Of a DNA stretch of 64,000 bases, positions 1-64,000 are shown piece by piece. The position numbers and the translations under genes are program-made. Origin of the DNA: an uncultured Planctomycetia bacterium (lineage in GTDB: Bacteria > Omnitrophota > Gorgyraeia > Duberdicusellales > 4484-171); assembly GCA_964536865.1 (NCBI GenBank), contig CAZHYN010000001.1, positions 97,824-161,823 of the forward strand. Direction: 5' to 3'. The number at the start of each line of letters is the position of its first letter. The stretch's first letter is position 1. The notes under the pieces are model-generated. The model did no database searches. It was not told where the DNA came from and saw only the letters and a program-made list of their open reading frames with translations.

Positions 1-1
1 T

Positions 2-718
2 TTACTTCTATTTATAGGAGCGATCATTGTTTCTTTTGTTGCGATTAGAATTGGTGCGGTTGCCTTCCACTTAACGGGACTCGAGTGGTCTCTGGCAAAA
101 TTCCAAGCCCTTTCTTGCTTTAGTGGTACAGGTTTTACTACTAAAGAGTCAGAGCTTGTAGTGGGACACCCTCAGAGGAGACGGATTGCTTCTGTCCTTA
201 TGATTTTAGGAAATGCAGGATTTGTAACTCTAATTGCCACTTTTGCTAATTCCTTAAGACCAAATACCTATCTTGCTCAGTTTAAACTTCCCTTCTTTGG
301 AATCTTTCTCCCTTCTTGGGTTGCTCCTTGGGCGAATTTAGCTATTATTGTATTTTCCTTATTCGTCATCTATCGCTTCTTTACTTATAGAAAAGTAATA
401 GAGAAATTCACGAATTTTTTGAGAGAGCGCCTTATAAGAAAAGAGATCGTTAAACCTCTATCCTTTGAAGAGATTATTATAGCTACAGGAGGTTATGGGG
501 TCTCCAGCGTAGAGGTATTAAGTGATTCTCCTATAGTAAATAAGACCCTTTATGAGGCAGCTTTAAGGAACTATGATATTAATATTCTAGCTATAGAAAG
601 AGAGAAGAGAATTATCCCTAATCCTCCTGCGGAAACAAAGATTGTTTTGGGAGATAGGTTAATATGTTTTGGGAAATTGGATAACATTCGCCAAAATTTA
701 TGCCCAGCTTCTAAGTAA
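2..718 (+). CDS. membrane protein with C-terminal TrkA-C (RCK_C) domain, 5' end outside window
   Basis: Open frame runs from the window edge (frame 2) into ORF 161..718. N-terminal hydrophobic segments plus a C-terminal RCK_C-like region (LYEAALRNYDINILAIEREKRII...VLGDRLICFG). Paralogous to 3541..4314. Confidence 0.6.
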   Translation, partial: LLLFIGAIIVSFVAIRIGAVAFHLTGLEWSLAKFQALSCFSGTGFTTKESELVVGHPQRRRIASVLMILGNAGFVTLIATFANSLRPNTYLAQFKLPFFGIFLPSWVAPWANLAIIVFSLFVIYRFFTYRKVIEKFTNFLRERLIRKEIVKPLSFEEIIIATGGYGVSSVEVLSDSPIVNKTLYEAALRNYDINILAIEREKRIIPNPPAETKIVLGDRLICFGKLDNIRQNLCPASK

Positions 719-756
719 GAGGATAGGTAATTGTTTAAACTAGGAAGAGAGGTGTT

Positions 757-1122
757 ATGTTGACAAAAATCCTAGGTTGGTCATTCATTATTTTAGGGAT
801 ATTTTTTTTCTTAAGACCGGCTTTCTTTAAAAAGATAGTAGAGAGGAAAAGCATTAAGAAGACAAGAAAGCTCCTCTTTATTCTTGCTACCAGTGTAGGA
901 ACTCTTTTTATTTATGCTTCTTGGAGGATGAAGGGATTTTTACCTAAGTTCATAATGGGACTAGGGGTAGTTAGTATTATTAAAGGTTTCTTCTTCCTAA
1001 GAGGAAAGATTTCCGGAAAACTATTAGATTGGTTTTCCCGGAAGCCACTAATCTACTTTAAGTTTCTTTCTTTAATCTATATTGTGATGGGATTATTAAT
1101 TCTAGTGGGACTTAAGAAGTAA
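757..1122 (+). CDS. small integral membrane protein, hypothetical
   Basis: 121 aa, 3-4 predicted hydrophobic helices; no recognisable motif. Confidence 0.4.
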   Translation: MLTKILGWSFIILGIFFFLRPAFFKKIVERKSIKKTRKLLFILATSVGTLFIYASWRMKGFLPKFIMGLGVVSIIKGFFFLRGKISGKLLDWFSRKPLIYFKFLSLIYIVMGLLILVGLKK

Positions 1123-1575
1123 TCTTTCTGTTCCTTTTTTATGAGGCTACTTAGCATTATATTAGTTTTCATTTACTCTATTTGCTTTGTTCAAGAAAAA
1201 GAGAGATTAATAGAGTATGACTTTGGGGGATATCTCAATCAGGCATAGTAAAACATAAGTTTCAAATTGAAGAATATTAAGAGTGTGATAGCCTTATATG
1301 AATGCGTTCAAGTAAGAGTCTATAGAGAAAAGCGAAATTTGAAGTTATCTTCCTATACTGTAGAGATAGAATTTAATCCCCAAGGGTATAGGGGAGATAC
1401 TACGTAAGATGTTTTTCTTCTCGATGATGAGAACAAACTGATTCGTTTAAGGATTAAGGCATTTATAAAGTCCAAATAGTGCAGCTCTATTTCAATCTTC
1501 CTTTAAGTAAGAATTTTGGTGTAGACAAAAATAAAAAATTATATAAAATAGAAAACTCAGCAAAAAGGAGGAAAG

Positions 1576-3525
1576 ATGCAACATATTCTTACTCTCTCCT
1601 TAGGATTTTTAGGAATTATGTTTGCTTTGGGAACTTACTATTCTGTGAAGAGGAGAAGTGAAGGTAGCAAGTTAATGAGAGAGATTGCGTCTCAAATTCA
1701 TATGGGAGCGATGATCTTTTTAAGGAGAGAGTATACAGTGATTGCTATATTTGTTAGTATAGTATTTTTAGTTTTAGTTAAATTTCTAAGTTTAGGCACA
1801 GCCCTTTCCTATCTCCTTGGTGCTCTCTGTTCAATGAGTGCAGGTTTCTTAGGAATGCAAGCGACAACCCGTGCCAGTGCCAGGACTACACAAGCAGCTA
1901 TCCAGGGAGGTACCCCTTTAGCTTTGGAAGTAGCTTTTCGTGGAGGATCGGTAATGGGGATAGCGGTAGCTTCCTTAGGATTACTGGGTTTAGGTATTGT
2001 TTACTTTTTTACTAAAGAGCCTTACATAATCAACGGGTTTGCCATGGGAGCGTCTTCGGTAGCTTTATTTGCTCGTGTAGGAGGAGGTATTTATACTAAG
2101 AGTGCTGATATTGGTGCAGATTTAGTAGGGAAAGTGGAAGAGAATATTCCTGAAGATGATCCTAGGAATCCTGGAGTTATTGCTGATAATGTAGGTGACT
2201 GTGTAGGAGACACTGCAGGAATGGGAGCGGATTTATTTGAATCTTATGTAGGCTCAGTAGTGGCTACTATTGCTATTGGTGCAACGTTATCATCTCCTTT
2301 TAAATGGATGTTTTTGCCTTTAGGGTTAATCTGTGCAGGTTTAGTTTCTTCTCTTATAGGGATTCTTTCTATAAATATTCTAAAAAAGATTACTCCTCAA
2401 GCAGCACTGAGATATGCAACTTATGTAAGTGGAGTATTCTTTGTATTGTTTTCCTACTCTCTTACTAAGATATTTATCAGTAATTTGGCTGTCTTTTACT
2501 CCGTTTTAAGTGGGCTTATAGCAGGAATCCTAATTGGTTTAGAGAGTGAATTTTTTACCAGTGGTCCTCCTATAAGAGTAGTAGCAAGAAGTTCTCAATC
2601 AGGAGCAGCGACCACAATAATTACTGGATTAGCGGTTGGGTTTGAGAGCACGATTATGCCTGTTTTAACTATTGCAGCTTCTACTTACCTTGCTTATCGC
2701 TTCTCTGGTCTTTATGGAATTGCAATATCCGCGGTGGGAATGCTTTCTACTATTGGGATAGTTATGTCTACTGATTCCTACGGTCCTATCGCTGATAATG
2801 CAGGAGGGATAGCAGAGATGTCTCATCAGCCTTCGGGGATTAGGAAGGTTACTGATAGGCTTGATGCTTTGGGTAATACTACCGCTGCTATAGGGAAAGG
2901 ATTTGCTATAGGTTCCGCAGCTCTAACTGCCTTAGCTTTATTCTCTGCCTATCAGCGAACAGCAAAGATTAGTTTGATAGATTTGGCTGAAGTTACTACT
3001 GTAGTAGGGTTGCTCCTTGGGGCTTTAATGCCCTTTGTTATTGCAGCTTTAACTTTGAAAGCAGTAGGCAGAACCGCAAATAAAATGGTTATGGAGATAC
3101 GGAGACAGTTTCGTGAGATTATAGGTTTACGTCAAGGAAAGGCTAAGCCAGAGACTGCAAAATGTATAGATATAGTGACTAAAGGAGCTTTGAGAGAGAT
3201 GATTTTGCCAGGATTGTTAGCTTTAATTGCTCCTTTATCTATTGGTTTTCTTATGGGCAAACAAGCCTTGGGAGGATTTCTAGCAGGTGCATTGAGTTGT
3301 GGAGTCCTTTTAGGGATAATGATGGTTAATGGAGGAGCCACTTGGGATAATGCTAAGAAGTGGATTGAAGAAGGTAACTTAGGCGGAAAAGGAACCCCCA
3401 CTCATCAAGCAGCAGTGGTAGGAGATACGGTAGGAGATCCTTTCAAAGATACCACTGGACCATCAATGAATATCTTAATTAAGCTTATGGCAATAGTGTC
3501 TTTAGTTTTTGCTCCTTTACTTTGA
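1576..3525 (+). CDS. hppA: membrane-bound proton/sodium-translocating pyrophosphatase
   Basis: 649 aa polytopic protein with hallmark H+-PPase motifs ([45 protein letters not shown]). RBS AAAGGAGG upstream. Confidence 0.9.
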
Positions 3526-3540
3526 TTAAATCTAATAAAG

Positions 3541-4314
3541 ATGATTGCCCTGTTTAGCTTTTTAACGATTGTAGTCCTCTCTATAATTGTTGTAAGAATT
3601 GGGGCAATAGCTTTAGAACTTACTGGGTTATCTCCTGAGGTAGCTTCCTTCCAAGCTCAATCAGCATTTTCAGGAGTAGGTTTTACTACTACTGAATCAG
3701 AAGCTATAGTCAATCATTACCTTAGACGGAGGATTGTTCGTCTTCTTATGCTTTTGGGCGGTGCAGGGATTACTTCCTCCATCGCTACTCTTGTTTTGAC
3801 TTTCATAGGAGAGGGAGGGAGAGGAGTTGCTTTGAGAGGTACAATTTTAGGAGGAGGGTTGTTAGTGATTTTTCTCTTTGCTCGTTCAAAATATATCTAT
3901 AATTTTACTAAAAAAATAATTGTAAAAGGACTGAATAGATATGCTACTTTACGTCTCTATGATTATGAGGAGATGTTGGGTCTGAGTAAAGGTTATACTA
4001 TATCAAGAATCACTGTAAGGGATGATAGTTGGTTAAGTAACAGAGCTTTAAAAGATTTAAACTTGGAGTTAGAGGGAGTACTTATTCTTGCTATTTACCG
4101 TAAGATAGGGAGTGAAGAGAAATTTATTGGTGCTCCACGAGGGGATACGGTAATAAAACCTGGTGATGTTCTCATATGTTATGCTCGTCATGATGTAGCT
4201 AAAGCTCTTTCCCAAAGAGTTAAGGGAACAGAAGGTGATAGAGAACATGCTCTCTGCGTTGAGGAAGAAAGAAAACTTTGCGATATGAGAAGAGTTCGAG
4301 GAGGATTTGATTAA
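3541..4314 (+). CDS. membrane protein with TrkA-C (RCK_C) domain, paralog of 2..718
   Basis: N-terminal TM region highly similar to the first gene ([24 protein letters not shown]). C-terminal RCK_C-like fold ([32 protein letters not shown]...[11 protein letters not shown]). Confidence 0.6.
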
Positions 4315-4319
4315 AATAG

Positions 4320-5015
4320 ATGAAAAGTTTCCTGCTTTCTCCTAATACTTTAACTCTTTTTCTAGAATGCCCACGATGTTTTTGGTTCCACATAATTAAG
4401 GGGCAAGATTTTCGTCGTCCAGAATTTCCTACTTCTACTCTCCCTCGTGGAATGGATAGTTTGATAAAGAAATATTTCGATAATTATCGCAAGAAGAACC
4501 TTCTTCCTCCGGAGATTGCCCATATAGAGAATGCTTCCTTAGTAGATGAAGAGACAATAAGCAGGTGGCGATATTGGAAAACAGGGCTCTTTTTCCAAGA
4601 TAGAGATGGTTCAAAGTTATACGGTGCTTTAGATGAGTGCCTTATCGTGGAAGGATCCTATATACCCCTTGACTATAAGACCAGGGGATTTAAGCTTAAG
4701 GAAGATTCAGCTTCTTATTATACTTTCCAGATGAGTTGTTATAATTTTCTCCTCCAGAGCAATGGATATAAAGTTAAAGATTATGCTTACCTTGTTTTTT
4801 ATGTACCCTTACAACTATCCCAGGAAGGGGTGGTTCGTTTCGATATTCAGGTAGTAAAGGTAAAAACTCTATCTTCTCAAAAAGTATACCATATCTTTAA
4901 AGAAGCAGTAGAGTGTCTCAGTCTTTCTTCGCCTCCTCCTGCTAGGGATTGTAAGTTTTGTCGTTGGGCAGAGAAGACAGTCAAATGGAAGGAAGAACAG
5001 ATTCAGTTATTCTAA
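4320..5015 (+). CDS. Cas4/DUF83-like PD-(D/E)XK nuclease with Cys cluster
   Basis: N-terminal SPNTLTLFLECPRCFWF resembles the Cas4/RecB-family signature S-x-S-x-L...CPRxxY. Internal D...E-x-K-like residues (GALDECLIVEG...LDYKT). C-terminal CKFCRW Cys pair. Confidence 0.55.
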   Translation: MKSFLLSPNTLTLFLECPRCFWFHIIKGQDFRRPEFPTSTLPRGMDSLIKKYFDNYRKKNLLPPEIAHIENASLVDEETISRWRYWKTGLFFQDRDGSKLYGALDECLIVEGSYIPLDYKTRGFKLKEDSASYYTFQMSCYNFLLQSNGYKVKDYAYLVFYVPLQLSQEGVVRFDIQVVKVKTLSSQKVYHIFKEAVECLSLSSPPPARDCKFCRWAEKTVKWKEEQIQLF

Positions 5016-5062
5016 GGTAAGGGGTATTAGTTGGTGTTTTCAGTTTATAGGAGGTGTAGATT

Positions 5063-5380
5063 ATGGAAGTGAAAGTAGATGGTAATAATTTTCAAGAAGA
5101 AGTTTTAAATTCTTCTCTCCCTGTTTTGGTAGATTTCTGGGCACAGTGGTGTGCTCCCTGTCTGATGTTAGTTCCCATCATCAATGAGATTGCTGAGGAG
5201 TACCGAGGAAAGTTAAAAGTAGTTAGATTGAACATTGAAGAGGCATTTGGGATAGCAACTCGTTATGGAATAATGAATATTCCTACCCTTATGATTTTTA
5301 AAGAGGGTAAAGTAATGGGTAAGGTTGTAGGAGTTCTACCTAAGAGAGAGATAGTAAAGTTCTTTCAACCTTACATATAG
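5063..5380 (+). CDS. trxA: thioredoxin
   Basis: 105 aa with active site WCAPC (WAQWCAPCLM) and typical Trx fold length. RBS GGAGG upstream. Confidence 0.85.
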   Translation: MEVKVDGNNFQEEVLNSSLPVLVDFWAQWCAPCLMLVPIINEIAEEYRGKLKVVRLNIEEAFGIATRYGIMNIPTLMIFKEGKVMGKVVGVLPKREIVKFFQPYI

Positions 5381-5649
5381 ATGCTAATTTATACTCATCA
5401 CACTCAGTGGTTCATAAAGAAAATATTCCTTTATTTTGCTCACTTCCCTAAGATTTTTTAAGTTTTTAGTCTCCCTGTAGATTTGAAATAATCTTGATAA
5501 TTTTTAACACAGGATGAATAGTTACAGTCATGTTTTGTGATTTTTTTAAGAAAGGAGACCATAGTATTAAGGAGAAAGAAACCTCAATTTATTCTATTTG
5601 ATTTTTTTCAAAATTAGTTTAGAATTGTATTTACTAGAAAGGAGTAGTC

Positions 5650-5970
5650 ATGATACGTTTTGAAGATTTTTCCAAGTTAGATCTAAGGGTGGGTAAGATC
5701 TTAGAGGTAAGCGATCATCCTAACGCAGAGAAACTTTACCTTTTAAAGGTGGATATTGGAGAGAGGATAATTCAACTAGTAGCAGGCTTAAAACAGTGGT
5801 ATACAAGTAAAGATTTACAGGGAAAATTAATTGTGGTAGTAGTTAACTTAGAGCCTAAAAAATTGAGAGGATTTCTATCTCAAGGAATGCTCCTGGCTGC
5901 CCAATCTCATGATAAGGTAGTACTGATTTCTCCTCAAGAAGATATTGCTCCAGGAAGTGTGATAAAATGA
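5650..5970 (+). CDS. tRNA-binding (Myf/EMAP/CsaA-like) domain protein
   Basis: 106 aa OB-fold tRNA-binding domain pattern (DLRVGKILEV...HPNAEKLYLLKVDIGE...QLVAGL). Confidence 0.7.
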   Translation: MIRFEDFSKLDLRVGKILEVSDHPNAEKLYLLKVDIGERIIQLVAGLKQWYTSKDLQGKLIVVVVNLEPKKLRGFLSQGMLLAAQSHDKVVLISPQEDIAPGSVIK

Positions 5971-5979
5971 AAGTTTAGT

Positions 5980-6390
5980 ATGAAAACAAGATATATAAAT
6001 CTATCCACTAAGGGGAATACCGATATTATTGATATCACTCCTTATTTAGAGAAGCTAGTTAAAGAGGAAAAGGTAAAAGAAGGAATCATCTTTTTAAATG
6101 TGATTGGCTCAACAGCAGGTTTAACTACCATGGAATACGAACCTGGTCAGATTAAGGATTTGAAAAATATTTTTGAGAGAATTATCCCTTACCGTAAGGA
6201 TTATGCTCACAATTTTACTTGGCATGATGATAACGCTCACTCCCACCTGCGAAGTTCTCTTATAAAGACTAATTTTTTTGTTCCTGTAACAGGAGGCAGA
6301 TTGGATTTAGGTACTTGGCAACAGGTAGTTTTAGTCGATTTTGACATTCGTCCTCGACAACGAAAAATTGTGGTAAAGATACTCACCTAA
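5980..6390 (+). CDS. YjbQ/UPF0047 family protein (secondary thiamine-phosphate synthase family)
   Basis: 136 aa with characteristic YjbQ motifs (IDITPYL...GIIFLNVIGSTAGLTTMEYEPG...HSHLRSSL). Confidence 0.7.
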   Translation: MKTRYINLSTKGNTDIIDITPYLEKLVKEEKVKEGIIFLNVIGSTAGLTTMEYEPGQIKDLKNIFERIIPYRKDYAHNFTWHDDNAHSHLRSSLIKTNFFVPVTGGRLDLGTWQQVVLVDFDIRPRQRKIVVKILT

Positions 6391-7202
6391 TGGGAGAATT
6401 TTCTCTCTCTTCCAAAAATTTAGTATTTATAGATGTAGAAACCACGGGTCTTACTCCTCAAGGAGGAGATGCTATATGCGAGATAGGAGCAGTAAAATTT
6501 GATATTCAAGAAAGGATAGTCGATAAATTCCATACTTTAACTAATCCTAAAAGAGAAATTCCTCCTCAAGCAAGTTTAATTCATGGTATCTATACCAGAG
6601 ATGTAGAGGATGCTCCTTATTTTGAAGAAATAGTTGCTTCTTTATTGGATTTTTTAGAAGATTCTATTCTCTGTGGGTATAACATAGGTTTTGATTTAGG
6701 ATTTATAAATAGAGAGTTAGAAAAAATAAATTACCCTCCCCTGCATCCTCCTGCTATAGATGTTCTTCTTATGGCAAGGAGTGTTTTACCTCAGCTTCCT
6801 CGTTATAGTTTACCTTCGGTAGCCCGCTATCTGAATATAGAAGTGAGAAATTTCCATCGTGCTCTCCAAGACAGTTTGCTTACCAGAGAGGTTTTTCAAC
6901 GAATACGAGCTAATTTAAAAGATAAGGGAATAGAGAGAATAGAAGATATCTTGTCTCTATATGGATTGAATAACGCATTTTTTAAGAAATTTCAAGAGCC
7001 CAAACTAGCTCTGATAAGAGAATGTATTTTAGCAAAGGTTAAAGTTAAGATTGTTTATCTTGATTCTGGAGGAAGGGTTTCTGCATTTATAGTGGTACCT
7101 CAAGGTATTCAAAAAAATAAAGATACTTATCTAGTAGGAAAGGTTTCCCGGGAAGAGATTGTATTAAATGTTAAGCAAATCCTCCAGATAGAGATTTTTT
7201 GA
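6390..7202 (+). CDS. DnaQ-like 3'-5' exonuclease (DNA polymerase III epsilon family) with C-terminal extension
   Basis: Exo I/II/III motifs (VFIDVETTGL, GYNIGFDLGFI, FHRALQD). Confidence 0.7.
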   Translation: MGEFSLSSKNLVFIDVETTGLTPQGGDAICEIGAVKFDIQERIVDKFHTLTNPKREIPPQASLIHGIYTRDVEDAPYFEEIVASLLDFLEDSILCGYNIGFDLGFINRELEKINYPPLHPPAIDVLLMARSVLPQLPRYSLPSVARYLNIEVRNFHRALQDSLLTREVFQRIRANLKDKGIERIEDILSLYGLNNAFFKKFQEPKLALIRECILAKVKVKIVYLDSGGRVSAFIVVPQGIQKNKDTYLVGKVSREEIVLNVKQILQIEIF

Positions 7203-7522
7203 TGGAGAGAATTCAGTTGCGCGTAAAAGGGGTAGTTCAAGAAGTAGGTTTTATTATAGATGCTTGCTTATCAGTGTCAAACTAGTTCCATTATACTTTG
7301 GCTTGCATTGTAAGAGATGTATGTGTTAAAATAAGGGAAAATTATAAACTGAACAAAGTGGTTTTAAGTGAGGAAGAGTTTCAAAACGGTCATTCCTATT
7401 AAATTTGAGAAATAAAGTAAATGTTAGGGAAATCCTGGTAACCCCATACTTATACTTTGATTTGTATGCCCGGGATATGTTTCTGTTATATGTTAAGTTA
7501 GGTTATAAGTAAGGAGGAGAGG

Positions 7523-8005
7523 ATGGATGAGATTTTAGAAATTTTGGAAGAAAATGCTCGAATACCCATTGAGGATTTAGCTAGGTTGGTTAAAAAGAGT
7601 AAGAAAGAGGTAGAGCAGACAATAAGAAAATATGAGAAGAAAGGGGTTATTGCTAAGTATAAGACGATAATAAATAAGGGGCGTCTTAAAGAGGAGATTC
7701 CTGTAGTGGCTCTCATTGAAGTAAGAGTTACTCCTCAGAAGGATGTGGGATTTGATAACATTGCCCAGCGTATCTACCGCTTTCCTGAAGTTAGAAGTTG
7801 TTACCTTCTTTCTGGTACTTACGATTTACTCTTAGTAGTAGAAGGAAGAGATATCCAGACTGTAGCTCGCTTTGTTTCTGAAAAATTAGCACCTCTAAGT
7901 AGCGTTAAGGGCACTACCACGCACTTTATGTTGAAGAAGTACAAAGAAGATGGAGTGATTTTTGTAAAAGAAGAAAGGAATAAAAGGTTAACCATTACCT
8001 ACTGA
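7523..8005 (+). CDS. Lrp/AsnC family transcriptional regulator
   Basis: 160 aa with N-terminal HTH (ILEILEENARIPIEDLARLV) and C-terminal RAM domain. Confidence 0.8.
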   Translation: MDEILEILEENARIPIEDLARLVKKSKKEVEQTIRKYEKKGVIAKYKTIINKGRLKEEIPVVALIEVRVTPQKDVGFDNIAQRIYRFPEVRSCYLLSGTYDLLLVVEGRDIQTVARFVSEKLAPLSSVKGTTTHFMLKKYKEDGVIFVKEERNKRLTITY

Positions 8006-8006
8006 G

Positions 8007-9161
8007 ATGATTTCTAAAAGAGTAGAAAAAGTTCCCCCTTCAGGGATTAGAGAATTTTTTGATTTAGTTCTAAGTAGACCCAATATTATCTCTTTAGGAG
8101 TAGGTGAGCCTGATTTTATAGCTCCCTGGAGAGTAAGGGAAAGAGCAATCACTGCTTTAGAGGAGGGTTTTACCTCTTATACTTCTAACAAGGGATTAAA
8201 GGTCTTAAGAAAACTCATAGCTAGCTATTTAAAGAAAAAATATGGATTAAATTACAATTCTGAGGATGAAATTCTGATTACTGTAGGAGTAAGTCAGGGT
8301 TTAGATTTAGCTCTACGAACTATAATCGATCCCCAAGATAAAGTAGTAGTGGTGAGTCCTCATTATGTAGCTTACCCTGCTTTGGTAGAGTTAAATCTAG
8401 GGAAAGTAGTCTTTCTTGAAACTACTTTTCAGGAGGACTTTAAAGTGAACTTAAAAGAATTACATAGAATCCTGAAGAAAGAAAAACCAAAAGCGATTAT
8501 CTTAAATTACCCCTCTAACCCTACTGGAGTCACTTACTCTAAGGAAGAGTTAAAAAGGATGTGGAGTATTTTGTCAAAAGAAGATGTAGTGATAATAAGT
8601 GATGAGATTTACGGAGAGATAGTTTACAAGGACTCCCATACTTCACTGGCTTCTCTTAAGGGTGCTAAGTCTAAGGTTATTCTTCTTAATGGATTCTCCA
8701 AGGGATGGGCAATGACAGGATTTAGAATAGGTTATGCCTGCGGTCCTAAAAGAGTAATTGAAGGGATGATGAAAATTCATTCTTTTAGTATGCTTTGTGC
8801 TCCTATAATTTCTCAAATTGCAGGCGAGGAAGCTCTTAAGTGTTGGGGAGAAGTAGAGGCTATGGTTAAGGAGTATCGACGCCGTAGGGATTTTATTGTG
8901 AAGGAATTAGATAGAATAGGTTTAGATACAGTAAAACCCGAAGGAGCTTTCTATTGTTTTCCTTCTTTGAAGAGATACAAAATAGATTCTTTGGAGTTTG
9001 CTAAGAGACTCCTTTTAGAAGAGAAGATAGCAGTAGTTCCAGGGAAGGCTTTTGGTGCTTCTTATCAGGAGTTTATAAGGATCTCTTATGCTAATTCCTT
9101 AGAAAATTTAAAAGAAGCAATTGTAAGAATAGAGAGGTTTCTTAAAAATTATGGGTTATAG
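8007..9161 (+). CDS. pyridoxal-phosphate-dependent aminotransferase, class I/II (aspartate aminotransferase-like)
   Basis: 384 aa with LGVGEPDF N-terminal motif and PLP-lysine context SKGWAMTGFRIGY. Confidence 0.8.
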   Translation: MISKRVEKVPPSGIREFFDLVLSRPNIISLGVGEPDFIAPWRVRERAITALEEGFTSYTSNKGLKVLRKLIASYLKKKYGLNYNSEDEILITVGVSQGLDLALRTIIDPQDKVVVVSPHYVAYPALVELNLGKVVFLETTFQEDFKVNLKELHRILKKEKPKAIILNYPSNPTGVTYSKEELKRMWSILSKEDVVIISDEIYGEIVYKDSHTSLASLKGAKSKVILLNGFSKGWAMTGFRIGYACGPKRVIEGMMKIHSFSMLCAPIISQIAGEEALKCWGEVEAMVKEYRRRRDFIVKELDRIGLDTVKPEGAFYCFPSLKRYKIDSLEFAKRLLLEEKIAVVPGKAFGASYQEFIRISYANSLENLKEAIVRIERFLKNYGL

Positions 9162-9415
9162 GAGAGTAAAGATAGGAAAAAGGATACTAAAAGGATTTTG
9201 CATTTCCCTATGTAAGAAGAAGTTGGTAGGGTTGGTGGGGAAGAAGGGATATATTATGTGTGGATATCTTGATTTAAAAACCGCTGATAAGTTTAGAGAG
9301 GTTGCTGTGAAGGTAAAAGGAGTTGATAACATAGATAGTCTTCTGAAAGCAAAAGTTTTTGCCTTATCGAGAGAAGCAAAGAAGTTAGGCATCTATAAAA
9401 ATCAGTCTATAAGAG

Positions 9416-11752
9416 ATGTTATTGAGCTTATTGCTTAGGGCAATCATTCTTATTTTCATAATTTTTTCTTTAGGCTGTGTTCCTTCCTTAGAGGGTCTTT
9501 ATCATACTTACCAAAAAACAGTTTCTCACTATCAATCTCTTCTAGCTAGAAACCTTGAGGACTCTGAGTTGAGATTAAAGTTCGCTAAGTTTTACTATCG
9601 TTTTAAAGAGTATGATAAGGTAGTTAATCTTTTAGAGAAAGAAGAAAGTTTATTAGCGAGAATTCTTTATGCTAAAGCATTAACTCGGTTACATGATTAT
9701 TCAAAAGCCTTGGAGGTATTTACCCAGATAAAGGAGAAGATTACCTCTCCAGAGGCTCTCTACCTTTATGGATTAGTTTTAGAGAAAAAAAATCTGTATC
9801 CTCAGGCAGTGAAAGTGTATGGAAAAGTAAATCCTCCTTTTCGAGAGCTTGCTCAGAAACATTTAAGAAATATAAGAGCAAAGGTAGAAGGAGAATTACC
9901 TCTTTATGTTAAAAAACTAATTTCTCAATCTCAGCAATTTCTAAGTCAAATCCAAGAAGAGGCAGGGATAATACTCTTAGTAGACGAAAGGATAGAGATT
10001 ACTTCAGCTAATACGTCTCTTACTACTCTTCATGTAATAGAGAAGGTGTTAAAAGAGAGAGGTAAGGAGTTAGCCGAAGTAGAGATTGGCTATGATTCTA
10101 CCTATGAGAGAGTGGAGTTAGAGTTTGCTCGTACAATTACTCCTCAAGGGAAATTAATTTATGTTGGCAAGGAAAATATAAGGGATGTAACAAAGTACTT
10201 AAATTATCCTCTCTATAGTAACGCCAGAGCTTTCATTATTTCTCTCCCAGGAGTAGAGGTGAGTTCACTCATTGAGTACAAAGTTAATATTTACTCTTCT
10301 AAGCTTATAAATGGAGACGATTTTTCTTTTTTCTATCGTCTTAAAGAAAGATACCCTATCTACAAGGCTAATTTTAGACTAATTCTACCTAAATATAGGG
10401 AAGCAAAATTTAAGGTTTTAAATAAAGAGTATGCTAAGGATATAGTCTTAGAGCCTCGGGTTAGAGAAGATAGAAATCATAAGATCTACTGGTGGCATTT
10501 TGATAAAATTTTCCCTATTATTCCTGAAAGAAAGATGCCTCCCTTTTCTTTAGTTAATCCTACTATTCTAATTTCTTCTTTCCAAGGGTGGGAGGAGATC
10601 TATAATTGGTGGTACTCTCTATATAAAGATAAATTAACTCTCTCTAAAGAGATGAAAAAGCTGGTGGAAACCCTTATAAAAGGGGCCAGCAGTAGTTATG
10701 AGAAAGCAAGGAGAGTTTATGAATATGTAGCAAAAAATATTCGCTATGTTGCTGTAGAGTATGGAGAGAGTGGGTATGAACCTCACCAAGCACAAGAAGT
10801 TTTTTTGAATCGTTATGGGGATTGTAAAGATCAAGCAATTCTTTTAGTAGCTCTCCTTAAAGAGGCAGGGTTAGAGAGTTTTCCTGTACTTATTCCTACC
10901 CAGGAAGCATACTCTCTCCAGAAGGATTTCCCTTCTCTAGTTTTTAACCATGCTATTTGTGCAGTAAATATAGGAGGAGAATTAATTTTTATGGACCCCA
11001 CAAGTCAAACTACTGCCTTTGGCGATCTGCCTCTCTCTGATCAGAATAGAGAGGTTTTACTTTTTTCTTCCCAAGGATTTAGAATTGTGAAGACCCCTCT
11101 TCTTAAAAATACACGTATCCTTTATTATATGGAGATCACTATAGATGAAAAAGAGAATGCGTTTATAAAGAGAGAGGTAACTACCAGAGGTTGTTATGCA
11201 TCTTCCCAAAGATATTATCTTAAATACACTCATCCCCAGAGAATAAGAGAAGATATAAGAAAAAGAATAACAGAGATTTCTCCTTTTGCCAAGTTATCGA
11301 ATTATCATATAGAGAATGTAGAAGATTTAAGTAAATTCCCTAAGCTAACTTATACATTCACAGCAGAGAAGTTTCTTAAACCTGCTAAGAATTTAAGGAT
11401 TATCCCTTCTCTTAATGAGATAGATTTAAGTTATTCCCTCATAGCTAAGGAGAAGAGAAATTTTCCTATAGATTTTAGAGGGGTATTTATTCGTCAGGCT
11501 AAGATAGTAGTAGAACTACCTCCCAATTTGGAGGTAAAGTATTTACCCAAAAGTACCAGCTTGACTACTGATTGGTTTGGCTTTCAACTCAATTATACTT
11601 ACCACCCCCAGGAACATAAGCTTGAGTTCTTTCAAAAATTTATTTTGAAGAAAAGAATTGTAAAATTAGAAGATTATTCTTTGTTTAGAGAGAAGTTAAA
11701 GAATGTATTTTATGTCTTAAAGGGAGAAGTAATTTTAGAAAAGAGAGGTTAG
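9416..11752 (+). CDS. transglutaminase-like lipoprotein (DUF3857/DUF3858 + transglutaminase core)
   Basis: Lipobox-like N-terminus (IFSLGCVPS). Transglutaminase core motif YGDCKDQAILLVALLKEAG. Confidence 0.7.
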   Translation: MLLSLLLRAIILIFIIFSLGCVPSLEGLYHTYQKTVSHYQSLLARNLEDSELRLKFAKFYYRFKEYDKVVNLLEKEESLLARILYAKALTRLHDYSKALEVFTQIKEKITSPEALYLYGLVLEKKNLYPQAVKVYGKVNPPFRELAQKHLRNIRAKVEGELPLYVKKLISQSQQFLSQIQEEAGIILLVDERIEITSANTSLTTLHVIEKVLKERGKELAEVEIGYDSTYERVELEFARTITPQGKLIYVGKENIRDVTKYLNYPLYSNARAFIISLPGVEVSSLIEYKVNIYSSKLINGDDFSFFYRLKERYPIYKANFRLILPKYREAKFKVLNKEYAKDIVLEPRVREDRNHKIYWWHFDKIFPIIPERKMPPFSLVNPTILISSFQGWEEIYNWWYSLYKDKLTLSKEMKKLVETLIKGASSSYEKARRVYEYVAKNIRYVAVEYGESGYEPHQAQEVFLNRYGDCKDQAILLVALLKEAGLESFPVLIPTQEAYSLQKDFPSLVFNHAICAVNIGGELIFMDPTSQTTAFGDLPLSDQNREVLLFSSQGFRIVKTPLLKNTRILYYMEITIDEKENAFIKREVTTRGCYASSQRYYLKYTHPQRIREDIRKRITEISPFAKLSNYHIENVEDLSKFPKLTYTFTAEKFLKPAKNLRIIPSLNEIDLSYSLIAKEKRNFPIDFRGVFIRQAKIVVELPPNLEVKYLPKSTSLTTDWFGFQLNYTYHPQEHKLEFFQKFILKKRIVKLEDYSLFREKLKNVFYVLKGEVILEKRG

Positions 11753-11755
11753 AGT

Positions 11756-12130
11756 GTGAAAAAGAGAAGTAGAAGAAAAGATTTTGAGATCACTTTCTAT
11801 GAGAAGCTCCTCCAGCATAGGCCAAACTTTGTCCAGGCACTCAGCTGTTTAGGAGATGCTTACACACGTAAGGGTTTTTATAAGGAAGGTTTAGAGATCG
11901 ATAGGAAATTAGTAAAATTAAAGCCTGAAGATCCTGTAGTACATTATAACCTAGCTTGTAGCCTTTCTCTTTTAGGAAGGTTGGATGAGGCTTTAGAAGA
12001 GTTAAAGAAGGCAGTTCTTTTGGGGTACGACGATTTCACTTATATCTTAAAAGATCCAGATTTAGAACCTTTGAGAAGTTACTTGCCATTTAAAAATTTT
12101 TTTCAGAAGCTGAAGAGAATAAAATCTTGA
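11756..12130 (+). CDS. TPR-repeat protein
   Basis: 124 aa with TPR-like helices (ALSCLGDAYTRKGFYKEGLEI, HYNLACSLSLLGRLDEALEEL). Confidence 0.55.
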   Translation: MKKRSRRKDFEITFYEKLLQHRPNFVQALSCLGDAYTRKGFYKEGLEIDRKLVKLKPEDPVVHYNLACSLSLLGRLDEALEELKKAVLLGYDDFTYILKDPDLEPLRSYLPFKNFFQKLKRIKS

Positions 12131-13230
12131 ATAGAGAGAAAGAAAAGGTAAAGGTTTATCATCTTCTTAAGAACATCTTATTTTTTACTAAACTTACCGG
12201 TGTATTAGTTCTACTTTTCCTTTTATTCAGGAGTGGCTTTCCTTGGAGAATTGAGAATGAGATAGATAATTTAAATTATTATCTAAAAGCATTCATATAT
12301 CTGAGTATACTTTTTGTTATTTTCTCTTCGATAAATCTTCTCTTTGATTGGATGGAAGGTTACTTAGTAGAGAAGAGGTTTAATCTTTCTTCTCAGACCC
12401 TTGGTGGATGGTTTAAAGATTTTCTAAAAACTACTATGGTAGAATTTTTAATATTCTTGATTCTGGGAGAAATCTTCTACTTTTTTCTGAGGATAACAAG
12501 ACTGTGGTGGCTACCGGTATGGATAGTATGGTTTTTCCTTACTTTTGTACTAGCAAAGATTTTTCCTTATTTAATTTTACCTCTCTTCTTTAAGTTAAGA
12601 AAAATAGAGGAGCCTTCCCTTAAAGAAACAATCAATAACTTGGCACATGCTTTTGGAATAAAGATAAAAGACATCTGGGAAGTTGATTTTTCTAGGAAGA
12701 CTAAAAAAGCTAATGCCTTTGTTACGGGATTGGGTAATTCAAAACGTGTGGTTTTAGCAGATAATCTCTTAGCTAGATATACTCCCCAAGAGATAGAAGT
12801 TGTGTGTGCCCATGAGTTTGCTCATATAAAGAACAGAGATACATTAAAGTCTATATTTCTTGTAGGAGGTAGCTTACTCTTTATGTTCTTGTTTTTAAAC
12901 TTAATCATCAGGAGAGTTGCTGATTCCATAGATATAGAGCTTTGTCATCCTAGACTTTTACCTTTAATTCTGCTTTTTATAATTATTCTTAATTTCATTT
13001 TTACTCCAGTAAGGAATTTTTTCTTAAGAAGGATAGAGGAGAAAGCGGATGAGAGTGCTTTATTGTCTATTCAATCTAGGGATAGTTTTATAAGTTGTAT
13101 GGAGAAGTTAGCTAGAGATAATTTGAGCGAAAGGGATCCACCCAAATGGCGAAAATTTCTCTTTTATACGCATCCTCCTATCAATGAGAGAATAAAGAAA
13201 GCAGAAAACTATGAAGAAAGAAGAGTTTGA
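12127..13230 (+). CDS. M48 family zinc metallopeptidase (Ste24/HtpX-like), membrane
   Basis: Multiple TM helices and HExxH motif (VCAHEFAHIKNRD). Confidence 0.6.
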   Translation: MNREKEKVKVYHLLKNILFFTKLTGVLVLLFLLFRSGFPWRIENEIDNLNYYLKAFIYLSILFVIFSSINLLFDWMEGYLVEKRFNLSSQTLGGWFKDFLKTTMVEFLIFLILGEIFYFFLRITRLWWLPVWIVWFFLTFVLAKIFPYLILPLFFKLRKIEEPSLKETINNLAHAFGIKIKDIWEVDFSRKTKKANAFVTGLGNSKRVVLADNLLARYTPQEIEVVCAHEFAHIKNRDTLKSIFLVGGSLLFMFLFLNLIIRRVADSIDIELCHPRLLPLILLFIIILNFIFTPVRNFFLRRIEEKADESALLSIQSRDSFISCMEKLARDNLSERDPPKWRKFLFYTHPPINERIKKAENYEERRV

Positions 13231-15235
13231 GAAAAGGCGGTATGTTAGAATCTCTACTGTATTTCCTGTAGAGTTCTACGTACTTGATAAAGATGGTAAG
13301 AAGATTACTCCTTACCTTCAGGGGTTTACTAACAACATTGGTAAGGGAGGATTATGTGTGGCAGTAAATGACTTATGGTGGGGATTCTGGGATAGATTTA
13401 CTGAAGAAAGTATTCTTTACTTAGTTATAGAAGTTCCTTTCCGAAAGAATCCAATTTTAGCTAAGGGGAGGATAGTTTGGAGGAAGAGAGAAAAGCTGGA
13501 AAGGTTCACTCGCTGTAGTTTAGGGATAGAATTTACAGAAATTAGTCCTTCCTTAAAGAGAACCCTTTTTAGATACGCAATTAGTAAAAAGATTTTCCCT
13601 TACCTAGTATCTTCAATGATAGCTTTTCTTATTCTTTTTTCTTTCCTCATCTGGATAAGAGAAGAAAAGTTGCTCCAAAAAAATAGAAGTTTGGTAGTTA
13701 AGTATCACTCTCTCTTGGAGGAGTCAGCTAAGCTAAGAAGTCAGTTAACTGAAGAAACTAAACTTTTAACATTTGTGAAAAATAGGAAGAGTAAATTAGA
13801 AGAAGAATTATCATTTCTTAAGGAGGAACTCTCATTTTGGCAGACTAGATACAACCAACTTCTTAAACAAGAGATGGAGGTAAGAGAGAAGGAGAGGGCA
13901 ACTAAAGCTCTTCAGGATAAGATGAGGGAGCTTAAAGCCCAGATAGAAAGTTTAGAAAAAGAAAATCGGTTTTTAAAAGAAAAGTTTAAAAAAGAGGAAG
14001 ATATAAAAAGTAGACTTTCTCAAGAAGTTAATATATTGGAAGAAGAAAAAATTGATTATGTAAAAAGGATAGTAAGGGGAATGTATGAGTGGATAACTAC
14101 TCGTCAAGATTTAAATAGTGGACTAGTTTTAAGCTATGAAGGAGATAGAGAGTTGAATAGAGTAGCTTTTACCTATGACCAAGCTTTAGCCGCGATAGTG
14201 TTTATTCTCTTTAAAGATAATTCTAAAGCGAGAAAAGTCTTAGATTTTTATCTTAACCAAATAGAGAATAAAAAGCCTATTTACAATGGTTACTATACTA
14301 ATGGAGGGATCTTTGAGTATGTCGTCTCTTCCGGACCAAACGCCTGGATAGGTTTGGCTAGTTTAAATTATGTGAAGTTCACAAATGAGAGGAGGTATTT
14401 AAAGATAGCTAAAGCAGTAGCGGACTTCCTTCTAAAAATGATGGATAAAGAAGGAGGAATAAGAGGAGGGCCTAATTTTTACTGGTATTCTACCGAACAT
14501 AATCTGGACTGTTATGCCTTCTTTAAAATGATGGGAGAGTTAACTAATAACTCTTATTATTTGGATGTTTCTCAAAAGATAAAGAGGTGGATAGATACCT
14601 ATGCTTATACTGATAAAGGTATTCCTGTAAATAGAGGGAAGGGGGATGCTACTATTGCTACCGATACCTACGCCTGGTCAATCACTGCTTTAGGACCACA
14701 AGAATTGATTTCTTTAAAGATGGATCCCGAAGTTATTTTAGATTTTGCTGTAAAAAATTGCCACGTTACTACTCACTTTAAAGTAAAGAATAGAGAAATC
14801 TCTGTAACAGGATTCGATTTTGCTAAAGCTAAAAATCTAGCTCGTGGAGGGGTAATCTCTTGTGAATGGACAGCTCAGATGATTTTAGCTTTTGAAATTT
14901 TAAGCAATTATTATCAAGAGAAGAATCCAGATAAAGCTAACTATTACTGGGAGAGAGCAAATTACTATTTTGAGGAACTTCAGAAAATGGTAATTAGCTC
15001 CCCGTCTCCTTTAGGAAAAGCTAATCCTACTCTCCCTTACGCTTCTGCTAGCTTCGTAGATACCGGTCACGGTTGGCGTACTCCCAAGGGAGATAAAGTA
15101 GGATCTTTAGCCTCTACCGCTTATTTTCTGATTTCTTACTTAGGGTATAACCCTCTTGGCGGGGAATTTCTTTCTAGCTCCCTAAAAAGAGCTTATGAAC
15201 AAAGAACTTATAAAGCTTACACAAAGGCTAATTAG
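13211..15235 (+). CDS. PilZ-domain protein with TM helix, coiled coil and C-terminal six-hairpin glycosidase-like domain
   Basis: N-terminal PilZ signature RRYVRIS...DGKK...GFTNNIGKGGLCV. Hydrophobic segment, long heptad-rich region, C-terminal region resembling (alpha/alpha)6 glycosidases. Confidence 0.45.
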   Translation: MKKEEFEKRRYVRISTVFPVEFYVLDKDGKKITPYLQGFTNNIGKGGLCVAVNDLWWGFWDRFTEESILYLVIEVPFRKNPILAKGRIVWRKREKLERFTRCSLGIEFTEISPSLKRTLFRYAISKKIFPYLVSSMIAFLILFSFLIWIREEKLLQKNRSLVVKYHSLLEESAKLRSQLTEETKLLTFVKNRKSKLEEELSFLKEELSFWQTRYNQLLKQEMEVREKERATKALQDKMRELKAQIESLEKENRFLKEKFKKEEDIKSRLSQEVNILEEEKIDYVKRIVRGMYEWITTRQDLNSGLVLSYEGDRELNRVAFTYDQALAAIVFILFKDNSKARKVLDFYLNQIENKKPIYNGYYTNGGIFEYVVSSGPNAWIGLASLNYVKFTNERRYLKIAKAVADFLLKMMDKEGGIRGGPNFYWYSTEHNLDCYAFFKMMGELTNNSYYLDVSQKIKRWIDTYAYTDKGIPVNRGKGDATIATDTYAWSITALGPQELISLKMDPEVILDFAVKNCHVTTHFKVKNREISVTGFDFAKAKNLARGGVISCEWTAQMILAFEILSNYYQEKNPDKANYYWERANYYFEELQKMVISSPSPLGKANPTLPYASASFVDTGHGWRTPKGDKVGSLASTAYFLISYLGYNPLGGEFLSSSLKRAYEQRTYKAYTKAN

Positions 15236-16325
15236 AATAGATTCATCTAACCCTCCTGGTAAAGAGAAAGAGATAGCTCTCTTCATAAAAAGATACATTA
15301 ATGATTTAAAGTTTACATCCAAGTTGTATGAGTTTGAAAGAAACAGACCTAACCTGGTGTGTAAGATTCCCTCTCTCAGATCCAAGAAAAAACTCCTTAT
15401 TACTCCTCATATAGATACCGTTCCTCCTTCGGGGAAATGGCGTTTTTCTCCTTTCTCGGGAAAAATTTATCGAGGAAGGATATATGGGAGAGGAGCCAGT
15501 GACGATAAAGGAAACGTAGCTGTGGCTCTCTACCTTATCAAGTTACTGAGAGAAAAAAAGATAAGATTGAAGAACTTAGATTTGATTATAGCTTTTACTG
15601 CTGACGAAGAAACGGGTAGTAAAGTGGGGATAAAGCCTCTTCTTAATTACTTAGGAAAGATAGATTATGGATTAGTTTTGGATAGTGATGATTTCGAAAT
15701 TGTAATTGCCCAAAAGGGATTGCTTCACTTACGTGTAGAGATTTTTGGTAAAGAAGCTCATGGGGCATACCCTGAAAGGGGAATAAATGCTATAGAGAAG
15801 TCTGTGTATATTCTAAATGAACTTCTTCAAGAAGATTGGGAAAATAAAGTTCATCCTCTCTTAAAAAGACCTACTATAAATATTGGAAGGATTTCCGGAG
15901 GAGAAAAAGTAAATGTTGTAGCAGGTTTTAACTTTTTTGAGCTGGATATAAGGTATATACCTTCGATGAATAAGAAAAACATAGAAAAAAAGCTTAGAAA
16001 AATTATAGAGAAATATATCAGGAAATACAGAATAAAAATTTTAGCTCACCAGGAGCCTTTGGAGATAGCGAAGAATCACTTTCTTATAAAGCTGATGAGA
16101 AAAGTATTAAAGAGACACAAAATTAAAGTCTCCTATAAAGCAAGTTTAGGAGCGACGGTAATCAATTTTTTAAGCGAGAGAGGCATAGAAGGTTTCTGTT
16201 TTGGTTTTGGTTCAAAAGGATGTGCCCATTCCGCTAACGAGTATGTGAAGATAAAGAACCTTTATGGAGGAGTAGAAGTACTCAAAGATTATGTTTTATC
16301 CTTAGATGATTATGCTGGAAGATAA
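15195..16325 (+). CDS. M20 family peptidase (ArgE/DapE-like)
   Basis: Motifs ITPHIDTVP, GRGASDDKG, FTADEETGS typical of M20 metal-binding residues. Confidence 0.7.
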   Translation: MNKELIKLTQRLIRIDSSNPPGKEKEIALFIKRYINDLKFTSKLYEFERNRPNLVCKIPSLRSKKKLLITPHIDTVPPSGKWRFSPFSGKIYRGRIYGRGASDDKGNVAVALYLIKLLREKKIRLKNLDLIIAFTADEETGSKVGIKPLLNYLGKIDYGLVLDSDDFEIVIAQKGLLHLRVEIFGKEAHGAYPERGINAIEKSVYILNELLQEDWENKVHPLLKRPTINIGRISGGEKVNVVAGFNFFELDIRYIPSMNKKNIEKKLRKIIEKYIRKYRIKILAHQEPLEIAKNHFLIKLMRKVLKRHKIKVSYKASLGATVINFLSERGIEGFCFGFGSKGCAHSANEYVKIKNLYGGVEVLKDYVLSLDDYAGR

Positions 16326-16938
16326 AAGATTGTTTGATTCTATCCAAGAGGATTTAAGGAAGTATATTGATTTAAGAGATAGATTAAAAAAGATAGAGAC
16401 TATAGGGGGAGCTGATATCTCCTTCCGGGGAAAAGAAGCTCAGGTGTGCATCTGTGTTTTAGATTTTAAAAGTTTAAGACTTATAGAGAAAAAAATTTAC
16501 CGGGTTTATGTTAAATTCCCTTACATACCAGGTTATCTCTCCTTCAGAGAAGGGCCAGCGATCCTGGAAGGAATTTTTAACCTTAATACTCCTTACGATT
16601 GTTTTATCTTTGATGGCAATGGTATCCTTCATCCTAAGAACTTAGGCTTAGCTACATTCCTGGGTATAATTTTAAGAAAACCTACAATAGGTTGTGCTAA
16701 GAGCCTTCTCTTAGGAAGATACAAAAGTCCCGGGAAAACAAAAGGAAATTTTTCTTACATAAAGTATAAAAAGAGAATATTAGGAGCTGCAGTAAGAACA
16801 AGATCTCAAGTTAAGGAAGTGTATGTCTCTTGTGGATGGGGGATAAGTTTAAAAAGAGCTATAGAGGTCGTTCTTGCTACTTCTAAGTATAGGATTCCCG
16901 AACCATCGAGGTTAGCTCATATCTACTCCAAATTTTAA
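16306..16938 (+). CDS. nfi: endonuclease V (deoxyinosine 3' endonuclease)
   Basis: 210 aa with GADISF, YIPGYLSFREGP and FDGNGILHP motifs characteristic of Nfi. Confidence 0.75.
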   Translation: MIMLEDKRLFDSIQEDLRKYIDLRDRLKKIETIGGADISFRGKEAQVCICVLDFKSLRLIEKKIYRVYVKFPYIPGYLSFREGPAILEGIFNLNTPYDCFIFDGNGILHPKNLGLATFLGIILRKPTIGCAKSLLLGRYKSPGKTKGNFSYIKYKKRILGAAVRTRSQVKEVYVSCGWGISLKRAIEVVLATSKYRIPEPSRLAHIYSKF

Positions 16939-16958
16939 AAATCCTCTCTTTCTGAAAG

Positions 16959-17660
16959 ATGACAAGAATTGGATGTTGCGGCTTCCCTAAAAGGAGAACA
17001 GTCTACTTTGGAAATTTTAACTGCGTGGAGCTCCAAAACACCTTTTATCAACCTCCTCAGAAGCTGGAGACTTTCTATAAGTTAAGAGAGGAGGCTCCTC
17101 CTGCCTTTGAGTTTACAGTGAAAGCCTGGCAGATAATCACTCATCCGAAAACTTCTCCTACCTATCGAAGACTTAAAAAAGATATAGGGAACCCTCACAA
17201 CTATGGATTCTTTAAACCAACAAAGGAGGTATTTGCTGCTTTTAGAAGAATTTATGAAGTTGCTAATTCTTTGAAAGCAAAGATAATTCTGTTTCAGACG
17301 CCACCTAATTTTAAGGAGAATAAGGAAAATATAGATAATATGTATAAATTTTTTAGTAGGATAGAAAAAGGTAATTTAACTTTTTGCTGGGAGGAAAGGA
17401 GTAGTTTTAAAGACACCACTATCAGAAGAATCTGTAAGGATTTGAATTTAATTCATGTTGTAGATCCGTTTAAAAAAGAGCCAGTTTGGGGTGATTTTTT
17501 ATATTTCAGACTCCACGGCAAAGGAGGATATAGATATAAGTATACTAAGAAGGATTTAAAATATCTGAAGAGATTGGTTGAGAGAAGCTCTGGGTACGTT
17601 TTCTTTAACAATATTTATATGTGGGAGGATGCTTTAAGTTTTAAAAAAATGATTTCTTAA
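16959..17660 (+). CDS. DUF72 (UPF0759) family protein
   Basis: N-terminal RIGCCGFP and TIM-barrel-like length typical of DUF72. Confidence 0.55.
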   Translation: MTRIGCCGFPKRRTVYFGNFNCVELQNTFYQPPQKLETFYKLREEAPPAFEFTVKAWQIITHPKTSPTYRRLKKDIGNPHNYGFFKPTKEVFAAFRRIYEVANSLKAKIILFQTPPNFKENKENIDNMYKFFSRIEKGNLTFCWEERSSFKDTTIRRICKDLNLIHVVDPFKKEPVWGDFLYFRLHGKGGYRYKYTKKDLKYLKRLVERSSGYVFFNNIYMWEDALSFKKMIS

Positions 17661-18079
17661 TGGTAAGAGAAGTTTACTCATTAGGTACAAGCAACCGCAC
17701 CCAAGAGGCTTTTTTAAGGATAATTAAAAAATTCCATATCCAAAGAGTAGTGGATGTAAGAAGATTTCCTACCTCTAGATTTATCCATTTTAAGGCTCCT
17801 AACCTGAAGAAGATACTTAATCAAGAAAATATAGAGTACGTATATATGGGAGATATTTTAGGGGGTTATAGAAAAGAGGGATACAGAAATTACCTCCATA
17901 CAGAAGCCTTCCTTTTAGGACTAAGAAAATTAGAGAAGTTAGCTTTAGAGAAAAGAACTTGTATCTTATGTTGTGAACGTTTTTACTTCCGGTGTCATAG
18001 ACGTTTCATAACTAAGGCTTTAAGGAGAAATTTTAAGATTATTCACATAATTGAGGAAGATAAAGTTAAACAGGAATAG
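17660..18079 (+). CDS. DUF488 family protein
   Basis: 139 aa with VYSLGTSNRT...VVDVRRFP...ILCCER pattern. Confidence 0.55.
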   Translation: MVREVYSLGTSNRTQEAFLRIIKKFHIQRVVDVRRFPTSRFIHFKAPNLKKILNQENIEYVYMGDILGGYRKEGYRNYLHTEAFLLGLRKLEKLALEKRTCILCCERFYFRCHRRFITKALRRNFKIIHIIEEDKVKQE

Positions 18080-19171
18080 ATGGGAACTTGCAGGATATGT
18101 AAAAAGAAAGCTTCCGATGTTTCTTCTCTTTTAGGGGTATGTGGAAGATGTATTAGAGAGAATTTTAGTAAGGTAAAAGACCTCTTAGAGGAAATTCATA
18201 CAGAAATAAAAAAAGAGGAAGGGATTTCTCCTGAGGGAGGAAAAGAGAGTGGATTAGGGTGCAAGTTATGTATCAATAATTGTTACTTACAGGAAGGAGA
18301 AATCAGCTTTTGTGGATTAAGGAAAGTGGAGAAAAATAAATTAGTTGGACCAAATAGAAATTTTGCTAGCCTGGAGTTTTACTTCGATCCTCTCCCCACA
18401 AACTGTGTGGCTAGCTTCTGTTGCGGTGCTACAGGATGCGGATATCCTCAATTTTCCTACACCTTAGGGGATGAGTTAGGTTATAAGAACTTAGCTGTAT
18501 TCCTCAACGGTTGCTCGTTTAACTGTCTCTTTTGCCAAAATTATCACTATCGCAAGAGACCGTATCAATTCAATAATTTAGTGAGTGTAAATGACCTTTT
18601 GAATGTTATTGATTCAAAGACTTCATGTGTGTGTTTTTTTGGTGGTGATCCTTCCTGTCAGATAGAGTTTACTATAGAATTTTCTCGTCGAGCTATAGAA
18701 GCTAGAAAAAATAGGATTTTAAGATTCTGTTGGGAGACAAATGGAAGTTTTAATCCCAAGTTCAATGAGGAAATTTTAAGTATCCTTCTTGAAAGTGGGG
18801 GAACAATAAAATTTGATTTAAAATTCTTCTCTCCAGAGTTAAATTTAGCTCTATGTGGTAAGAGTAACAAGCAAAGTTATGATAATTTCTCTTTTTTTGC
18901 CAGAAACTTTTATAGGAGAAAGAACCCTCCTTTAGTATGTGTATCTACACCTATAGTAAGTGGGTATACCGATGAGGATGAGGTAGAGAAAATTGCTCAG
19001 TTTATTTCTCAGTTTGACAGGCGTATTCCTTACTCCCTTCTAGGTTTCTGGCCTTGTTTCTATCTTAAAGATTTACCTCCCACATCAAAAGAATTGATGT
19101 ATAGATGCTATGGTAAGGCAAAAAAATTTCTGGATAATGTAAACATAGGTAATAAGCATCTTCTAACTTAG
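18080..19171 (+). CDS. radical SAM activating-enzyme-like protein (AmmeMemoRadiSam/PFL-AE-like)
   Basis: CxxxCxxC cluster (CSFNCLFCQNYHY), N-terminal Cys-rich region and glycine-rich FFGGDP SAM motif. Confidence 0.6.
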   Translation: MGTCRICKKKASDVSSLLGVCGRCIRENFSKVKDLLEEIHTEIKKEEGISPEGGKESGLGCKLCINNCYLQEGEISFCGLRKVEKNKLVGPNRNFASLEFYFDPLPTNCVASFCCGATGCGYPQFSYTLGDELGYKNLAVFLNGCSFNCLFCQNYHYRKRPYQFNNLVSVNDLLNVIDSKTSCVCFFGGDPSCQIEFTIEFSRRAIEARKNRILRFCWETNGSFNPKFNEEILSILLESGGTIKFDLKFFSPELNLALCGKSNKQSYDNFSFFARNFYRRKNPPLVCVSTPIVSGYTDEDEVEKIAQFISQFDRRIPYSLLGFWPCFYLKDLPPTSKELMYRCYGKAKKFLDNVNIGNKHLLT

Positions 19172-19209
19172 GTTTAAATGTGATAAAATACCTCCTCATT
19201 TAGAAGAAG

Positions 19210-20136
19210 ATGCATGATATTTTAAAAAGGACAGACTTTAAATCAGGATTTGTAACAATATTGGGTAGACCTAATGTAGGCAAATCCACCCTCTTAAATA
19301 CTCTCTTGGGAGGTAAGGTAAGTATTGTATCTGGTGTTCCTCAAACTACCCGTCATCAGATTCGAGGGGTTTTAAACTTAGAGAATGCTCAGATTATTTT
19401 CGTTGATACCCCAGGTATTCACTCCTTTAAAGAAGAGTTAGCAACACATCTTAATGTAGTAGCAAAGAGGAGTATTCAAGAAGTAGAACTTCTCCTTTAC
19501 GTAGTTGATGTATCTCGTTCTGTTGGTAAGGAGGAAGAGGCAATTATGAATTTTCTTTCTTCCCAGGATACTCAGATGATTATGGCTTTAAATAAGATAG
19601 ATATTAGTAAAGATTTTTTAAATCAGTATATAGATAGATGGCAGAAGTTAATAAAAGCCAGAGGTAAAGAAAACCTTTTGAAATATTATATTCCAATATC
19701 TGCTAAGAAAGGTACGAATCTGGATAGATTGAAAGAAGCCATCGTAGAGTTGCTCCCTTTTCATCCTCCTTTCTATGATAGAGAAACATTAACTGATTTC
19801 CCTTTTAAACTTAGAGTTCAGGATATCATTAGAGAGAAGTTGTTTTTAAATTTAAAGGAGGAGCTTCCTCATTCTGTGGCAGTAGAGGTTAAGGAAGTGG
19901 AGAGAAAAGAGAATATCGTCTACATAAAAGCGAATATTTATGTAAACAGAGATTCTCAAAAGAAAATCATTATTGGTAGAGAAGGAAGATTTATAAGAGA
20001 GGTGGGAAAACTTGCCAGGGAAGAACTGGAGGTTCTTTTTGGTAAGAAAGTTTATTTAGAGTTAGAGGTGAAAGTGCTAAAGGATTGGCAAGAGAACCCT
20101 AGAGTGCTGAAAGAGTTAGGGTATTGGTGGGTATAA
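19210..20136 (+). CDS. era: GTPase Era
   Basis: G1 GRPNVGKST, G3 DTPG, G4 NKID and C-terminal KH domain (VYLELEVKV). Confidence 0.85.
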   Translation: MHDILKRTDFKSGFVTILGRPNVGKSTLLNTLLGGKVSIVSGVPQTTRHQIRGVLNLENAQIIFVDTPGIHSFKEELATHLNVVAKRSIQEVELLLYVVDVSRSVGKEEEAIMNFLSSQDTQMIMALNKIDISKDFLNQYIDRWQKLIKARGKENLLKYYIPISAKKGTNLDRLKEAIVELLPFHPPFYDRETLTDFPFKLRVQDIIREKLFLNLKEELPHSVAVEVKEVERKENIVYIKANIYVNRDSQKKIIIGREGRFIREVGKLAREELEVLFGKKVYLELEVKVLKDWQENPRVLKELGYWWV

Positions 20137-20285
20137 AAAAGAGGTTAAATCTCAAACGTCTCCTCTCAAATAGTAGAAACAATTTTAGAGGCTGGATTAG
20201 TTGCTGTAATAGCAGTAGGTAAACCATTAGCTTATCCTGAATTTAGAGAGAATAGAGGGAGGCTTTTAAAGAAACTGATAATTCT

Positions 20286-21425
20286 ATGAGATTTTGTCAA
20301 CATTTTTCTATTTGTGGAGGTTGTCAGTATCAAGATACCCCTTACTCTGAACAGTTAAAGATGAAAGAATCTCAGATAAAGGATATGATAGACTTTTTTG
20401 AGTTCTCAGTAGAGTTAAAACCTATAAATTCTTATCAGGAATGGTTTTATCGTAATAAGATGGAGTTTACCTTTGGCAAAGAAGGCAGTAATTTGATTTG
20501 TGGACTTCATAGAAAGAAGGAAAAAAGAAAACTATTTAATCTTAAGGAATGTTTGATATTTTCTCCCTGTGCAGAACCCATTCTCAATAAAGTAAGAGAG
20601 GTTTTAAAGGATAGATATCTTCCTTATGAAAAATTTTCTCATCGAGGTTTTTTGCGGCATCTTATTATAAGGGAAACTAAATTTACTGACGAAATTATGA
20701 TAGCTTTAGTTACTACTACTCAGGATAAGTTAGACCAGGAGGAGTTTGTTGATGAGTTAGCGACCCTAAAGTTAGAGAAAAAGATATCCTCTCTTTTCTG
20801 GGTTTTAAATGACCGTGTATCCGATGCAGTAATCTTTGAAGAAAAAAGGTTACTTTGGGGTCAGCCTTTTATCACTGAGAAGATAGCCAATTTGAACTTT
20901 CGTGTATTTGTAGACTCTTTCTTTCAGACCAACCCCTACGGGATAACCCATCTTTATAAGAAGATAGAGGAGTATGCTCATCTAACTGGGGAAGAGAGAA
21001 TCCTTGATTTGTACTGCGGAGTAGGTTCCATCGGTCTCTTTTTGGCCAGAAAGGCTAAGTTTGTCTGGGGAGTAGAGATTAAGAAGGAAGTTGTAGAAAA
21101 TGCAATAGTTAACGCTCAGCTAAATAGAATAGAGAATATATCCTTTATTTGTTCTGACGTGAGAAAATTTTTAGTCCAAAAAGATATTTCCAATATAGAT
21201 ATTGTGGTAATAAATCCTCCCCGCTGTGGATTGTCTAAGAAGATAAAGAAATATCTCTTAAAAACGCCCTCTCCCAGGATATTTTACTCCTCTTGCAACC
21301 CTTATACTTTTTTTACTGACCTTAAAGATTTTTCCTCCCTCTACAGAATAGTCTTTATTGAACCTTTCGATTTTTTTCCTCATACTCCTCATTTAGAATG
21401 CTTAGCTTTTTTGGAGAGGAAGTAG
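20286..21425 (+). CDS. SAM-dependent RNA (uracil-5)-methyltransferase, RlmD/TrmA family
   Basis: N-terminal Cys cluster (CQHFSICGGCQYQ). SAM motif DLYCGVGSIG. Catalytic region FYSSCNP. Confidence 0.7.
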   Translation: MRFCQHFSICGGCQYQDTPYSEQLKMKESQIKDMIDFFEFSVELKPINSYQEWFYRNKMEFTFGKEGSNLICGLHRKKEKRKLFNLKECLIFSPCAEPILNKVREVLKDRYLPYEKFSHRGFLRHLIIRETKFTDEIMIALVTTTQDKLDQEEFVDELATLKLEKKISSLFWVLNDRVSDAVIFEEKRLLWGQPFITEKIANLNFRVFVDSFFQTNPYGITHLYKKIEEYAHLTGEERILDLYCGVGSIGLFLARKAKFVWGVEIKKEVVENAIVNAQLNRIENISFICSDVRKFLVQKDISNIDIVVINPPRCGLSKKIKKYLLKTPSPRIFYSSCNPYTFFTDLKDFSSLYRIVFIEPFDFFPHTPHLECLAFLERK

Positions 21426-21447
21426 GAGTTTTTTCCTTGACAAACTT

Positions 21448-22089
21448 TTGGGTTTAGTTTATTTTAAGGAAAAGGAGGAGGTAGGGATGAGAGATGAAAT
21501 GGATGTTTTAAAAGAAGTTGCTACTGTTGCTGCTGCTCATGGGAGTAATGCTCTTTCCGAAATTTTAAAGAGGACAATAAAGTTAAGCCTTCCCTTAGTT
21601 ACTACCATTACCCCTGATAACTTAGAGAAAGAGATTGATTCTAATGAAGTGGTATTAAGTATACAGAGCAGAATTCTCAGTGGAATAGAGGGGAAAATTT
21701 TACTGGTCTTGGAAGAAAGGAGTGCCTTCCGGCTCATCAACATATGCTACAAGGGAGAGGATAAGGCTAGTTCAGGATTTCTTACAGAAGTGGGTTTATC
21801 AGCGATAAAGGAAATAGGCAACGTAGTTATTGGTTCTTATGTAGGAGCTTTGAGTATGTTCTTAAAATTACTAATCGTTCCCTCAATCCCTACCCTCATA
21901 AGTGGCCCGCTTTATGAAATCGTTAGTGCCGCTTTATCTTTGGAGAAAGAGCGCATTCTTATGATTGAAGCAGTTTTTGAAGAGTCAGAGGAGAAGATAA
22001 AAGGGAGAATGTATTTTATTCTTACGCAACGAGGTAGAGAGATAATTAAACAAGCCTGTGATAAGATTCTCGAATCTTTAGAAAAATAG
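21448..22089 (+). CDS. CheC-like phosphatase domain protein
   Basis: Two CheC-type repeats (EVATVAAAHGSNALSEIL...P and IKEIGNVVIGSYVGALS...P). Confidence 0.5.
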   Translation: MGLVYFKEKEEVGMRDEMDVLKEVATVAAAHGSNALSEILKRTIKLSLPLVTTITPDNLEKEIDSNEVVLSIQSRILSGIEGKILLVLEERSAFRLINICYKGEDKASSGFLTEVGLSAIKEIGNVVIGSYVGALSMFLKLLIVPSIPTLISGPLYEIVSAALSLEKERILMIEAVFEESEEKIKGRMYFILTQRGREIIKQACDKILESLEK

Positions 22090-22120
22090 ATACTTTCAAA
22101 GTTTTTCATCCCAAAGAGAA

Positions 22121-22744
22121 ATGAAAGACGAATTAGATATTCTAAAAGAAGTAGGAACTATTGCCGCTGGACATAGTAGTGTAGCTCTTTCAGAGATTCT
22201 CGATAAGAAGATAATTCTTGATGTTCCTTCCGCAGAAATTATCTCTGCCCAGAGAGTTCCTCAAAGTATGACCCTAGAAAAGTTAGGGATAGCTGTTTTC
22301 TTTCAGCTTCTAGTAGGGCTCCAAGGGAAAGTAATATTTATCCTTGATGAGAAGAATGCTTTTAGGTTGATTGACTTATCTTATAAGATAAGAGACTTAA
22401 AGAGAGAACCAGGAATTATTACTGAAGTCAGCCTCTCCCTAATAAAGGAGATAGGCAATATTGTGGTTTGTGCTTATTTAAATGCTTTAAGTTTAACTCT
22501 GAAAAGAATAATTGTTCCCCCCCTCCCCACTCTTCTTAGTGGTTCTTTAGAAGATATCTTACAGATTGTCTTTTCAGGATATGAGGAGGATTATGCTTAC
22601 ATTATAGAAACGTCTTTTAAAGAACCTCAAGAGAGTATTCAAGGCTTCTTTTATCTTATTTTAACCCCCGAAGCAGCGAAAGATATTAGAGAAAGTTGTA
22701 AGAAACTCTTGGAAGAAATAAGAAGAGGGCAACCATCCTTTTAA
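22121..22744 (+). CDS. CheC-like phosphatase domain protein, tandem paralog
   Basis: Same two-repeat architecture (EVGTIAAGHSSVALSEIL, IKEIGNIVVCAYLNALS). Confidence 0.5.
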   Translation: MKDELDILKEVGTIAAGHSSVALSEILDKKIILDVPSAEIISAQRVPQSMTLEKLGIAVFFQLLVGLQGKVIFILDEKNAFRLIDLSYKIRDLKREPGIITEVSLSLIKEIGNIVVCAYLNALSLTLKRIIVPPLPTLLSGSLEDILQIVFSGYEEDYAYIIETSFKEPQESIQGFFYLILTPEAAKDIRESCKKLLEEIRRGQPSF

Positions 22745-22836
22745 AATTCTCCTTTTTAGAAAATTGGTTTTAGGGTTTATATTTTTTCTTGAGAATAACT
22801 TTAGGGAGTGATAAAATTCTCTCAAGTTTTATTAGT

Positions 22837-22911
22837 TGCCCGGTGGTGCAACCGGTAACACGCTTGGCTCTGGACCAAGTATTCCTGGTTCGAATCCAGG
22901 CCGGGCAGCCA
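22837..22911 (+). tRNA. tRNA-Gln (anticodon CUG)
   Basis: Cloverleaf read by eye. Acceptor TGCCCGG/CCGGGCA, 3-bp D stem, anticodon stem CTTGG/CCAAG with loop CTCTGGA (anticodon CTG), T arm CCTGG-TTCGAAT-CCAGG, discriminator G, encoded CCA. Architecture resembles bacterial tRNA-Gln. Confidence 0.8.
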
Positions 22912-22984
22912 CTAAAAATATCCCTCTTCTGAGGGATATTTTTATTGAGTTGTCTGTGACTGATTTGAACTGTTTATTTGCGCG

Positions 22985-23194
22985 ATGTGGTATTTGTATA
23001 TATGTAAAAAAGGTGACAAGCTATACACTGGGATAACAACCAATCTCAATAATCGACTACGTCAACATCAGCAGGCTGAGTTGTTATATAGAGAGACTTT
23101 TCCAAATAAAAAAGAAGCGGCCTTACGTGAGCGCCAGATAAAAGGATGGCGCAGAGAAAAGAAGATTTCTTTAGTCTATCGCGGAAATAAATAG
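22985..23194 (+). CDS. small GIY-YIG nuclease domain protein
   Basis: 69 aa with GIY-YIG signature (WYLYICKKGDKLYTGITTNLNNRLRQH...E). Confidence 0.7.
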   Translation: MWYLYICKKGDKLYTGITTNLNNRLRQHQQAELLYRETFPNKKEAALRERQIKGWRREKKISLVYRGNK

Positions 23195-23221
23195 TGAGTT
23201 TACCCTGAGCGAAGTCGAAGG

Positions 23222-23241
23222 GAATCCAGGCCGGGCAGCCA
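23222..23241 (+). repeat. 20-bp direct repeat of the tRNA-Gln 3' end (att-like)
   Basis: GAATCCAGGCCGGGCAGCCA is identical to tRNA positions 22892..22911. Confidence 0.75.
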
Positions 23242-23355
23242 ATTTTGCAGGGCAAAATTGGCAGAGCAATTGAGCAATAGAGAATAGAACAATAGAGTTG
23301 ATGCTCAATTGCGGTCTATTGGTCAATTGTTCTATTGTTCAAATAAGGTTTCTTT

Positions 23356-23616
23356 ATGGCATTTCTTTTCAATAAGCTTGAGGTGTACCAGAAAGCAGTT
23401 AATTTAACCGATAGAATAACCTTTTTAACCGAGAAATTCCCCAGAGGAACATATTACCTGTCTGAGCAATTAAACCGGGCGGCTTTGTCGATTTCGTTGA
23501 ATATTGTCGAAGGCAACGGAAGGTTTCACCGTAAAGACCAGCAGAATTTTTTTAGAATAGCCCGCGGTTCTGCCTTTGAATGCTTCCCTATAGTAGAGCG
23601 AAAAAAGGGTGTGTAG
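23356..23616 (+). CDS. four-helix-bundle protein (23S rRNA intervening-sequence protein family), probably C-terminally short
   Basis: N-terminal LEVYQKAVNLTD...FP...QL.RAALSI..NIVEG motif typical of the family. Confidence 0.65.
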   Translation: MAFLFNKLEVYQKAVNLTDRITFLTEKFPRGTYYLSEQLNRAALSISLNIVEGNGRFHRKDQQNFFRIARGSAFECFPIVERKKGV

Positions 23617-23710
23617 TTAAAGATGTAAGCTGGTTTATTTTTTGGGAAAGAGAATTGGAAAGTAATAACTTCAATTTTCATACACTTCTGAAATATTTCA
23701 TTACATATAC

Positions 23711-23739
23711 TTGACAGGTTATCTTACCTATGTTATATT
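23711..23739 (+). promoter_or_regulatory. sigma70-like promoter (TTGACA-17-TATATT) for the HTH-Panacea gene
   Basis: Consensus -35 TTGACA at 23711..23716, 17-nt spacer, -10 TATATT at 23734..23739. RBS AAGGAGGTG and ATG at 23759. Confidence 0.45.
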
Positions 23740-23758
23740 CTAAGAAGGAGGTGAGAAT

Positions 23759-24580
23759 ATGCGTGAAAGAATGAAAGAATTTTATAGAAAAATCGGGGAT
23801 AGAATAAGACAATTGCGGGAAAAAATAGGGATTTCTCAGGAAGAACTAGCTAAATCTTTAGGCATAAATAGAGTTTCTTTATCTCAAATAGAAAATGGAG
23901 AAAGAAAAATAACAGCTGAAGAGGTTGCAAAGATTTCCAATATATTTAATATCAATGCCGATATACTATTAGATTTGGAAGAAGATATGAAGGTAGTGGT
24001 GGAAAAAAGAAAAACAAAAACTTCTTCTAAAAATATTAAATCAAACATTAGAATAAATATTCCTCAGAAGAATCTTGAGAAATTTAAAGAAGTTTTGCTT
24101 TATATTTTAAATAAAGTGGGGTCAAAGCCTAATATTGGAGAAACAGTATTGTATAAGCTTCTTTATTTTATAGATTTTGATTTCTACGAGAAATATGAAG
24201 AGCAATTGATAGGAGCCACATATATAAAGAATCATTTTGGTCCTACCCCCATAGAGTTTAGAGAAGTTATTAAAGAGATGAAGGGTAAAGATTTGATAGA
24301 AGTAAAAAGCGAATACTTTAAGTATCCCCAAAGAAAATACCTTCCTTTAAGAGAGCCGGATTTGAGTAAATTAAAAGCACATGAAATAAAACTTATAGAT
24401 GAGGTTTTAGAAAGATTATCTGATATGAATGCACAGCAAATAAGTGAGTATTCTCATAATGATATTCCTTGGTTGACTACAGAAAGAGGAGAACGTATAG
24501 ACTATGAATCAGTTTTTTATCGTACTTTACCCTATTCAGTGAGGAGCTATAGTGAAGATACCGACGAAGAGAATATTTAA
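23759..24580 (+). CDS. HTH_XRE + Panacea (DUF4065) domain protein, candidate PanA-type antitoxin
   Basis: N-terminal XRE HTH (LSQEELAKSLGINRVSLSQIENGERK). C-terminal region with Panacea-like pattern (LYKLLYFIDFDFYEKYEEQLIGATYIKNHFGP). Confidence 0.6.
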   Translation: MRERMKEFYRKIGDRIRQLREKIGISQEELAKSLGINRVSLSQIENGERKITAEEVAKISNIFNINADILLDLEEDMKVVVEKRKTKTSSKNIKSNIRINIPQKNLEKFKEVLLYILNKVGSKPNIGETVLYKLLYFIDFDFYEKYEEQLIGATYIKNHFGPTPIEFREVIKEMKGKDLIEVKSEYFKYPQRKYLPLREPDLSKLKAHEIKLIDEVLERLSDMNAQQISEYSHNDIPWLTTERGERIDYESVFYRTLPYSVRSYSEDTDEENI

Positions 24581-24989
24581 TGAAATCGTTGAGCTTCCCG
24601 AATTTAAAAAAGATTTTAAAAAACTTGCCAAAAAATTTAAAACCCTTCCAGATGATTTTGAGATATTTAAAAATACTCAACTAAAAGCATTTCATAAGTT
24701 AAAACAGGACAATAGAGGAAATTTACCAATATCTAACTTAGGAATAGATTATCCTTTAATCTATAAAGTTGTAAAATTTGCTTGCCGTGTTCTAAAGGGG
24801 AGAGGTGTTAAAAGTGGAATTCGTATTATTTATGCATATTATCCCGATGAGGACAAAATAGAATTTATTGAGATTTATTATAAGGGAGAGAAAGAAAATG
24901 AAGATAGAGAAAGAATATTAAGATATTATTCCAAGAAAGCAGGTAGCAAAGAAGGTAAAGAAGGAAAATACAGTAAAGGTCGCTCGTAG
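24552..24989 (+). CDS. RelE/ParE-fold toxin-like protein, candidate toxin partner
   Basis: Overlaps the upstream gene by 29 nt. Core GIRIIYAYYPDEDKIEFIEIYYKG resembles the RelE/ParE beta-strand signature (RIIY...i.I..i..R). Confidence 0.4.
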   Translation: MKIPTKRIFNEIVELPEFKKDFKKLAKKFKTLPDDFEIFKNTQLKAFHKLKQDNRGNLPISNLGIDYPLIYKVVKFACRVLKGRGVKSGIRIIYAYYPDEDKIEFIEIYYKGEKENEDRERILRYYSKKAGSKEGKEGKYSKGRS

Positions 24990-25167
24990 TGCAATTACAT
25001 AAGGTTTGTGATTAAAAGATACACTCTAAACACCCTAAAACTACAGTAGTGGAGACTATTAGAAGAAAAAAGAAATAATAAGCACAGCCAAAACCTCCCC
25101 CACCTACCAATGTTTTTTAAAAATCCTAACTCAGATGAACTCAGATGACCAAATCCATCCACCATAA

Positions 25168-25284
25168 GTGGATCTGCCTCTGGCAGAAAAATCAGGAATA
25201 TTTTACACTAGTGAATCTTTTTATTGTAACGTATGTGGGTATAGGGAAGTGTGTAAGGGATGGCGAGAAACAAGCTATTTGTGA
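25168..25284 (+). pseudogene. C-terminal remnant of a Cas4/PDDEXK-like nuclease (CX2CX5C)
   Basis: Start-less frame encodes ...GIFYTSESFYCNVCGYREVCKGW*. About 50 bp near-identical to 33505..33553. Confidence 0.35.
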
Positions 25285-25386
25285 CTAAAAATTTTCTTGA
25301 ACAGGGCGTTTCTAAGGTATAGAATAGAAACAAAATCAAGGAATAGTCCTGCGTTCGAAGGGGGAACCTGGACTTTAAAATAAGTA

Positions 25387-25424
25387 AAACCTTCGCAAGA
25401 TAGGCGAAGGTTTTTATATTTTAT
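25387..25424 (+). terminator. rho-independent terminator-like hairpin
   Basis: AAACCTTCGC-aagatag-GCGAAGGTTT followed by a T-run (TTTTTATATTTT). Confidence 0.5.
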
Positions 25425-25450
25425 AACCGTTCAAAACAAGGAGGTAACAG

Positions 25451-26203
25451 ATGAGGGGGCTGGGTGAGCTTAAAAATATCCAGATTATCATATTGGGGCT
25501 GTGTATTGCTTTTGCAACAATAGTATCTACAGTAATACTTTCAAAAGGGCTTCTTAAGATTAAGAAGTTTACAGGTGAGGTAATAAAGGTAACCGGTTCT
25601 GCTGAGAAGAAAATAATTTCTGATTATATTGTCTGGAATGCAGAATTTTCCCGAAGGGCACCTGATTTAAAAACAGCCTACGTAAAACTTCAAGAAGACC
25701 TTAAAAAAGTTAAAGAATATCTGGCTTCAAAAGGAGTAAAAGAAAATGAGCTGGAAATCCTTCCGGTTAATACCAAGATACTTTACAAAAAGAACGAAAA
25801 AGGCTATGACACCAATGAGATTGAAGGATATCTTTTATCCCAGGGCATAGAGATAAAATCCTATGATGTCAAAAAAATTGATGAGGTATCGCGTTCCTCA
25901 ACCGAACTTATCAACCAGGATATCCAGTTTATCTCAAAAGCACCTAAGTATTTTTATACAAAGCTTGCCGAACTCAAAGTAGAGATGCTTGCTAAAGCAA
26001 CTGAAAACGCAAAACAGCGCGCCATAAGTATGGCAAAATCAACGGGGAATAAGATTGGCGTTATACGCTCTGCCAGGATGGGAGTATTTCAGATAACTCC
26101 ACCTACCTCAACCGATGTTTCCTGGTATGGAGAGAATGACACATCCTCATTAGAGAAAAAAGTTATGGCAGTAGTCGCCGCCACCTTTTCCATAGAAGAA
26201 TAG
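25451..26203 (+). CDS. SIMPL/DUF541 family periplasmic protein
   Basis: 250 aa with N-terminal signal/anchor and SIMPL-like length and composition; call from overall pattern only. Confidence 0.5.
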   Translation: MRGLGELKNIQIIILGLCIAFATIVSTVILSKGLLKIKKFTGEVIKVTGSAEKKIISDYIVWNAEFSRRAPDLKTAYVKLQEDLKKVKEYLASKGVKENELEILPVNTKILYKKNEKGYDTNEIEGYLLSQGIEIKSYDVKKIDEVSRSSTELINQDIQFISKAPKYFYTKLAELKVEMLAKATENAKQRAISMAKSTGNKIGVIRSARMGVFQITPPTSTDVSWYGENDTSSLEKKVMAVVAATFSIEE

Positions 26204-26304
26204 AATATTAATTTGTTTCTGGTATATTCTTAAAATCCTGGCTTCAGGGTATTTTAATTGAGGATAGAGGGGAACAATGTTATAATATGTAACAACGCGG
26301 CATA

Positions 26305-26484
26305 ATGATGAAAAAAATAGCATTTGTAAATCCCCACACTGTCCAGGAAATAGCCCAAGCCCTCAAATTACATCCTTACACCATTCGCAGACTTTGCCGG
26401 GAAGGTAAAATCCCAGCTTTTTCCGCCATACTTTATGACGGATCCGCCTCTGGCGAAAAGTTTGGCGGGAGAATGGAGATTTAG
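26305..26484 (+). CDS. excisionase-family (Xis/HTH_17-like) DNA-binding protein, 59 aa
   Basis: Below the ORF-track size cutoff. EIAQALKLHPYTIRRLCREGKIPAF is near-identical to ORF 32358..32585. Confidence 0.55.
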   Translation: MMKKIAFVNPHTVQEIAQALKLHPYTIRRLCREGKIPAFSAILYDGSASGEKFGGRMEI

Positions 26485-26588
26485 AGAAAAGTGTTAAGAG
26501 AACAATTTACAAAGTGTTAAATATATGGTAATATCTATTGTTGTAATGCCATTGTAAATAAAGGATATTTTAAGATAAGTGTTAAATC

Positions 26589-27761
26589 TTGAAAATTATG
26601 GGTGTAAATTTTAAACATATCGATTTAAGATTGGTTGACCCACCTTTTGGCTCAGAATTAAATACTCTGGTGTTAGAACTTGATTATTTACGCAAGAAGC
26701 CTCTGGGCGGCACTACTCACCCACTTATATTTTTTCAATTGAAAAGAATTTTTCATCTTTTAGAGAGTATAGAGTCGGCAAGAATTGAAGGGAATCGTAC
26801 TACCTTAGCTGAGTATATCGAAAGGAAAATCGAGGGAAGCAAAATAGAAGATGAGAGATTTCTGGAAATTGAGAACAACGAAAGAGCGCTTGATTTTATT
26901 GAGGAAAATGTCAATCATCAGAAAATAGACCGTCTTTTTTTAAGCCAGATTCATAAAATAATAGTCAATAACTTAACTCCACCACCTAAAGGCGAAGGAA
27001 GTAAATACCCCAGTAGTTATAGAAAAGTAGATGTTAAAATAACACAATCTTCGTTTATCCCGCCCAATGTTTCTCAAGTCCCTTCTTATATGGAGGAGCT
27101 TTTTTCATTTATTAATAAAGATTATCCTCCACAGTATGATTTATTGAAAGTTGCTCTTGCTCACTGGAGGTTTGCCTGGATTCACCCCTTTGATAATGGC
27201 AATGGAAGGGTAGTGCGTTTATTGACTTATGCAATGTTAATAAAGTACGGTTTCAGGGTGCATATCGGAGGCAGGATTATTAATCCCACTGCTGTGTTCT
27301 GTTCTGACCGGAAAAAATATTATCATTACCTCTCAATGGCTGACCAAGGAGATGATACTGGATTGCTTAGGTGGTGTGAGTATGTTCTTGCCGGCCTTAA
27401 AGAGGAGATAACAAAAATTGATAAGTTGCTTGACTATAAATTTTTATTGGAAAAAATTTTAATACCCGCCTTAGAATTTGCCTTAGACAGAAAGTATATT
27501 ACAGAAGTAGAGCATAAAATATTAAAGATAGCAGCGAGTAAGCAAGTTATCCAGGCAAAAGATATTAAAATGCTTTTCCCTCGCAAGATACCTGCTGCCA
27601 TATCCAGGATTATCAGAAGGCTAAAGGCGAAAAAGATGCTCCAGGAAGAAAAAAGAGGCAGTAGAAAATATGTAATTATGTTTGAAAACAATTATTTATT
27701 GAGGGCAATTATAGAGATGCTGGGCAGGGAAGGTTTTCTGCCTGTTGGAATAAATCAATAG
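26589..27761 (+). CDS. Fic family protein (AMPylase/phosphocholinase family) with C-terminal wHTH
   Basis: Canonical Fic motif HPFDNGNGRVVR. C-terminal winged-helix-like region. Confidence 0.8.
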   Translation: MKIMGVNFKHIDLRLVDPPFGSELNTLVLELDYLRKKPLGGTTHPLIFFQLKRIFHLLESIESARIEGNRTTLAEYIERKIEGSKIEDERFLEIENNERALDFIEENVNHQKIDRLFLSQIHKIIVNNLTPPPKGEGSKYPSSYRKVDVKITQSSFIPPNVSQVPSYMEELFSFINKDYPPQYDLLKVALAHWRFAWIHPFDNGNGRVVRLLTYAMLIKYGFRVHIGGRIINPTAVFCSDRKKYYHYLSMADQGDDTGLLRWCEYVLAGLKEEITKIDKLLDYKFLLEKILIPALEFALDRKYITEVEHKILKIAASKQVIQAKDIKMLFPRKIPAAISRIIRRLKAKKMLQEEKRGSRKYVIMFENNYLLRAIIEMLGREGFLPVGINQ

Positions 27762-27841
27762 CTTTTACAATAAAGAATATTTATATTTTATAAATTGCAC
27801 TGAATTTAGCGATTCCGGTTTGATGTTAAGGAGATAGAAGA

Positions 27842-28279
27842 GTGGAAAAGAAATCAGAGAAAAAAGTGAAAAATGAAATTGATCAAGTTTATTTAAAAAG
27901 AGATAGGTTCTTTTTACTTAAAAACCCTACCGTTAAAAAACTGCATAAGATTCTTAAGTGGGCTAATTCTTGTGCTTTATTTTCTCAAGTTACTTTTCTT
28001 GACTGCGCTCAAAGTTTCAGGAGATTGCATTCTGATAAAAAAATAGAAGATTTACTCCCTTTTATTAATCAGAAGAATAAAACCTGTTTTAGGGTAATTT
28101 TGCGAAGAGATTTCAACTGGTATGGCTGGTTTTCTGATGATACTCATATTGAAGATATTATTGAAGTTGCTATGTGGGGAATTGAAATTGATTCAAAAGA
28201 GTATTTTATACAATGTTTCTTAAAGAAAGAATATATGCCTGAATTAAAAAAGAAATTTGATTTGGTAGAAATTAAATGA
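27842..28279 (+). CDS. hypothetical protein
   Basis: 145 aa, GTG start. 5' leader and first codons (GTGGAAAAGAAATCA) shared with RadC copy 2. Confidence 0.3.
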   Translation: MEKKSEKKVKNEIDQVYLKRDRFFLLKNPTVKKLHKILKWANSCALFSQVTFLDCAQSFRRLHSDKKIEDLLPFINQKNKTCFRVILRRDFNWYGWFSDDTHIEDIIEVAMWGIEIDSKEYFIQCFLKKEYMPELKKKFDLVEIK

Positions 28280-28382
28280 TGTTAACAAAACTAATAAATT
28301 TTAAAAAGGAAAAGTGCTTTGGGAAATTGTTTTTACAACTGATTGATAATAAAATACTTGCTGAAATAAAAAGGAGGAAATA

Positions 28383-29840
28383 ATTACCAGATATAAAATT
28401 TTTGTAAGTTCTGTCCAGAAAGAATTAGAAAAAGAAAGAGCTGCTATTGATAATTTTATTAACTCTGATGTTTTCCTTTCAGAATATTTCAATGCCTTCA
28501 TATTTGAAAAATTACCTGCCAAGGAGAAATCAGCTAAAAAAGTTTATCTCAATAAACTTAAAAATAGTGATATTTACATAGGCATTATTGGAAAAGAATA
28601 TGGAGAAATTCAAGAAAATGGATTATCTGCGTTTGAGAACGAATTTCGTCTTGCTCAACAGTTAGGCTTACCTATTTTTGTCTATATTAAAGGGAAAGCT
28701 TCTCAAGACAAAAGGCGAGATAAGAGATTGCAGAAGATAATTAAAGAGATTAAACATCCTGGGGAAGGTTACATTTACAGACGTTTCACCAGCATTGAGG
28801 AGCTTAAACGTTTGATACAATCCAGTCTAATAGAATTCTTAAGAGAAAGAGGAATTATTAGCAAAAAGATAGAAGCTTTTGAGGAGGAAGTTTGTAAAGA
28901 AGCAACTTTAAAAGACATAGATGAAGATAGAGTTGAATGGTTTTTACAGATTGCAAAAGAAAAGAGGGGTTTTTCTATTCCTGTAAGTCAAAGGTCATCT
29001 TTAAAAGATATTTTAATTCATCTTAATTTAATAAAAGAAAACAAACTTACAAATGCTGCCGTTTTGCTTTTTGGTAAAGACCCTTCTAAATTTTTCCATC
29101 AAGCAGAAATAAAATGTTTACATCTTCCCGGGGTAGAAATTTGCAAACCGTTTTTATCCTATAAAATCTACAACCAGAATTTATTTGAACAGATAGATAA
29201 AGCTATAAGTTTTGTATTAGATGCTATCAGACAAAGCGTTATTCAGCAAGAACATACTCCTCAATTTTACCGTCCTTTTGAAATTCCTGTATTTGCCATT
29301 CAAGAAGCGATAGTTAACGCTGTTGCCCACCGAAATTATAATAACACTGCAGGGGTTCAGGTGTTGGTTTTTGTAGATAGAGTAGAGGTGTGGAGCCCAG
29401 GAAGACTTCCTCCAGCTTTAACTGTAGAGGATTTAAAGAAACCGCATACTTCATATCCCACAAATCCTCTTATTGCACGAATTTTATTTCTTGCTAACTA
29501 CATCCAGAAAGCAGGAACAGGAACATTAGAGATGGTAAAACAATGTAGAGAACATGGAATTCCTGAACCGCAATTTGTTACTATACGTGATGTAGAATTC
29601 AGAACCATTCTGCCCCGAGATATTTACACAATATCTTTCTTAAAACAAGCGGGATTAAATGAAAGACAAATACAGGCAGTAAAGATTGTTAAAGAAAAAG
29701 GAGCTATTAGTCTTTCTGATTTGCAAAATATCTATAAGAATATTACTCGCAAAACCTTATATCGTGATTTACAAACTCTTGTAAATAAAGGTATTCTTAA
29801 AGCAAGAGGAGACAAAAGGGGGCGTAAATACTCTTTTTAG
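28383..29840 (+). CDS. DUF4062 N-terminal domain + HATPase_c_4 + C-terminal wHTH protein; start codon uncertain
   Basis: In-frame extension upstream of ORF 28728 encodes YKIFVSSVQKELEKERAAIDNFI (DUF4062-like). No ATG/GTG/TTG follows the stop at 28362 until TTG at 28728. Strong RBS AAAGGAGG at 28369 followed by ATA/ATT. C-terminal part has the HATPase_c_4 motif AIVNAVAHRNY. Confidence 0.45.
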   Translation: MTRYKIFVSSVQKELEKERAAIDNFINSDVFLSEYFNAFIFEKLPAKEKSAKKVYLNKLKNSDIYIGIIGKEYGEIQENGLSAFENEFRLAQQLGLPIFVYIKGKASQDKRRDKRLQKIIKEIKHPGEGYIYRRFTSIEELKRLIQSSLIEFLRERGIISKKIEAFEEEVCKEATLKDIDEDRVEWFLQIAKEKRGFSIPVSQRSSLKDILIHLNLIKENKLTNAAVLLFGKDPSKFFHQAEIKCLHLPGVEICKPFLSYKIYNQNLFEQIDKAISFVLDAIRQSVIQQEHTPQFYRPFEIPVFAIQEAIVNAVAHRNYNNTAGVQVLVFVDRVEVWSPGRLPPALTVEDLKKPHTSYPTNPLIARILFLANYIQKAGTGTLEMVKQCREHGIPEPQFVTIRDVEFRTILPRDIYTISFLKQAGLNERQIQAVKIVKEKGAISLSDLQNIYKNITRKTLYRDLQTLVNKGILKARGDKRGRKYSF

Positions 29841-29845
29841 AATTT

Positions 29846-29880
29846 GGGACATTTATGGGACATTTGGGACATTTATGGGA
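29846..29880 (+). repeat. tandem repeat (GGGACATTTAT)x3 upstream of RadC copy 1
   Basis: GGGACATTTATGGGACATTTGGGACATTTATGGGA read directly. Confidence 0.7.
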
Positions 29881-29979
29881 TAGATATAAGACATATTTTC
29901 CCCGCTATACTTTGGGGCAGATTTTCTCTATCGGAAAATTTAGTGAACAATGGAAGCTTGAGGGAAGGAAGATAGGAAA

Positions 29980-30693
29980 ATGAAAAATAAATCAAAACAA
30001 CGTAAAGTTTATGAGAAAGCAATAAAAAATTGGCCAAAGGACGAACGTCCCAGAGAGAAGCTTTTTAAATTAGGAGAACACAAACTTTCCAATACAGAAC
30101 TTTTAGCTATTTTGCTTCGCAGTGGTATAAAGGGAGAAAGTGCTGTTGACCTGGCAAGAAGAATCATTCAAAAATTCAGAACTTTCAGAAATATGAGCCA
30201 TACAGATATAAGAGACTGGAAAGAATTTAAAGGTTTAGGTCAGGCAAAAATAGCCCAGATTAAAGCAGCAATTGAAATAGGAAGAAGATTTAGAGAAGAG
30301 GAAATAAAAGAAAAACCTCCTCAGATAAAATCCTCCTGTGATGTTGTAGAAATTATGATGCCAAGAATGAGAGACTTAAAGAAAGAAGTATTTAAAATAC
30401 TCCTTCTAAATTCCAAAAACAGGATTCTTGATATTGTAGAAATAACTCAGGGCACAGTAAACCAGGCAAACCCCATAATAAGAGAAATATTTGAAAAATC
30501 TTTACAATCCTATGCTTCATCCATCATCTGCGTCCACAACCATCCTTCCGGAGATCCTAAACCCAGCAAAGAAGACGAAGAATTCACTAAAAGCTTAACT
30601 AAAGCAGGAGAAATTCTAAACATAAAAGTATTGGACCATATCATAATAGGAGATGATGAATACTATAGTTTTGCTGATGAAGGGACGATATAA
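29980..30693 (+). CDS. radC: RadC-like JAB/MPN domain protein (copy 1)
   Basis: HhH-like N-terminus (LSNTELLAILLRSG) and JAMM motif HNHPSGDPKPSKED. Confidence 0.8.
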   Translation: MKNKSKQRKVYEKAIKNWPKDERPREKLFKLGEHKLSNTELLAILLRSGIKGESAVDLARRIIQKFRTFRNMSHTDIRDWKEFKGLGQAKIAQIKAAIEIGRRFREEEIKEKPPQIKSSCDVVEIMMPRMRDLKKEVFKILLLNSKNRILDIVEITQGTVNQANPIIREIFEKSLQSYASSIICVHNHPSGDPKPSKEDEEFTKSLTKAGEILNIKVLDHIIIGDDEYYSFADEGTI

Positions 30694-30990
30694 TTATTTA
30701 GATTGAAGAGGTATAATAAGGAAAAATTTTTTAAGAGTTAGAAGGCCAATTTATTGAGAAAATTTGCTAAAGATATGGTTTTTATAAATGATTTAAGAGG
30801 AAAGTTAGAATATAAAAAATAAAAGAGAGGCATTACCGCGGGACTAACCCCTTTGGATAGCCTCTCATCGTGATTCAACTTAAGTATATAACATAACCTT
30901 ATGAATATCAAGGAGGTTTGTGAATTTTTATAGATTTGCTTAGAAATTTAACCAAAGAAATCATCGTAGCCATAGAAAATCAAGAATGAT

Positions 30991-32385
30991 ATGACCAAGA
31001 AAGAACTAAATATAATTTTAAAAGAAGGTGAAGGATACAAGATTGAATTTAAAGAGAAGGTAAGTAATATCGAGAAGGAGTTGGTAGCATTTGCCAATTC
31101 CTCTGGTGGCAGGATACTGCTTGGGGTAACCGACGATGGTAAGATTAAGGGAATAAATGTAACCAATAGACTGAAATCTATGATTCAAGATATAGCGAAT
31201 AATTGCCGTCCGCCAATTAAGATTTCTTTTGAAAGCATAGGTAACGTTCTTGCGGTTAATGTAAAAGAAGGAGAAGATAAACCCTATGAATGCACTTCTG
31301 GTTTTTACAAAAGAATGGGGCCAAATTCTCAGAAAATGACAAGAAACGAACTAATTAGATTCTTTAAAGCAGAGGGAAAAATCAGGTTTGACGAACTTAT
31401 AGAGCCAAAGTTTAGTTATCCTAAAGATTTTGACAAAGGGAAATTTAAAAGATTCTTGCAATTGGCCGATATCTCCAGAGTGGGAAGTGCAGAAAAATTA
31501 CTTGTTAGTTTAGGGGTGGCTGAGAAACAGGAAGGCAGACTCTACTTTAATAATGCCGGTATACTTTTCTTTGCTAAAGAACCACAGAGGTTTATTCCCT
31601 GGTCAGTGTATACTGTGGCATTATTTAAAGATGAAGCAGGAGTTGATATTATAGACAGAAAAGAGATAACTGGCAGTTTATTTGAGATTGTAGAGGAGGT
31701 AATGAAATTTGTAAGGCTTTATACAAAAGTTGCCTACCGTTTTACCGGCAGACCTCGCAGAGAAAATGTATATGAATACGCTTTTGATGCAATCAGGGAG
31801 GCAGTAATAAATTCAGTAATGCATAAATATTACTTTGAACATGGACACAACAATATCTTGAGATTCTTCCCTGACCGAATAAGGATTGAGAACTACTGGC
31901 AAAAGCCTGGCCATTTTGTTCTTGGCAAAACTGTCTTTAGAAGAAACCATATTATCGCTGATTTGTTTTCCAAAATTCATTTCGGCGAGAAAATGGGTAC
32001 AGGTTTTGAGAGAATAAGACAAATATGTAAAAAAGAAAAAGCCCCTTATCCTGATATTGAGTTTACCGAAAATTACTTCTATATAACTTTCAAGCAGAGC
32101 TATGAATACTTAAAACTTGCTGGGAAGCGTCCTCCTAAAGAAGGGTCTTTAACTACTACCCAGAAACAGAAAACTGTGGAGAAAACTGTGGAGAAAACTG
32201 TGGAGAAGATTCTGCATTTGATTAAAGAAAATCCCAAAATAACAATGAGAGAAATAGAACGGGTAACCGGTTTAAGCAGACGAGGCGTTGAATGGAATAT
32301 TGCCAAACTCAAAAAAGAAGGTCAAATCAAACGCATTGGTCCTGATAGAGGCGGGTATTGGCAAATTGTGGCAGAGAAAAAATAA
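30991..32385 (+). CDS. AlbA_2 (Schlafen-like divergent AAA) + HATPase_c_4 + wHTH protein
   Basis: AlbA_2 N-terminus (EGEGYKIEFKEKVSNIEKELVAFANSSGGRILLGV) and HATPase_c_4-like (AIREAVINSVMHKYY). In-frame 3x repeat TVEKTVEKTVEK before the C-terminal wHTH. Confidence 0.7.
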   Translation: MTKKELNIILKEGEGYKIEFKEKVSNIEKELVAFANSSGGRILLGVTDDGKIKGINVTNRLKSMIQDIANNCRPPIKISFESIGNVLAVNVKEGEDKPYECTSGFYKRMGPNSQKMTRNELIRFFKAEGKIRFDELIEPKFSYPKDFDKGKFKRFLQLADISRVGSAEKLLVSLGVAEKQEGRLYFNNAGILFFAKEPQRFIPWSVYTVALFKDEAGVDIIDRKEITGSLFEIVEEVMKFVRLYTKVAYRFTGRPRRENVYEYAFDAIREAVINSVMHKYYFEHGHNNILRFFPDRIRIENYWQKPGHFVLGKTVFRRNHIIADLFSKIHFGEKMGTGFERIRQICKKEKAPYPDIEFTENYFYITFKQSYEYLKLAGKRPPKEGSLTTTQKQKTVEKTVEKTVEKILHLIKENPKITMREIERVTGLSRRGVEWNIAKLKKEGQIKRIGPDRGGYWQIVAEKK

Positions 32386-32585
32386 TGAGCAGGCAAGTTT
32401 TATCCGATATAATTAAAGAATTCTCTCCCACTGTAGAAGAAATAGCCCAAGCCCTTAAACTTCATCCTTACACCATTCGCAGGCTTTGCCGTGAAGGTGA
32501 AATCCCAGCTTTTTCCGCCATACTTTATGGCGGATCCGCCTCTGGCGAAAAATTTGGCGCTTCCGTTTTGATGTTAAGGAGATAG
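32358..32585 (+). CDS. excisionase-family (Xis/HTH_17-like) DNA-binding protein
   Basis: 75 aa. EIAQALKLHPYTIRRLCREGEIPAF; paralog of 26305..26484. Confidence 0.55.
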   Translation: MANCGREKIMSRQVLSDIIKEFSPTVEEIAQALKLHPYTIRRLCREGEIPAFSAILYGGSASGEKFGASVLMLRR

Positions 32586-32590
32586 AAGAA

Positions 32591-33307
32591 GTGGAAAAGA
32601 AATCAAGGCACTACAAAGTTTATGAGAAAGCAATAAAGAACTGGCCTGAAGATGAACGTCCCAGAGAGAAGCTTTTTAAATTAGGAGAACACAAACTTTC
32701 CAATACTGAACTTTTAGCTATCTTACTCCGTAGTGGTATAAAAGGAGAAAGTGCAATTGACTTGGCAAGGAGAATCATTCAAAAATTCAAAACCTTCAGG
32801 AATATGAGTCATACCAATTTAAATGATTGGAAAGAATTTAAAGGTTTAGGTCAGGCAAAAATAGCCCAGATTAAAGCAGCAATTGAAATAGGAAGAAGAT
32901 TTAGAGAAGAGGAAATAAAAGAAAAACCTCCTCAGATAAAATCCTCCTGTGATGTTGTAGAAATTATGATGCCAAGAATGAGAGACTTAAAGAAAGAAGT
33001 ATTTAAAATACTCCTTCTAAATTCCAAAAACAGGATTCTTGATATTGTAGAAATAACTCAGGGCACAGTAAACCAGGCAAACCCCATAATAAGAGAAATA
33101 TTTGAAAAATCTTTACAATCCTATGCTTCATCCATCATCTGCGTCCACAACCATCCTTCCGGAGATCCTAAACCCAGCAAAGAAGACGAAGAATTCACTA
33201 AAAGCTTAACTAAAGCAGGAGAAATTCTAAACATAAAAGTATTGGACCATATCATAATAGGAGATAATAAATATTACAGTTTTGCTGATGAGGGAAAAAT
33301 AAGGTGA
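32591..33307 (+). CDS. radC: RadC-like JAB/MPN domain protein (copy 2)
   Basis: Near-identical to 29980..30693 after the first ~10 codons. HNHPSGDP motif. Confidence 0.8.
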   Translation: MEKKSRHYKVYEKAIKNWPEDERPREKLFKLGEHKLSNTELLAILLRSGIKGESAIDLARRIIQKFKTFRNMSHTNLNDWKEFKGLGQAKIAQIKAAIEIGRRFREEEIKEKPPQIKSSCDVVEIMMPRMRDLKKEVFKILLLNSKNRILDIVEITQGTVNQANPIIREIFEKSLQSYASSIICVHNHPSGDPKPSKEDEEFTKSLTKAGEILNIKVLDHIIIGDNKYYSFADEGKIR

Positions 33308-33316
33308 GGCAAAATA

Positions 33317-33409
33317 ATGAGAGAAAAAGATATCAATTTTGAAGAAAAACTCTGGAAGGCAGCAGATAGAGAAAATATTATAAAAACTTTCCCAAAATTC
33401 AACGAATAA
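33317..33409 (+). pseudogene. 30-codon N-terminal fragment resembling HsdM N-terminus
   Basis: MREKDINFEEKLWKAADREN matches the HsdM_N LWxAADxLRG-type motif, then terminates. Confidence 0.3.
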
Positions 33410-33474
33410 CCCTAACCAAAACCGACCAACACACAATTCGCTTCCTCAAAATCTTAACCCAGGTAACCCGTGCC

Positions 33475-33552
33475 ATTAAAGGTGGTATCTTTTACCCCAG
33501 CAAATCTTTTTATTGTAATGTATGCGGGTATAGGGAATTGTGCAGGAAGTGA
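33475..33552 (+). pseudogene. second C-terminal remnant of Cas4/PDDEXK-like nuclease (CX2CX5C)
   Basis: ...IKGGIFYPSKSFYCNVCGYRELCRK*. Near-identical DNA to 25214..25262. Confidence 0.35.
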
Positions 33553-33580
33553 TAAATCTAATTAAATTTTAATTTTTCTC

Positions 33581-33608
33581 TTGACAATAATAAAATAACT
33601 TATAAAAT
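33581..33608 (+). promoter_or_regulatory. putative sigma70-like promoter upstream of hsdM
   Basis: TTGACA at 33581..33586, 16-nt AT-rich spacer, TAAAAT at 33603..33608. Confidence 0.35.
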
Positions 33609-33647
33609 AAGTTTTAAAGAAAAAACTTATAGAAATGGAGGTACACG

Positions 33648-35435
33648 ATGATGCCCAATTGGCTTAATAGAAGATATGAAATTTTATGGGGAGCATTTCA
33701 ATCTTCTCCTTTCTGTGTCGAAGATGCTACACGCGTGCTTAAAGAAAAATTTGATGATAGTGAGGAACAGATTAATGTTGTACTCTCGGAACTAAGAAAA
33801 GAAGGTATGCTTAAAGTAGAATTTGATCCCACTGACGCAAGGAAAAGAGTCTATCAACTTATAAGTAGAGAGCAAATAATTTCTGAGAGATTCTCCATTA
33901 CAAATAAGCAATTAACAAGAGGAGATCTTGAAGGGCTTCTCAAGGCAGCAGCAGATCTCATAAGAACAAGGGTCGATTATACTTTTATCCTCGTTCTTCT
34001 TTTCTACAAAAGAATTAGTGACAAATGGAAGATGGAATTTGAGAATGCATATAAAGAAGCACTTGCTGATGGATTGAGTGAAGAAGAAGCAAAGAAGGAG
34101 GCAAGAAATGCCATATATCATGACTTTGATATTCCTGAGGAGTTTCTCTGGGAGAATATAAGGAAGGAACCAACCAGATTACCTGAAAATTTTTCCAAAG
34201 CAATGAAAGTTTTGGCAGAAAGGAACTCCGGACTTAAGGATGTATTTGAGAATGTAGATTTTGTTCAATTTACCACCAATAGAGAAAATGCTGAAGTTTT
34301 AAGACAATTAGTTGAACTTTTCAGTGCTAAAGCGTTACACCATGTATCCCCTGATATTCTTGGAGATGCTTACGAGTGGATATTAAGGTACTTTGCCCCT
34401 CAGAAAGCTAAGGAAGGAGAAGTCTACACTCCAAAAGAGGTTATCAATCTCATTATTGAAATGGTCGATCCAAAACCAGGTGAAAGTGTATATGACCCAG
34501 CCTGTGGTTCGGGTGGTATGCTTATCAGCGCTTATAAGCATGTTGAAAATAATCTTGGCAGGAACGAAGCAGATAAGCTCTTTCTCTTTGGGCAGGAATA
34601 CAATCACAAGACTCTTGCTCTTGCTAAAATGAATCTTTACATCCATGATATCAGGAATGGTCAGCTTGCTCTGGGAGACACATTGCTTTATCCCAAATTT
34701 AAGGAAGGTAACCTGCCTGCGTCCGCAGGACAGTCAGGTAAGTTAAAGAAATTCGATGTTGTTATAGCCAATCCCCCGTGGAATCAAGATGGATATAGTG
34801 AGGAGACTCTTAAAAAAGGTGAGTTCTGGCGGGAGAGATTCAACTTCGGGTTCACACCAAAACAATCAGCAGACTGGGCATGGATAGAGCACATGTTAGC
34901 TTCAGCAAAGGAGAGAGGTGGCAGAGTGGGGGTTGTTATAGATAATGGTTGCCTTTTTAGAGGCGGGAAGGAGAAGGCGATAAGAACAAGTATCGTCAAT
35001 GCTGACCTGATAGAGGCTGTTATTCTTCTCCCTGAAAAACTCTTTTATAATACTGGAGCACCAGGAGCAGTAATTGTTCTTAATAAAAATAAACCAAAGG
35101 CAAGGAAAGGAAAAGTCTTATTCATAAATGCAAGCAATGAATACGAGCAACATCCAAGTGTTCGGAAACTCAACCGTTTGGGAGATGAGCATATAGAGAA
35201 GATAGTCAAAGCATATAAAGAGTTTAGAGACTCAGGTGGATTTTCAAAGGTTGTAGAGATTGAGAAGATAAAAGAGAACGGCTATAACCTGAATGTCACG
35301 CTATATGTATTCCCGGAAGAGGAGATTGAGGAGATAGATGTAACTAAAGAGTGGGAAGGACTGCGTAAGGTAGAAAGGGAACTTGTGGAGGTTGAAAAGA
35401 AGATTGAGGGATATCTAAAAGAATTAAAATACTGA
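33648..35435 (+). CDS. hsdM: type I restriction-modification system methyltransferase subunit
   Basis: 595 aa. HsdM_N motif LLKAAADLIR, SAM motif DPACGSGGML and catalytic NPPW (VVIANPPWNQ). Confidence 0.9.
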   Translation: MMPNWLNRRYEILWGAFQSSPFCVEDATRVLKEKFDDSEEQINVVLSELRKEGMLKVEFDPTDARKRVYQLISREQIISERFSITNKQLTRGDLEGLLKAAADLIRTRVDYTFILVLLFYKRISDKWKMEFENAYKEALADGLSEEEAKKEARNAIYHDFDIPEEFLWENIRKEPTRLPENFSKAMKVLAERNSGLKDVFENVDFVQFTTNRENAEVLRQLVELFSAKALHHVSPDILGDAYEWILRYFAPQKAKEGEVYTPKEVINLIIEMVDPKPGESVYDPACGSGGMLISAYKHVENNLGRNEADKLFLFGQEYNHKTLALAKMNLYIHDIRNGQLALGDTLLYPKFKEGNLPASAGQSGKLKKFDVVIANPPWNQDGYSEETLKKGEFWRERFNFGFTPKQSADWAWIEHMLASAKERGGRVGVVIDNGCLFRGGKEKAIRTSIVNADLIEAVILLPEKLFYNTGAPGAVIVLNKNKPKARKGKVLFINASNEYEQHPSVRKLNRLGDEHIEKIVKAYKEFRDSGGFSKVVEIEKIKENGYNLNVTLYVFPEEEIEEIDVTKEWEGLRKVERELVEVEKKIEGYLKELKY

Positions 35436-35443
35436 TCAATGAC

Positions 35444-36976
35444 ATGCAAACTAATACTTTAAAAGAAATAATCAATAAATGGAGAGGTAAAGAAGGAGAA
35501 CGTATTGAATATAAACTCTCTGCTTCTACTTTATCAAAAGACATATGGGAAACCGTATCTGCTTTTTCAAACGAAGGCGGCGGTGTAATTCTACTTGGGT
35601 ATAAAAAAATCGGTAAGAAATATGTTCCCGTAGGAGTTAAAGATCCCTCAAAAATTCTTGATGATTTTACTTCTACTGTTAGTCAAAAATTCAATTTTTG
35701 TCCTGTTGTCTCTGCAAAGATTGTTGAAGACAGTGGTAAACCCACAATAGTTATAGAAGTAAAAGAAGCTCCACGGTATCAAAAGCCCATTTATATAAAA
35801 GATGCAGGTCCTCTTAAAGGAGGATTTAAAAGGGTTGGTGCTACAGACATTAGGCTTACAGACGAGGATGTGTATAGATATTATCTGGAAAGAATGGGAG
35901 CTCCTGATGCTCAACCAATAAATGGAACTACATTAGATGATATTGATCCTGCTACTCTTACAGCGTTTCGGAACTTAAGGAGAATTATAAATCCCAATGC
36001 TCCGGAATTAAGGTTTGATGATAAAGAACTTCTAAAGGCATACAACTTACTATCCAAAGACTCCGAAACATTAACAACTGCGGGCTTACTTCTTTTTGGA
36101 AGAGAAGAGATAGTGAAAAGACATTTTCCAGCGGTTCGGCTTGATGTCATAAGGGTAAAAGGTATCGAATGGGGCAAAGACAGAGACCCCTTTCTCTCCA
36201 GAGATTTAACAGGAAATCTCATAACTCTGCGTTCATTAGCGATAGATTTTCTGGATAGGTTCTTCCTTGTTCCTTTCCATACGGATAAAAGAGGTGAGAG
36301 GATAGAAGAAAATGCTCATCGCAAAGCCCTGAGAGAAGCACTTACCAATCTTTTAATGCACCAGAACTATTTTCACCGCAGTCCTGCACAGATAAGAATT
36401 TATAACGATAGGATTGAATTTTATAACCCTGGCTATTCTTTGAAGGATCCATCTTTATTTGATTCTCCTGGTTCTGAGTTAAGGAATCCTTCAATTGCGG
36501 CGGTTTTTTATGATATTGGTTGGGCAGAGGCGAAAGGGACAGGGCTTAAAACCACTATTGAATCACTTAAGAGTGAGGGTTACCCTATCCCTGAGTATTT
36601 AAATGACATCAAACATGACACTTTTACTTTGGTGCTTCCCCATCCAATAGTAGAAGTCACCGAACAAGTCACCGAACAAGTCACCGAACAAGTTGCGAAC
36701 ATGATGGACCGGAGGGCTATGACTCTGGAATTCTGTAAGGAGCCGAGGTCTTTAAAAGAAATAATGCAGTTTCTTGGGCTTAAACACCGACCCAATTTTA
36801 TAGAAAAGGTGTTGAATCCTCTTCTTGAAGCAGGGTTGTTAAAAAGAACGATCCCAGACAGGCCAAGAAGCAGGTTTCAAAAATATGTGGCTGTGAAGAA
36901 GGAGGCACATTATGGCAAAAAACAAGCACGATCAAATAGCAGAGAGGTTGGCAAAGAAGTTTGGGGTGGAGTATAA
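35444..36976 (+). CDS. AlbA_2 + HATPase_c_4 + wHTH protein, embedded in the RM operon
   Basis: AlbA_2-like N-terminus (IEYKLS...VSAFSNEGGGVILLGY) and HATPase_c_4-like (REALTNLLMHQNYF). In-frame 3x VTEQ repeat. Starts 9 nt after the hsdM stop. Confidence 0.7.
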   Translation: MQTNTLKEIINKWRGKEGERIEYKLSASTLSKDIWETVSAFSNEGGGVILLGYKKIGKKYVPVGVKDPSKILDDFTSTVSQKFNFCPVVSAKIVEDSGKPTIVIEVKEAPRYQKPIYIKDAGPLKGGFKRVGATDIRLTDEDVYRYYLERMGAPDAQPINGTTLDDIDPATLTAFRNLRRIINPNAPELRFDDKELLKAYNLLSKDSETLTTAGLLLFGREEIVKRHFPAVRLDVIRVKGIEWGKDRDPFLSRDLTGNLITLRSLAIDFLDRFFLVPFHTDKRGERIEENAHRKALREALTNLLMHQNYFHRSPAQIRIYNDRIEFYNPGYSLKDPSLFDSPGSELRNPSIAAVFYDIGWAEAKGTGLKTTIESLKSEGYPIPEYLNDIKHDTFTLVLPHPIVEVTEQVTEQVTEQVANMMDRRAMTLEFCKEPRSLKEIMQFLGLKHRPNFIEKVLNPLLEAGLLKRTIPDRPRSRFQKYVAVKKEAHYGKKQARSNSREVGKEVWGGV

Positions 36977-37208
36977 GAAAAGTAAAGGTATTGATATTGT
37001 AACCAAAGAGAAAGTTATCGAAGTTGAAACTAAGAAAGGTTCTTTATACCAAGGAATAAATCAGATAAAAAGAGCTTCTAAAGCAAGGTATGTTGCAGTT
37101 AATAAATTAAATATTAACAATGCTTTAAAGGCTACGAAAGGAACCGGTATAGGAATTATGGGACCTACTGGAAGGATAATAAAGAGAGCGAGAAGAAATA
37201 AGAAATAA
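36912..37208 (+). CDS. minimal PD-(D/E)XK fold protein (YraN/UPF0102-like) with basic tail
   Basis: 98 aa. GIDIVTKEKVIEVETKK fits the hhDhh...(D/E)hK pattern. Lys/Arg-rich C-terminus. Overlaps the upstream gene by 65 nt; the next gene starts 3 nt after its stop. Confidence 0.35.
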   Translation: MAKNKHDQIAERLAKKFGVEYKKSKGIDIVTKEKVIEVETKKGSLYQGINQIKRASKARYVAVNKLNINNALKATKGTGIGIMGPTGRIIKRARRNKK

Positions 37209-37210
37209 AA

Positions 37211-39031
37211 TTGCTGGGGCACATGTGGGAAGATAAAGTTTTAAAAGTTGCTTTTTCTATTCATTCAAATCCTGGCATATATGCATTGTTGTTGGGTTCT
37301 GGAACATCAAGAGAAGCAGGTATTCCTACAGGATGGGAAATAGTAGGAGATTTAATTAAAAAACTTGCCTTTGTTCAGACCAAAGAGTCATTATCAGATC
37401 CCTATAAATGGTATGAAGAAAAATTTGGAGAGAAACCAGATTATTCAAAAATTTTAGAAAAGTTAGCAAGTACTCCTATAGAGAGGCAGTCGCTTTTAAG
37501 AAGATATTTTGAGCCTACAGAGGAAGAAAAAGAACAAAGAATTAAAATCCCTACAGATACTCATAGGAGTATAGCTAAATTAGTTAAATATGGATATGTG
37601 AAGGTTATTGTCACTACTAATTTTGATCGTTTATTAGAGAAAGCCTTAGGAGAAAAAGGAATAACACCAGTTGTTATCAGTACCGATGATGAATTAGAAG
37701 GAGCTATTCCTTATGTTCATTCCAATTGCACTTTGATAAAAGTTAATGGAGATTATTTAGATACACGTTTAAGAAATACGATGGGTGAATTGGAAACCTA
37801 TTCAGAGAAATTGACTTCATTGCTCGAAGAAATTTTTGAAAGATTTGGATTAATTGTGTGTGGATGGTCGGCGAAATGGGATATTGCTTTAAGAGATACC
37901 ATTTTAAGAATAAAAAATAGAAGATTCCCTATGTATTGGCTTTCTAAAGAAGAGGTTACAGAGGAAGCGAAAAGGGTTATTTCACATAGGCAGGCAGATG
38001 TTATAAATATCGAAAGTGCCGATAAGTTTTTTGTTGAACTTTTAGAGAAGATCGAATCTTTACGAGAGTTCGAAAGCCCACATCCTTTATCTTACAAAGA
38101 GGCTGCTATAACTGTTAAACGTTATTTGTCAGATGAAAAGAAAAATAGGATTAAGCTTTATGAGCTTATCGATGAAGAAACAGAAAAAGTATGGAAAATT
38201 TTAGCTTCAGAATATTTTAATATTCAAAAGTTAAAACTTGAACGTAGTTTGATTCAGAAAAGAATACATGAGTATGAAGAATTGGTAAAACCCCTTATGA
38301 ATATGCTAATGCCCATTGCTTATTTTAGCAAGGAAGAAGATAATATGCGCTTGATTTCCAGAGCAATAGAACGAATCGCGCAACCGCATCAGCGAGCTGG
38401 CGTTGTAGCATTGATACAATTTCAACATTACCCTGCTTTACTTTTGCTATATGCAGCTGGTCTTGTAAGTTTAGCTAATGAAAATTGGAAGGTTTTAAAA
38501 GCAGCTTTATTGGAACCACAATATCAAGCTGATAATGAGAAACAACCAATTTTAGAATATATCGAGCCATATTATATTTTAAGAAGATTAGGATTTAATA
38601 ATAATGCAAAAAATAGAATTCTATCTGAAAATGACTATTTATTTTTTCTATTATCTGATTTTGTTAACGAATATATACCTGACAAAAATAAATATGAAGA
38701 AATATTTGATATTTTTGAATTTTTAATGGCAGTAACTTATGTTTATCAAGTAGTTTTTGTCTATGGGAGTGAAGAAGATAAGAAAACATTTAAAGAATCT
38801 GAGTATTTACCTACTAAGTTGATTGTTGGACGATTTGCACGGAAATACTTTAGTTGGCATCCCTCTAGAGATTTTGAAAAGTCTCCAATTGCTAGATTTA
38901 TAAACGAGGGGATAAAACAAGGTAATGAATGGGGGTTATTGAAAGAAGGATTCTTCGGAGGCTTTATAGAAACGTTTAAATTGTGCTGTAAAAAATATAT
39001 AAACACCTTGAGAAAGGTAAGAATCTCTTAA
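37211..39031 (+). CDS. SIR2-like (SIR2_2) domain protein with ~350-aa C-terminal domain of unknown function
   Basis: N-terminal SIR2-family motifs (LLGSGTSREAGIPTGWEIV, VTTNFDRLLE, HSNCTLIKVNGDY). No recognisable C-terminal domain. Confidence 0.7.
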   Translation: MLGHMWEDKVLKVAFSIHSNPGIYALLLGSGTSREAGIPTGWEIVGDLIKKLAFVQTKESLSDPYKWYEEKFGEKPDYSKILEKLASTPIERQSLLRRYFEPTEEEKEQRIKIPTDTHRSIAKLVKYGYVKVIVTTNFDRLLEKALGEKGITPVVISTDDELEGAIPYVHSNCTLIKVNGDYLDTRLRNTMGELETYSEKLTSLLEEIFERFGLIVCGWSAKWDIALRDTILRIKNRRFPMYWLSKEEVTEEAKRVISHRQADVINIESADKFFVELLEKIESLREFESPHPLSYKEAAITVKRYLSDEKKNRIKLYELIDEETEKVWKILASEYFNIQKLKLERSLIQKRIHEYEELVKPLMNMLMPIAYFSKEEDNMRLISRAIERIAQPHQRAGVVALIQFQHYPALLLLYAAGLVSLANENWKVLKAALLEPQYQADNEKQPILEYIEPYYILRRLGFNNNAKNRILSENDYLFFLLSDFVNEYIPDKNKYEEIFDIFEFLMAVTYVYQVVFVYGSEEDKKTFKESEYLPTKLIVGRFARKYFSWHPSRDFEKSPIARFINEGIKQGNEWGLLKEGFFGGFIETFKLCCKKYINTLRKVRIS

Positions 39032-39034
39032 GTT

Positions 39035-40354
39035 ATGGGAGAAGAATTTAAACAAACAGAGATTGGTAAGATACCGAAGGAGTGGGAGGTGGTGAGGTTG
39101 GGGGAGGTGGTATCAGTATTGAGAAATGGGCTAACTACTAAGCAAAATAAAGAAAAGATAGGTTATCCAGTTACCAGAATTGAGACGATTTCGGACGAGA
39201 CAATTGATCAAAGTAAGTTTGGGTATCTAACAAGAGTAAGCGAAAAAGAAATCAAAGAGTATGGGTTGGTTAAAGACGACATATTGTTCAGCCACATAAA
39301 TAGCTTAGCGCACATAGGAAAGACAGCAATCTACAGAGGAATTCCTAGAACTCTGTTGCATGGGATGAATCTGTTACTCCTGCGACCAAATAAGCAGAAA
39401 GTTAATCCGGTGTTTTTCCTGATGCTATTAAGATTTCTCAGAATGAAGAAGATTTTTGCAAACATGTCTAAAAAAGCTGTAAATCAAGCCTCGATCAATC
39501 AAACAGAACTTAAGAAACTAAAACTACCCCTCCCTCCACTTCCAGAACAACAAAAAATCGCTGAGATTCTTTCAACTATGGATGAAGCTATTGAAAAAGT
39601 AGATTCTGCCATAGCAAGAACCGAACGGCTCAAAAAGGGCTTGATGCAGGAACTTCTGAATGGGAGTCTGAGAGTCGGAGAGTCAATGAGTCTAAGAGTC
39701 AGAGAGTTAGGAGAGTTTAAGGATACAGAAATCGGCAGGATACCGAAGGAGTGGGAGGTTGTGAGGTTAAAGGAAGTAGTAGATTTGCTTAGAAATGGTT
39801 TAGTTACAAAGCAAAACAAGGATGAAAAAGGTATACCTGTAACACGCATAGAAACGATTTCAGACGAGAGAATTGATACGCAAAAAATTGGCTATATTGA
39901 GAAAATATCAGAAGAGGAAATTTCAGAGTACAAACTTCAAAAAGGAGATATACTTTTCAGCCATATCAATAGTCTTGCACATATAGGAAAAACAGCAATA
40001 TATGATGGCGAACCTTCCTTATTGCTACACGGAATGAACCTGCTCCTTTTGAGACCACAGAGAACAACCATTGAGCCTTTTTACCTTTTATATTTATTAA
40101 AGTATTACAGAGCCAAGGCAATTTTCAGACACATGTCGAAAAAGGCAGTTAATCAAGCATCGATTAACCAGACAGAATTAGGTAGGCTTAGAATTCCATT
40201 TCCCCCTCTCCCAGAACAACAAAAAATTGCTGAAATCCTGTCAACTGTTGATAAAAGGCTGGAGCTATTGAGAGAGAAAAAAGAAAAATTGGAAAGAATA
40301 AAGAAAGGATTAATGAATGACCTGCTAACAGGGAAAAAGAGAGTAGTGTTATGA
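39035..40354 (+). CDS. hsdS: type I RM specificity subunit with two target-recognition domains
   Basis: Internally duplicated halves (EFKQTEIGKIPKEWEVVRLGEV vs EFKDTEIGRIPKEWEVVRLKEV). Conserved repeats LPPLPEQQKIAEILST present twice. Confidence 0.85.
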   Translation: MGEEFKQTEIGKIPKEWEVVRLGEVVSVLRNGLTTKQNKEKIGYPVTRIETISDETIDQSKFGYLTRVSEKEIKEYGLVKDDILFSHINSLAHIGKTAIYRGIPRTLLHGMNLLLLRPNKQKVNPVFFLMLLRFLRMKKIFANMSKKAVNQASINQTELKKLKLPLPPLPEQQKIAEILSTMDEAIEKVDSAIARTERLKKGLMQELLNGSLRVGESMSLRVRELGEFKDTEIGRIPKEWEVVRLKEVVDLLRNGLVTKQNKDEKGIPVTRIETISDERIDTQKIGYIEKISEEEISEYKLQKGDILFSHINSLAHIGKTAIYDGEPSLLLHGMNLLLLRPQRTTIEPFYLLYLLKYYRAKAIFRHMSKKAVNQASINQTELGRLRIPFPPLPEQQKIAEILSTVDKRLELLREKKEKLERIKKGLMNDLLTGKKRVVL

Positions 40355-40733
40355 GTAGACGGCATACAGTAAACAGTAGACAGGGAAAGGCAGAGAGATT
40401 TGAGCAGTTAGAAGTATGGAAAAAGGCACATGAGTTGGTTCTTAAAATAACAAAATTACAAAAGATTTTCCTTCAGAGGAAAAATTTGGATTAGTTTCAC
40501 AAATGCGACGTGCTGCTGTATCAATCCCTGCTAATATCGCTGAGGGATTTAAAAAGTATGGCTTAAAAGATAAGAGGAACTTTTATAACATAGCACAAGG
40601 CTCTCTTGAGGAATTAAGATACTATTTAATTTTATCAAAGGAACTTGGATATTGTGAAAATACAGATGAATTTTATAAAGCAATAGATACAATTGGGAAA
40701 ATGTTATATGGCCTTATTAAAAGTATACAGTAG
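40351..40733 (+). pseudogene. four-helix-bundle (23S rRNA IVS family) protein gene, frameshifted
   Basis: ATG overlaps the hsdS stop (ATGA). Frame A encodes MSRR...FEQLEVWKKAHELVLKITK. Frame C continues ITKDFPSEEKFGLVSQMRRAAVSIPANIAEG... Shift occurs in the A-rich tract near 40465. Confidence 0.55.
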
Positions 40734-40835
40734 GCAGTCTACAGCAAACAGGGAATTCGTTGTCAAACAATCTCCCTGCAGTCTACTGTCTACCGTCTAC
40801 TGTCTACTGTTTACAAACTCAAAGGAGCACCAAAG

Positions 40836-43800
40836 ATGGCCTTTGATGAAAAACGCCTTGTAGAAGACTATATTATTAAACAACTTGAAGAGAAAGGATG
40901 GAGGTTTGTCCCTGCTAATGCCCTTGAAAGGGACAGCTATGAAGAACCTTTACTTATTCCAAATCTCAGAAGGGCGTTGGAAAGGATAAATAAAGAATCT
41001 GGTATTGGGGATGAGGAAATAAACAAGGCTTTAAATGAACTTAAACTTACCGGTACAGGTATAGAGGGAGCTAAACGCATTCTTAACTTCTATAAGTTTG
41101 GTATTCCAGTGAAGTTTGAGAAAGAGAAAGTGGTAAAGTATATCCAGCTTTTTGATTTTCAAGACATTGAAAACAACGAATTCATAGTTTCAAGGCAGGT
41201 TTATTTTTATGGTAGGGAAGCCATAAGAACGGACATTATACTCTATGTAAACGGTATTCCTCTGGTAAATATCGAGTGTAAAAACCCGACAAGTTTGACT
41301 GAAAGCTGGCATACCGCTTACAGGCAGATTAAGGATTATGAAAGGCTTGTACCCGAGCTTTATAAATATATTCAGATAGGAATAGGAGCTGAGAGTATTG
41401 CAAGATATTTCCCCATCGTTCCTTGGCAAGATGAACCTGTGATACACGAATGGCGTGATGAAAAGAAGGATTCAATTGACTCTACGGTTGAGATGCTATC
41501 AAGAAATATCTTGCTTGATATTATTAAAAACTACCTCTTTTATAGAGAATGGAGAGGGGAAGCAACTAAGGTCATAACCAGATATATGCAGTATAGAGCT
41601 GCTAATAAGATGGTAGATAGGGTCATCAAAAATCTCAAAGGGGAGGAGAAGAAAAATAAAGGCCTTGTATGGCATTGGCAGGGAAGCGGAAAGACTCTTA
41701 CCATGCTCTTTGCTGCCAACAAACTTTATTACGCAAAGGAACTCGAGAATCCCACGATATTTTTTATTGTCGATAGGATTGAGCTCGAAGACCAGCTTTA
41801 CAAGGAATTCTATTCTTTAGATATTGTCAAACCGGAGATTATAGGTTCAGTGGATGAACTCAAGGGAATTCTTCAATTTGATGATTATCGGGGTAAGCGA
41901 GGAGTATTTATAACACTCATTCATAAATTCAGGCCTGAGGAACTTAAAGAACTTTATAAAGAACTCGATGAAGTCACAAGATATAAGGAAACAATTATGA
42001 ACAGAAAAAATGTTATAGCCTTCATTGATGAGGGTCATAGAACCCAATATGGGCTGTTGGCTGCTCAAATGAAGAGTATTCTTAAAAGTGCTTTTTTCTT
42101 TGCCCTTACTGGAACACCTATATCAAAAAAGGGTAGAGATACCTACCTGGAATTTAGCTATCCACCAGACGAGGTTTATCTTGATAGGTATTTCATAACA
42201 GATTCCATAAGAGATGGCTTTACAGTAAAGATTGCCTATCAGCCAAGGCTTGAGAAAGAAGTCCATCTGAGGAAAGATTTACTTAAAGCATTTTTAGAGG
42301 CAGAAGAGGAAGAACTGCCTGAGGAGATAAGAGATGATATAAAAGGCAGAATTAAAAAGAGGTTGAATGCTATAAAGGTAGTGCTTGAAAATCCACAGCG
42401 TATAAAGGTAATAGCAGAGGATATAGCAAAACATTTTAAGGAGCATATTGACGGGAAGTTTAAAGCCATGGTGGTAGCAGGTAGTAGAAAGGCCTGCCAT
42501 ATCTATAAACAAGAACTTGATAGACACCTGCCACCAGAATATTCAGAGATAGTGATGACATATAGAAGAGACGATGAACAGCCCCTTGTGAAGAGGATTG
42601 CAGAGACACGAGAAAGATATGGAAATAGAGATATATCTGATATAAGAAAGGATATAGTAGAGAAGTTTAAAGAAGAAGCATTCCCTAAAATACTTATTGT
42701 CACTGATATGCTTCTTACAGGATTTGATGCTCCTATTTTGCAAGTTATGTATCTTGATAAACTACTTAAAGAACATAGACTTCTCCAAGCAGTGGCGAGG
42801 ACGAATAGACCATATAAAGATTTAAAAGAAGGAGGCCTTATAATTGATTATGTAGGAATACTCAAGGAATTTAGGAAAGCCCTTGAGATGTATAATGAAG
42901 AGGATATTAGACTGGCACTTACAAGCTTCGACGGGATCAGGGAAGAATTTGCCTTACTCCTCAGAGAGATTCTTGAAATACTTAAAGAAGTATCCAGAAA
43001 TTATGAGAGGGAAGTACTCCTTAAAGCTTGTGAAATACTCACCACTGAGAAGACAAAAGAAAAGGAATTCATTGAGAAATATAAAAGTTTAAGAAAGGCC
43101 TTTGAGCTCCTTGGTCCTGACGAAATTAAACTTGAATATTTCGAAGATTATAAATGGATTTCAGCGATTTATACATACTACATGAGAACAGTACTACAGA
43201 AACCACCTGTTGAAGAATATGTAGAGAGGTATTACGAGAAAACTGTAAGATTCATACATAAGGCTACAGAGATAAAAAAGTTGGAAACAGACCTGCCAAT
43301 AGTAGCTTTTGACGAAGGATACCTTAAGGCGCTTGAGGAGAGGGTTAAAAGCAGGAAGGAGAAAGCTGCTAACATTCTTTTTACACTAAATAGATTAGTT
43401 CTCGTTGAAAGACACAGAAACCCTATTTATGAGTCTCTCGTAGAAAAAGTTGAAAGACTGCTTGAGCTCTGGAAGGAGAAAACAAAGGATTATGAAAGGA
43501 TATACAGAGAAGGTGTAATAGCAATCAATGAAATAAAGTCTCTTTCTGAAAGACAAAAATCATTGGGCTTTTCTGACCTTGAATATTCGCTACTGCTTGC
43601 TCTTGAAGAAAAATTTGGTAAAGAGGAAGAATTGGTAAGTGAGGTAAGAGATATATCAGAAAGGCTTAAAAACTATATGTTTCCTGGTTGGTTTAATCAG
43701 CCTACCGTAGAAAAAAATGTAGAAAGAGAAGTAAGGAGATTTGTTAGGGGATTTAAGGGAAAGTATAGCATGACTTTGGAAGAAATGGACCAACTTTATA

Positions 43801-43841
43801 AGAAACTTATTGAAAGAGTAAAGAACTATGGGACTTCATAA
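40836..43841 (+). CDS. hsdR: type I RM restriction subunit (helicase/endonuclease)
   Basis: 1001 aa. N-terminal PD-(D/E)XK region, SF2 helicase motifs (HWQGSGKT, FIDEGHRTQYG, TGTP). Confidence 0.9.
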   Translation: MAFDEKRLVEDYIIKQLEEKGWRFVPANALERDSYEEPLLIPNLRRALERINKESGIGDEEINKALNELKLTGTGIEGAKRILNFYKFGIPVKFEKEKVVKYIQLFDFQDIENNEFIVSRQVYFYGREAIRTDIILYVNGIPLVNIECKNPTSLTESWHTAYRQIKDYERLVPELYKYIQIGIGAESIARYFPIVPWQDEPVIHEWRDEKKDSIDSTVEMLSRNILLDIIKNYLFYREWRGEATKVITRYMQYRAANKMVDRVIKNLKGEEKKNKGLVWHWQGSGKTLTMLFAANKLYYAKELENPTIFFIVDRIELEDQLYKEFYSLDIVKPEIIGSVDELKGILQFDDYRGKRGVFITLIHKFRPEELKELYKELDEVTRYKETIMNRKNVIAFIDEGHRTQYGLLAAQMKSILKSAFFFALTGTPISKKGRDTYLEFSYPPDEVYLDRYFITDSIRDGFTVKIAYQPRLEKEVHLRKDLLKAFLEAEEEELPEEIRDDIKGRIKKRLNAIKVVLENPQRIKVIAEDIAKHFKEHIDGKFKAMVVAGSRKACHIYKQELDRHLPPEYSEIVMTYRRDDEQPLVKRIAETRERYGNRDISDIRKDIVEKFKEEAFPKILIVTDMLLTGFDAPILQVMYLDKLLKEHRLLQAVARTNRPYKDLKEGGLIIDYVGILKEFRKALEMYNEEDIRLALTSFDGIREEFALLLREILEILKEVSRNYEREVLLKACEILTTEKTKEKEFIEKYKSLRKAFELLGPDEIKLEYFEDYKWISAIYTYYMRTVLQKPPVEEYVERYYEKTVRFIHKATEIKKLETDLPIVAFDEGYLKALEERVKSRKEKAANILFTLNRLVLVERHRNPIYESLVEKVERLLELWKEKTKDYERIYREGVIAINEIKSLSERQKSLGFSDLEYSLLLALEEKFGKEEELVSEVRDISERLKNYMFPGWFNQPTVEKNVEREVRRFVRGFKGKYSMTLEEMDQLYKKLIERVKNYGTS

Positions 43842-44376
43842 TATCCCATATATAGTTTCCTATAGAGCTGTGAAGTATCCAAGATTAGAGTTTAAAACAG
43901 GAAAGCTTCTTATTGTTCTTCCTTTTGGAGCTAAGCCTGATATTCTTTTGGATAAGCATAAACATTGGATTATTAAGAAATCTGAATTTATAAAAAGATG
44001 CTTACAAAGTGCAAAGAATAAAAAATTAATCACAAGATCCGATGAAAAATTTAGGAAACTTATCGATTATTTTGTGAGAAAAACATCTAAAGATTTAAAT
44101 GTTAAATTGAATCGCATCTATTTTAGAAAAATGAAGACAAAATGGGCATCCTTGAGTTCTGCGAAAAATCTAACAATTAACTCACTTGTGAAACATTTGC
44201 CAGAGTATTTGATAAGATATGTGATTTTCCATGAACTGGTTCATATCATAGAGAAAAGACATAATGAGAAATTCTGGGAGATAGTCTCACACAGGTTTAA
44301 AAATTATCGAAAAATGGAAAGAGAAATGTTCATATATTGGTTTCTGGTTTCTAAAAAAGGAGGAGATCATGGCTGA
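43828..44376 (+). CDS. DUF45/YgjP-like zinc metallopeptidase (M48-like, WLM fold)
   Basis: HExxH...E motif (VIFHELVHIIEKRHNEKFWE). Gene family commonly found downstream of hsdR. Confidence 0.65.
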   Translation: MGLHNIPYIVSYRAVKYPRLEFKTGKLLIVLPFGAKPDILLDKHKHWIIKKSEFIKRCLQSAKNKKLITRSDEKFRKLIDYFVRKTSKDLNVKLNRIYFRKMKTKWASLSSAKNLTINSLVKHLPEYLIRYVIFHELVHIIEKRHNEKFWEIVSHRFKNYRKMEREMFIYWFLVSKKGGDHG

Positions 44377-44659
44377 ATTCACAGTTAGTGAAGTAATTGA
44401 TGGTGATACTTTTAAAGTTAAGGAAGGTTGGAAATGGAATGAAAGGAAGGGCGATACTGTTCGTCCTACAGGTTATGATGCTCCTGAGAAAGGAGAGCCG
44501 GGATATGAAGAAGCAAAAGAGAAACTTAGAAGGCTAATTTTGAATGAAAAAGTAAAAATTGAAAATCCTCAAACCATAGATGACTGGGGCAGATTAGTGG
44601 CAGATGTTTATTATAAAGGGAAAAATCTTGCTGACTACTTTCCTGAATATAAAGTTTGA
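44369..44659 (+). CDS. thermonuclease (SNase-like) small nuclease
   Basis: VIDGDTFKV...TVRPTGYDAPEKGE matches the staphylococcal-nuclease fold signature. Confidence 0.6.
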   Translation: MAEFTVSEVIDGDTFKVKEGWKWNERKGDTVRPTGYDAPEKGEPGYEEAKEKLRRLILNEKVKIENPQTIDDWGRLVADVYYKGKNLADYFPEYKV

Positions 44660-44926
44660 TAAGTTTTCTTTTCGTCCTGAGTTTTCTTGAGATACAGGCG
44701 GTGAGGATACGTCTTTTAAATATTTTGTTATACCCTTAAAATCTTTAAAATATTGGAATATTTAATCACTTCCCATTTTCTCCCCCCACACCTCCTCAAA
44801 CTCTCCTGAACCACGTAGGGTCTTAAGGGGATGCCCTATGTTCTTTTTTATCCACTTCCTCATTTTTCCTCATCCCAATACAAGCCTTCCTGACCGACAC
44901 CCTTCTCAAAATTTGACATTTTTCTC

Positions 44927-45543
44927 ATTCTCAAATTCTTAAGAATATTAGAATAATTTCTGCCTCCACATTGGAATAGTTTCTGTCTCCATTTTATTTT
45001 TAGTCTTTCCCTTTACCATTCTCAAATTCTTAAGAACGTTGGAATAATCCCCAATCTTCATACCTACTTTCTCATTCTCAAATTCTTAAGAATATTGGAA
45101 TATTTTAATGAATGTGATATAATTTAAGAAGATGAAAAGCTCGCAAAAGAAGAATAAAAATTATCGTAAGTTAGAAAGGATTGTTAAAGGATTTGCAAAT
45201 CATCGCAGAATTCAAATCTTAGAGCTTTTAGAGAAAAATCCAGAGTTGTCAGTTATTGAAATTACTCAAGAATTGAATATGAATTTTAAGACTGCTTCTG
45301 AACACATAAGAAGGCTTGCTATCTCAGGTTTAATTATGAAAAGGTCTGATGGCAAAAGTATTCGTCACAAGCTTACAGAGAGAGGTCTAAAAGTTCTCAA
45401 ATTCTTAAGAACATTGGAATAGAAACCTTCAATTTTTTATATCCTTTTCTTTATTCTCAAATTCTTAAGAATATTAGAATAGCTCCTCTAATTTACTTTT
45501 TCAGTTTTCTTATCATTCTCAAATTCTTAAGAACATTGGAATG
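44927..45543. repeat. six dispersed copies of a ~29-bp iteron-like repeat with CTTAAG-centred palindrome
   Basis: ATTCTCAAATTCTTAAGAA(T/C)(A/G)TT(G/A)GAATA at 44927, 45018, 45074, 45394 (overlaps the wHTH stop), 45453 and 45515. Irregular spacing 91/56/320/59/62. Partial half-site near 44752. Confidence 0.8.
45132..45422 (+). CDS. small winged-helix (ArsR/MarR-like) DNA-binding protein flanked by the iterons
   Basis: 96 aa with HTH (RIQILELLEKNPELSVIEITQELNMNFKTASEHIRRL). Last codons are encoded by repeat copy 4. Confidence 0.6.
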   Translation: MKSSQKKNKNYRKLERIVKGFANHRRIQILELLEKNPELSVIEITQELNMNFKTASEHIRRLAISGLIMKRSDGKSIRHKLTERGLKVLKFLRTLE

Positions 45544-45666
45544 ATAAAGATATCTTACTTTTGCTCTCCACACACCCTGCCACCGATTTGTCTATATCTT
45601 TTAAAACTTTATAAATATTTACACTACATTTTTAACTTTATGGTATAATGTAGTGTAAGGAGGGTT

Positions 45667-45975
45667 TTGATGAAAGTATTAAGAAATATTTTAGAAGAAA
45701 GTAAAGAGTATTACCTTAAAGTTAAAAAGAAGATAGAGAGAAAAATTAAAAATTTACCTAAGGGTAGCGTTAAAGAAAGAAGGATTTGTGGTAAAAAGTA
45801 CTATTATCTTCAATATCGAGAAGGTAAAAAAGTAATTCATAAATATTTAGGTAAAAATAAACCCGAAAACCTCATAAGACAGATTAAGGAAAGGAAGGTA
45901 TTATTAAATGAGATGAAGAAAGTAAACGAGGCTATTGAGTTAATTAACAGGACAGAGAAGAGAAAAAGGAGATGA
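45667..45975 (+). CDS. hypothetical basic protein, first gene of a two-gene cassette
   Basis: 102 aa. Promoter TATAAT at 45644 is flanked by a perfect 11-bp inverted repeat TTACACTACAT/ATGTAGTGTAA. Confidence 0.3.
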   Translation: MMKVLRNILEESKEYYLKVKKKIERKIKNLPKGSVKERRICGKKYYYLQYREGKKVIHKYLGKNKPENLIRQIKERKVLLNEMKKVNEAIELINRTEKRKRR

Positions 45976-46322
45976 TTGAATCGGTTAGAAAGATTTTAAA
46001 GACATTCTATGAAAATAACCTTTTTGAAGAAGGAGTAGAACTTATAGGAAGCTGGTGCTTTCAATTTTATGTAAAGCATTTAGGTGCCAAGCCTTTTCCT
46101 CTAAGAACTCAGGATATTGATTTTTTAATTCCTTACCCTTTTAAAGGGGAAGACCATAAAGATTTAATAGAGCAATTAGAGAAATTAGGTTTTAAGAAAG
46201 ATTTTACTATAGAAGGACATTTATTTTTATGGAACCAAGATTTAAAAATAGAATTTTTGGTTTCCCAGAAGAATAAAGAATTAAAAGACTTCAGCAAGCA
46301 ATATGCACATTTTCTATTGTAG
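45972..46322 (+). CDS. putative nucleotidyltransferase-like protein (GS...DxD)
   Basis: GSWCFQFYVKHLGAKPFPLRTQDIDFLIP weakly resembles Pol-beta-fold nucleotidyltransferase/Abi toxin motifs. Overlaps the upstream gene by 4 nt. Confidence 0.3.
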   Translation: MIESVRKILKTFYENNLFEEGVELIGSWCFQFYVKHLGAKPFPLRTQDIDFLIPYPFKGEDHKDLIEQLEKLGFKKDFTIEGHLFLWNQDLKIEFLVSQKNKELKDFSKQYAHFLL

Positions 46323-46493
46323 AGAAAAAATATTTACAGAAATTATTGAATTCTTTACCCAAAAGATGGAGAAGAGCAATTTTTAATCTACTTAAGAAAG
46401 CTAAAGAAGAATTTCCTTTATATAAAGAAGATATAGAGAGTTTTCTTCTTACACTACAAGATATTAAAATTAAGAAATTGTAGTGTAATTAGG

Positions 46494-46796
46494 TTAATAT
46501 TTCATCTCCTCCCACACTCTCTCAAACTCCCTATACGCTGATTTATCCACTTCCTTATTCTTGTTATACTCAAAAACCAACTCTCCTGTATCCACCAAAG
46601 GTGGATCCGCCTCTGGCGGATAATGCTCATAAATCAAAATTTCATCATTTTCTTTCACAATGTCCACCGTAACAGTGTTAGGTTTAACAACCTGTTTTTC
46701 TTTGCCAATAGAGTACCCTAACAATAATCCAACAACCAAATACATCCCCAAAATAAAATATGCCTCAATCCTCCTATAAGTAACACTACCTGACAT
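46494..46796 (-). CDS. small membrane-anchored hypothetical protein
   Basis: 100 aa with one hydrophobic helix. Contains the GGATCCGCCTCTGGCGG junction motif on the opposite strand. Confidence 0.3.
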   Translation of the reverse strand: MSGSVTYRRIEAYFILGMYLVVGLLLGYSIGKEKQVVKPNTVTVDIVKENDEILIYEHYPPEADPPLVDTGELVFEYNKNKEVDKSAYREFERVWEEMKY

Positions 46797-46860
46797 GGTT
46801 TATTACTCCTTTCTTAACTCATTGATATATAAAGAAGATAGAACCATCCCCACCAGGTTC

Positions 46861-47055
46861 TCATAATTTTTGCGCCCCACTGGCAGAGATTACCCCCTTT
46901 CTTATAGTCCTTTCAGTAATAAACGTCTCTTTTTCATATTTTAAGATGTAGTTCTGTTCTTCCTTAGGCAGTTTTAGAAGGTTTAAAAACTGAGTTATTC
47001 TTACCCTGGATACTCCCAGTCTTTTAGCCAATTCAGTCTGAGTAAGCTTCTCTTT
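46861..47055 (-). pseudogene. ParB/Spo0J-like HTH fragment (start-less remnant)
   Basis: Minus-strand frame encodes LTQTELAKRLGVSRVRITQFLNLLKLPKEEQ, the classic ParB HTH-region signature. Upstream part is in a different frame. Confidence 0.4.
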
Positions 47056-47485
47056 TTAAGCGATTTCAGGTATTCTTTAGCCCTAACTATAGGATTTATA
47101 TAAGGATTTAATTATAGTGTCTTATCTCTTTCTTTGTAACTATCTTGTTTTTGGGGATAAAAGAAGGTTTTGCCCATATAAAGAGTCTTTATTTTATTAC
47201 AATATCGCCAGTGGCAGGCAACCTTTTCGTATATAGATTTAAGGATTTTTGTTCGCTGAGAGTATTGCACGGGGAGGAAGTTATTTTTCATAGAAAATTT
47301 ATTTTGAGCAGCAATGGAGTTTTTGCCAGTTTTTGTGGTCTATCTTTCAATAGGTTATACGATAATTTCTAATTATACAATATATGGCCGTTTAAATTTC
47401 TTGACACCCAACATATAGGGTTTATAATATTTACTAATTAAGTTCTTTAAATTGATCTTTGTATATTTTTCTTCTGGTGCCTTAA

Positions 47486-47700
47486 AGGCTTAATAGGGAA
47501 CTTCGTGAAAATCGGAGGCTGTCCCGCAGCTGTAATGGGGGACGAAAGGCGCTATTTTCCGAGGTTATGTCGGGATGAAGTGCCACTACCCCGACGTTAA
47601 GTCGGGATGGGAAGGCGCGCCAAGTAGATTGATCCCAGAGCCAGAAGACCTGCCAGAAGAAAGGTGAAGTAGAATTATCGTAGAATGATTCTACTTTTGA
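47486..47700 (+). ncRNA. cobalamin (B12) riboswitch
   Basis: AATAGGGAA, GTGAAAATCGG, CTGTCCCGCAGCTGTAA, GCCACTA...GGGAAGGCG and B12 box GCCAGAAGACCTGCC (47643..47657). Confidence 0.75.
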
Positions 47701-47723
47701 GAGACGAAGTAAATCAGGGTGCA

Positions 47724-47766
47724 GTCCCGCCTCTTTCATTTTGAAAGGAGCGGGATTTTTTATTTT
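47724..47766 (+). terminator. riboswitch expression-platform terminator hairpin
   Basis: TCCCGC-ctctttcattttgaaaggag-GCGGGA followed by TTTTTTATTTT. RBS GAAAGGAGG and ATG lie downstream. Confidence 0.6.
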
Positions 47767-47781
47767 GAAAGGAGGTTAAGT

Positions 47782-49884
47782 ATGGAGAGGGTATTTACGA
47801 AAATAACAAAAAGAGACGGAAGAATAGAAGATTTCAATTCCTCTAAGATAACTCAAGCTATAGCTAAAGCTGGAATTGCTACAGGTGAATTTGACAAAGA
47901 GATTGCAAAAAAACTTACTCTTAAGGTTTTGAATTTAGCTTCGCAAATTATTAAAGACCGCACTCCTTTAGTTGAGGAGATCCAAGATATAGTGGAAGAA
48001 ATTTTATTATCATCCCCTTATAAAAAAACAGCTAAAGCCTACATAATTTATAGAGACCAACATGCAAAACTAAGAGAGCTAAGTAATAAATTTAATTTAA
48101 ATTTAGTTGAGCAGTATTTAAATAAGGAAGATTGGCAAGTAAGAGAAAATAGCAATATGAGTTTTTCCCTTCAGGGGCTAAATAATTATATTTCATCTGA
48201 AATAAGTAAAATTTACTGGCTTAATAAGATTTATCCTCTCAAGATCAGAGAAGCACATCTAAATGGAGATTTTCATATTCATGATCTAGGATTATTAAGT
48301 GTTTATTGTGTAGGATGGGATTTGCAGGATCTATTACTTGAGGGATTTAAGGGAGCTTCTGGTAAAATAGAGTCAAAACCTGCAAAGCATTTTAGATCTG
48401 CTTTAGGTCAGATTGTAAATTTTTTCTATACTCTTCAAGGTGAAGCTGCAGGAGCTCAGGCTTTCTCTAATTTCGATACACTACTTTCTCCTTTTATAAG
48501 GTACGATGGTCTAAGTTATAAAGAAGTAAAACAAGCTCTGCAAGAGTTTTTATTCAACTTAAATGTCCCTACCCGAGTAGGTTTTCAGACTCCTTTTACC
48601 AATATTACTTTGGATCTGGTCGTTCCTTTTCATCTTGCAAATCAAGCAGTAATAATTGGAGGAAGCCCTCAAAACAATACTTATAAAGATTTCCAGAAAG
48701 AGATGGAGATATTTAATAAGGCATTTTTAGAAGTTATGCTTGAGGGAGATGCTAAAGGAAGAGTATTTACTTTTCCTATTCCTACCTACAACATCAGCAA
48801 AGATTTCGATTGGGATAATCCCAATCTTTCATTATTGTGGGAGTTAGCTGGAAAATATGGAGTTCCTTACTTTGCTAACTTTATCAATTCTAGTATGAGG
48901 CCTGAAGACGCAAGGAGTATGTGTTGTAGATTAAGAATCGATAATCGCCAGCTTAGGAAAAGAGGAGGGGGGTTATTTGGAGCCTCTCCTCTTACTGGTT
49001 CTATAGGTGTAGTTACGATAAATATGGTAAGGTTAGGGTTTCTGTCTAGAGATGAAGATGAGTTTTTTGAAAGATTAGATAATTTGATGCTTCTTGTAAA
49101 GGAGAGTCTGGAAATAAAAAGAAAAGTTCTTGAAAGATTTACTGAGAATAGTTTGTATCCTTATATGAAGTTTTATTTAAGAAATGTAAAGGAAAGGTTT
49201 AATGAGTATTGGAAAAATCATTTTTCGACAATTGGTGTGATAGGCATGAACGAAGCATGTCTTAATCTATTTGGTGAAGGTATAGCTACGCCTCGGGGGA
49301 AAGATTTTACTTTAAGAGTTTTGGATTTTATGAGAGAAAAATTACTGGAGTTTCAGATGGATACAGGAAACAGTTACAATTTAGAAGCCACACCTGCAGA
49401 AGGAGCATCTTTTAGGTTAGCTAAATTGGATAAAGAGCAATATCCCCAGATTATTTGTGCTAATGAAGAGGATTTTAGAAAAGGTGCTTCTCCTTTTTAT
49501 ACAAATTCTACGCATCTTCCTGTAAATTATACAGATGATATCTTTGAAGTGCTCGAACATCAAGACGAGATCCAGGTCCGTTATACAGGAGGAACTGTTC
49601 TTCATATTTATCTAGGAGAGAGAATAAAAGAGCCAGGTGCTCTTAAAAAATTAATCAAAATTATTTGTTCAAATTACAAATTACCTTATTTTACCATTAC
49701 CCCTACTTTCAGTATCTGTCCTCAGTGTGGTTATATTCCCTACGAGACAGAGATATGTTCTAGATGTGGTAGTAGATGTGAAATTTATTCAAGAATAGTT
49801 GGATATTTAAGGCCAACATCTCAATGGAACCAGGGGAAGCAAGAGGAATTTAGAATACGAAAAACATTTAAGGTGAACGTATGA
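47782..49884 (+). CDS. nrdD: anaerobic ribonucleoside-triphosphate reductase (class III)
   Basis: N-terminal ATP-cone (RVFTKITKRDGRIEDF). C-terminal zinc ribbon CPQCGY...CSRCGSRC and glycyl-radical motif SRIVGYLRP. Start moved to the ATG at 47782 behind a strong RBS. Confidence 0.9.
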   Translation: MERVFTKITKRDGRIEDFNSSKITQAIAKAGIATGEFDKEIAKKLTLKVLNLASQIIKDRTPLVEEIQDIVEEILLSSPYKKTAKAYIIYRDQHAKLRELSNKFNLNLVEQYLNKEDWQVRENSNMSFSLQGLNNYISSEISKIYWLNKIYPLKIREAHLNGDFHIHDLGLLSVYCVGWDLQDLLLEGFKGASGKIESKPAKHFRSALGQIVNFFYTLQGEAAGAQAFSNFDTLLSPFIRYDGLSYKEVKQALQEFLFNLNVPTRVGFQTPFTNITLDLVVPFHLANQAVIIGGSPQNNTYKDFQKEMEIFNKAFLEVMLEGDAKGRVFTFPIPTYNISKDFDWDNPNLSLLWELAGKYGVPYFANFINSSMRPEDARSMCCRLRIDNRQLRKRGGGLFGASPLTGSIGVVTINMVRLGFLSRDEDEFFERLDNLMLLVKESLEIKRKVLERFTENSLYPYMKFYLRNVKERFNEYWKNHFSTIGVIGMNEACLNLFGEGIATPRGKDFTLRVLDFMREKLLEFQMDTGNSYNLEATPAEGASFRLAKLDKEQYPQIICANEEDFRKGASPFYTNSTHLPVNYTDDIFEVLEHQDEIQVRYTGGTVLHIYLGERIKEPGALKKLIKIICSNYKLPYFTITPTFSICPQCGYIPYETEICSRCGSRCEIYSRIVGYLRPTSQWNQGKQEEFRIRKTFKVNV

Positions 49885-50513
49885 GGATAGGAGGACTTCA
49901 GAAATTTTCCCTGATAGATTATCCAGAAAAACTTAGCTGTGTAATCTTTACCCAAGGTTGTAATTTTAGATGCCCTTTTTGCCATAACCCAGAGCTTGTT
50001 TATCCGTATCTTTTTAAAGAGACGATTCCTTGCGAAGACATATTTAAATTTTTAGAAAAAAGAAAAGGTCAATTAGAAGGAGTAGTAATTACTGGAGGCG
50101 AGCCTACAATACACAAGGATTTGATAGGATTTATAGAAAAAATTAAAGCGTTTGGGTATTTTATAAAATTAGATACTAATGGAAGCAACCCTTTTATGCT
50201 AAAAAAAATAATCAAATGCAAACTCGTAGATTTTATTGCTATGGATATAAAGGCACCACTAGAGAAATATAATATCTTGGCAGGAGTAGAGGTTAACTTG
50301 GATGCTGTTCTTCAAAGTATCGAGATTATTAGAAAATCCAAGATAAATTATAAATTTAGAACAACCTATGTTACATCTCTTTTAGATGAAGTTGATATTT
50401 CAAAGATAAAAAAAATGATTGAAGACGAAGAGAGATATAAAATTCAAGAATTTATTCCCCCCAGAGATAGTACTGGTAGGTTAATAGTTGATAAGAAGTT
50501 AGGCACAAATTGA
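49881..50513 (+). CDS. nrdG: anaerobic RNR-activating radical SAM protein
   Basis: CNFRCPFCHNPE radical SAM cluster and GGEPT motif. Overlaps the nrdD stop. Confidence 0.85.
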   Translation: MRIGGLQKFSLIDYPEKLSCVIFTQGCNFRCPFCHNPELVYPYLFKETIPCEDIFKFLEKRKGQLEGVVITGGEPTIHKDLIGFIEKIKAFGYFIKLDTNGSNPFMLKKIIKCKLVDFIAMDIKAPLEKYNILAGVEVNLDAVLQSIEIIRKSKINYKFRTTYVTSLLDEVDISKIKKMIEDEERYKIQEFIPPRDSTGRLIVDKKLGTN

Positions 50514-50946
50514 CCCTATTTCAACCTCGTAGGTTGGGATGATTCCAGCTGTTGCACACTCTTTTATCCACTGCCAGAGCCTGCTGGGAAAATATACTGT
50601 GGGGGTAGTTTCATCAGGCGGGGAAAAAGCAGGCAAGTTCTGGAGTATCTTGGATATTACAGTAATATCTATGGAGCGCAATATTGTGGAGGCATCTCCA
50701 CTCAGGCTCCATTCTGGAAGGAGAAAAGGGGGGGCATTCCAGCTGGGCAGAGTTTTGAAAAGCTCTCTGGAGAAAAAGAAGATATTTCCTGCCCAGGTAA
50801 AGATTATTAAAGCAGCCCGAGAATGTTGTAGGAAAATAATGAGCAGACAAGAGGAAACTTGGAAGGGAGGATATAATTACTGGAAAGAAAAAGGCTCGCT
50901 TTAGGGTAATTTCTACCAGAGAGAGGGAAAAAAGTTGTAGATGAAT

Positions 50947-51590
50947 TTATCTGAGTATCCCGGCCAATCTTAATCCTTCTCTGAAAAAGATAACTGCAAG
51001 AAGAAGTAAAAGAAATCCCACACTTTTGAGAGTATAAATGTAGAGTTTGCTCTTTAAGAAAGATTTTGTCTTCTCTGTTCTCAGCACCGCTGTTATCTTT
51101 GAGCCAATCAGAGATAAGTAGAATCCCAGAATGAAGGAGAGACTGCAGAATAATCCTCGGGCGAAGCCCTCCAAAATTATAGGCCCGCCCGCAGTAAGTC
51201 AGAAAAGGTAAGGGTGAGAGTTGAGAAGATTGGTAATTACTCATTTGCCCAGAGGGGGATATCTAATCTTAGGAATTTTAGGGGATTTCTTTTAAAGAAG
51301 ATACTTTTATATCCCAGATAAGTCAGAAATATCCCGCCTCCTATCGAGATAGTTCCCAGCACAACGTCTGAGTAAGCCACTTTTTTTAAGATAAATATTG
51401 CCAAAAATTATGGGGAGGTTTGTAACAAGAGGAGAAAGTGTAACCTTCAGACCCTCTTTTTTCTGCTATACTTAAGGGTCTCATAACTAGAGCAAGCAGG
51501 GATCCCGAAGAAAGGCCTGCTCCCAGTCCCAGAACTATTCCCGGGAAAAGAAAGGTAATTAAATCCTCCTATTTTATCCTGGGTTAGGTC
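50947..51590 (-). pseudogene. LysE/RhtB-family translocator pseudogene (multiple frameshifts)
   Basis: Minus-strand frames give ITFLFPGIVLGLGAGLSSGSLLALV..., VAYSDVVLGTISIGGGIFLTYLGY... and ...LIGSKITAVLRTEKTKSFL... split over three frames. Glycine-rich membrane helices are LysE-like. Confidence 0.35.
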
Positions 51591-52214
51591 TTTTCCTAAT
51601 CTATCAGGAGCCTCCTATAACTCAAGAGAAAAATTTCCAGATGTGGAGTTGAAATGTTATTGGCACTGTAAAATATTATGTGTAAATTCTAATTGATAAA
51701 GATAATAAAAAAGGCTACACCCTCCCAGAAAGGGAAAGAGGGCATATACTCTGCAAAACAAATAAACTTTGAGTCTGGTAGGAATTTACTCCCAAAAGAT
51801 AGGGAAGCCTCAAGGATATCTTACCAAGGGAGGTATTCTGGGTTGATATAAAATAAAGGTTAGAGCAAAGAGGATGATAAAGCAGATATTAGAATACAGC
51901 CTGAATAAGGAATTAGAAGGCCTATTAAGAGCAGAGTATTACCAGCATATTCGGATAAGAGAAGGCTACAGGAATAGATAGAAGAGAAGCACCTTATTAC
52001 CCATATAATTATAATATAGGGTAGTTAATATAGGGTAGTTAACCCGCTAATGGGCAGGATTCAGGAGTATGAGAGGAACAAATAGGATTATTTGTCTATC
52101 AGTAGAAAGGTTCAACAATAATCTAAATAGTAGGGGATACAGCACCTTTCAAAAGAAAATCTTGACATAAGACAAAAAATAATGTACATTTTAAATAGAC
52201 GGACTGGTCAGTCT

Positions 52215-52847
52215 ATGAAAAGAAGAGAAAGAAACGAAAATCTTATCAAAAAAAGAAAGAGCGAGATTCTTGACGCTGCCGAAATTCTATTTTCTAAATA
52301 TGGCTTTGCCAAAACCACAACAGATAAAATTATGGAGCTTGCTAAATTAGGAAAAGGAACTATCTATCGCTATTTTAAAAATAAAAAAGATATATTTTTT
52401 GCTGTTGTGGATAGAGGTTTAGATAGATTAAAAGAGGAGATGCTTAAAAATACAGAAAAAATTGATGATGTATTAAAAAGGATAGAGGTAGCCGTAAAAA
52501 CTTATCTAAGTTTTTTTGAAAAGAACGCAAATTTGGTGAATATCTTATTACATGAGCAGGCAGGTTTTCAGGAAAGGATTGCAAAAAAATATTTAGAGCA
52601 CTATCACGGTAATATAGAAAGAGTTAAAGCAACTTTTAAAAAGGGAATCTCTCAAAAATTAATAAAAAATATAGATATAGAGACGACAATCGGTGTTCTT
52701 ACAAGTATATTAAATGGGCTTATTTACAGATGGAAGATTGAAGGAAAAAGATTTAGGTTAACACAAAAAACCCTTCTTATTTTAAAGATTTTCTTTACAG
52801 GAATTGTCAGGGACAAAAAAAGAAGAAGAGAATATGAAAATTTATAA
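52215..52847 (+). CDS. TetR family transcriptional regulator
   Basis: N-terminal TetR HTH (ILDAAEILFSKYGFAKTTTDKIMELAKLGKGTIYRYFKNK). Start placed at the ATG at 52215, since the ORF-track ATG lies inside the promoter. Confidence 0.8.
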   Translation: MKRRERNENLIKKRKSEILDAAEILFSKYGFAKTTTDKIMELAKLGKGTIYRYFKNKKDIFFAVVDRGLDRLKEEMLKNTEKIDDVLKRIEVAVKTYLSFFEKNANLVNILLHEQAGFQERIAKKYLEHYHGNIERVKATFKKGISQKLIKNIDIETTIGVLTSILNGLIYRWKIEGKRFRLTQKTLLILKIFFTGIVRDKKRRREYENL

Positions 52848-54135
52848 ATTATTTCTTTTATTCTTTAGTTTTCTTTTTGCTTTTACAGGATTTTCTCAAG
52901 ACAAAGAAAAAATTTTAGTTTTAGATGAGAAAAAAGCAGTAAAGATTGCATTAAAAAGAAACTGGGATATTTTAATTAAGGATGAAAAGTTAAAAGAAGC
53001 TTATGCTCAACTTTTAAAGGTATGGAGTAGAGTTTTTCCTCAAATTTCCTCTTTTTGTACTTATCAAAGATATAATGACCATCCTTTTATAAACTATCCT
53101 GATAATAAAGGTTATGGATTTAGTGTTGATCAGGTAATTTTTAATGCTCAAGTTTTTAATGCTATAAAAGCGGCTCATCCCTTCTTAAATTCAGTAAAAG
53201 AAGAAAGAAGTGAACAATTTAATGCTGTAACTTTTGAGGTCAAAAAAGCCTTTCTTTATTCTTTAATTGCCCAAGAGAGTTTAGAAGTTACTCAAAATGC
53301 TCTAAATCTTGCACGTAAGTATTTAAAGACAACAAAGATACGTTTTGAAAATGGAGAAGCTTCAGATTATGATGTTTTAAGAGCAGAGGTTGAAGTTAAA
53401 AATTTAGAGTATAAATTTTTGAAAGCAAAATCAGTTTATAAGACTTCTTTAAATTATTTAAAGCTTTTGTTGGGAATTAATCCTCAGGAGAAACTTAAGA
53501 TAAAAGGTGAGGTAGAATTTAAAAGATTCAGGAAAGACTTTGCTTCTTTGGTTAAATCTGCTTTAGGTAGAAGATCATTGATTAAAGCAATAGAATTTAA
53601 AGAAGAGTCTTTAAAACACAATTTAAGTGCAGTAAAATCTGAATTTTTTCCTTCTTTGGCATTGAACTTTCAAGATATGGCTAATGAGAAAGAAACATTT
53701 GCTTTTAATAGAGAAAAATACCAAGATTACTGGATACTTACTTTAAGATTGAATTTTCCTATTTTTGAGGGAGGATTAAGATTTTTTAAGGTTAAAGAGG
53801 CAAAATCGCAACTAAAACAGATTAAGTTATTAAAAGAGAAAACAATTTCTGGTATAAAAATTGAAATAAAGAACGCTCTTTTTAATTTAGAAAGTACAAA
53901 AAAAGAAGTTGAGGCTACACAAAGCAATGTAAAAGATGCAAAAAGAATGTATGAGATTATTTATAAAAGGTATCTTGAAGGAGAAGCATCTTACTTGGAT
54001 ATTTTAGATGCAAGAAATACACTTTTAGCTTCTCAATTAAATAACTTGCAGGCACTTTTTGATTATAATTTATCTTTACTTAAATTGAGGTATCTTACAG
54101 GAGAGAATTTAGAAAAAGAGGAGGGTAATTTATGA
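52834..54135 (+). CDS. TolC-like outer membrane efflux protein
   Basis: Signal peptide MKIYKLFLLFFSFLFAFTGFSQ and two OEP repeats with coiled coils. Confidence 0.75.
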   Translation: MKIYKLFLLFFSFLFAFTGFSQDKEKILVLDEKKAVKIALKRNWDILIKDEKLKEAYAQLLKVWSRVFPQISSFCTYQRYNDHPFINYPDNKGYGFSVDQVIFNAQVFNAIKAAHPFLNSVKEERSEQFNAVTFEVKKAFLYSLIAQESLEVTQNALNLARKYLKTTKIRFENGEASDYDVLRAEVEVKNLEYKFLKAKSVYKTSLNYLKLLLGINPQEKLKIKGEVEFKRFRKDFASLVKSALGRRSLIKAIEFKEESLKHNLSAVKSEFFPSLALNFQDMANEKETFAFNREKYQDYWILTLRLNFPIFEGGLRFFKVKEAKSQLKQIKLLKEKTISGIKIEIKNALFNLESTKKEVEATQSNVKDAKRMYEIIYKRYLEGEASYLDILDARNTLLASQLNNLQALFDYNLSLLKLRYLTGENLEKEEGNL

Positions 54136-55031
54136 GAAGATTATTTTTCTATCTTTTTTTGATAGTTTTTATTTTAAATGGATGCGCAAAAAAGGAAGTA
54201 GAAAAGAAAATAAAGGAAATTCCTGTGGAAGTAGCTAAAGTAGAGACCAAAAAAATAAAAGAGATTTTAAAATTTACCGGAACAATAAAAGGAAAAGAAC
54301 AAGTTCAGGTCTTTCCCAAAGTAGGAGGAAAATTAATTAAATATTTGGTTGAAGAAGGTGATTATGTAAAAAAGGACGATGTGATTGCTTTAATTGATAG
54401 AGATATAACTGGTTTTGAATACAAATCTCACAAAGTCTTATCTCCAATCTCAGGTAAAGTTTTAAAAGCAGATTTAGATAAAGGGAGTCTGCTAAATCCT
54501 GAAATCCCTGTTGCTATAGTTGCTGATACCTCATCCGTAAAAATAAAAATAGATGTTTCTGAAGTAGATTATCCCAAACTAAAAATAGGAAATAAAGCTA
54601 TTATTAAAGTAGATGCTTATCCTGATAAAGAATTTGAAGGAAGATTAACTAAATTAGATAAATACATTGACTCCTACACAAGAACAGCGGAAGCAGAAAT
54701 TGAGGCACCTAACAAAGAAGGTTTACTTATCCCAGGAAGCTTTGCCAGAATTACTCTTTTTGTGGGAACACATAAAGCTTTAACGATGCCTTTAGATGCT
54801 CTGTTAAGGATGCCTGGCACAGGCAGTTACTATTGTTTTAAAGTTGAAAATGATAAGGCAAAAAAAACTTTCTTAAAAATTGGAGTTATTCAGGATAATC
54901 TGGTGGAGATTAAAGAGGGTTTAAAAGAGGGTGATTTAGTAATTGTCTCAGGACAAGGGGCATTAGAGGAAGGCACTCCTGTTAAACCAATTTCTGCCTC
55001 AGGGGTGGAAATGGAGGTAGGAAAGAGATGA
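54132..55031 (+). CDS. efflux RND periplasmic adaptor (HlyD/MFP family) lipoprotein
   Basis: Lipobox LNGC, biotinyl/lipoyl-like and beta-barrel MFP domains. Confidence 0.8.
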   Translation: MRRLFFYLFLIVFILNGCAKKEVEKKIKEIPVEVAKVETKKIKEILKFTGTIKGKEQVQVFPKVGGKLIKYLVEEGDYVKKDDVIALIDRDITGFEYKSHKVLSPISGKVLKADLDKGSLLNPEIPVAIVADTSSVKIKIDVSEVDYPKLKIGNKAIIKVDAYPDKEFEGRLTKLDKYIDSYTRTAEAEIEAPNKEGLLIPGSFARITLFVGTHKALTMPLDALLRMPGTGSYYCFKVENDKAKKTFLKIGVIQDNLVEIKEGLKEGDLVIVSGQGALEEGTPVKPISASGVEMEVGKR

Positions 55032-58000
55032 ATTTGCCTCAATTTGCTGTAAGGCGACCTTACACAGTTTTAATGATATTTCTGGCAATCTTTCTTATAG
55101 GCATTGTCTCTATATTTAAATTAAGAATTGACCTTTTACCAGAAATTGAACCTCCTGTAATTTCAGTTTTAGTTCCCTATCCAGGAGCTTCAGCTTCAGA
55201 TGTGGAATCAGATGTAGTCAAATACTTAGAAGATAAACTTTCTACAGTTCCCAATTTAGATGAACTAAATTCTTTAGCAAAAGATAATTTAGGAATGGTT
55301 TCCTGCAAATTTAAGTGGGGCACAAACTTAGATGTTGCCTCAAACGATATAAGAGACAAACTGGATTTAGCCAAATGGGATATAAAAGAACATGCTCCTG
55401 ATGCAGAAGAACCGATTTTGTTTAAGTTTTCCTCAGCCACTGCTCCCATTATGGCAATTACAATTTCGGCACCTTCTTCCTGGCCCCAGCTTTACAGGAT
55501 AGTAGATAAAAAGGTTGCCGATAGCTTAAAAAGGACAAAAGGTGTGGGAGCAGTAATGATTTATGGAGGACTTCGCCGTCAGATAAAGGTAGAGTTAGAT
55601 TGGCAAAAAATAAAAGCTTATAATATCCCTCTTTCTTTGATTATTCAGAGATTAAGAGAAGAAAACCTTGATTTTCCTTTAGGAAAAATAAAAAAAGGAA
55701 AGCGTGATTATTTTTTAAGAATAAAGAAGCGTTTTAAAAATCCACAAGAAATAAAAAATATCTTGATTACTCAATATAAAGAGAAACCTGTTTATTTAAA
55801 AGATATAGCCAAGGTAAGTGATGATTTTGAAGAGGACAAAATGAAAGGATATTGTAATGGCAAGAAGGCAATTATTTTAATTGTTCAGAAGCAGTCAGGC
55901 AAAAATACAGTTGAAGTCTGCAACAACATTAAAAAGACATTAAAAAAAGTTAAAAAGTTTCTACCTAAAGATGCAGAAATCACCATCCCTATGGATTCTT
56001 CAGAATTTATTCTTATGGCAATAAAAAATTTAGCCAAAACTGTAGTTACTGCTGGAATTTTGGTAGTTATTGTCACTCTGCTTTTTTTAAGAAGACTGAG
56101 AGCATCTTTAATAATCTCTTTAACTATCCCTTTTTCTTTAATCTGTGCTTTTATCTTCTTATTCTTAGGTGGTTTTACAATCAATGTTATGTCCTTGATG
56201 AGTTTAGCAATTGCTATTGGAATGGTGGTGGATAATGCCATTGTTGTTTTAGAAAATATTACCCGCCATATTGAGGAAGACCAAAAACCACATGAGGCAT
56301 CTGTTTTTGCATCTGGTGAGGTAGGAGGAGCTATCTTTGCCTCAACCTTAACTACAATTTGTGTATTTGTTCCTTTAATTTTTGTAACGGGACTGGCAGG
56401 TATTATGTTCAAGCAATTAGGAGCAGTTGTCTCAATTACTATTTTTTCTTCTCTTTTTGTAGCCTTAACTTTAACTCCGATGTTAGCTTCCAAATGGATT
56501 AAAAAAGAAACATATACTGAGAAAAATAAACTTTCTAAATTTTATCTTTTGGGAGAAAAGTTTTTTAAAAATATCGAAGCTTTTTATGTAAAGATTTTAG
56601 ATTATGCACTTTCTCATAAAAAGAAAATTTTAACTTCTCTTATAATAATATTTTTTGTAAGTATTTTTTTAGCTCGTTTTATCGGTCAGGATTTATTCCC
56701 TGATGTAGATACAGGAGATATAGATATAATGTTCAGATTGAATGAATCAGCAAGGATTGAGGAAACAGATAAGATTTTAAAAAAGATTGGAAAGATTTAT
56801 GAAGAGTTGGTTCCAGAAAGAAAATCCTATTATGCTTTTGCTGGTGAATCTGAGAAAGGGATTGGTGTTGCTTTAGGGTTTGAGGAAGGTCCAAATGTGG
56901 GTGAAGTGGGAGCAAAACTTGTTCCCAGAACTGAAAGAAAAAAAAGGGTTTATGAGATTGCTGATATTTTGCGAAAAAAGATTGAAAAAATTGCTGGTAT
57001 TGAAAAATTAAAAGTAATTGCTACCACTCCTATAAAACAGATGCTTATGGCAGGTAAAGGGAAGATTGAGGTGGAATTGATAGGTTCAGATTTAGATAAA
57101 CTGCAAAAGTATGCAGAAAAATTGGAAAAAGAGATGAAAAAAATTCCTGGAGTAGTAGATGTAAGAAGTTCATTTAAAAGACCAAGATTAGAATTACATA
57201 TAGATATCGATAGAGAAAAAGCAAATCTTTTAGGAGTAAATACAGCTATTTTAGCATCTGGTTTGCGAACTTATTTTTACGGGTATGAGGCTACAAAGTT
57301 CAGAGAAGCAGGAGATGATTTTGATATATTTTTGCAGTTAAAGGAAAAACAACGGTACAGTCTGGATGATTTAGGAGAGATTCCTGTGCCTACAATGAGT
57401 GGTAAACTTGTTAAGTTAAAGACTTTTGCTAAGGTTAATATGGGGTTAGGGCCTGTAGAGATTAAGCGTAAAAACAGGGAGAGAATTATAAGTGTAGGGT
57501 GCGATACTTATAAAAGAGCAATGAGTGATATTAAAAAAGATATTGAGAAGGTAATAAAAAAGTTAAATATACCTAAGGATATTGGGGTAAATTTTGGAGG
57601 ACAGGTTGAGGAACAAAAGAAAGCTTTTGGTGATTTAGGTGTTTTATTGTTGATAGGAATGATTTTAGTTTATATGGTAATGGTTGGACAATTTGAGTCC
57701 TTAAAGACTCCTTTCATAATCTATTTTTCTGTTCCTTTTGCCTTTGTAGGAGTAATCTGGACACTTCTTCTGACAGGAACTCATTTTTCTATAGTAACAT
57801 TTATGGCAGTTATTATGCTTGTAGGTGTTGTAGTAAATAACGCTATAGTTTTGGTTGATTATACAAATATTTTAAGGGCAAGGGGACTAAATTTATTTGA
57901 GGCAATAAAGCTTGCTGGAAGGCACAGGCTTCGCCCTGTTTTAATGACTTCTTTCACCACAATTTTTGGTATGCTTCCTTTGGCTTTAGGAAGGGGACAG

Positions 58001-58117
58001 GGAGGAGAAATCTGGCAGGCATTTGGGATTACACCTATTGGAGGGCTTCTTTTATCAAGTTTAGTTACCTTAGTTTTAGTTCCTATAATCTATTCAATTT
58101 TCCATAAAGAAAAATAA
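55028..58117 (+). CDS. RND family efflux transporter (AcrB/CzcA-like), 12 TM
   Basis: 1029 aa. Typical N-terminal TM1 plus large periplasmic loops, duplicated halves, conserved GMVVDNAIVVLENI and VNNAIVLVDY motifs. Confidence 0.9.
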   Translation: MNLPQFAVRRPYTVLMIFLAIFLIGIVSIFKLRIDLLPEIEPPVISVLVPYPGASASDVESDVVKYLEDKLSTVPNLDELNSLAKDNLGMVSCKFKWGTNLDVASNDIRDKLDLAKWDIKEHAPDAEEPILFKFSSATAPIMAITISAPSSWPQLYRIVDKKVADSLKRTKGVGAVMIYGGLRRQIKVELDWQKIKAYNIPLSLIIQRLREENLDFPLGKIKKGKRDYFLRIKKRFKNPQEIKNILITQYKEKPVYLKDIAKVSDDFEEDKMKGYCNGKKAIILIVQKQSGKNTVEVCNNIKKTLKKVKKFLPKDAEITIPMDSSEFILMAIKNLAKTVVTAGILVVIVTLLFLRRLRASLIISLTIPFSLICAFIFLFLGGFTINVMSLMSLAIAIGMVVDNAIVVLENITRHIEEDQKPHEASVFASGEVGGAIFASTLTTICVFVPLIFVTGLAGIMFKQLGAVVSITIFSSLFVALTLTPMLASKWIKKETYTEKNKLSKFYLLGEKFFKNIEAFYVKILDYALSHKKKILTSLIIIFFVSIFLARFIGQDLFPDVDTGDIDIMFRLNESARIEETDKILKKIGKIYEELVPERKSYYAFAGESEKGIGVALGFEEGPNVGEVGAKLVPRTERKKRVYEIADILRKKIEKIAGIEKLKVIATTPIKQMLMAGKGKIEVELIGSDLDKLQKYAEKLEKEMKKIPGVVDVRSSFKRPRLELHIDIDREKANLLGVNTAILASGLRTYFYGYEATKFREAGDDFDIFLQLKEKQRYSLDDLGEIPVPTMSGKLVKLKTFAKVNMGLGPVEIKRKNRERIISVGCDTYKRAMSDIKKDIEKVIKKLNIPKDIGVNFGGQVEEQKKAFGDLGVLLLIGMILVYMVMVGQFESLKTPFIIYFSVPFAFVGVIWTLLLTGTHFSIVTFMAVIMLVGVVVNNAIVLVDYTNILRARGLNLFEAIKLAGRHRLRPVLMTSFTTIFGMLPLALGRGQGGEIWQAFGITPIGGLLLSSLVTLVLVPIIYSIFHKEK

Positions 58118-59037
58118 TGTTTTATGATTATTCTTTTAAAAAAGAATACAGAAAAAAGCTTTTAAAGGAGAACAAAAGATTTAAAGAATACATAATAGAA
58201 TTTGAAAGTCCTTTTAAAAAATATCCTGATAAAGCTTGTGGTTTCTTATTTCTTCCTCATCAATTAAAAACAAAAAAAGCTTTAATCTTTCTTCATGGCT
58301 CAGGTAGTTATCACTTTGGCTTCTTTAAAAATTTTTCCTTACTCTTTTCCCAAAAAGGCATTCCTACATTTTTCATAATTTTACCCTTCCATTATCTGCG
58401 AAAAAAAGAAAAGAACAATTTTTTCAGTGATAATCTATTTGAAATTTTTGATAGTTTCCGTCAGGCAGTAATTGATACAAGGGCTTCTCTTGACTGTTTA
58501 GAAAAAGAAGGTTTCTTAGAAGATTTTTCTATTTTGGGGATAAGTTTGGGAGGTATGATTGCTACCATTGTATCTGCAGTTGATGAAAGAATTAAAAAAG
58601 CAATTTTGATAAATACAGGTGGAGGATTTTTTTATATTGTCTGGGAAAGTCTTTTGCCTTTTTTAAGAAAAAATTATAAAAGAACCCATCATCTTTATGG
58701 GTGTAATAAGGAAAGGTGTCAGAAGATTTACAGTTTTCATAAAGAATTTGTCAAAGAATTAAAAGATATAAGTTTACTGGGAAAAATTAAACCTGAAAAA
58801 GAGTGTTTTTTATTTGACCCTTTAAGTTTTTGCCATCTTTTAAAAGAAAAAGTAAAAGTAATCCTTTTCTTTTCTTCGTTTGATGAGATAATCCCTAAAA
58901 AAGCACAGAAGATTTTTGAAGAAGCCTTAGGATATCCACCTAAATACACTCTTTCTGGCGACCATTTTTTATCCTTAATTTTAAACAAGAAAAAAATCAT
59001 AAATATTTCTTCCCAATTTTTGTTGAATGATAATTAA
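58117..59037 (+). CDS. alpha/beta hydrolase fold protein
   Basis: GxSxG nucleophile elbow (GISLGG). C-terminal D/H candidates. Confidence 0.5.
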   Translation: MFYDYSFKKEYRKKLLKENKRFKEYIIEFESPFKKYPDKACGFLFLPHQLKTKKALIFLHGSGSYHFGFFKNFSLLFSQKGIPTFFIILPFHYLRKKEKNNFFSDNLFEIFDSFRQAVIDTRASLDCLEKEGFLEDFSILGISLGGMIATIVSAVDERIKKAILINTGGGFFYIVWESLLPFLRKNYKRTHHLYGCNKERCQKIYSFHKEFVKELKDISLLGKIKPEKECFLFDPLSFCHLLKEKVKVILFFSSFDEIIPKKAQKIFEEALGYPPKYTLSGDHFLSLILNKKKIINISSQFLLNDN

Positions 59038-59089
59038 AAACCATATTTTTGCCCCTGGGGTGGAAATGGTAGAAAAGTAGGAGGGAAAA

Positions 59090-59380
59090 ATGAAATTGGT
59101 GATTATCTGTTATAACATTGCTATTGGTGAGGAGGTATTAGAGGTTTTAGAAGAGTTAGAAATTAAAAGTTATACAAGGTTTAAAGAGGCACAAGGAGTG
59201 GGTAGATTAAGTGGACCTCATTTAGGTAATCATATCTGGCCAGCAATAAATTCAGTTTTGATGGTAGCTTTAGATGAGGATAAAAAAGATGAACTTATTG
59301 AGAAAATAAAAGAATTGCGAAAAAAATTAGGAAAAGAAGGTATAAAAGCATTTGTTTTACCAGTTGAGGAAATTACATAA
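59090..59380 (+). CDS. small PII-like/DUF3240-like protein associated with the efflux operon
   Basis: 96 aa with ferredoxin-like betaalphabeta pattern. Placement next to RND genes is typical of DUF3240. Confidence 0.3.
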   Translation: MKLVIICYNIAIGEEVLEVLEELEIKSYTRFKEAQGVGRLSGPHLGNHIWPAINSVLMVALDEDKKDELIEKIKELRKKLGKEGIKAFVLPVEEIT

Positions 59381-59467
59381 TAATGTGAAAAAATAATTTC
59401 CTTGACATTTTGATAGAGAGTGTTATTATCAATAAAATAGTTAGGTATACGAAGTATTTTTTTAAAA

Positions 59468-59935
59468 ATGAGGAAGAAAAAAGAATTATATAATTATATT
59501 TTCCGCCTGGATAATCTGCTTCCTGTTTTAATTAAACATTTTCAAATTCCTCAACCACATAAATTACTTGGAATTAAAATTACTCTTCAGCAGTATCTTG
59601 CCTTAAATATGTTAATCAAAAAAGGCAGGTGCATGGTTTCGGATTTAAGTAAAAATTTAGGCGTTGCTTTAAGCACAATGACAGAATTGGTTGATCGCTT
59701 GGCAAAAAAGCAATTTGTTAAAAAGATTAAGGATTTAAAAGATCGTCGTATAGTATGGATTAATCTGACTGAAAAAGGAACAAAGATTATCCAAGAGATA
59801 AATAGGAAAAAGCAGAAATATATCTTAAATGTTCTTGAAAAATTAACAGAAAAGGAAAGAAAGCTTTTAATTGATATACTGGAGAGAATCTCCCAGGTTG
59901 CTAAAAGAATAGAGATGAAGGGTATGAGGATTTAA
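59468..59935 (+). CDS. MarR family transcriptional regulator
   Basis: wHTH (LTLQQYLALNMLIKKGRCMVSDLSKNLGVALSTMTELVDRLAKK). Confidence 0.75.
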   Translation: MRKKKELYNYIFRLDNLLPVLIKHFQIPQPHKLLGIKITLQQYLALNMLIKKGRCMVSDLSKNLGVALSTMTELVDRLAKKQFVKKIKDLKDRRIVWINLTEKGTKIIQEINRKKQKYILNVLEKLTEKERKLLIDILERISQVAKRIEMKGMRI

Positions 59936-59961
59936 CTTATTCTTTCAGGAAAGGAGGCAGG

Positions 59962-61383
59962 ATGAATTTTAAAGAGAAGATAGAAAGAGAAATAATAAAA
60001 AATATTTTAAAAATGCTTCCTCGTATGTCAGAGAAAAATTTAATAAGAGCTACTTATCTGGTGGAGAAACTTCCTCAAGATGAAGGAATAAGAAAAGCAG
60101 TAAAAATTGTAAGAGAATATTTTGAAAAAGGGCACCCTTCTGTGAAACTGGCAAAAAGAATCTGGGGTGAGCTACATCCCAACTGCTTAAACAAACTTGT
60201 GGAGAATTTCTTTATCAATGCCTGTTTTATTTCTGACAGAATAAGAAGAGAGATTGAGGAAAAAGAAGGTTTTCATATCCCCTGGTTTTTTGTTATCTCT
60301 CCTACAATGAAATGTAACCTGCATTGCCGGGGCTGTTCTGTAGAAAGTTATAAAAAAGATGAGGATTTGCCAAAAGAGATATGGGATAGAATATTAGATG
60401 AAGCACAATCCTTGGGAATCTATTTTATCACTGTTCAGGGAGGAGAGACATTTGTAAGAAAAGATATGTTAGATATTTATGCCTCACATCCAGATATGTA
60501 TTTTCAGGTTTATTCTAACGGGACTTTAATTGATAAAAAAATGGCAGAAAGACTGCAGGAGTTGGGAAATGTTGAGATAAATTTATCTGTGGAAGGATTT
60601 GAGAAAGAGACAGATTCAAGAAGAGGAAAAGGTGTATGGCGTAAGGTAATGGAGGCAATGGACAATTTAAGAGAGGCAGGGGTGATGTTTGGTTTCTCTG
60701 TCACCCAGACCCGTTATAATACTGATATAATTACTTCTGATGAGTTTTTTAAGCTAATGGTAGAGAAAGGTTGCTATATTGGATGGTTTTTCCACTATAT
60801 CCCTTTAGGAAAAGACCCGGATTTAGGTTTGGTGCCTCTGCCATCTCAGAGAAATAAGTTAAGAGAAAAGTTAAAAGAGGTAAGAGAAACCCTTCCTTTA
60901 TTTGTGGGAGATTTCTGGAATGATGGTCCTTTTGTTCAGGGATGTATTGCTGGAGCTCGTCAGTATTGTCATATAAATCATAGAGGAGATGTTGAGGCTT
61001 GCGCATTTTGCCATTTTGCTGTGGATAATATAAAAAGTGGTAAAAGTCTAAAAGAGATTTTCAACTCCCCATTTTTTAAAGAGATGCGCGAAAGAATTCA
61101 GTGGGAAGAGGCCTCCTGCCCCTACAGTGATAATCTTTTAACTCCTTGCCAGATAATTGACCAGCCTTGGGTTTTAAGAGAACTGGTAGAGAAACACAAC
61201 GCTTACTCTACCGATGGAGCAGGTGATGTTTTATTAAAAGGAAAAGCAGCAAGGTTTTTAGATGAATACAGCAGGCAAATCCATGCTCTTTATGATAAAA
61301 TCTGGGAGGAAGACTCTTATTATAAAGAAATAAGAGAAAATATAAGAGAGAAAAGAAAAAGACTTTTTGCTAAGGTAGAATAA
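59962..61383 (+). CDS. radical SAM/SPASM domain protein
   Basis: CNLHCRGCS radical SAM cluster. C-terminal Cys-rich SPASM-like region (CHINHRGDVEACAFCHF...CPY). Confidence 0.7.
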   Translation: MNFKEKIEREIIKNILKMLPRMSEKNLIRATYLVEKLPQDEGIRKAVKIVREYFEKGHPSVKLAKRIWGELHPNCLNKLVENFFINACFISDRIRREIEEKEGFHIPWFFVISPTMKCNLHCRGCSVESYKKDEDLPKEIWDRILDEAQSLGIYFITVQGGETFVRKDMLDIYASHPDMYFQVYSNGTLIDKKMAERLQELGNVEINLSVEGFEKETDSRRGKGVWRKVMEAMDNLREAGVMFGFSVTQTRYNTDIITSDEFFKLMVEKGCYIGWFFHYIPLGKDPDLGLVPLPSQRNKLREKLKEVRETLPLFVGDFWNDGPFVQGCIAGARQYCHINHRGDVEACAFCHFAVDNIKSGKSLKEIFNSPFFKEMRERIQWEEASCPYSDNLLTPCQIIDQPWVLRELVEKHNAYSTDGAGDVLLKGKAARFLDEYSRQIHALYDKIWEEDSYYKEIRENIREKRKRLFAKVE

Positions 61384-61512
61384 AAAAATAAATTTAGGCA
61401 AGATATTTTTAAAAGTTGTCTGTCTGCCCCACAAAACAAGAAGAAATTTTGCCTGATTTATAAGGAAATCAGACAAAAGTAGTACACTAATATGTCAAGA
61501 GGAGGTGAATTT

Positions 61513-61809
61513 ATGCAGGATTTTTTAAAAAAAGTATTCAATTTGGGTTTAGGGGTTTTTAGTGTAACTAAGGAGAAAGTAGAAGAAATTGTAAAGGAGT
61601 TGGTTAAAAAAGGTGAAGTCGGTCAGGAGGAAGGTAAAAAATTAGTCAATGAATTGCTGGAGAAAGGAGAAAAAAGCAGGAAAGAATTAGAAGCTCAGAT
61701 TGAAAAAATAGTTAAAGGTATAGTAGAAAGATTAGATTTAGCAACACGTAAAGAATTAAATGAGCTTAAATCTGAAATAGAACAATTAAAGGAAAAGTTG
61801 GATAAGTAA
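61513..61809 (+). CDS. phasin-family coiled-coil protein
   Basis: Start at the ATG behind GGAGGTG. C-terminal ATRKELNELKSEIEQLKEKL typical of the phasin family. Confidence 0.5.
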   Translation: MQDFLKKVFNLGLGVFSVTKEKVEEIVKELVKKGEVGQEEGKKLVNELLEKGEKSRKELEAQIEKIVKGIVERLDLATRKELNELKSEIEQLKEKLDK

Positions 61810-61826
61810 GAAGAAAATTAAATTTA

Positions 61827-63494
61827 ATGCTTCCAGGCATTGCCCAGAAGATTCATAATATTCAAAGATTACACCAGATACTTCAGGTTCTCATCACGTA
61901 TGGTTTTGGCTATATAGTTGACCGTTTAAATATTAAAAGAAGATTTATTAAATTTAAACCTCTCAAGAAGCCAGATGTATCCAGCCGACCTCTCCCCGTT
62001 AGAGTTCGCAAGGTATTAGAGGAACTGGGACCTACATTTATTAAATTAGGTCAGATATTAAGCACACGTCCTGACCTTATCCCATTAGAATTTTGTAAGG
62101 AATTTGAGAAATTGCAGGATGAAGCTCCTATTATTGAATATGAGAAAGTAAAAGCGCAAATTGAGAATGAACTTAAACATCCTATAAATAAAATATTTAG
62201 TAATTTTTCTTCCCAACCTATAGCAGCAGCTTCTTTAGCACAGGTGCATTTAGCAGAATTGAAAACAGGCAGAAAGGTTGTTGTAAAAGTTCAAAGACCC
62301 AATATAAAAAAAGTAATTATCACTGACTTAGAGATTTTATATGGATTAGCTAAACTGGGAGAAAAGTATATTAAAGAAAGTCAAATCTATAATCCTGTAG
62401 GAGTGGTAGAAGAGTTTAAAAAAACAATTCTGAAAGAGATAGATTTTAATATAGAAGCAAATAATATTGAAAGATTCCGAAGAAATTTTAAGGATGATGA
62501 CACAGTGTATGTTCCTCAAGTTTTTCGGGATTTATCAACAGCAAAAATCTTAACTATAGAAAGAATTGAAGGGATAAAGATAACTGATATAGAGAGAATA
62601 GAAAAATCAGGATTGAATAGAAAACAGATAGCCATAAACGGAGCCAATGCTGTATTAAAGCAGATTTTTATTCACCGATTTTTTCATGCCGACCCTCATC
62701 CTGGCAATATATTTGTTTTAGATAACAATAGGATTGCCTTCGTAGACTATGGTATGGTAGGTCGTCTGGATGAAGAAACAAAATTTCAACTTGCCAGTAT
62801 TTTAACTGGTGTTGTTGAGCAGGATGTATCAGGAATAATTGATTCTCTTATTGTGATGGGAGCAGTAGAAGAGGCAGATATTAAGAGATTAAGTTTAGAT
62901 TTAGAAGAGCTTATGGATAGTTATTATGGGATTCCATTAAAAGAGTTAAAGATGGGTCAGTTTTTGATGGATATAATAAATGTTGTTTTGCAAAATAAAA
63001 TAAAGATACCGCCCAGTTTATTTCTTTTAAGTAAAGCATTAATAACTATTGAAGGTGTGGGGAAAAAATTAGACCCTGAGTTTAATGTGGCTCTTTGTAT
63101 AAAACCATTTGTGGAAAAATTGGTAAGAGAAAAGTATAGTCTTAAGAGGATAGCAAAAGAGTTGAAGAAATTTACAAAAGAATTGTATGTTTTTACAAGT
63201 TCATTACCGAAAGATTTAAGCTTAATTTTCAATAAGATAAAGAAAGGAAACTTAAAAGTAGAATTTGAGCACAAAGGCTTAAAAAACTTCATACTCCAGA
63301 TGGATAAGGTAAGTAATCGGATTGCTTTTAGTGTAATTATTGCTGCTTTGATTATAGGTTCTTCTATAATAATGCAGACTAATAGAGGTCCTCTGTTTTT
63401 GGGTTTTCCTGTATTGGGTATTTTTGGCTTTCTTATTGCCGGGATTTTAGGATTATGGTTAGTTATAGCAATATTGCGTTCAGGTAAATTATAA
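61827..63494 (+). CDS. ABC1/UbiB family atypical protein kinase with C-terminal TM
   Basis: Kinase-like motifs (AAASLAQVH, HADPHPGN, VDYG) and C-terminal hydrophobic helices. Confidence 0.8.
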   Translation: MLPGIAQKIHNIQRLHQILQVLITYGFGYIVDRLNIKRRFIKFKPLKKPDVSSRPLPVRVRKVLEELGPTFIKLGQILSTRPDLIPLEFCKEFEKLQDEAPIIEYEKVKAQIENELKHPINKIFSNFSSQPIAAASLAQVHLAELKTGRKVVVKVQRPNIKKVIITDLEILYGLAKLGEKYIKESQIYNPVGVVEEFKKTILKEIDFNIEANNIERFRRNFKDDDTVYVPQVFRDLSTAKILTIERIEGIKITDIERIEKSGLNRKQIAINGANAVLKQIFIHRFFHADPHPGNIFVLDNNRIAFVDYGMVGRLDEETKFQLASILTGVVEQDVSGIIDSLIVMGAVEEADIKRLSLDLEELMDSYYGIPLKELKMGQFLMDIINVVLQNKIKIPPSLFLLSKALITIEGVGKKLDPEFNVALCIKPFVEKLVREKYSLKRIAKELKKFTKELYVFTSSLPKDLSLIFNKIKKGNLKVEFEHKGLKNFILQMDKVSNRIAFSVIIAALIIGSSIIMQTNRGPLFLGFPVLGIFGFLIAGILGLWLVIAILRSGKL

Positions 63495-63495
63495 G

Positions 63496-64000
63496 ATGAG
63501 GGTTTTTAAGAAGAAAAAATTAAAAATTGGTTTAGCTTTGGGAAGTGGTGCAGCAAGAGGGTTAGCTCACATTGGGGTGGTGAAGGCGTTGATAGAAGAA
63601 GGAATTCCTATAGATTATATTTCTGGTTCAAGCATAGGTGCGCTTGTGGGAGCATATTTTGCCAGCAAAGGTGAAGTAGCAACTTTTGAAGAGATGATTC
63701 TGGGAATAGAGTGGAAAAAACTTGCTCGCCTGATAGACCCCAATTTAGTTTTTATGCTTAAAGGACTTATCCATGGTCAGAAGATTAAGGAATTGTTGCA
63801 GGTTATTATTGGAGATATTGAATTTAAAGATTTAAAAATTCCTCTGGCAGTGGTAGCCACGGATACCAATACTGGTGAAGAAGTAATAATAAAAGAAGGC
63901 TCTGTTATAGAGGCAGTGAGAGCAAGTATATCTATGCCAGCAATATTTATGCCTGTTAAATATGGCAGAAGATTTTTAATAGATGGAGGGGTAGTTAACC
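63496..64000 (+). CDS. patatin-like phospholipase, 3' end outside window
   Basis: GxGxxG oxyanion motif (GSGAARGLAH) and GxSxG (SGSSIGAL). Runs off the window end. Confidence 0.7.
   Translation, partial: MRVFKKKKLKIGLALGSGAARGLAHIGVVKALIEEGIPIDYISGSSIGALVGAYFASKGEVATFEEMILGIEWKKLARLIDPNLVFMLKGLIHGQKIKELLQVIIGDIEFKDLKIPLAVVATDTNTGEEVIIKEGSVIEAVRASISMPAIFMPVKYGRRFLIDGGVVN

What the first reader, a model, noticed from the sequence alone, without database searches (positions are those of the whole stretch)
35444..39031. Three-gene AlbA_2-HATPase / mini PD-(D/E)XK / SIR2 module inserted between hsdM and hsdS of a type I RM operon
Three tightly packed genes are wedged between hsdM (33648..35435) and hsdS (39035..40354), breaking the contiguous M-S arrangement. 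The genes are an AlbA_2-HATPase_c_4-wHTH protein, a 98-aa YraN-like PD-(D/E)XK fold protein with a basic tail, and a 606-aa SIR2_2 protein with a ~350-aa uncharacterised C-terminal domain. Gaps are 9 nt, a -65 nt overlap, 3 nt and 4 nt. The block then continues on the same strand into hsdS, a 4HB gene, hsdR, a DUF45 peptidase and an SNase-like gene. SIR2 domains act as NAD+-depleting effectors in several anti-phage systems (Thoeris ThsA, DSR, SIR2-HerA, SPARSA). A SIR2 protein of this size with an unknown C-terminal domain, operonically fused to a type I RM system and a sensor-like AlbA_2 ATP-binding protein, is a plausible undescribed abortive-infection or RM-linked defense module.
Basis: partly seen in the sequence, partly recalled or inferred. 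Interest (0 to 1): 0.75.

Follow-up and report, generated by a model that had tools for sequence, protein, structure and literature searches.

The report
Defence genes embedded in type I RM operon
Three unrelated accessory genes, one of them a sirtuin-type candidate anti-phage protein already listed in a public catalogue, sit inside a restriction-modification operon; they are separate passengers in a known hotspot for defence genes, not a new three-gene system.

Summary
Between hsdM and hsdS lie an AlbA_2/HATPase_c_4/wHTH gene, a 98-aa gene and a SIR2 gene.

- **SIR2 protein.** It matches PADLOC model PDC-S65 end to end (E 3e-194). PDC-S65 is a single-gene 'phage defence candidate' whose series was defined by embedding in BREX, DISARM or type I RM operons. 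It is catalogued but untested.
- **AlbA_2 protein.** It belongs to COG2865, a family recurrently embedded in such operons.
- **The trio is not co-conserved.** In 80 species-level SIR2 loci, profile searches find the 98-aa gene 0 times and an AlbA_2/HATPase_c_4 gene 3 times. About a quarter of the loci are RM-linked.
- **Catalytic site.** The window's SIR2 has Asn where the catalytic His normally sits. 17 of 118 relatives share this, so NADase activity is uncertain.
- **C-terminal domain.** It is all-alpha and has no detectable relatives.

The least ordinary part is the 98-aa protein. It is a confidently modelled restriction-endonuclease-fold protein from a small, unannotated family with highly conserved sequences. 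In 84 other loci it lies directly upstream of very different defence genes, including TIR, PIN-like, PDC-S19 and PD-Lambda-4_A-like genes. Near-identical alleles carry unrelated partners.

Verdict: a new instance of a known phenomenon, with one unexplained small gene.

The parts
33581..33608 (+). Best sigma-70-like promoter match, just upstream of hsdM. Possible operon promoter.
   Evidence: 11 of 12 matches. No + strand terminator-like site between 33200 and 45200. Weak evidence, because the site counts do not exceed the shuffles.
33648..35435 (+). hsdM, type I RM methyltransferase
   Evidence: Pfam N6_Mtase E 2e-115 and HsdM_N; PADLOC MTase_I E 1e-105
35444..36976 (+). geneA: AlbA_2 (Schlafen-like) / HATPase_c_4 / winged-helix protein of the COG2865 type, 510 aa. 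The linker carries a VTEQ x3 repeat (36654-36693).
   Evidence: Pfam. PHROG 12156 E 5e-39. The family is listed as FAM_00002, embedded in RM/BREX/DISARM. A 26%-identical paralogue lies at 30991-32385. Repeat.
36912..37208 (+). g98: 98-aa restriction-endonuclease-fold (PD-(D/E)XK-like) protein with a basic C-terminal tail. The family has no annotation.
37223..39031 (+). SIR2 protein, 602 aa, member of PADLOC PDC-S65 (the ORF extends back to TTG 37211)
   Evidence: PDLC05061 E 3e-194, residues 4-601 against profile positions 11-587 of 592. More than 3,800 homologues, those listed about 520-680 aa. AF2 pLDDT 84.
37223..38077 (+). SIR2 (NAD-binding Rossmann) domain, residues about 1-285. Contains GSGxS (25-29) and TTNFD (131-135, Asn133).
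37745..37747 (+). Asn175 codon, at the position of the canonical catalytic His (KVNGDY in place of KLHGDY)
   Evidence: The aligned residue in GsSir2 is H186 of the HGD loop, and H186A abolishes NADase activity (PMC10781750).
38093..39025 (+). All-alpha C-terminal domain, residues about 291-601, with invariant FDxFE and GFF motifs. No detectable relatives. Inferred to be a sensor or regulatory domain.
39035..40354 (+). hsdS specificity subunit. The start lies 3 nt after the SIR2 stop.
   Evidence: Pfam Methylase_S E 5e-58, two stretches. hsdS is the commonest immediate neighbour of SIR2 homologues: 11 of 80 loci, most of them overlapping by a few nt.
40503..40733 (+). N-terminally truncated four-helix-bundle (23S rRNA IVP) gene remnant
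   Evidence: Pfam and TIGR02436 match only profile positions 31-109. In-frame stops lie upstream.
40836..43841 (+). hsdR restriction subunit
   Evidence: Pfam HSDR_N, SWI2_SNF2 and T1R_D3-like; PADLOC REase_I E 9e-111
43828..44376 (+). YgjP-like (DUF45) metallopeptidase, a usual hsdR companion
   Evidence: Pfam E 5e-25. The same position after hsdR is seen in L011, L087, L120 and L155.
44369..44659 (+). Small SNase-like protein
   Evidence: Pfam SNase E 5e-6, 27.3 bits against a cut-off of 21

Best explanation
The hsdM-hsdS interval of an otherwise complete type I RM operon (hsdM-hsdS-hsdR-YgjP) is a slot into which independent defence-type genes have been inserted. This is the known 'embedding' phenomenon. 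It holds three separately distributed passengers.

1. **A COG2865-type AlbA_2/HATPase_c_4/wHTH protein.**
2. **A 98-aa restriction-endonuclease-fold protein (g98).** In other genomes this gene is a constant neighbour of a variable defence-gene position.
3. **A self-contained single-gene SIR2 protein of the PDC-S65 family.**

For the SIR2 protein the most likely mechanism is inferred by analogy with DSR2, ThsA and SPARSA. The all-alpha C-terminal domain would keep the N-terminal SIR2 domain inactive until it senses an infection cue. SIR2 would then consume NAD+ and abort the infection.

Shown: domain identities, family membership, gene order, lack of co-conservation.
Inferred: co-transcription with the RM genes, the NADase activity, the sensor role of the C-terminal domain, and any phage phenotype.
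For: - **Family membership.** The SIR2 protein matches PDC-S65 over its full length. The PDC series was defined by embedding in BREX, DISARM or type I RM operons.
- **Size and spread of the SIR2 family.** It has more than 3,800 members, those listed about 520-680 aa. 499 species representatives of bacteria and archaea encode a relative.
- **RM linkage.** 19-20 of 80 loci carry hsdM, hsdS or hsdR within 10 kb.
- **No other partner.** Immediate neighbours recur only as hsdS (11), hsdM (4) and hsdR (3), and 119 of 156 are singletons.
- **Trio not conserved.** The g98 HMM hits 0 of 80 loci and the AlbA_2/HATPase_c_4 HMM hits 3 of 80. Close SIR2 relatives occur in other contexts.
- **g98 context.** It lies upstream of 28 different partner clusters in 56 loci. 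Gaps are mostly -8 to +30 nt.
- **g98 partners.** They include ThsB-like TIR, PIN-like, ClpP-like, KAP NTPase, PDC-S19 and PD-Lambda-4_A-like proteins.
- **Allele swapping.** g98 alleles 92-98% identical carry unrelated partners, while the two SIR2-linked alleles share only 66% identity.
- **AlbA_2 family.** It is recorded as embedded family FAM_00002.
- **Operon signals.** A promoter-like site lies before hsdM and there is no internal terminator-like site.
Against: - The window's SIR2 has Asn175 at the canonical catalytic His. The equivalent H186A mutation abolishes NADase activity in GsSir2, so the predicted activity may be altered or lost.
- No member of PDC-S65 has been tested. A literature search for 'PDC-S65' found nothing.
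- L087 repeats the order HATPase_c_4 protein, g98, SIR2 inside a type I RM operon. Some local functional linkage therefore cannot be excluded.
- Many loci are short metagenomic contigs, so the counts of RM linkage are lower bounds.
- The tight spacing of g98 and its downstream gene could reflect a real two-gene unit.
Confidence: 0.7

Rival explanations
1. g98 and the gene after it form a two-gene unit. The small nuclease-fold protein would be a constant component (regulator, adaptor or co-effector) that works with interchangeable effectors. Here the effector is SIR2. Elsewhere it is TIR, PIN-like, ClpP-like, KAP NTPase, PDC-S19 and others.
For: - g98 has the same strand as, and very short gaps to, the downstream gene in most of 84 loci. 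Gaps of -8 to +30 nt predominate.
- g98 is often the first gene after an oppositely oriented gene.
- Most annotated partners are defence-type proteins.
- Rare fusions join the g98 domain to a PRTase-CE domain, and to an HTH_3/Peptidase_M78 protein.
- The invariant acidic, Lys and Gln residues suggest a working active site.
Against: - None of 80 PDC-S65 loci has g98, so SIR2 does not need it.
- Partners such as PDC-S19 are catalogued as single-gene candidates.
- Near-identical g98 alleles pair with unrelated partners, and the two SIR2-linked alleles share only 66% identity. There is no co-variation.
- In L155 g98 is followed directly by hsdS, and in about 8 loci with enough downstream sequence (L104, L106, L108, L113, L135, L143, L152) no same-strand gene follows closely.
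Confidence: 0.2
2. The three genes are one integrated system. The AlbA_2/HATPase_c_4 protein would sense, g98 would cut nucleic acid, and SIR2 would deplete NAD+.
For: - The three genes are tightly packed or overlapping on one strand.
- L087 shows hsdM, a DUF4062-HATPase_c_4 gene, g100, then SIR2.
- AlbA2-g98 adjacency recurs in L094, L098, L144 and L145.
Against: - g98 occurs in 0 of 80 SIR2 loci and AlbA_2/HATPase_c_4 in 3 of 80.
- SIR2 follows g98 in only 1 of 84 other g98 loci.
- The closest SIR2 relatives lack both genes.
- AlbA2-g98 pairs are followed by unrelated genes: a PD-Lambda-4_A-like gene in L098 and a KAP NTPase in L145.
- The recurrences fit three families that each favour the same hsdM-proximal slot.
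Confidence: 0.08
3. The SIR2 protein is a PrrC-like guard of its host RM enzyme. The Hsd complex would hold it inactive, and phage anti-restriction proteins that disable the RM system would release it.
For: - The gene is repeatedly embedded next to hsdS, often with overlapping stop and start codons.
- About a quarter of loci are RM-linked.
- There is a precedent in PrrC-EcoprrI, discussed in the embedding paper.
- SIR2/HerA pairs inserted between RM genes protect Streptococcus thermophilus and lactococcal hosts (PMC11514479).
Against: - About 75% of family members have no type I RM gene within 10 kb. One sits beside a plasmid-type Rep gene. The RM enzyme therefore cannot be an obligatory partner for the family.
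- No interaction data exist.
Confidence: 0.15
4. This particular SIR2 copy is not an NAD+ hydrolase. The His-to-Asn change would make it inactive, an NAD+-binding sensor, or an enzyme with different chemistry.
For: - Asn175 aligns with the catalytic His of GsSir2 (H186) and with the KLHGD motif of SeThsA.
- H186A abolishes NADase activity in GsSir2.
Against: - Asn is the only alternative to His at this position. It occurs in 17 of 118 homologues and 17 of 79 loci from many phyla, in full-length and otherwise well-conserved proteins. This suggests a tolerated functional variant.
- The SPARSA study proposes that the His acts through a hydrogen bond that positions a loop, not as a direct base. 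Asn might supply such a bond; this is inference.
- An invariant His166 lies nearby.
Confidence: 0.2

Closest known systems
PADLOC PDC-S65 (single-gene phage defence candidate; PDC series from Payne et al., bioRxiv 10.1101/2024.01.29.577857)
   Same: The profile matches end to end (E 3e-194). The architecture is the same: SIR2_2 plus a helical C-terminal domain. The genomic situation is the same: embedded in a type I RM operon.
   Different: Nothing substantive. This copy carries Asn at the catalytic His position and comes from an uncultured bacterium. The row assigning PDC-S65 was not in the stored, truncated supplementary table, so its origin by embedding is inferred from the PDC naming scheme.
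DSR2 / DSR1 (defence-associated sirtuins)
   Same: A single polypeptide with an N-terminal SIR2 NADase domain and a large helical C-terminal region. Foldseek probability is 1.0 to DSR2. The expected logic is that a C-terminal sensor activates NAD+ depletion.
   Different: This protein is about 600 aa, against about 1,000-1,260 aa. The NCBIfam Dsr1 model scores 16 bits against a cut-off of 1,400. No DSR model appears among the PADLOC hits. The C-terminal domain shows no detectable similarity to DSR2. The catalytic His is replaced by Asn.
SPARSA Sir2-APAZ (GsSir2) with short pAgo
   Same: It is the closest solved relative of the SIR2 domain by sequence (E 4e-14) and the top Foldseek hit. It shares the TTNFD and (H/N)GD(Y/F) motifs.
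   Different: No Argonaute gene is nearby. The C-terminal domain is all-alpha and gave no sequence match to the APAZ region of GsSir2. The match covers residues 113-261 only.
Thoeris ThsA and SIR2-HerA (Nezha / GAO_19)
   Different: No SLOG domain, no ThsB gene and no HerA gene. PADLOC ThsA hits are weak and partial (E 4.5e-5).
PrrC-EcoprrI (effector embedded between hsd genes)
   Same: An effector gene sits inside a type I RM operon next to hsdS. A back-up defence role is conceivable.
   Different: PrrC is an ABC-ATPase anticodon nuclease found almost only in RM operons. PDC-S65 is a SIR2 protein found mostly outside them.
Minimal PD-(D/E)XK nucleases (3dnx/SPO1766-like, NucS and restriction-enzyme catalytic cores, HamA, Tox-REase-5), compared with g98
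   Different: No sequence-family membership, and Pfam UPF0102/YraN is not matched. The Lys of the (D/E)xK motif is not invariant at a fixed position. The protein is only 98 aa. Its context, a constant neighbour of variable defence genes, is unusual.

Membership tests
PADLOC PDC-S65 | Full-length match to the family HMM (PDLC05061 / PDLC05060) | tested here: met
   E 3.2e-194, residues 4-601 against profile positions 11-587 of 592. Second model E 2.6e-119.
PADLOC PDC-S65 | Single-gene unit with no obligatory partner | tested here: met
   119 of 156 immediate neighbours in 80 loci are singletons, and only hsd genes recur.
PADLOC PDC-S65 | Anti-phage activity | not testable with these tools
   The PDC systems are predictions. 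No paper mentions PDC-S65.
SIR2-type defence NADases (ThsA, DSR, SPARSA, SIR2-HerA) | SIR2 Rossmann fold with the NAD-binding motifs GxGxS and TxNxD | tested here: met
SIR2-type defence NADases (ThsA, DSR, SPARSA, SIR2-HerA) | Catalytic Asn-His dyad | tested here: not met
   Asn133 is present. The His position is Asn175 (KVNGDY). Among homologues it is His in 101 and Asn in 17 of 118.
SIR2-type defence NADases (ThsA, DSR, SPARSA, SIR2-HerA) | NAD+ hydrolysis on phage infection | not testable with these tools
   Needs biochemistry or an infection assay.
DSR1 | NCBIfam NF041818 equivalog score of at least 1,400 bits | tested here: not met
   16.4 bits.
Thoeris | ThsA with a SLOG/STALD domain plus a ThsB TIR gene | tested here: not met
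   Only weak partial ThsA hits (E 4.5e-5, residues 112-183). The C-terminal domain is all-alpha with no Pfam hit. No TIR gene lies in the block.
SPARSA | SIR2-APAZ protein encoded next to a short pAgo | tested here: not met
   No Argonaute among the neighbouring ORFs. Similarity to GsSir2 is confined to the SIR2 domain.
Type I restriction-modification system | hsdM, hsdS and hsdR genes in one operon | tested here: met
   Pfam and PADLOC hits for all three.
COG2865 (AlbA_2 / HATPase_c_4 / wHTH) | The three domains in this order | tested here: met
   SLFN_AlbA_2 at 17-137, HATPase_c_4 at 314-397, Fic-like_C winged helix at 433-481, all above the cut-offs.
   No Pfam or NCBIfam family at E up to 0.01, apart from one spurious NCBIfam hit.
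PD-(D/E)XK (restriction-endonuclease-like) superfamily, for the 98-aa protein | The alpha-beta-beta-beta-alpha-beta core fold | tested here: met
PD-(D/E)XK (restriction-endonuclease-like) superfamily, for the 98-aa protein | Catalytic D...(D/E)xK motif | tested here: inconclusive
   D28, E37 and E39 are invariant. The Lys after E39 shifts between positions 41 and 42 and is not invariant. Q51 and K57 on the next helix are invariant.

The most novel reading that the evidence does not exclude
The 98-aa restriction-endonuclease-fold gene defines an uncatalogued, highly conserved family (64-91% identity among the 120 closest listed relatives). The named hits come from MAGs of several candidate phyla. 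The gene would act as the constant element of a modular defence locus. It marks, and perhaps services, a slot in which unrelated effectors are exchanged, often inside type I RM operons. The effectors seen include SIR2, TIR, PIN-like, ClpP-like, KAP NTPase, PDC-S19 and PD-Lambda-4_A-like proteins. It could be a shared co-factor or regulator of these effectors. It could instead be a small nuclease that promotes cassette exchange at that site.
Probability: 0.25. Interest if true: 0.65.

Novelty: new member of a known kind. Interest (0 to 1): 0.35.

Why it matters
- **As given, the finding adds little.** It is one more example of defence genes embedded in a type I RM operon, and the SIR2 gene is already in PADLOC as an untested candidate.
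- **Catalytic His/Asn dimorphism.** PDC-S65 is very widespread and carries either His or Asn at the catalytic position. An experimental test of one His-type and one Asn-type member would show whether this large SIR2 family depletes NAD+, and whether the canonical His is needed.
- **The 98-aa nuclease-fold family.** It is absent from Pfam, NCBIfam, PHROGs and PADLOC, yet it sits next to many different known or candidate defence genes. It could serve as a cheap genomic marker for finding new defence genes in uncultured lineages. It might also reveal how cassettes are swapped inside RM operons.

Tried and rejected
- **Literature search for 'PDC-S65'.** No paper was found. The stored supplementary Table S8 of the embedding preprint is truncated and does not show the S65 row.
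- **Repeats flanking the inserted genes, as signs of a mobile cassette.** Only short chance-level repeats, the hsdS internal repeat and the VTEQ coding repeat were found.
- **Promoter and terminator scan.** Site counts did not exceed the shuffles, so it gives only weak support for a single operon.
- **YraN/UPF0102 label for the 98-aa protein.** Rejected at sequence level.
- **80-aa gene call for the small gene.** Rejected in favour of the 98-aa start.
- **DSR1, Thoeris, SPARSA or SIR2-HerA membership.** Rejected; see the membership tests.
- **DUF4062 paper.** It was checked for a link to HATPase_c_4 or RM operons, and it mentions neither.

Full report
**1. Observation**

The ORF list reproduces every coordinate in the finding. 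Pfam identifies the following:
- hsdM: N6_Mtase E 2e-115 and HsdM_N.
- geneA, 510 aa: SLFN_AlbA_2 (17-137), HATPase_c_4 (314-397) and a Fic-like_C winged helix (433-481).
- The 606-aa ORF: SIR2_2, 37.5 bits against a cut-off of 24.5.
- Downstream: hsdS, a 23S-rRNA-IVP four-helix-bundle fragment, hsdR, a YgjP/DUF45 peptidase and a small SNase-like protein.

The best promoter-like site of the region lies just upstream of hsdM. No terminator-like site interrupts the + strand up to 45200. This is weak evidence, because site counts do not exceed the shuffles.

Two corrections apply.
- The SIR2 protein most likely starts at ATG 37223 (602 aa). The homologues and the identical database entry P0001 start there.
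- The small gene really starts at ATG 36912 (98 aa) and overlaps geneA by 65 nt. AAGGAGG lies 7 nt upstream, and conservation with homologues runs from residue 1.

**2. The SIR2 protein**

PADLOC gives a full-length match to PDC-S65 (PDLC05061, E 3e-194). [quoted passage not shown] They are predictions, not tested systems (bioRxiv 10.1101/2024.01.29.577857). No paper in the library mentions PDC-S65.

The family is large and widely spread.
- More than 3,800 proteins match at E up to 1e-5. Those listed are about 520-680 aa, mostly close to 590 aa.
- 499 of the scanned species-representative genomes of bacteria and archaea encode a relative.

The AlphaFold model (pLDDT 84) shows an N-terminal SIR2 domain (about 1-285), a short low-confidence linker, and an all-alpha C-terminal domain (291-601).
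- The closest solved relative by sequence is GsSir2 of SPARSA (E 4e-14, SIR2 domain only).

**3. A catalytic-site anomaly**

The family motif KLHGDY aligns with KIHGDF of GsSir2 and KLHGD of SeThsA. In GsSir2 this His is H186 of the N142/H186 dyad, and H186A abolishes NADase activity (PMC10781750). The window protein reads KVNGDY, with Asn175 at codon 37745-37747.

Across the family the position holds only His or Asn: 101 against 17 of 118 proteins, and 62 against 17 of 79 loci from many phyla. The other NAD-binding motifs are intact. Asn therefore looks like a tolerated variant, not decay, but NADase activity cannot be assumed for this copy.

**4. Is the trio a module?**

I fetched 80 species-representative loci of the SIR2 family with 10-kb flanks.
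- tBLASTn finds hsdM, hsdS or hsdR in 19-20 of them. It finds an AlbA_2-like gene in 2 and the 98-aa gene in none.
- Profile HMMs give the 98-aa gene in 0 of 80 and AlbA_2/HATPase_c_4 in 3 of 80.
- Clustering of immediate neighbours shows only hsdS (11, most of them overlapping by a few nt), hsdM (4) and hsdR (3) as recurrent. 119 of 156 neighbours are singletons.

The closest relatives (51-59% identity) give the same picture.
- P0003 lies next to a Rep_1 gene.
- P0006 stands alone.
- P0007 lies in an hsdM-NTase-SIR2-hsdS arrangement.
- P0002 follows an AlbA_2-like gene, a HATPase_c_3 gene and an unrelated 156-aa gene.
- Only P0005 (L087) repeats a similar order: hsdM, a DUF4062-HATPase_c_4 gene, a 100-aa homologue of the small gene, then SIR2.

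The SIR2 gene therefore behaves as a self-contained unit that is repeatedly inserted into type I RM operons. This agrees with its single-gene classification.

**5. The AlbA_2 protein**

It belongs to COG2865. In the embedding preprint's tables this family is FAM_00002, and the listed cassettes containing it were rejected as candidates. A second, 26%-identical copy (30991-32385) lies just upstream between two radC copies.

In L087 the AlbA_2 domain is replaced by DUF4062, which a 2026 preprint reports to be a TIR-like NADase. This suggests that the N-terminal domain of this architecture is an exchangeable effector. That is inference only; the paper does not discuss this architecture.

**6. The 98-aa protein (g98)**

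It has no match in Pfam, NCBIfam, PHROGs or PADLOC. The family is small: 176 clusters at 90% identity and 187 clusters at 50% identity among 1.84 billion proteins. Almost all members are 94-100 aa. The 120 closest listed relatives share 64-91% identity with the window protein. The named ones come from MAGs assigned to Atribacteria, WOR-3, Omnitrophica, Parcubacteria, Acidobacteriota and Syntrophaceae.

Its context is the unexpected part. I examined 84 further loci.
- **Upstream.** g98 follows hsdM directly, or follows an AlbA_2, ORF6N or Fic gene, or is the first gene after an oppositely oriented gene.
- **Downstream.** It is usually followed within -8 to +30 nt by a same-strand gene.
- **Diversity of the downstream gene.** There are 28 sequence clusters among 56 complete partners.
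- **Kinds of partner.** ClpP-like, two ThsB-type TIR groups, DUF4145, PIN-like, a 1,267-aa AAA protein, a KAP NTPase, DUF3644, DUF6119, DUF2130 and Hypoth_Ymh.
- **PADLOC matches among the partners.** PD-Lambda-4_A (full length), PDC-S19 (full length), PD-T7-4, ThsB, PD-Lambda-3_B and QatA/PifA.
- **SIR2 as partner.** This occurs only in the window and in L087.
- **No co-variation.** g98 alleles 92-98% identical carry unrelated partners, for example L126 (ClpP-like) against L147 (PIN-like), and L098 against L099. The two SIR2-linked alleles share only 66% identity, below the family's between-partner mean of 74%.
- **Rare fusions.** The g98 domain is joined to a PRTase-CE domain in one protein and to an HTH_3/Peptidase_M78 protein in another.

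So g98 is not a specific partner of SIR2. It is a constant gene beside a variable defence-gene position. What it does there remains unexplained.

**7. Mechanism**

Shown: a complete type I RM operon with three independently distributed genes in its hsdM-hsdS interval.

Inferred:
- Co-transcription with the RM genes.
- SIR2-mediated NAD+ depletion triggered through the C-terminal domain, by analogy with DSR2, ThsA and SPARSA.
- A back-up role when restriction fails. Precedents are PrrC-EcoprrI and SIR2/HerA pairs inserted between RM genes in Streptococcus thermophilus (PMC11514479).

Rivals considered: a g98-plus-effector two-gene unit, the integrated trio, a PrrC-like guard, and a non-NADase Asn variant. 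Each is listed with its evidence in the Rival explanations section.

**8. Comparison and novelty**

The SIR2 gene is a member of PDC-S65. It is not DSR1 (16 bits against a cut-off of 1,400). It is not Thoeris, SPARSA or SIR2-HerA, because the partner genes and domains are absent. The locus is a new instance of a described phenomenon.

The three-gene module is not a real unit, and 'undescribed' does not hold for the SIR2 gene. The only elements without precedent in the libraries searched are the g98 family with its variable-neighbour pattern, and the His/Asn dimorphism of PDC-S65.

**9. Verdict**

Interest is 0.35. The finding is ordinary as stated. It leaves a modest, testable lead in the 98-aa gene.

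Noticed in passing
window 36912-37208; loci L087, L090, L092, L094, L095-L174: The 98-aa nuclease-fold gene belongs to an unannotated, highly conserved family. In 84 other loci it lies directly upstream of very different defence-type genes, and near-identical alleles carry unrelated partners.
   Followed up: yes
window 37745-37747 (Asn175 of the SIR2 protein): The PDC-S65 family has either His or Asn, and nothing else, at the canonical catalytic His position. About 15-21% of members have Asn, including this copy.
   Followed up: partly
window 29980-33307: Two radC genes (29980-30693 and 32591-33307, whose first 300 nt are 88% identical) flank a second AlbA_2/HATPase_c_4/HTH_24 gene (30991-32385) and a small HTH_17/AbiEi_4-like gene (32358-32585). 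This looks like a duplication or an insertion next to the RM operon.
   Followed up: partly
window 40356-40733: The four-helix-bundle (23S rRNA IVP) gene between hsdS and hsdR is an N-terminally truncated remnant. In-frame stop codons interrupt the upstream part.
   Followed up: partly
window 36654-36693; L084 854-2209: geneA carries three perfect 12-nt tandem repeats that encode VTEQVTEQVTEQ in the linker before the winged helix. An AlbA_2 homologue in L084 has KVTEKVTEKVTE at the equivalent place.
   Followed up: no
L087 8073-9551: At the position of geneA, this related operon encodes DUF4062 fused to HATPase_c_4. DUF4062 was recently reported to be a TIR-like NADase. The N-terminal domain of this architecture may therefore be a swappable effector.
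   Followed up: partly
window 39426-39586 and 40095-40255: A 161-nt internal direct repeat (71% identical) lies within hsdS. It may correspond to the two-stretch (duplicated) organisation that Pfam Methylase_S reports for this protein.
   Followed up: no
window 47458-47671: A cobalamin riboswitch (107 bits) lies immediately upstream of the anaerobic ribonucleotide reductase genes nrdD and nrdG (47719-50513). It marks the end of the defence island and indicates a bacterial host.
   Followed up: no
window 45132-46322: After the RM operon come a small ArsR/MarR-type HTH gene (45132-45422) and an overlapping pair (45667-45975, recorded as DUF6788 in the contig look-up, and 45972-46322, NTP_transf_8-like). 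The pair resembles a toxin-antitoxin pair.
   Followed up: no
L175 2531-6870: A 54%-identical SIR2 homologue lies near a Rep_1/REP_ORF2-G2P gene, two genes away on the opposite strand. The SIR2 gene may therefore also travel on small plasmids or other mobile elements.
   Followed up: no

Follow-up and report, generated by a model that had tools for sequence, protein, structure and literature searches.

The window analysed here, a stretch of DNA of 64,000 nucleotides, contains six copies of a 28-bp repeat around a gene encoding a winged-helix (wHTH) protein of 96 amino acids. Sequence comparison suggests, with a probability that we put at about 0.6, that the repeat is the operator of the protein encoded among its copies, and that the locus is derived from an ancestral site-gene-site bracket by amplification of the site. 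The regulator-and-site pair is widespread in ultra-small and uncultured bacteria and is apparently undescribed; a literature search by the motif string and keywords yielded nothing on this regulator-site system.

All copies of the site, ATTCTCAAATTCTTAAGAAYRTTRGAAT, are on the plus strand and have at most one mismatch each. Repeat search places copy A (ATTCTCAAATTCTTAAGAATATTAGAAT) at 44927-44954, copy B at 45018-45045, the promoter-proximal copy C, a predicted operator, at 45074-45101, copy D (the END site, inside the 3' end of the wHTH gene) at 45393-45420, copy E at 45453-45480 and copy F, the last unit, at 45515-45542. No matches were obtained in 100 dinucleotide-preserving shuffles, and there are no further copies with at most one mismatch elsewhere in the 64 kb. 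A degenerate seventh copy on the same strand, found by repeat search and sequence reading, lies approximately at 44732-44759 (about 23 of 30 positions including the flanks; the region 44726-44764 matches the reference copy at 67%). The site is a near-palindrome that can be described as a 13-2-13 inverted repeat or, equally, as 11-6-11. The preliminary description of the region had reported six repeats of about 29 bp, each containing a palindrome, and this holds, the repeat being 28 bp long and not due to chance. Its irregular spacing was an error: in the 3 + 1 + 2 layout around the gene, and the gene aside, the copies form tandem units of about 56-62 bp, each consisting of the 28-bp core and a linker of 27-34 bp. 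The exception is a unit of 91 bp: in the 63-bp linker following copy A, a 23-bp stretch is tandemly duplicated, a partial 3' half-site included. The three upstream copies together span 175 bp, not 160 bp as first given. The units can be aligned along all of their 60 bp. Their core does not vary; their linkers have diverged, are homologous to each other, are T/C-rich and retain their order between relatives. The copy number varies between array sequences that are 92-99% identical. The unit of copy E is missing in one related locus (L007), and homology with relatives carrying another downstream cassette stops at copy F. Single-stranded, the copies of the window give weak folds (-3.2 and -3.6 kcal/mol, z about 0), and thus they are duplex sites rather than hairpins.

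The wHTH gene (45132-45422, plus strand) encodes a protein without cysteines. It is recognized by the Pfam models HTH_5 (ArsR; 31.5 bits, cut-off 22), HTH_24 (33.2, cut-off 21.9) and, also above the cut-off, MarR; the NCBIfam ArsR/SmtB model NF033788 scores 52.2, slightly below its cut-off of 55. The AF2 model (pLDDT 81) has the a1-a2-a3-aR-b-b-a5 topology of the ArsR/SmtB fold, and its top Foldseek matches are SqrR, SmtB, CzrA, HlyU, NolR and AspA, with TM of 0.70-0.77 for the first four. The best sequence match among the solved structures is HlyU (phmmer against PDB, 8e-8). Overall, the closest solved structures are HlyU, SqrR and SmtB. Both the fold and the family HMM place the protein in the ArsR/SmtB family. 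The metal and thiol ligands of this family (the alpha3 CXC motif, the alpha5 Asp/His/His/Glu set, the reactive cysteine pair) are absent from the 96 residues; in particular, alpha5 (RGLKVLKFLRTLE) has no His or Asp ligands. Judged by its sequence, this is a non-sensing or differently sensing member of the family, like HlyU. The gene is under purifying selection, with pN/pS of 0.08-0.29 against close relatives.

The candidate promoter of the wHTH gene (45095-45123, plus strand; 10/12 match, with TG) consists of the -35 box TTGGAA (45095-45100), a 17-nt spacer and the extended -10 box TGaTATAAT (45115-45123). The ATG codon is at 45132, and thus the mRNA is leaderless or nearly so. The -35 box sits in the right arm of copy C, so that, as in ArsR/SmtB operators of the 12-2-12 type, an inverted-repeat site, here a predicted operator, overlaps the promoter of the regulator itself. 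Family-wide, a perfect TATAAT is found 16-18 nt from the arm hexamer of 17% of upstream sites, versus 0.07% of control positions, and a -10 box with at least five of six matches in 27% versus 3%. The geometry of copy C, with the right arm in the role of the -35 box, is often seen again in relatives.

The comparison covered about 200 related loci; 119 loci were found through the motif and 74 dereplicated loci through protein similarity. The second site of the window bracket, copy D, encodes VLKFLRTLE, the last nine residues of the protein (the C-terminal helix alpha5), and the first base of the stop codon, in agreement with the earlier observation that one copy lies within coding sequence. This arrangement, with one site at the promoter and the other over the stop codon, is general. 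Among the loci chosen by protein similarity, both sites are present in 70 of the 74, and the site overlapping the stop-codon region is kept in 68 of 80. Conversely, 33 of the 119 motif-found loci carry a wHTH homologue, nearly always between two sites that are 280-400 bp apart. In one subfamily the site overlaps the stop codon in a different reading frame (...FSNS*), and where the site centre has changed from CTTAAG to CTGCAG, the protein follows with Cys in place of Leu; therefore the DNA site is primary and the peptide secondary. Translated, all copies give ILKFLR(I/T)LE and then a stop, as if they were relics of wHTH gene 3' ends. This possibility was rejected, since the stop-like triplets follow from the palindromic consensus YATTC...GAATR, tblastn found no coding remnants upstream of solitary copies, and one subfamily uses another frame for the stop overlap.

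The wHTH family is compact, with members in Patescibacteria, Omnitrophota, Actinomycetota-Aquicultoria, Planctomycetota and Caldisericota; it comprises 160 clusters at 50% identity and hundreds of loci. Where the recognition helix differs, the core of the site differs along with it. The helix FKTxSEHxRRL pairs with the core TTCTYRAGAA, FRTASDHI(K/R)KM with TTCCGCGGAA (4/4), GYENASDHxRKL with TTTTGCAAAA (3/3), and FKNVSSHISKM and MKNISAHINKM with TTCTATAGAA (2/2). This covariation makes it very probable that the wHTH protein is the cognate partner that binds the site and that it represses its own gene. The initial suggestion that the repeats are sites of the adjacent wHTH protein is thus supported by three kinds of evidence: the bracket (70/74), the helix-site covariation and the -35 box in copy C. 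In Patescibacteria, the module of a gene with its sites resides among housekeeping genes in a fixed context. The Omnitrophota lineage of the window has multiplied the site to 6-9 copies in tandem units of about 60 bp, and there the module always precedes an exchangeable toxin-antitoxin-like cassette. Spread to archaea is not claimed: the two "archaeal" loci with full sites are MAG contigs of 1.6 kb and 4.3 kb, one of them 97% identical to the window over 65 bp, and they may be binning errors.

At the cassette following the array in the window, an inverted repeat with perfect 11-bp arms, TTACACTACAT-N18-ATGTAGTGTAA (45619-45658, plus strand), encloses the extended -10 box TGgTATAAT (45641-45649; TATAAT at 45644-45649), as had been noticed before; it is probably the operator of the cassette itself. 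The two-gene cassette is real. Its first gene encodes a DUF6788 protein of 101 amino acids (PF20586; 45670-45975, plus strand), and the second (45972-46483, plus strand) was identified by Pfam and by comparison with L007 as an NTP_transf_8 nucleotidyltransferase. The nucleotidyltransferase-like toxin suggested earlier has a family match, but in the window it is a pseudogene: compared to the intact 232-residue homologue in L007 it has suffered an internal deletion and a frameshift, and only residues 1-109 and 166-232 are represented, in two different frames. A second copy of the inverted repeat, TTACACTACA...TGTAGTGTAA, found by repeat search, covers the stop codon of the cassette (46449-46488, plus strand). 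It is followed on the minus strand by an open reading frame of 100 codons (46494-46796) with a hydrophobic N-terminal segment and no family match. Short DNA matches to the 3' end of this frame occur at 44779-44867; however, the region 44779-44900 shows no match to it at the protein level. Finally, a ParB-type HTH fragment of 64 codons lies at 46861-47055 on the minus strand (PF17762, E 2.8e-8) and has no ParB N-terminal domain. It was previously taken for a part of the same system. The fragment does exist, but it is an unrelated relic that is not found at the syntenic position in relatives, and its orthology to the XRE gene located at this position there was rejected.

The two bracket sites of a locus resemble each other beyond what is needed for an operator. 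In 28 of the 70 loci (6.9 expected), an upstream arm has exactly the sequence of the right arm of the stop-codon site, and the centre hexamers are the same or inverted in 49 of the 70 (27.9 expected). This suggests DNA exchange between the sites. One reading, which we consider unlikely, goes further: the sites would be recombination cores with the 11-6-11 layout of dif, lox and pdif, served by a recombinase encoded elsewhere, the wHTH gene and the toxin-antitoxin cassettes next to it being small modules that are excised, inverted or swapped there, the solitary sites described below being empty or solo sites, and the wHTH protein possibly an accessory or architectural factor. The layout does correspond to that of Xer sites, with a length of 28 bp, inverted 11-bp arms and a 6-bp centre that differs between lineages and is common to both sites of a locus. 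The identity of upstream arms with the right arm of the stop-codon site means that the open reading frame would survive inversion intact, and a near-identical site is dispersed through many phyla. Moreover, in Omnitrophota homology breaks at the repeats: L007 has the cassette and two repeats without the wHTH gene, two modules in L123 are 99.8% identical over 409 bp and end at repeats, and relatives carry three different cassettes after the last repeat. However, homologous or unequal recombination between identical 28-bp repeats accounts just as well for breakpoints and array turnover, so that the breakpoints are compatible with this reading but not specific to it. There is no recombinase near the window locus, and no integrase, Xer, resolvase or transposase among the 25 most frequent Pfam families listed for the immediate neighbour proteins (75 from the protein-chosen loci and 68 flanking the motif-chosen ones). 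Identical wHTH proteins are encoded by 9 and by 16 independent contigs, among which neither context nor orientation varies, and no inversion or excision polymorphism was seen in Patescibacteria in the all-against-all comparison of 219 loci and two multi-contig look-ups. The centre varies in the main clade only as the YR step TA/TG/CA, which could be neutral, and the arms are, we assume, unlike the conserved XerD arm. A combined scheme is improbable to the same degree: the sites might be both operators and recombination-competent cores, and the wHTH-coated array a platform for cassette exchange, similar to integrons and pdif modules but based on a wHTH protein and a 28-bp palindrome. In that case toxin-antitoxin and defence cassettes would be shuffled in Omnitrophota, and a 330-bp "site-gene-site" unit would have spread across ultra-small bacteria, leaving solo sites behind.

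About 75 solitary sites are situated beside unrelated housekeeping genes. They do not define a coherent regulon: the 68 genes flanking them match 71 Pfam families, none of which occurs in more than two proteins. Nor are they repressible promoters, as -10 boxes at promoter spacing are not enriched. Thus the plain picture of a repressor with a regulon is incomplete. Solitary sites often lie where two genes converge or where the intergenic gap is very short. The perfectly palindromic ones have complementary, covarying flanks extending 5-6 nt beyond the core and fold at -19.5 kcal/mol (z -8.6), which hints at a hairpin or cruciform aspect. One could therefore suppose that the repeat is a dispersed structural palindrome, REP-like or a hairpin terminator, acting as an RNA hairpin or a DNA cruciform, for example as the terminator of the upstream gene and of the wHTH gene, its association with the latter being secondary. 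Location, folding and the lack of a regulon and of -10 boxes at the solitary sites agree with this, but it seems quite unlikely, the terminator version included. The window copies, and also most stop-codon sites, are asymmetric, with folding no better than that of shuffled sequences, the sites are not followed by T-tracts, upstream sites carry a -35 box, and no Rfam match was obtained at the gathering or E-value thresholds; exact conservation across phyla together with the recognition-helix covariation points to recognition by a protein. The preliminary description had named a dispersed MITE without association to the regulator as evidence against its own interpretation. The site is indeed dispersed, with at least eight loci in one genome (and none elsewhere in the 64-kb window) and more than 119 loci in several phyla, but it is still tightly tied to the regulator. 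No association with transposases was seen among the proteins flanking the motif- and protein-chosen loci.

According to the earlier proposal, a decayed plasmid or ICE module has left the repeats behind as its iterons or partition centromere, with the wHTH protein as the binder and the ParB-type fragment as a remnant. This is very unlikely. Tandem inverted-repeat units beside a gene for a small DNA-binding protein are indeed reminiscent of sopC, of parC and, in pNOB8, of the site of AspA, a protein that is also one of the structural matches; toxin-antitoxin-like cassettes and the ParB-type fragment are nearby, and the locus is in a variable island downstream of tRNA-Gln. However, most family members have only two sites rather than an array, and no Rep, ParA, ParM, TubZ, relaxase or integrase was found within 10 kb on either side or in the scanned island stretch (21.4-33.3 kb). 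Thus neither the rep gene nor the plasmid or ICE backbone expected for iterons was seen in these stretches, and a partition NTPase (ParA/ParM/TubZ) is absent both from the annotated 35-55 kb and from the relatives L123, L126 and L127. The plasmid and phage search that the same description had called for gave no close homologues in 72,556 plasmids (PLSDB) or 50,697 phages (INPHARED), only generic ArsR proteins with less than 41% identity to the wHTH protein, and an 18-mer of the site occurs once in 2.9 million viral contigs. The source contig has 245,554 bp, and nrdD as well as chemotaxis and efflux genes are present in the window. Ancestrally, the module belongs to chromosomal housekeeping surroundings, purifying selection acts on the wHTH gene, GC skew runs across the locus without a break, and syntenic relatives have nothing that corresponds to the ParB fragment. 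The plasmid or ICE vestige is thus largely refuted. Likewise unsupported is a replication terminus or fork trap of the RTP/Ter type at this locus, GC skew being positive throughout the window and gene orientation constant. A degenerate or mini CRISPR with a 28-bp repeat and spacers of about 32 bp, to which the repeat length, the gaps of 27-34 bp, the single orientation and the weak similarity of the protein to the wHTH domain of Csa3/CasR might point, can be practically dismissed, as it was from the start, because the "spacers" are T/C-rich linkers homologous to each other and syntenic in relatives rather than unique acquisitions, while one of them is the wHTH gene itself, no Cas family is annotated in the 35-55 kb, and the site is single or paired in about 200 other loci.

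Among known systems, the regulators HlyU, NolR, SqrR/BigR and SmtB/CzrA, with 12-2-12 operators, have the same fold and size as the wHTH protein. HlyU also lacks metal-ligand cysteines, and the predicted operator is of the HlyU type: a long, imperfect inverted repeat, rich in AT and containing TTC/GAA blocks, which overlaps the promoter of the regulator itself. One report describes HlyU as acting on a cruciform-forming palindrome (PMC10325908). Unlike these systems, the wHTH family has a second predicted operator in the stop-codon region of the regulator, kept in two reading frames, its two sites evolve in concert, there are solitary sites beside unrelated genes, one lineage has amplified the site into 60-bp tandem arrays, and the locus has no adjacent efflux, detoxification or virulence target gene. 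A promoter operator combined with a second site downstream in coding sequence is typical of looping repressors (lac O1/O2, gal OE/OI, deo); the separation of lac O1 and O2 is 401 bp, compared to about 290-390 bp between the wHTH bracket sites. However, the putative auxiliary site of the wHTH family is in the regulator's own gene, over its stop codon. Centromere binders (SopB/sopC, ParR/parC, omega of pSM19035, AspA of pNOB8) are likewise small dimeric proteins encoded beside site-bearing tandem repeats; AspA is an ArsR-like wHTH protein, and omega also heads a toxin-antitoxin pair. In contrast, the wHTH locus is chromosomal, has no partition NTPase, and contains a 28-bp palindrome in 60-bp units; two sites are the rule in the family. 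The pdif modules of Acinetobacter plasmids, with 28-bp XerC-6-XerD sites, share the length, the 11-6-11 layout, the bracketing of very small modules, the toxin-antitoxin-like neighbours and the breakpoints between relatives at sites. Differently from them, the wHTH sites show no sign of Xer or of recombination polymorphism, all array copies have the same orientation, and the sites covary with the DNA-binding protein encoded between them. Similarly to ParB/parS and RTP/Ter, a conserved palindromic site is reused in the chromosome irrespective of gene function, with one copy in or beside the gene of the binder; however, the wHTH fold is not that of ParB, and GC skew does not switch at the locus.

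Returning to the regulator with its own operators, we infer binding of the site by the wHTH protein, repression, and looping or a roadblock. The protein would be a minimal, cysteine-free member of ArsR/SmtB, nearest to the non-metal-sensing HlyU type, and the site appears to be of the kind that such proteins bind as one or two dimers. Since copy C carries the -35 box of the wHTH promoter, protein bound there would shut off its own, essentially leaderless transcript. Copy D is probably an auxiliary operator, which may either loop to the promoter site about 300 bp away or block read-through into the next gene. The bracket would be the ancestral design of the whole family. In the Omnitrophota lineage, unequal recombination seems to have multiplied the stop-codon-type copy, giving tandem units of about 60 bp (in the window, 3 + 1 + 2). 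The protein would then coat a tract of several hundred base pairs, with a defence island on one side and an exchangeable toxin-antitoxin-like cassette on the other.

To our knowledge, Patescibacteria (CPR) and Omnitrophota have very few transcription factors, almost none of them with a known site. Here a protein-site pair is conserved across many uncultured lineages and can be tested directly. Its design is unusual, as the predicted operator is written into the codons of the regulator's C-terminal helix and its stop codon, in two frames, and co-evolves with the promoter site. If the protein binds the site, regulation, or chromosome-bound roadblocks, would become accessible to study in these organisms for the first time; the family would provide helix variants that nature has already matched with operator variants, useful for work on winged-helix specificity, and a compact orthogonal repressor-operator set for synthetic biology, and the array would mark an exchange hotspot for toxin-antitoxin and defence cassettes. 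If recombination underlies the concerted evolution of the bracket sites, the site-gene-site unit would represent a small mobile or exchangeable module of a new kind.

The 28-bp sequence ATTCTCAAATTCTTAAGAAYRTTRGAAT occurs six times in the window, always on the forward strand and with at most one mismatch per copy (positions 44927, 45018, 45074, 45393, 45453 and 45515, copies A to F). None of 100 dinucleotide-preserving shuffles contained a match. No further copies were found elsewhere in the 64-kb window; a degenerate seventh sequence similar to the 28-mer lies near 44732-44759. The open reading frame 45132-45422 on the forward strand, which encodes a 96-aa winged-helix (wHTH) protein, takes its last nine codons (VLKFLRTLE) and the first base of its stop codon from the fourth copy. 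Apart from the gene, the copies are arranged as tandem units of about 60 bp, each with a 28-bp core and a linker of 27-34 bp, and not with the irregular spacing initially noted; one unit is longer and has 23 bp duplicated within it. Single-strand folding of these copies is no better than that of shuffled sequence, suggesting that they function as duplex sites. The 13-2-13 symmetry of the site is that of operators of ArsR/SmtB proteins.

The wHTH protein matches the HTH_24, HTH_5 (ArsR) and MarR families above the Pfam cut-offs. Its AlphaFold2 model (pLDDT 81) has the topology alpha1-alpha2-alpha3-alphaR-beta-beta-alpha5, the top matches among PDB structures being SqrR, SmtB, CzrA, HlyU, NolR and AspA. 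The closest match in sequence is HlyU (E 8e-8). The protein contains no cysteine and lacks the alpha5 metal-binding residues of the ArsR/SmtB sensors.

The exact 18-mer TTCTCAAATTCTTAAGAA from the repeat was found in more than 119 stretches of a species-representative genome set, mostly in Patescibacteria of many classes, and also in Omnitrophota, Planctomycetota, Caldisericota, Calescamantes and the actinomycetotal 'Ca. Geothermocultor'. At many of these loci the site is a perfect 28-bp palindrome, ATTCTCAAATT-CTTAAG-AATTTGAGAAT. A word index yielded 1191 homologues of the protein, typically 67-80% identical across these phyla, and 160 clusters at 50% identity were retrieved from 1.84 billion representatives at E <=1e-10. 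A homologue is encoded at 33 of the 119 loci found by the motif. Almost every such gene lies between two sites separated by 280-400 bp, of which one (UP) is a short way upstream of the start and the other (END) covers the stop codon. So that the motif played no part in the selection, a set of 80 metagenome loci was picked by the protein alone; after dereplication, both sites were present in 70 of 74 loci. Thus the site-gene-site bracket is the standard architecture of the family. Full-text literature searches found no description of the motif or the system.

What is conserved is the DNA site rather than the encoded peptide. In one subfamily (44% identity) the stop codon overlaps the same palindrome in another frame (...FSNS*). 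In one lineage both sites have the centre CTGCAG, forcing a Leu to Cys replacement in the C-terminal helix, and yet another lineage has its second site immediately after the stop codon.

Differences in the recognition helix are matched by differences in the site core. The large majority of proteins combine the helix FKTxSEHxRRL with the core TTCTYRAGAA. The helix FRTASDHI(K/R)KM is associated with TTCCGCGGAA in four cases out of four, GYENASDHxRKL with TTTTGCAAAA in three out of three, and FKNVSSHISKM or MKNISAHINKM with TTCTATAGAA in two out of two; three other helix variants go with TTCTGCAGAA. The suggestion of the preliminary description that the small regulator binds the repeats around its own gene is well supported by comparative evidence, and they can be considered its predicted sites.

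The right arm of the promoter-proximal copy C contains TTGGAA, followed 17 nt later by TGaTATAAT and, after another 8 nt, by the ATG. A perfect TATAAT 16-18 nt from the arm hexamer was observed at 17% of the UP sites of the whole family compared to 0.07% of control positions; for -10 boxes with at least five of six matches at the same spacing the respective values are 27% and 3%. With the arm hexamer serving as the -35 box, protein bound to the UP site would occlude it, resulting in classical autorepression. Patescibacterial copies of the gene point in the same direction as both neighbors, and the next open reading frame starts at a median distance of 41 nt from the stop codon, so that protein at the END site could act as a roadblock to read-through. 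One Patescibacteria population (L209-L214) has the gene between a small ATP-cone protein and RadC-GreA.

The close relatives of the window have the same arrays with different copy numbers. Counted upstream of the gene, at the stop codon and downstream, there are 3 + 1 + 2 copies in the window, 5 + 1 + 1 in L126, 3 + 1 + 3 in L127, and 5 + 1 + 3 and 2 + 1 + 0 in modules b and a of L123 (L123, L124, L126 and L127 are metagenome contigs). In L007, a locus from an Omnitrophota metagenome-assembled genome 92% identical to the window, there are two copies and the wHTH gene is absent. Every copy in the arrays belongs to the asymmetric stop-codon type, and all have one orientation. The units align over the full 60 bp; the core hardly varies, and the diverged linkers retain their order between relatives. 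Therefore the linkers are not CRISPR spacers, which agrees with the first note, and unequal recombination is the indicated origin of the arrays. The repeats themselves are real, as first noted.

In the window and its close relatives the wHTH module always lies upstream of a two-gene toxin-antitoxin-like cassette, for which there are three alternatives: DUF6788 with NTP_transf_8, DUF6036 with a 225-aa protein, and HTH_17 with Fic. Homology between relatives breaks off at the repeats. The two modules of L123 (3883-4291 and 6214-6622) are 99.8% identical over 409 bp ending at repeat copies, which indicates a recent duplication or gene conversion; a DUF6036 cassette lies between them. In L127 an HTH_17 and Fic pair (931-2000) replaces the 5' part of the DUF6788 cassette, a 96% identical 3' remnant of the nucleotidyltransferase gene persists downstream, and an IS110-family transposase is encoded about 4 kb away. 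Given the varying cassettes, the homology breakpoints and the twin modules, the array marks a hotspot of cassette exchange, where the repeats may either merely provide homology or be true recombination sites.

Several observations fall outside the simple repressor model. Firstly, the UP and END sites are more alike within a locus than between loci. The END right arm equals a UP arm in 28 of 70 loci (6.9 expected, at most 15 in 2000 permutations), and in 49 of 70 the two sites have identical or inverted centre hexamers (27.9 +/- 3.1 expected). Part of this likeness reflects co-evolution with the protein. Another part concerns synonymous third bases and similar positions, suggesting that the two sites exchange sequence by gene conversion or recombination. 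With low probability the sites also serve as recombination substrates, a reading that fits the 11-6-11 layout, the centres common to both sites of a locus and the breakpoints at the repeats. On the other hand, there is no recombinase among the most frequent neighboring Pfam families listed, and identical proteins occur on 9 and 16 independent contigs with constant context and orientation.

Secondly, about 75 solitary sites adjoin unrelated housekeeping genes, including those for aminoacyl-tRNA synthetases, ATP synthase, LigA, MsrA, RelA and DinB; at least eight loci of this type occur in one genome. No Pfam family is common to more than two of the 68 proteins flanking such sites, no -10 boxes were found at promoter spacing from them, and gaps between convergent genes are a frequent location. 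Thirdly, where a solitary site is a perfect palindrome, its flanks are complementary and covary for 5-6 nt past the core, and such sites fold at -19.5 kcal/mol. These solitary palindromes agree with purely structural elements similar to REP sequences or terminators; such a reading disagrees with the folding of the window copies and with the covariation of helix and core. The site has no Rfam match.

The locus belongs to an island of toxin-antitoxin and defence genes (23.7-47 kb) downstream of tRNA-Gln; GC skew is positive over the entire window. Upstream of the repeats is a type I restriction-modification operon (hsdM, hsdS, hsdR; 33648-44659). Extra genes have been inserted between hsdM and hsdS: one for a 510-aa protein with weak resemblance to the PNTD proteins associated with pAgo, and one for a SIR2 protein of 606 aa matching the PADLOC candidate system PDC-S65 (E 3e-194). 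A 23S-rRNA-IVP gene separates hsdS from hsdR, and after hsdR the operon closes with genes for a YgjP peptidase and a small SNase-like protein. Two RadC-like JAB genes (29980-30693 and 32591-33307) with near-identical Pfam scores, separated by a 464-aa protein without assigned function and an HTH_17 gene, look like a duplicated module; the recurrence of RadC here and beside the gene in L209-L214 may be a coincidence. Perfect 12-nt tandem repeats, AGAAAACTGTGG and AAGTCACCGAAC, of 3.3 copies each, occur in the 464-aa (32168-32207) and 510-aa (36654-36693) frames. The GC-rich hairpin motif GGATC(C/T)GCCTCTGGCRRA has four copies (about 25210, 26439-26458, 32531-32550 and 46602-46621), two of them as part of a repeated stretch of about 65 bp that shortly precedes Fic (26589) and the second RadC gene, and one within a 100-aa frame (46494-46796, reverse strand).

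Downstream of the repeats is the cassette of DUF6788 and NTP_transf_8. As originally described, its -10 box is nested in an inverted repeat: an extended -10 lies within the perfect TTACACTACAT/ATGTAGTGTAA. The inverted repeat TTACACTACA...TGTAGTGTAA occurs at the promoter (45619-45658) and over the stop codon (46449-46488), a design like that of the wHTH gene with a different sequence. NTP_transf_8 is a pseudogene (45972-46483): of the 232 residues of the intact homologue, 1-109 and 166-232 are retained, in two different frames. Compared to the intact copy in L007 it is frameshifted and lacks about 187 bp. L123 and L126 have this 116-aa truncation too, so the lesion predates these strains. The 100-aa frame, which has no family match, follows the cassette, and past a 64-codon ParB-type HTH fragment (PF17762, E 2.8e-8) a cobalamin riboswitch (47458-47671, 107 bits) directly precedes nrdD (47719-49884), encoding anaerobic ribonucleotide reductase, with its activase.

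The preliminary description of the locus as a vestige of plasmid or ICE maintenance fails, as integrase, Rep, ParA and relaxase genes are absent from the annotated regions 21.4-33.3 kb and 35-55 kb, as are replication and partition genes from the annotated surroundings, searches of plasmids and phages gave no close relatives, the contexts across the family are chromosomal, and the ParB fragment, assigned there to the module, shows no kinship with the gene that relatives have in its place. Nor is the wHTH gene itself a remnant, being under purifying selection (pN/pS 0.08-0.29 against relatives 93-97% identical).

Judging by these comparisons, the locus of the window is probably an amplified form, specific to its lineage, of an ArsR/HlyU-like autoregulator that is widespread and apparently undescribed. 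The predicted operator of this autoregulator stands on both sides of the regulator gene and is merged with the stop codon. If the sites are recombination substrates as well, the system would be considerably more interesting.
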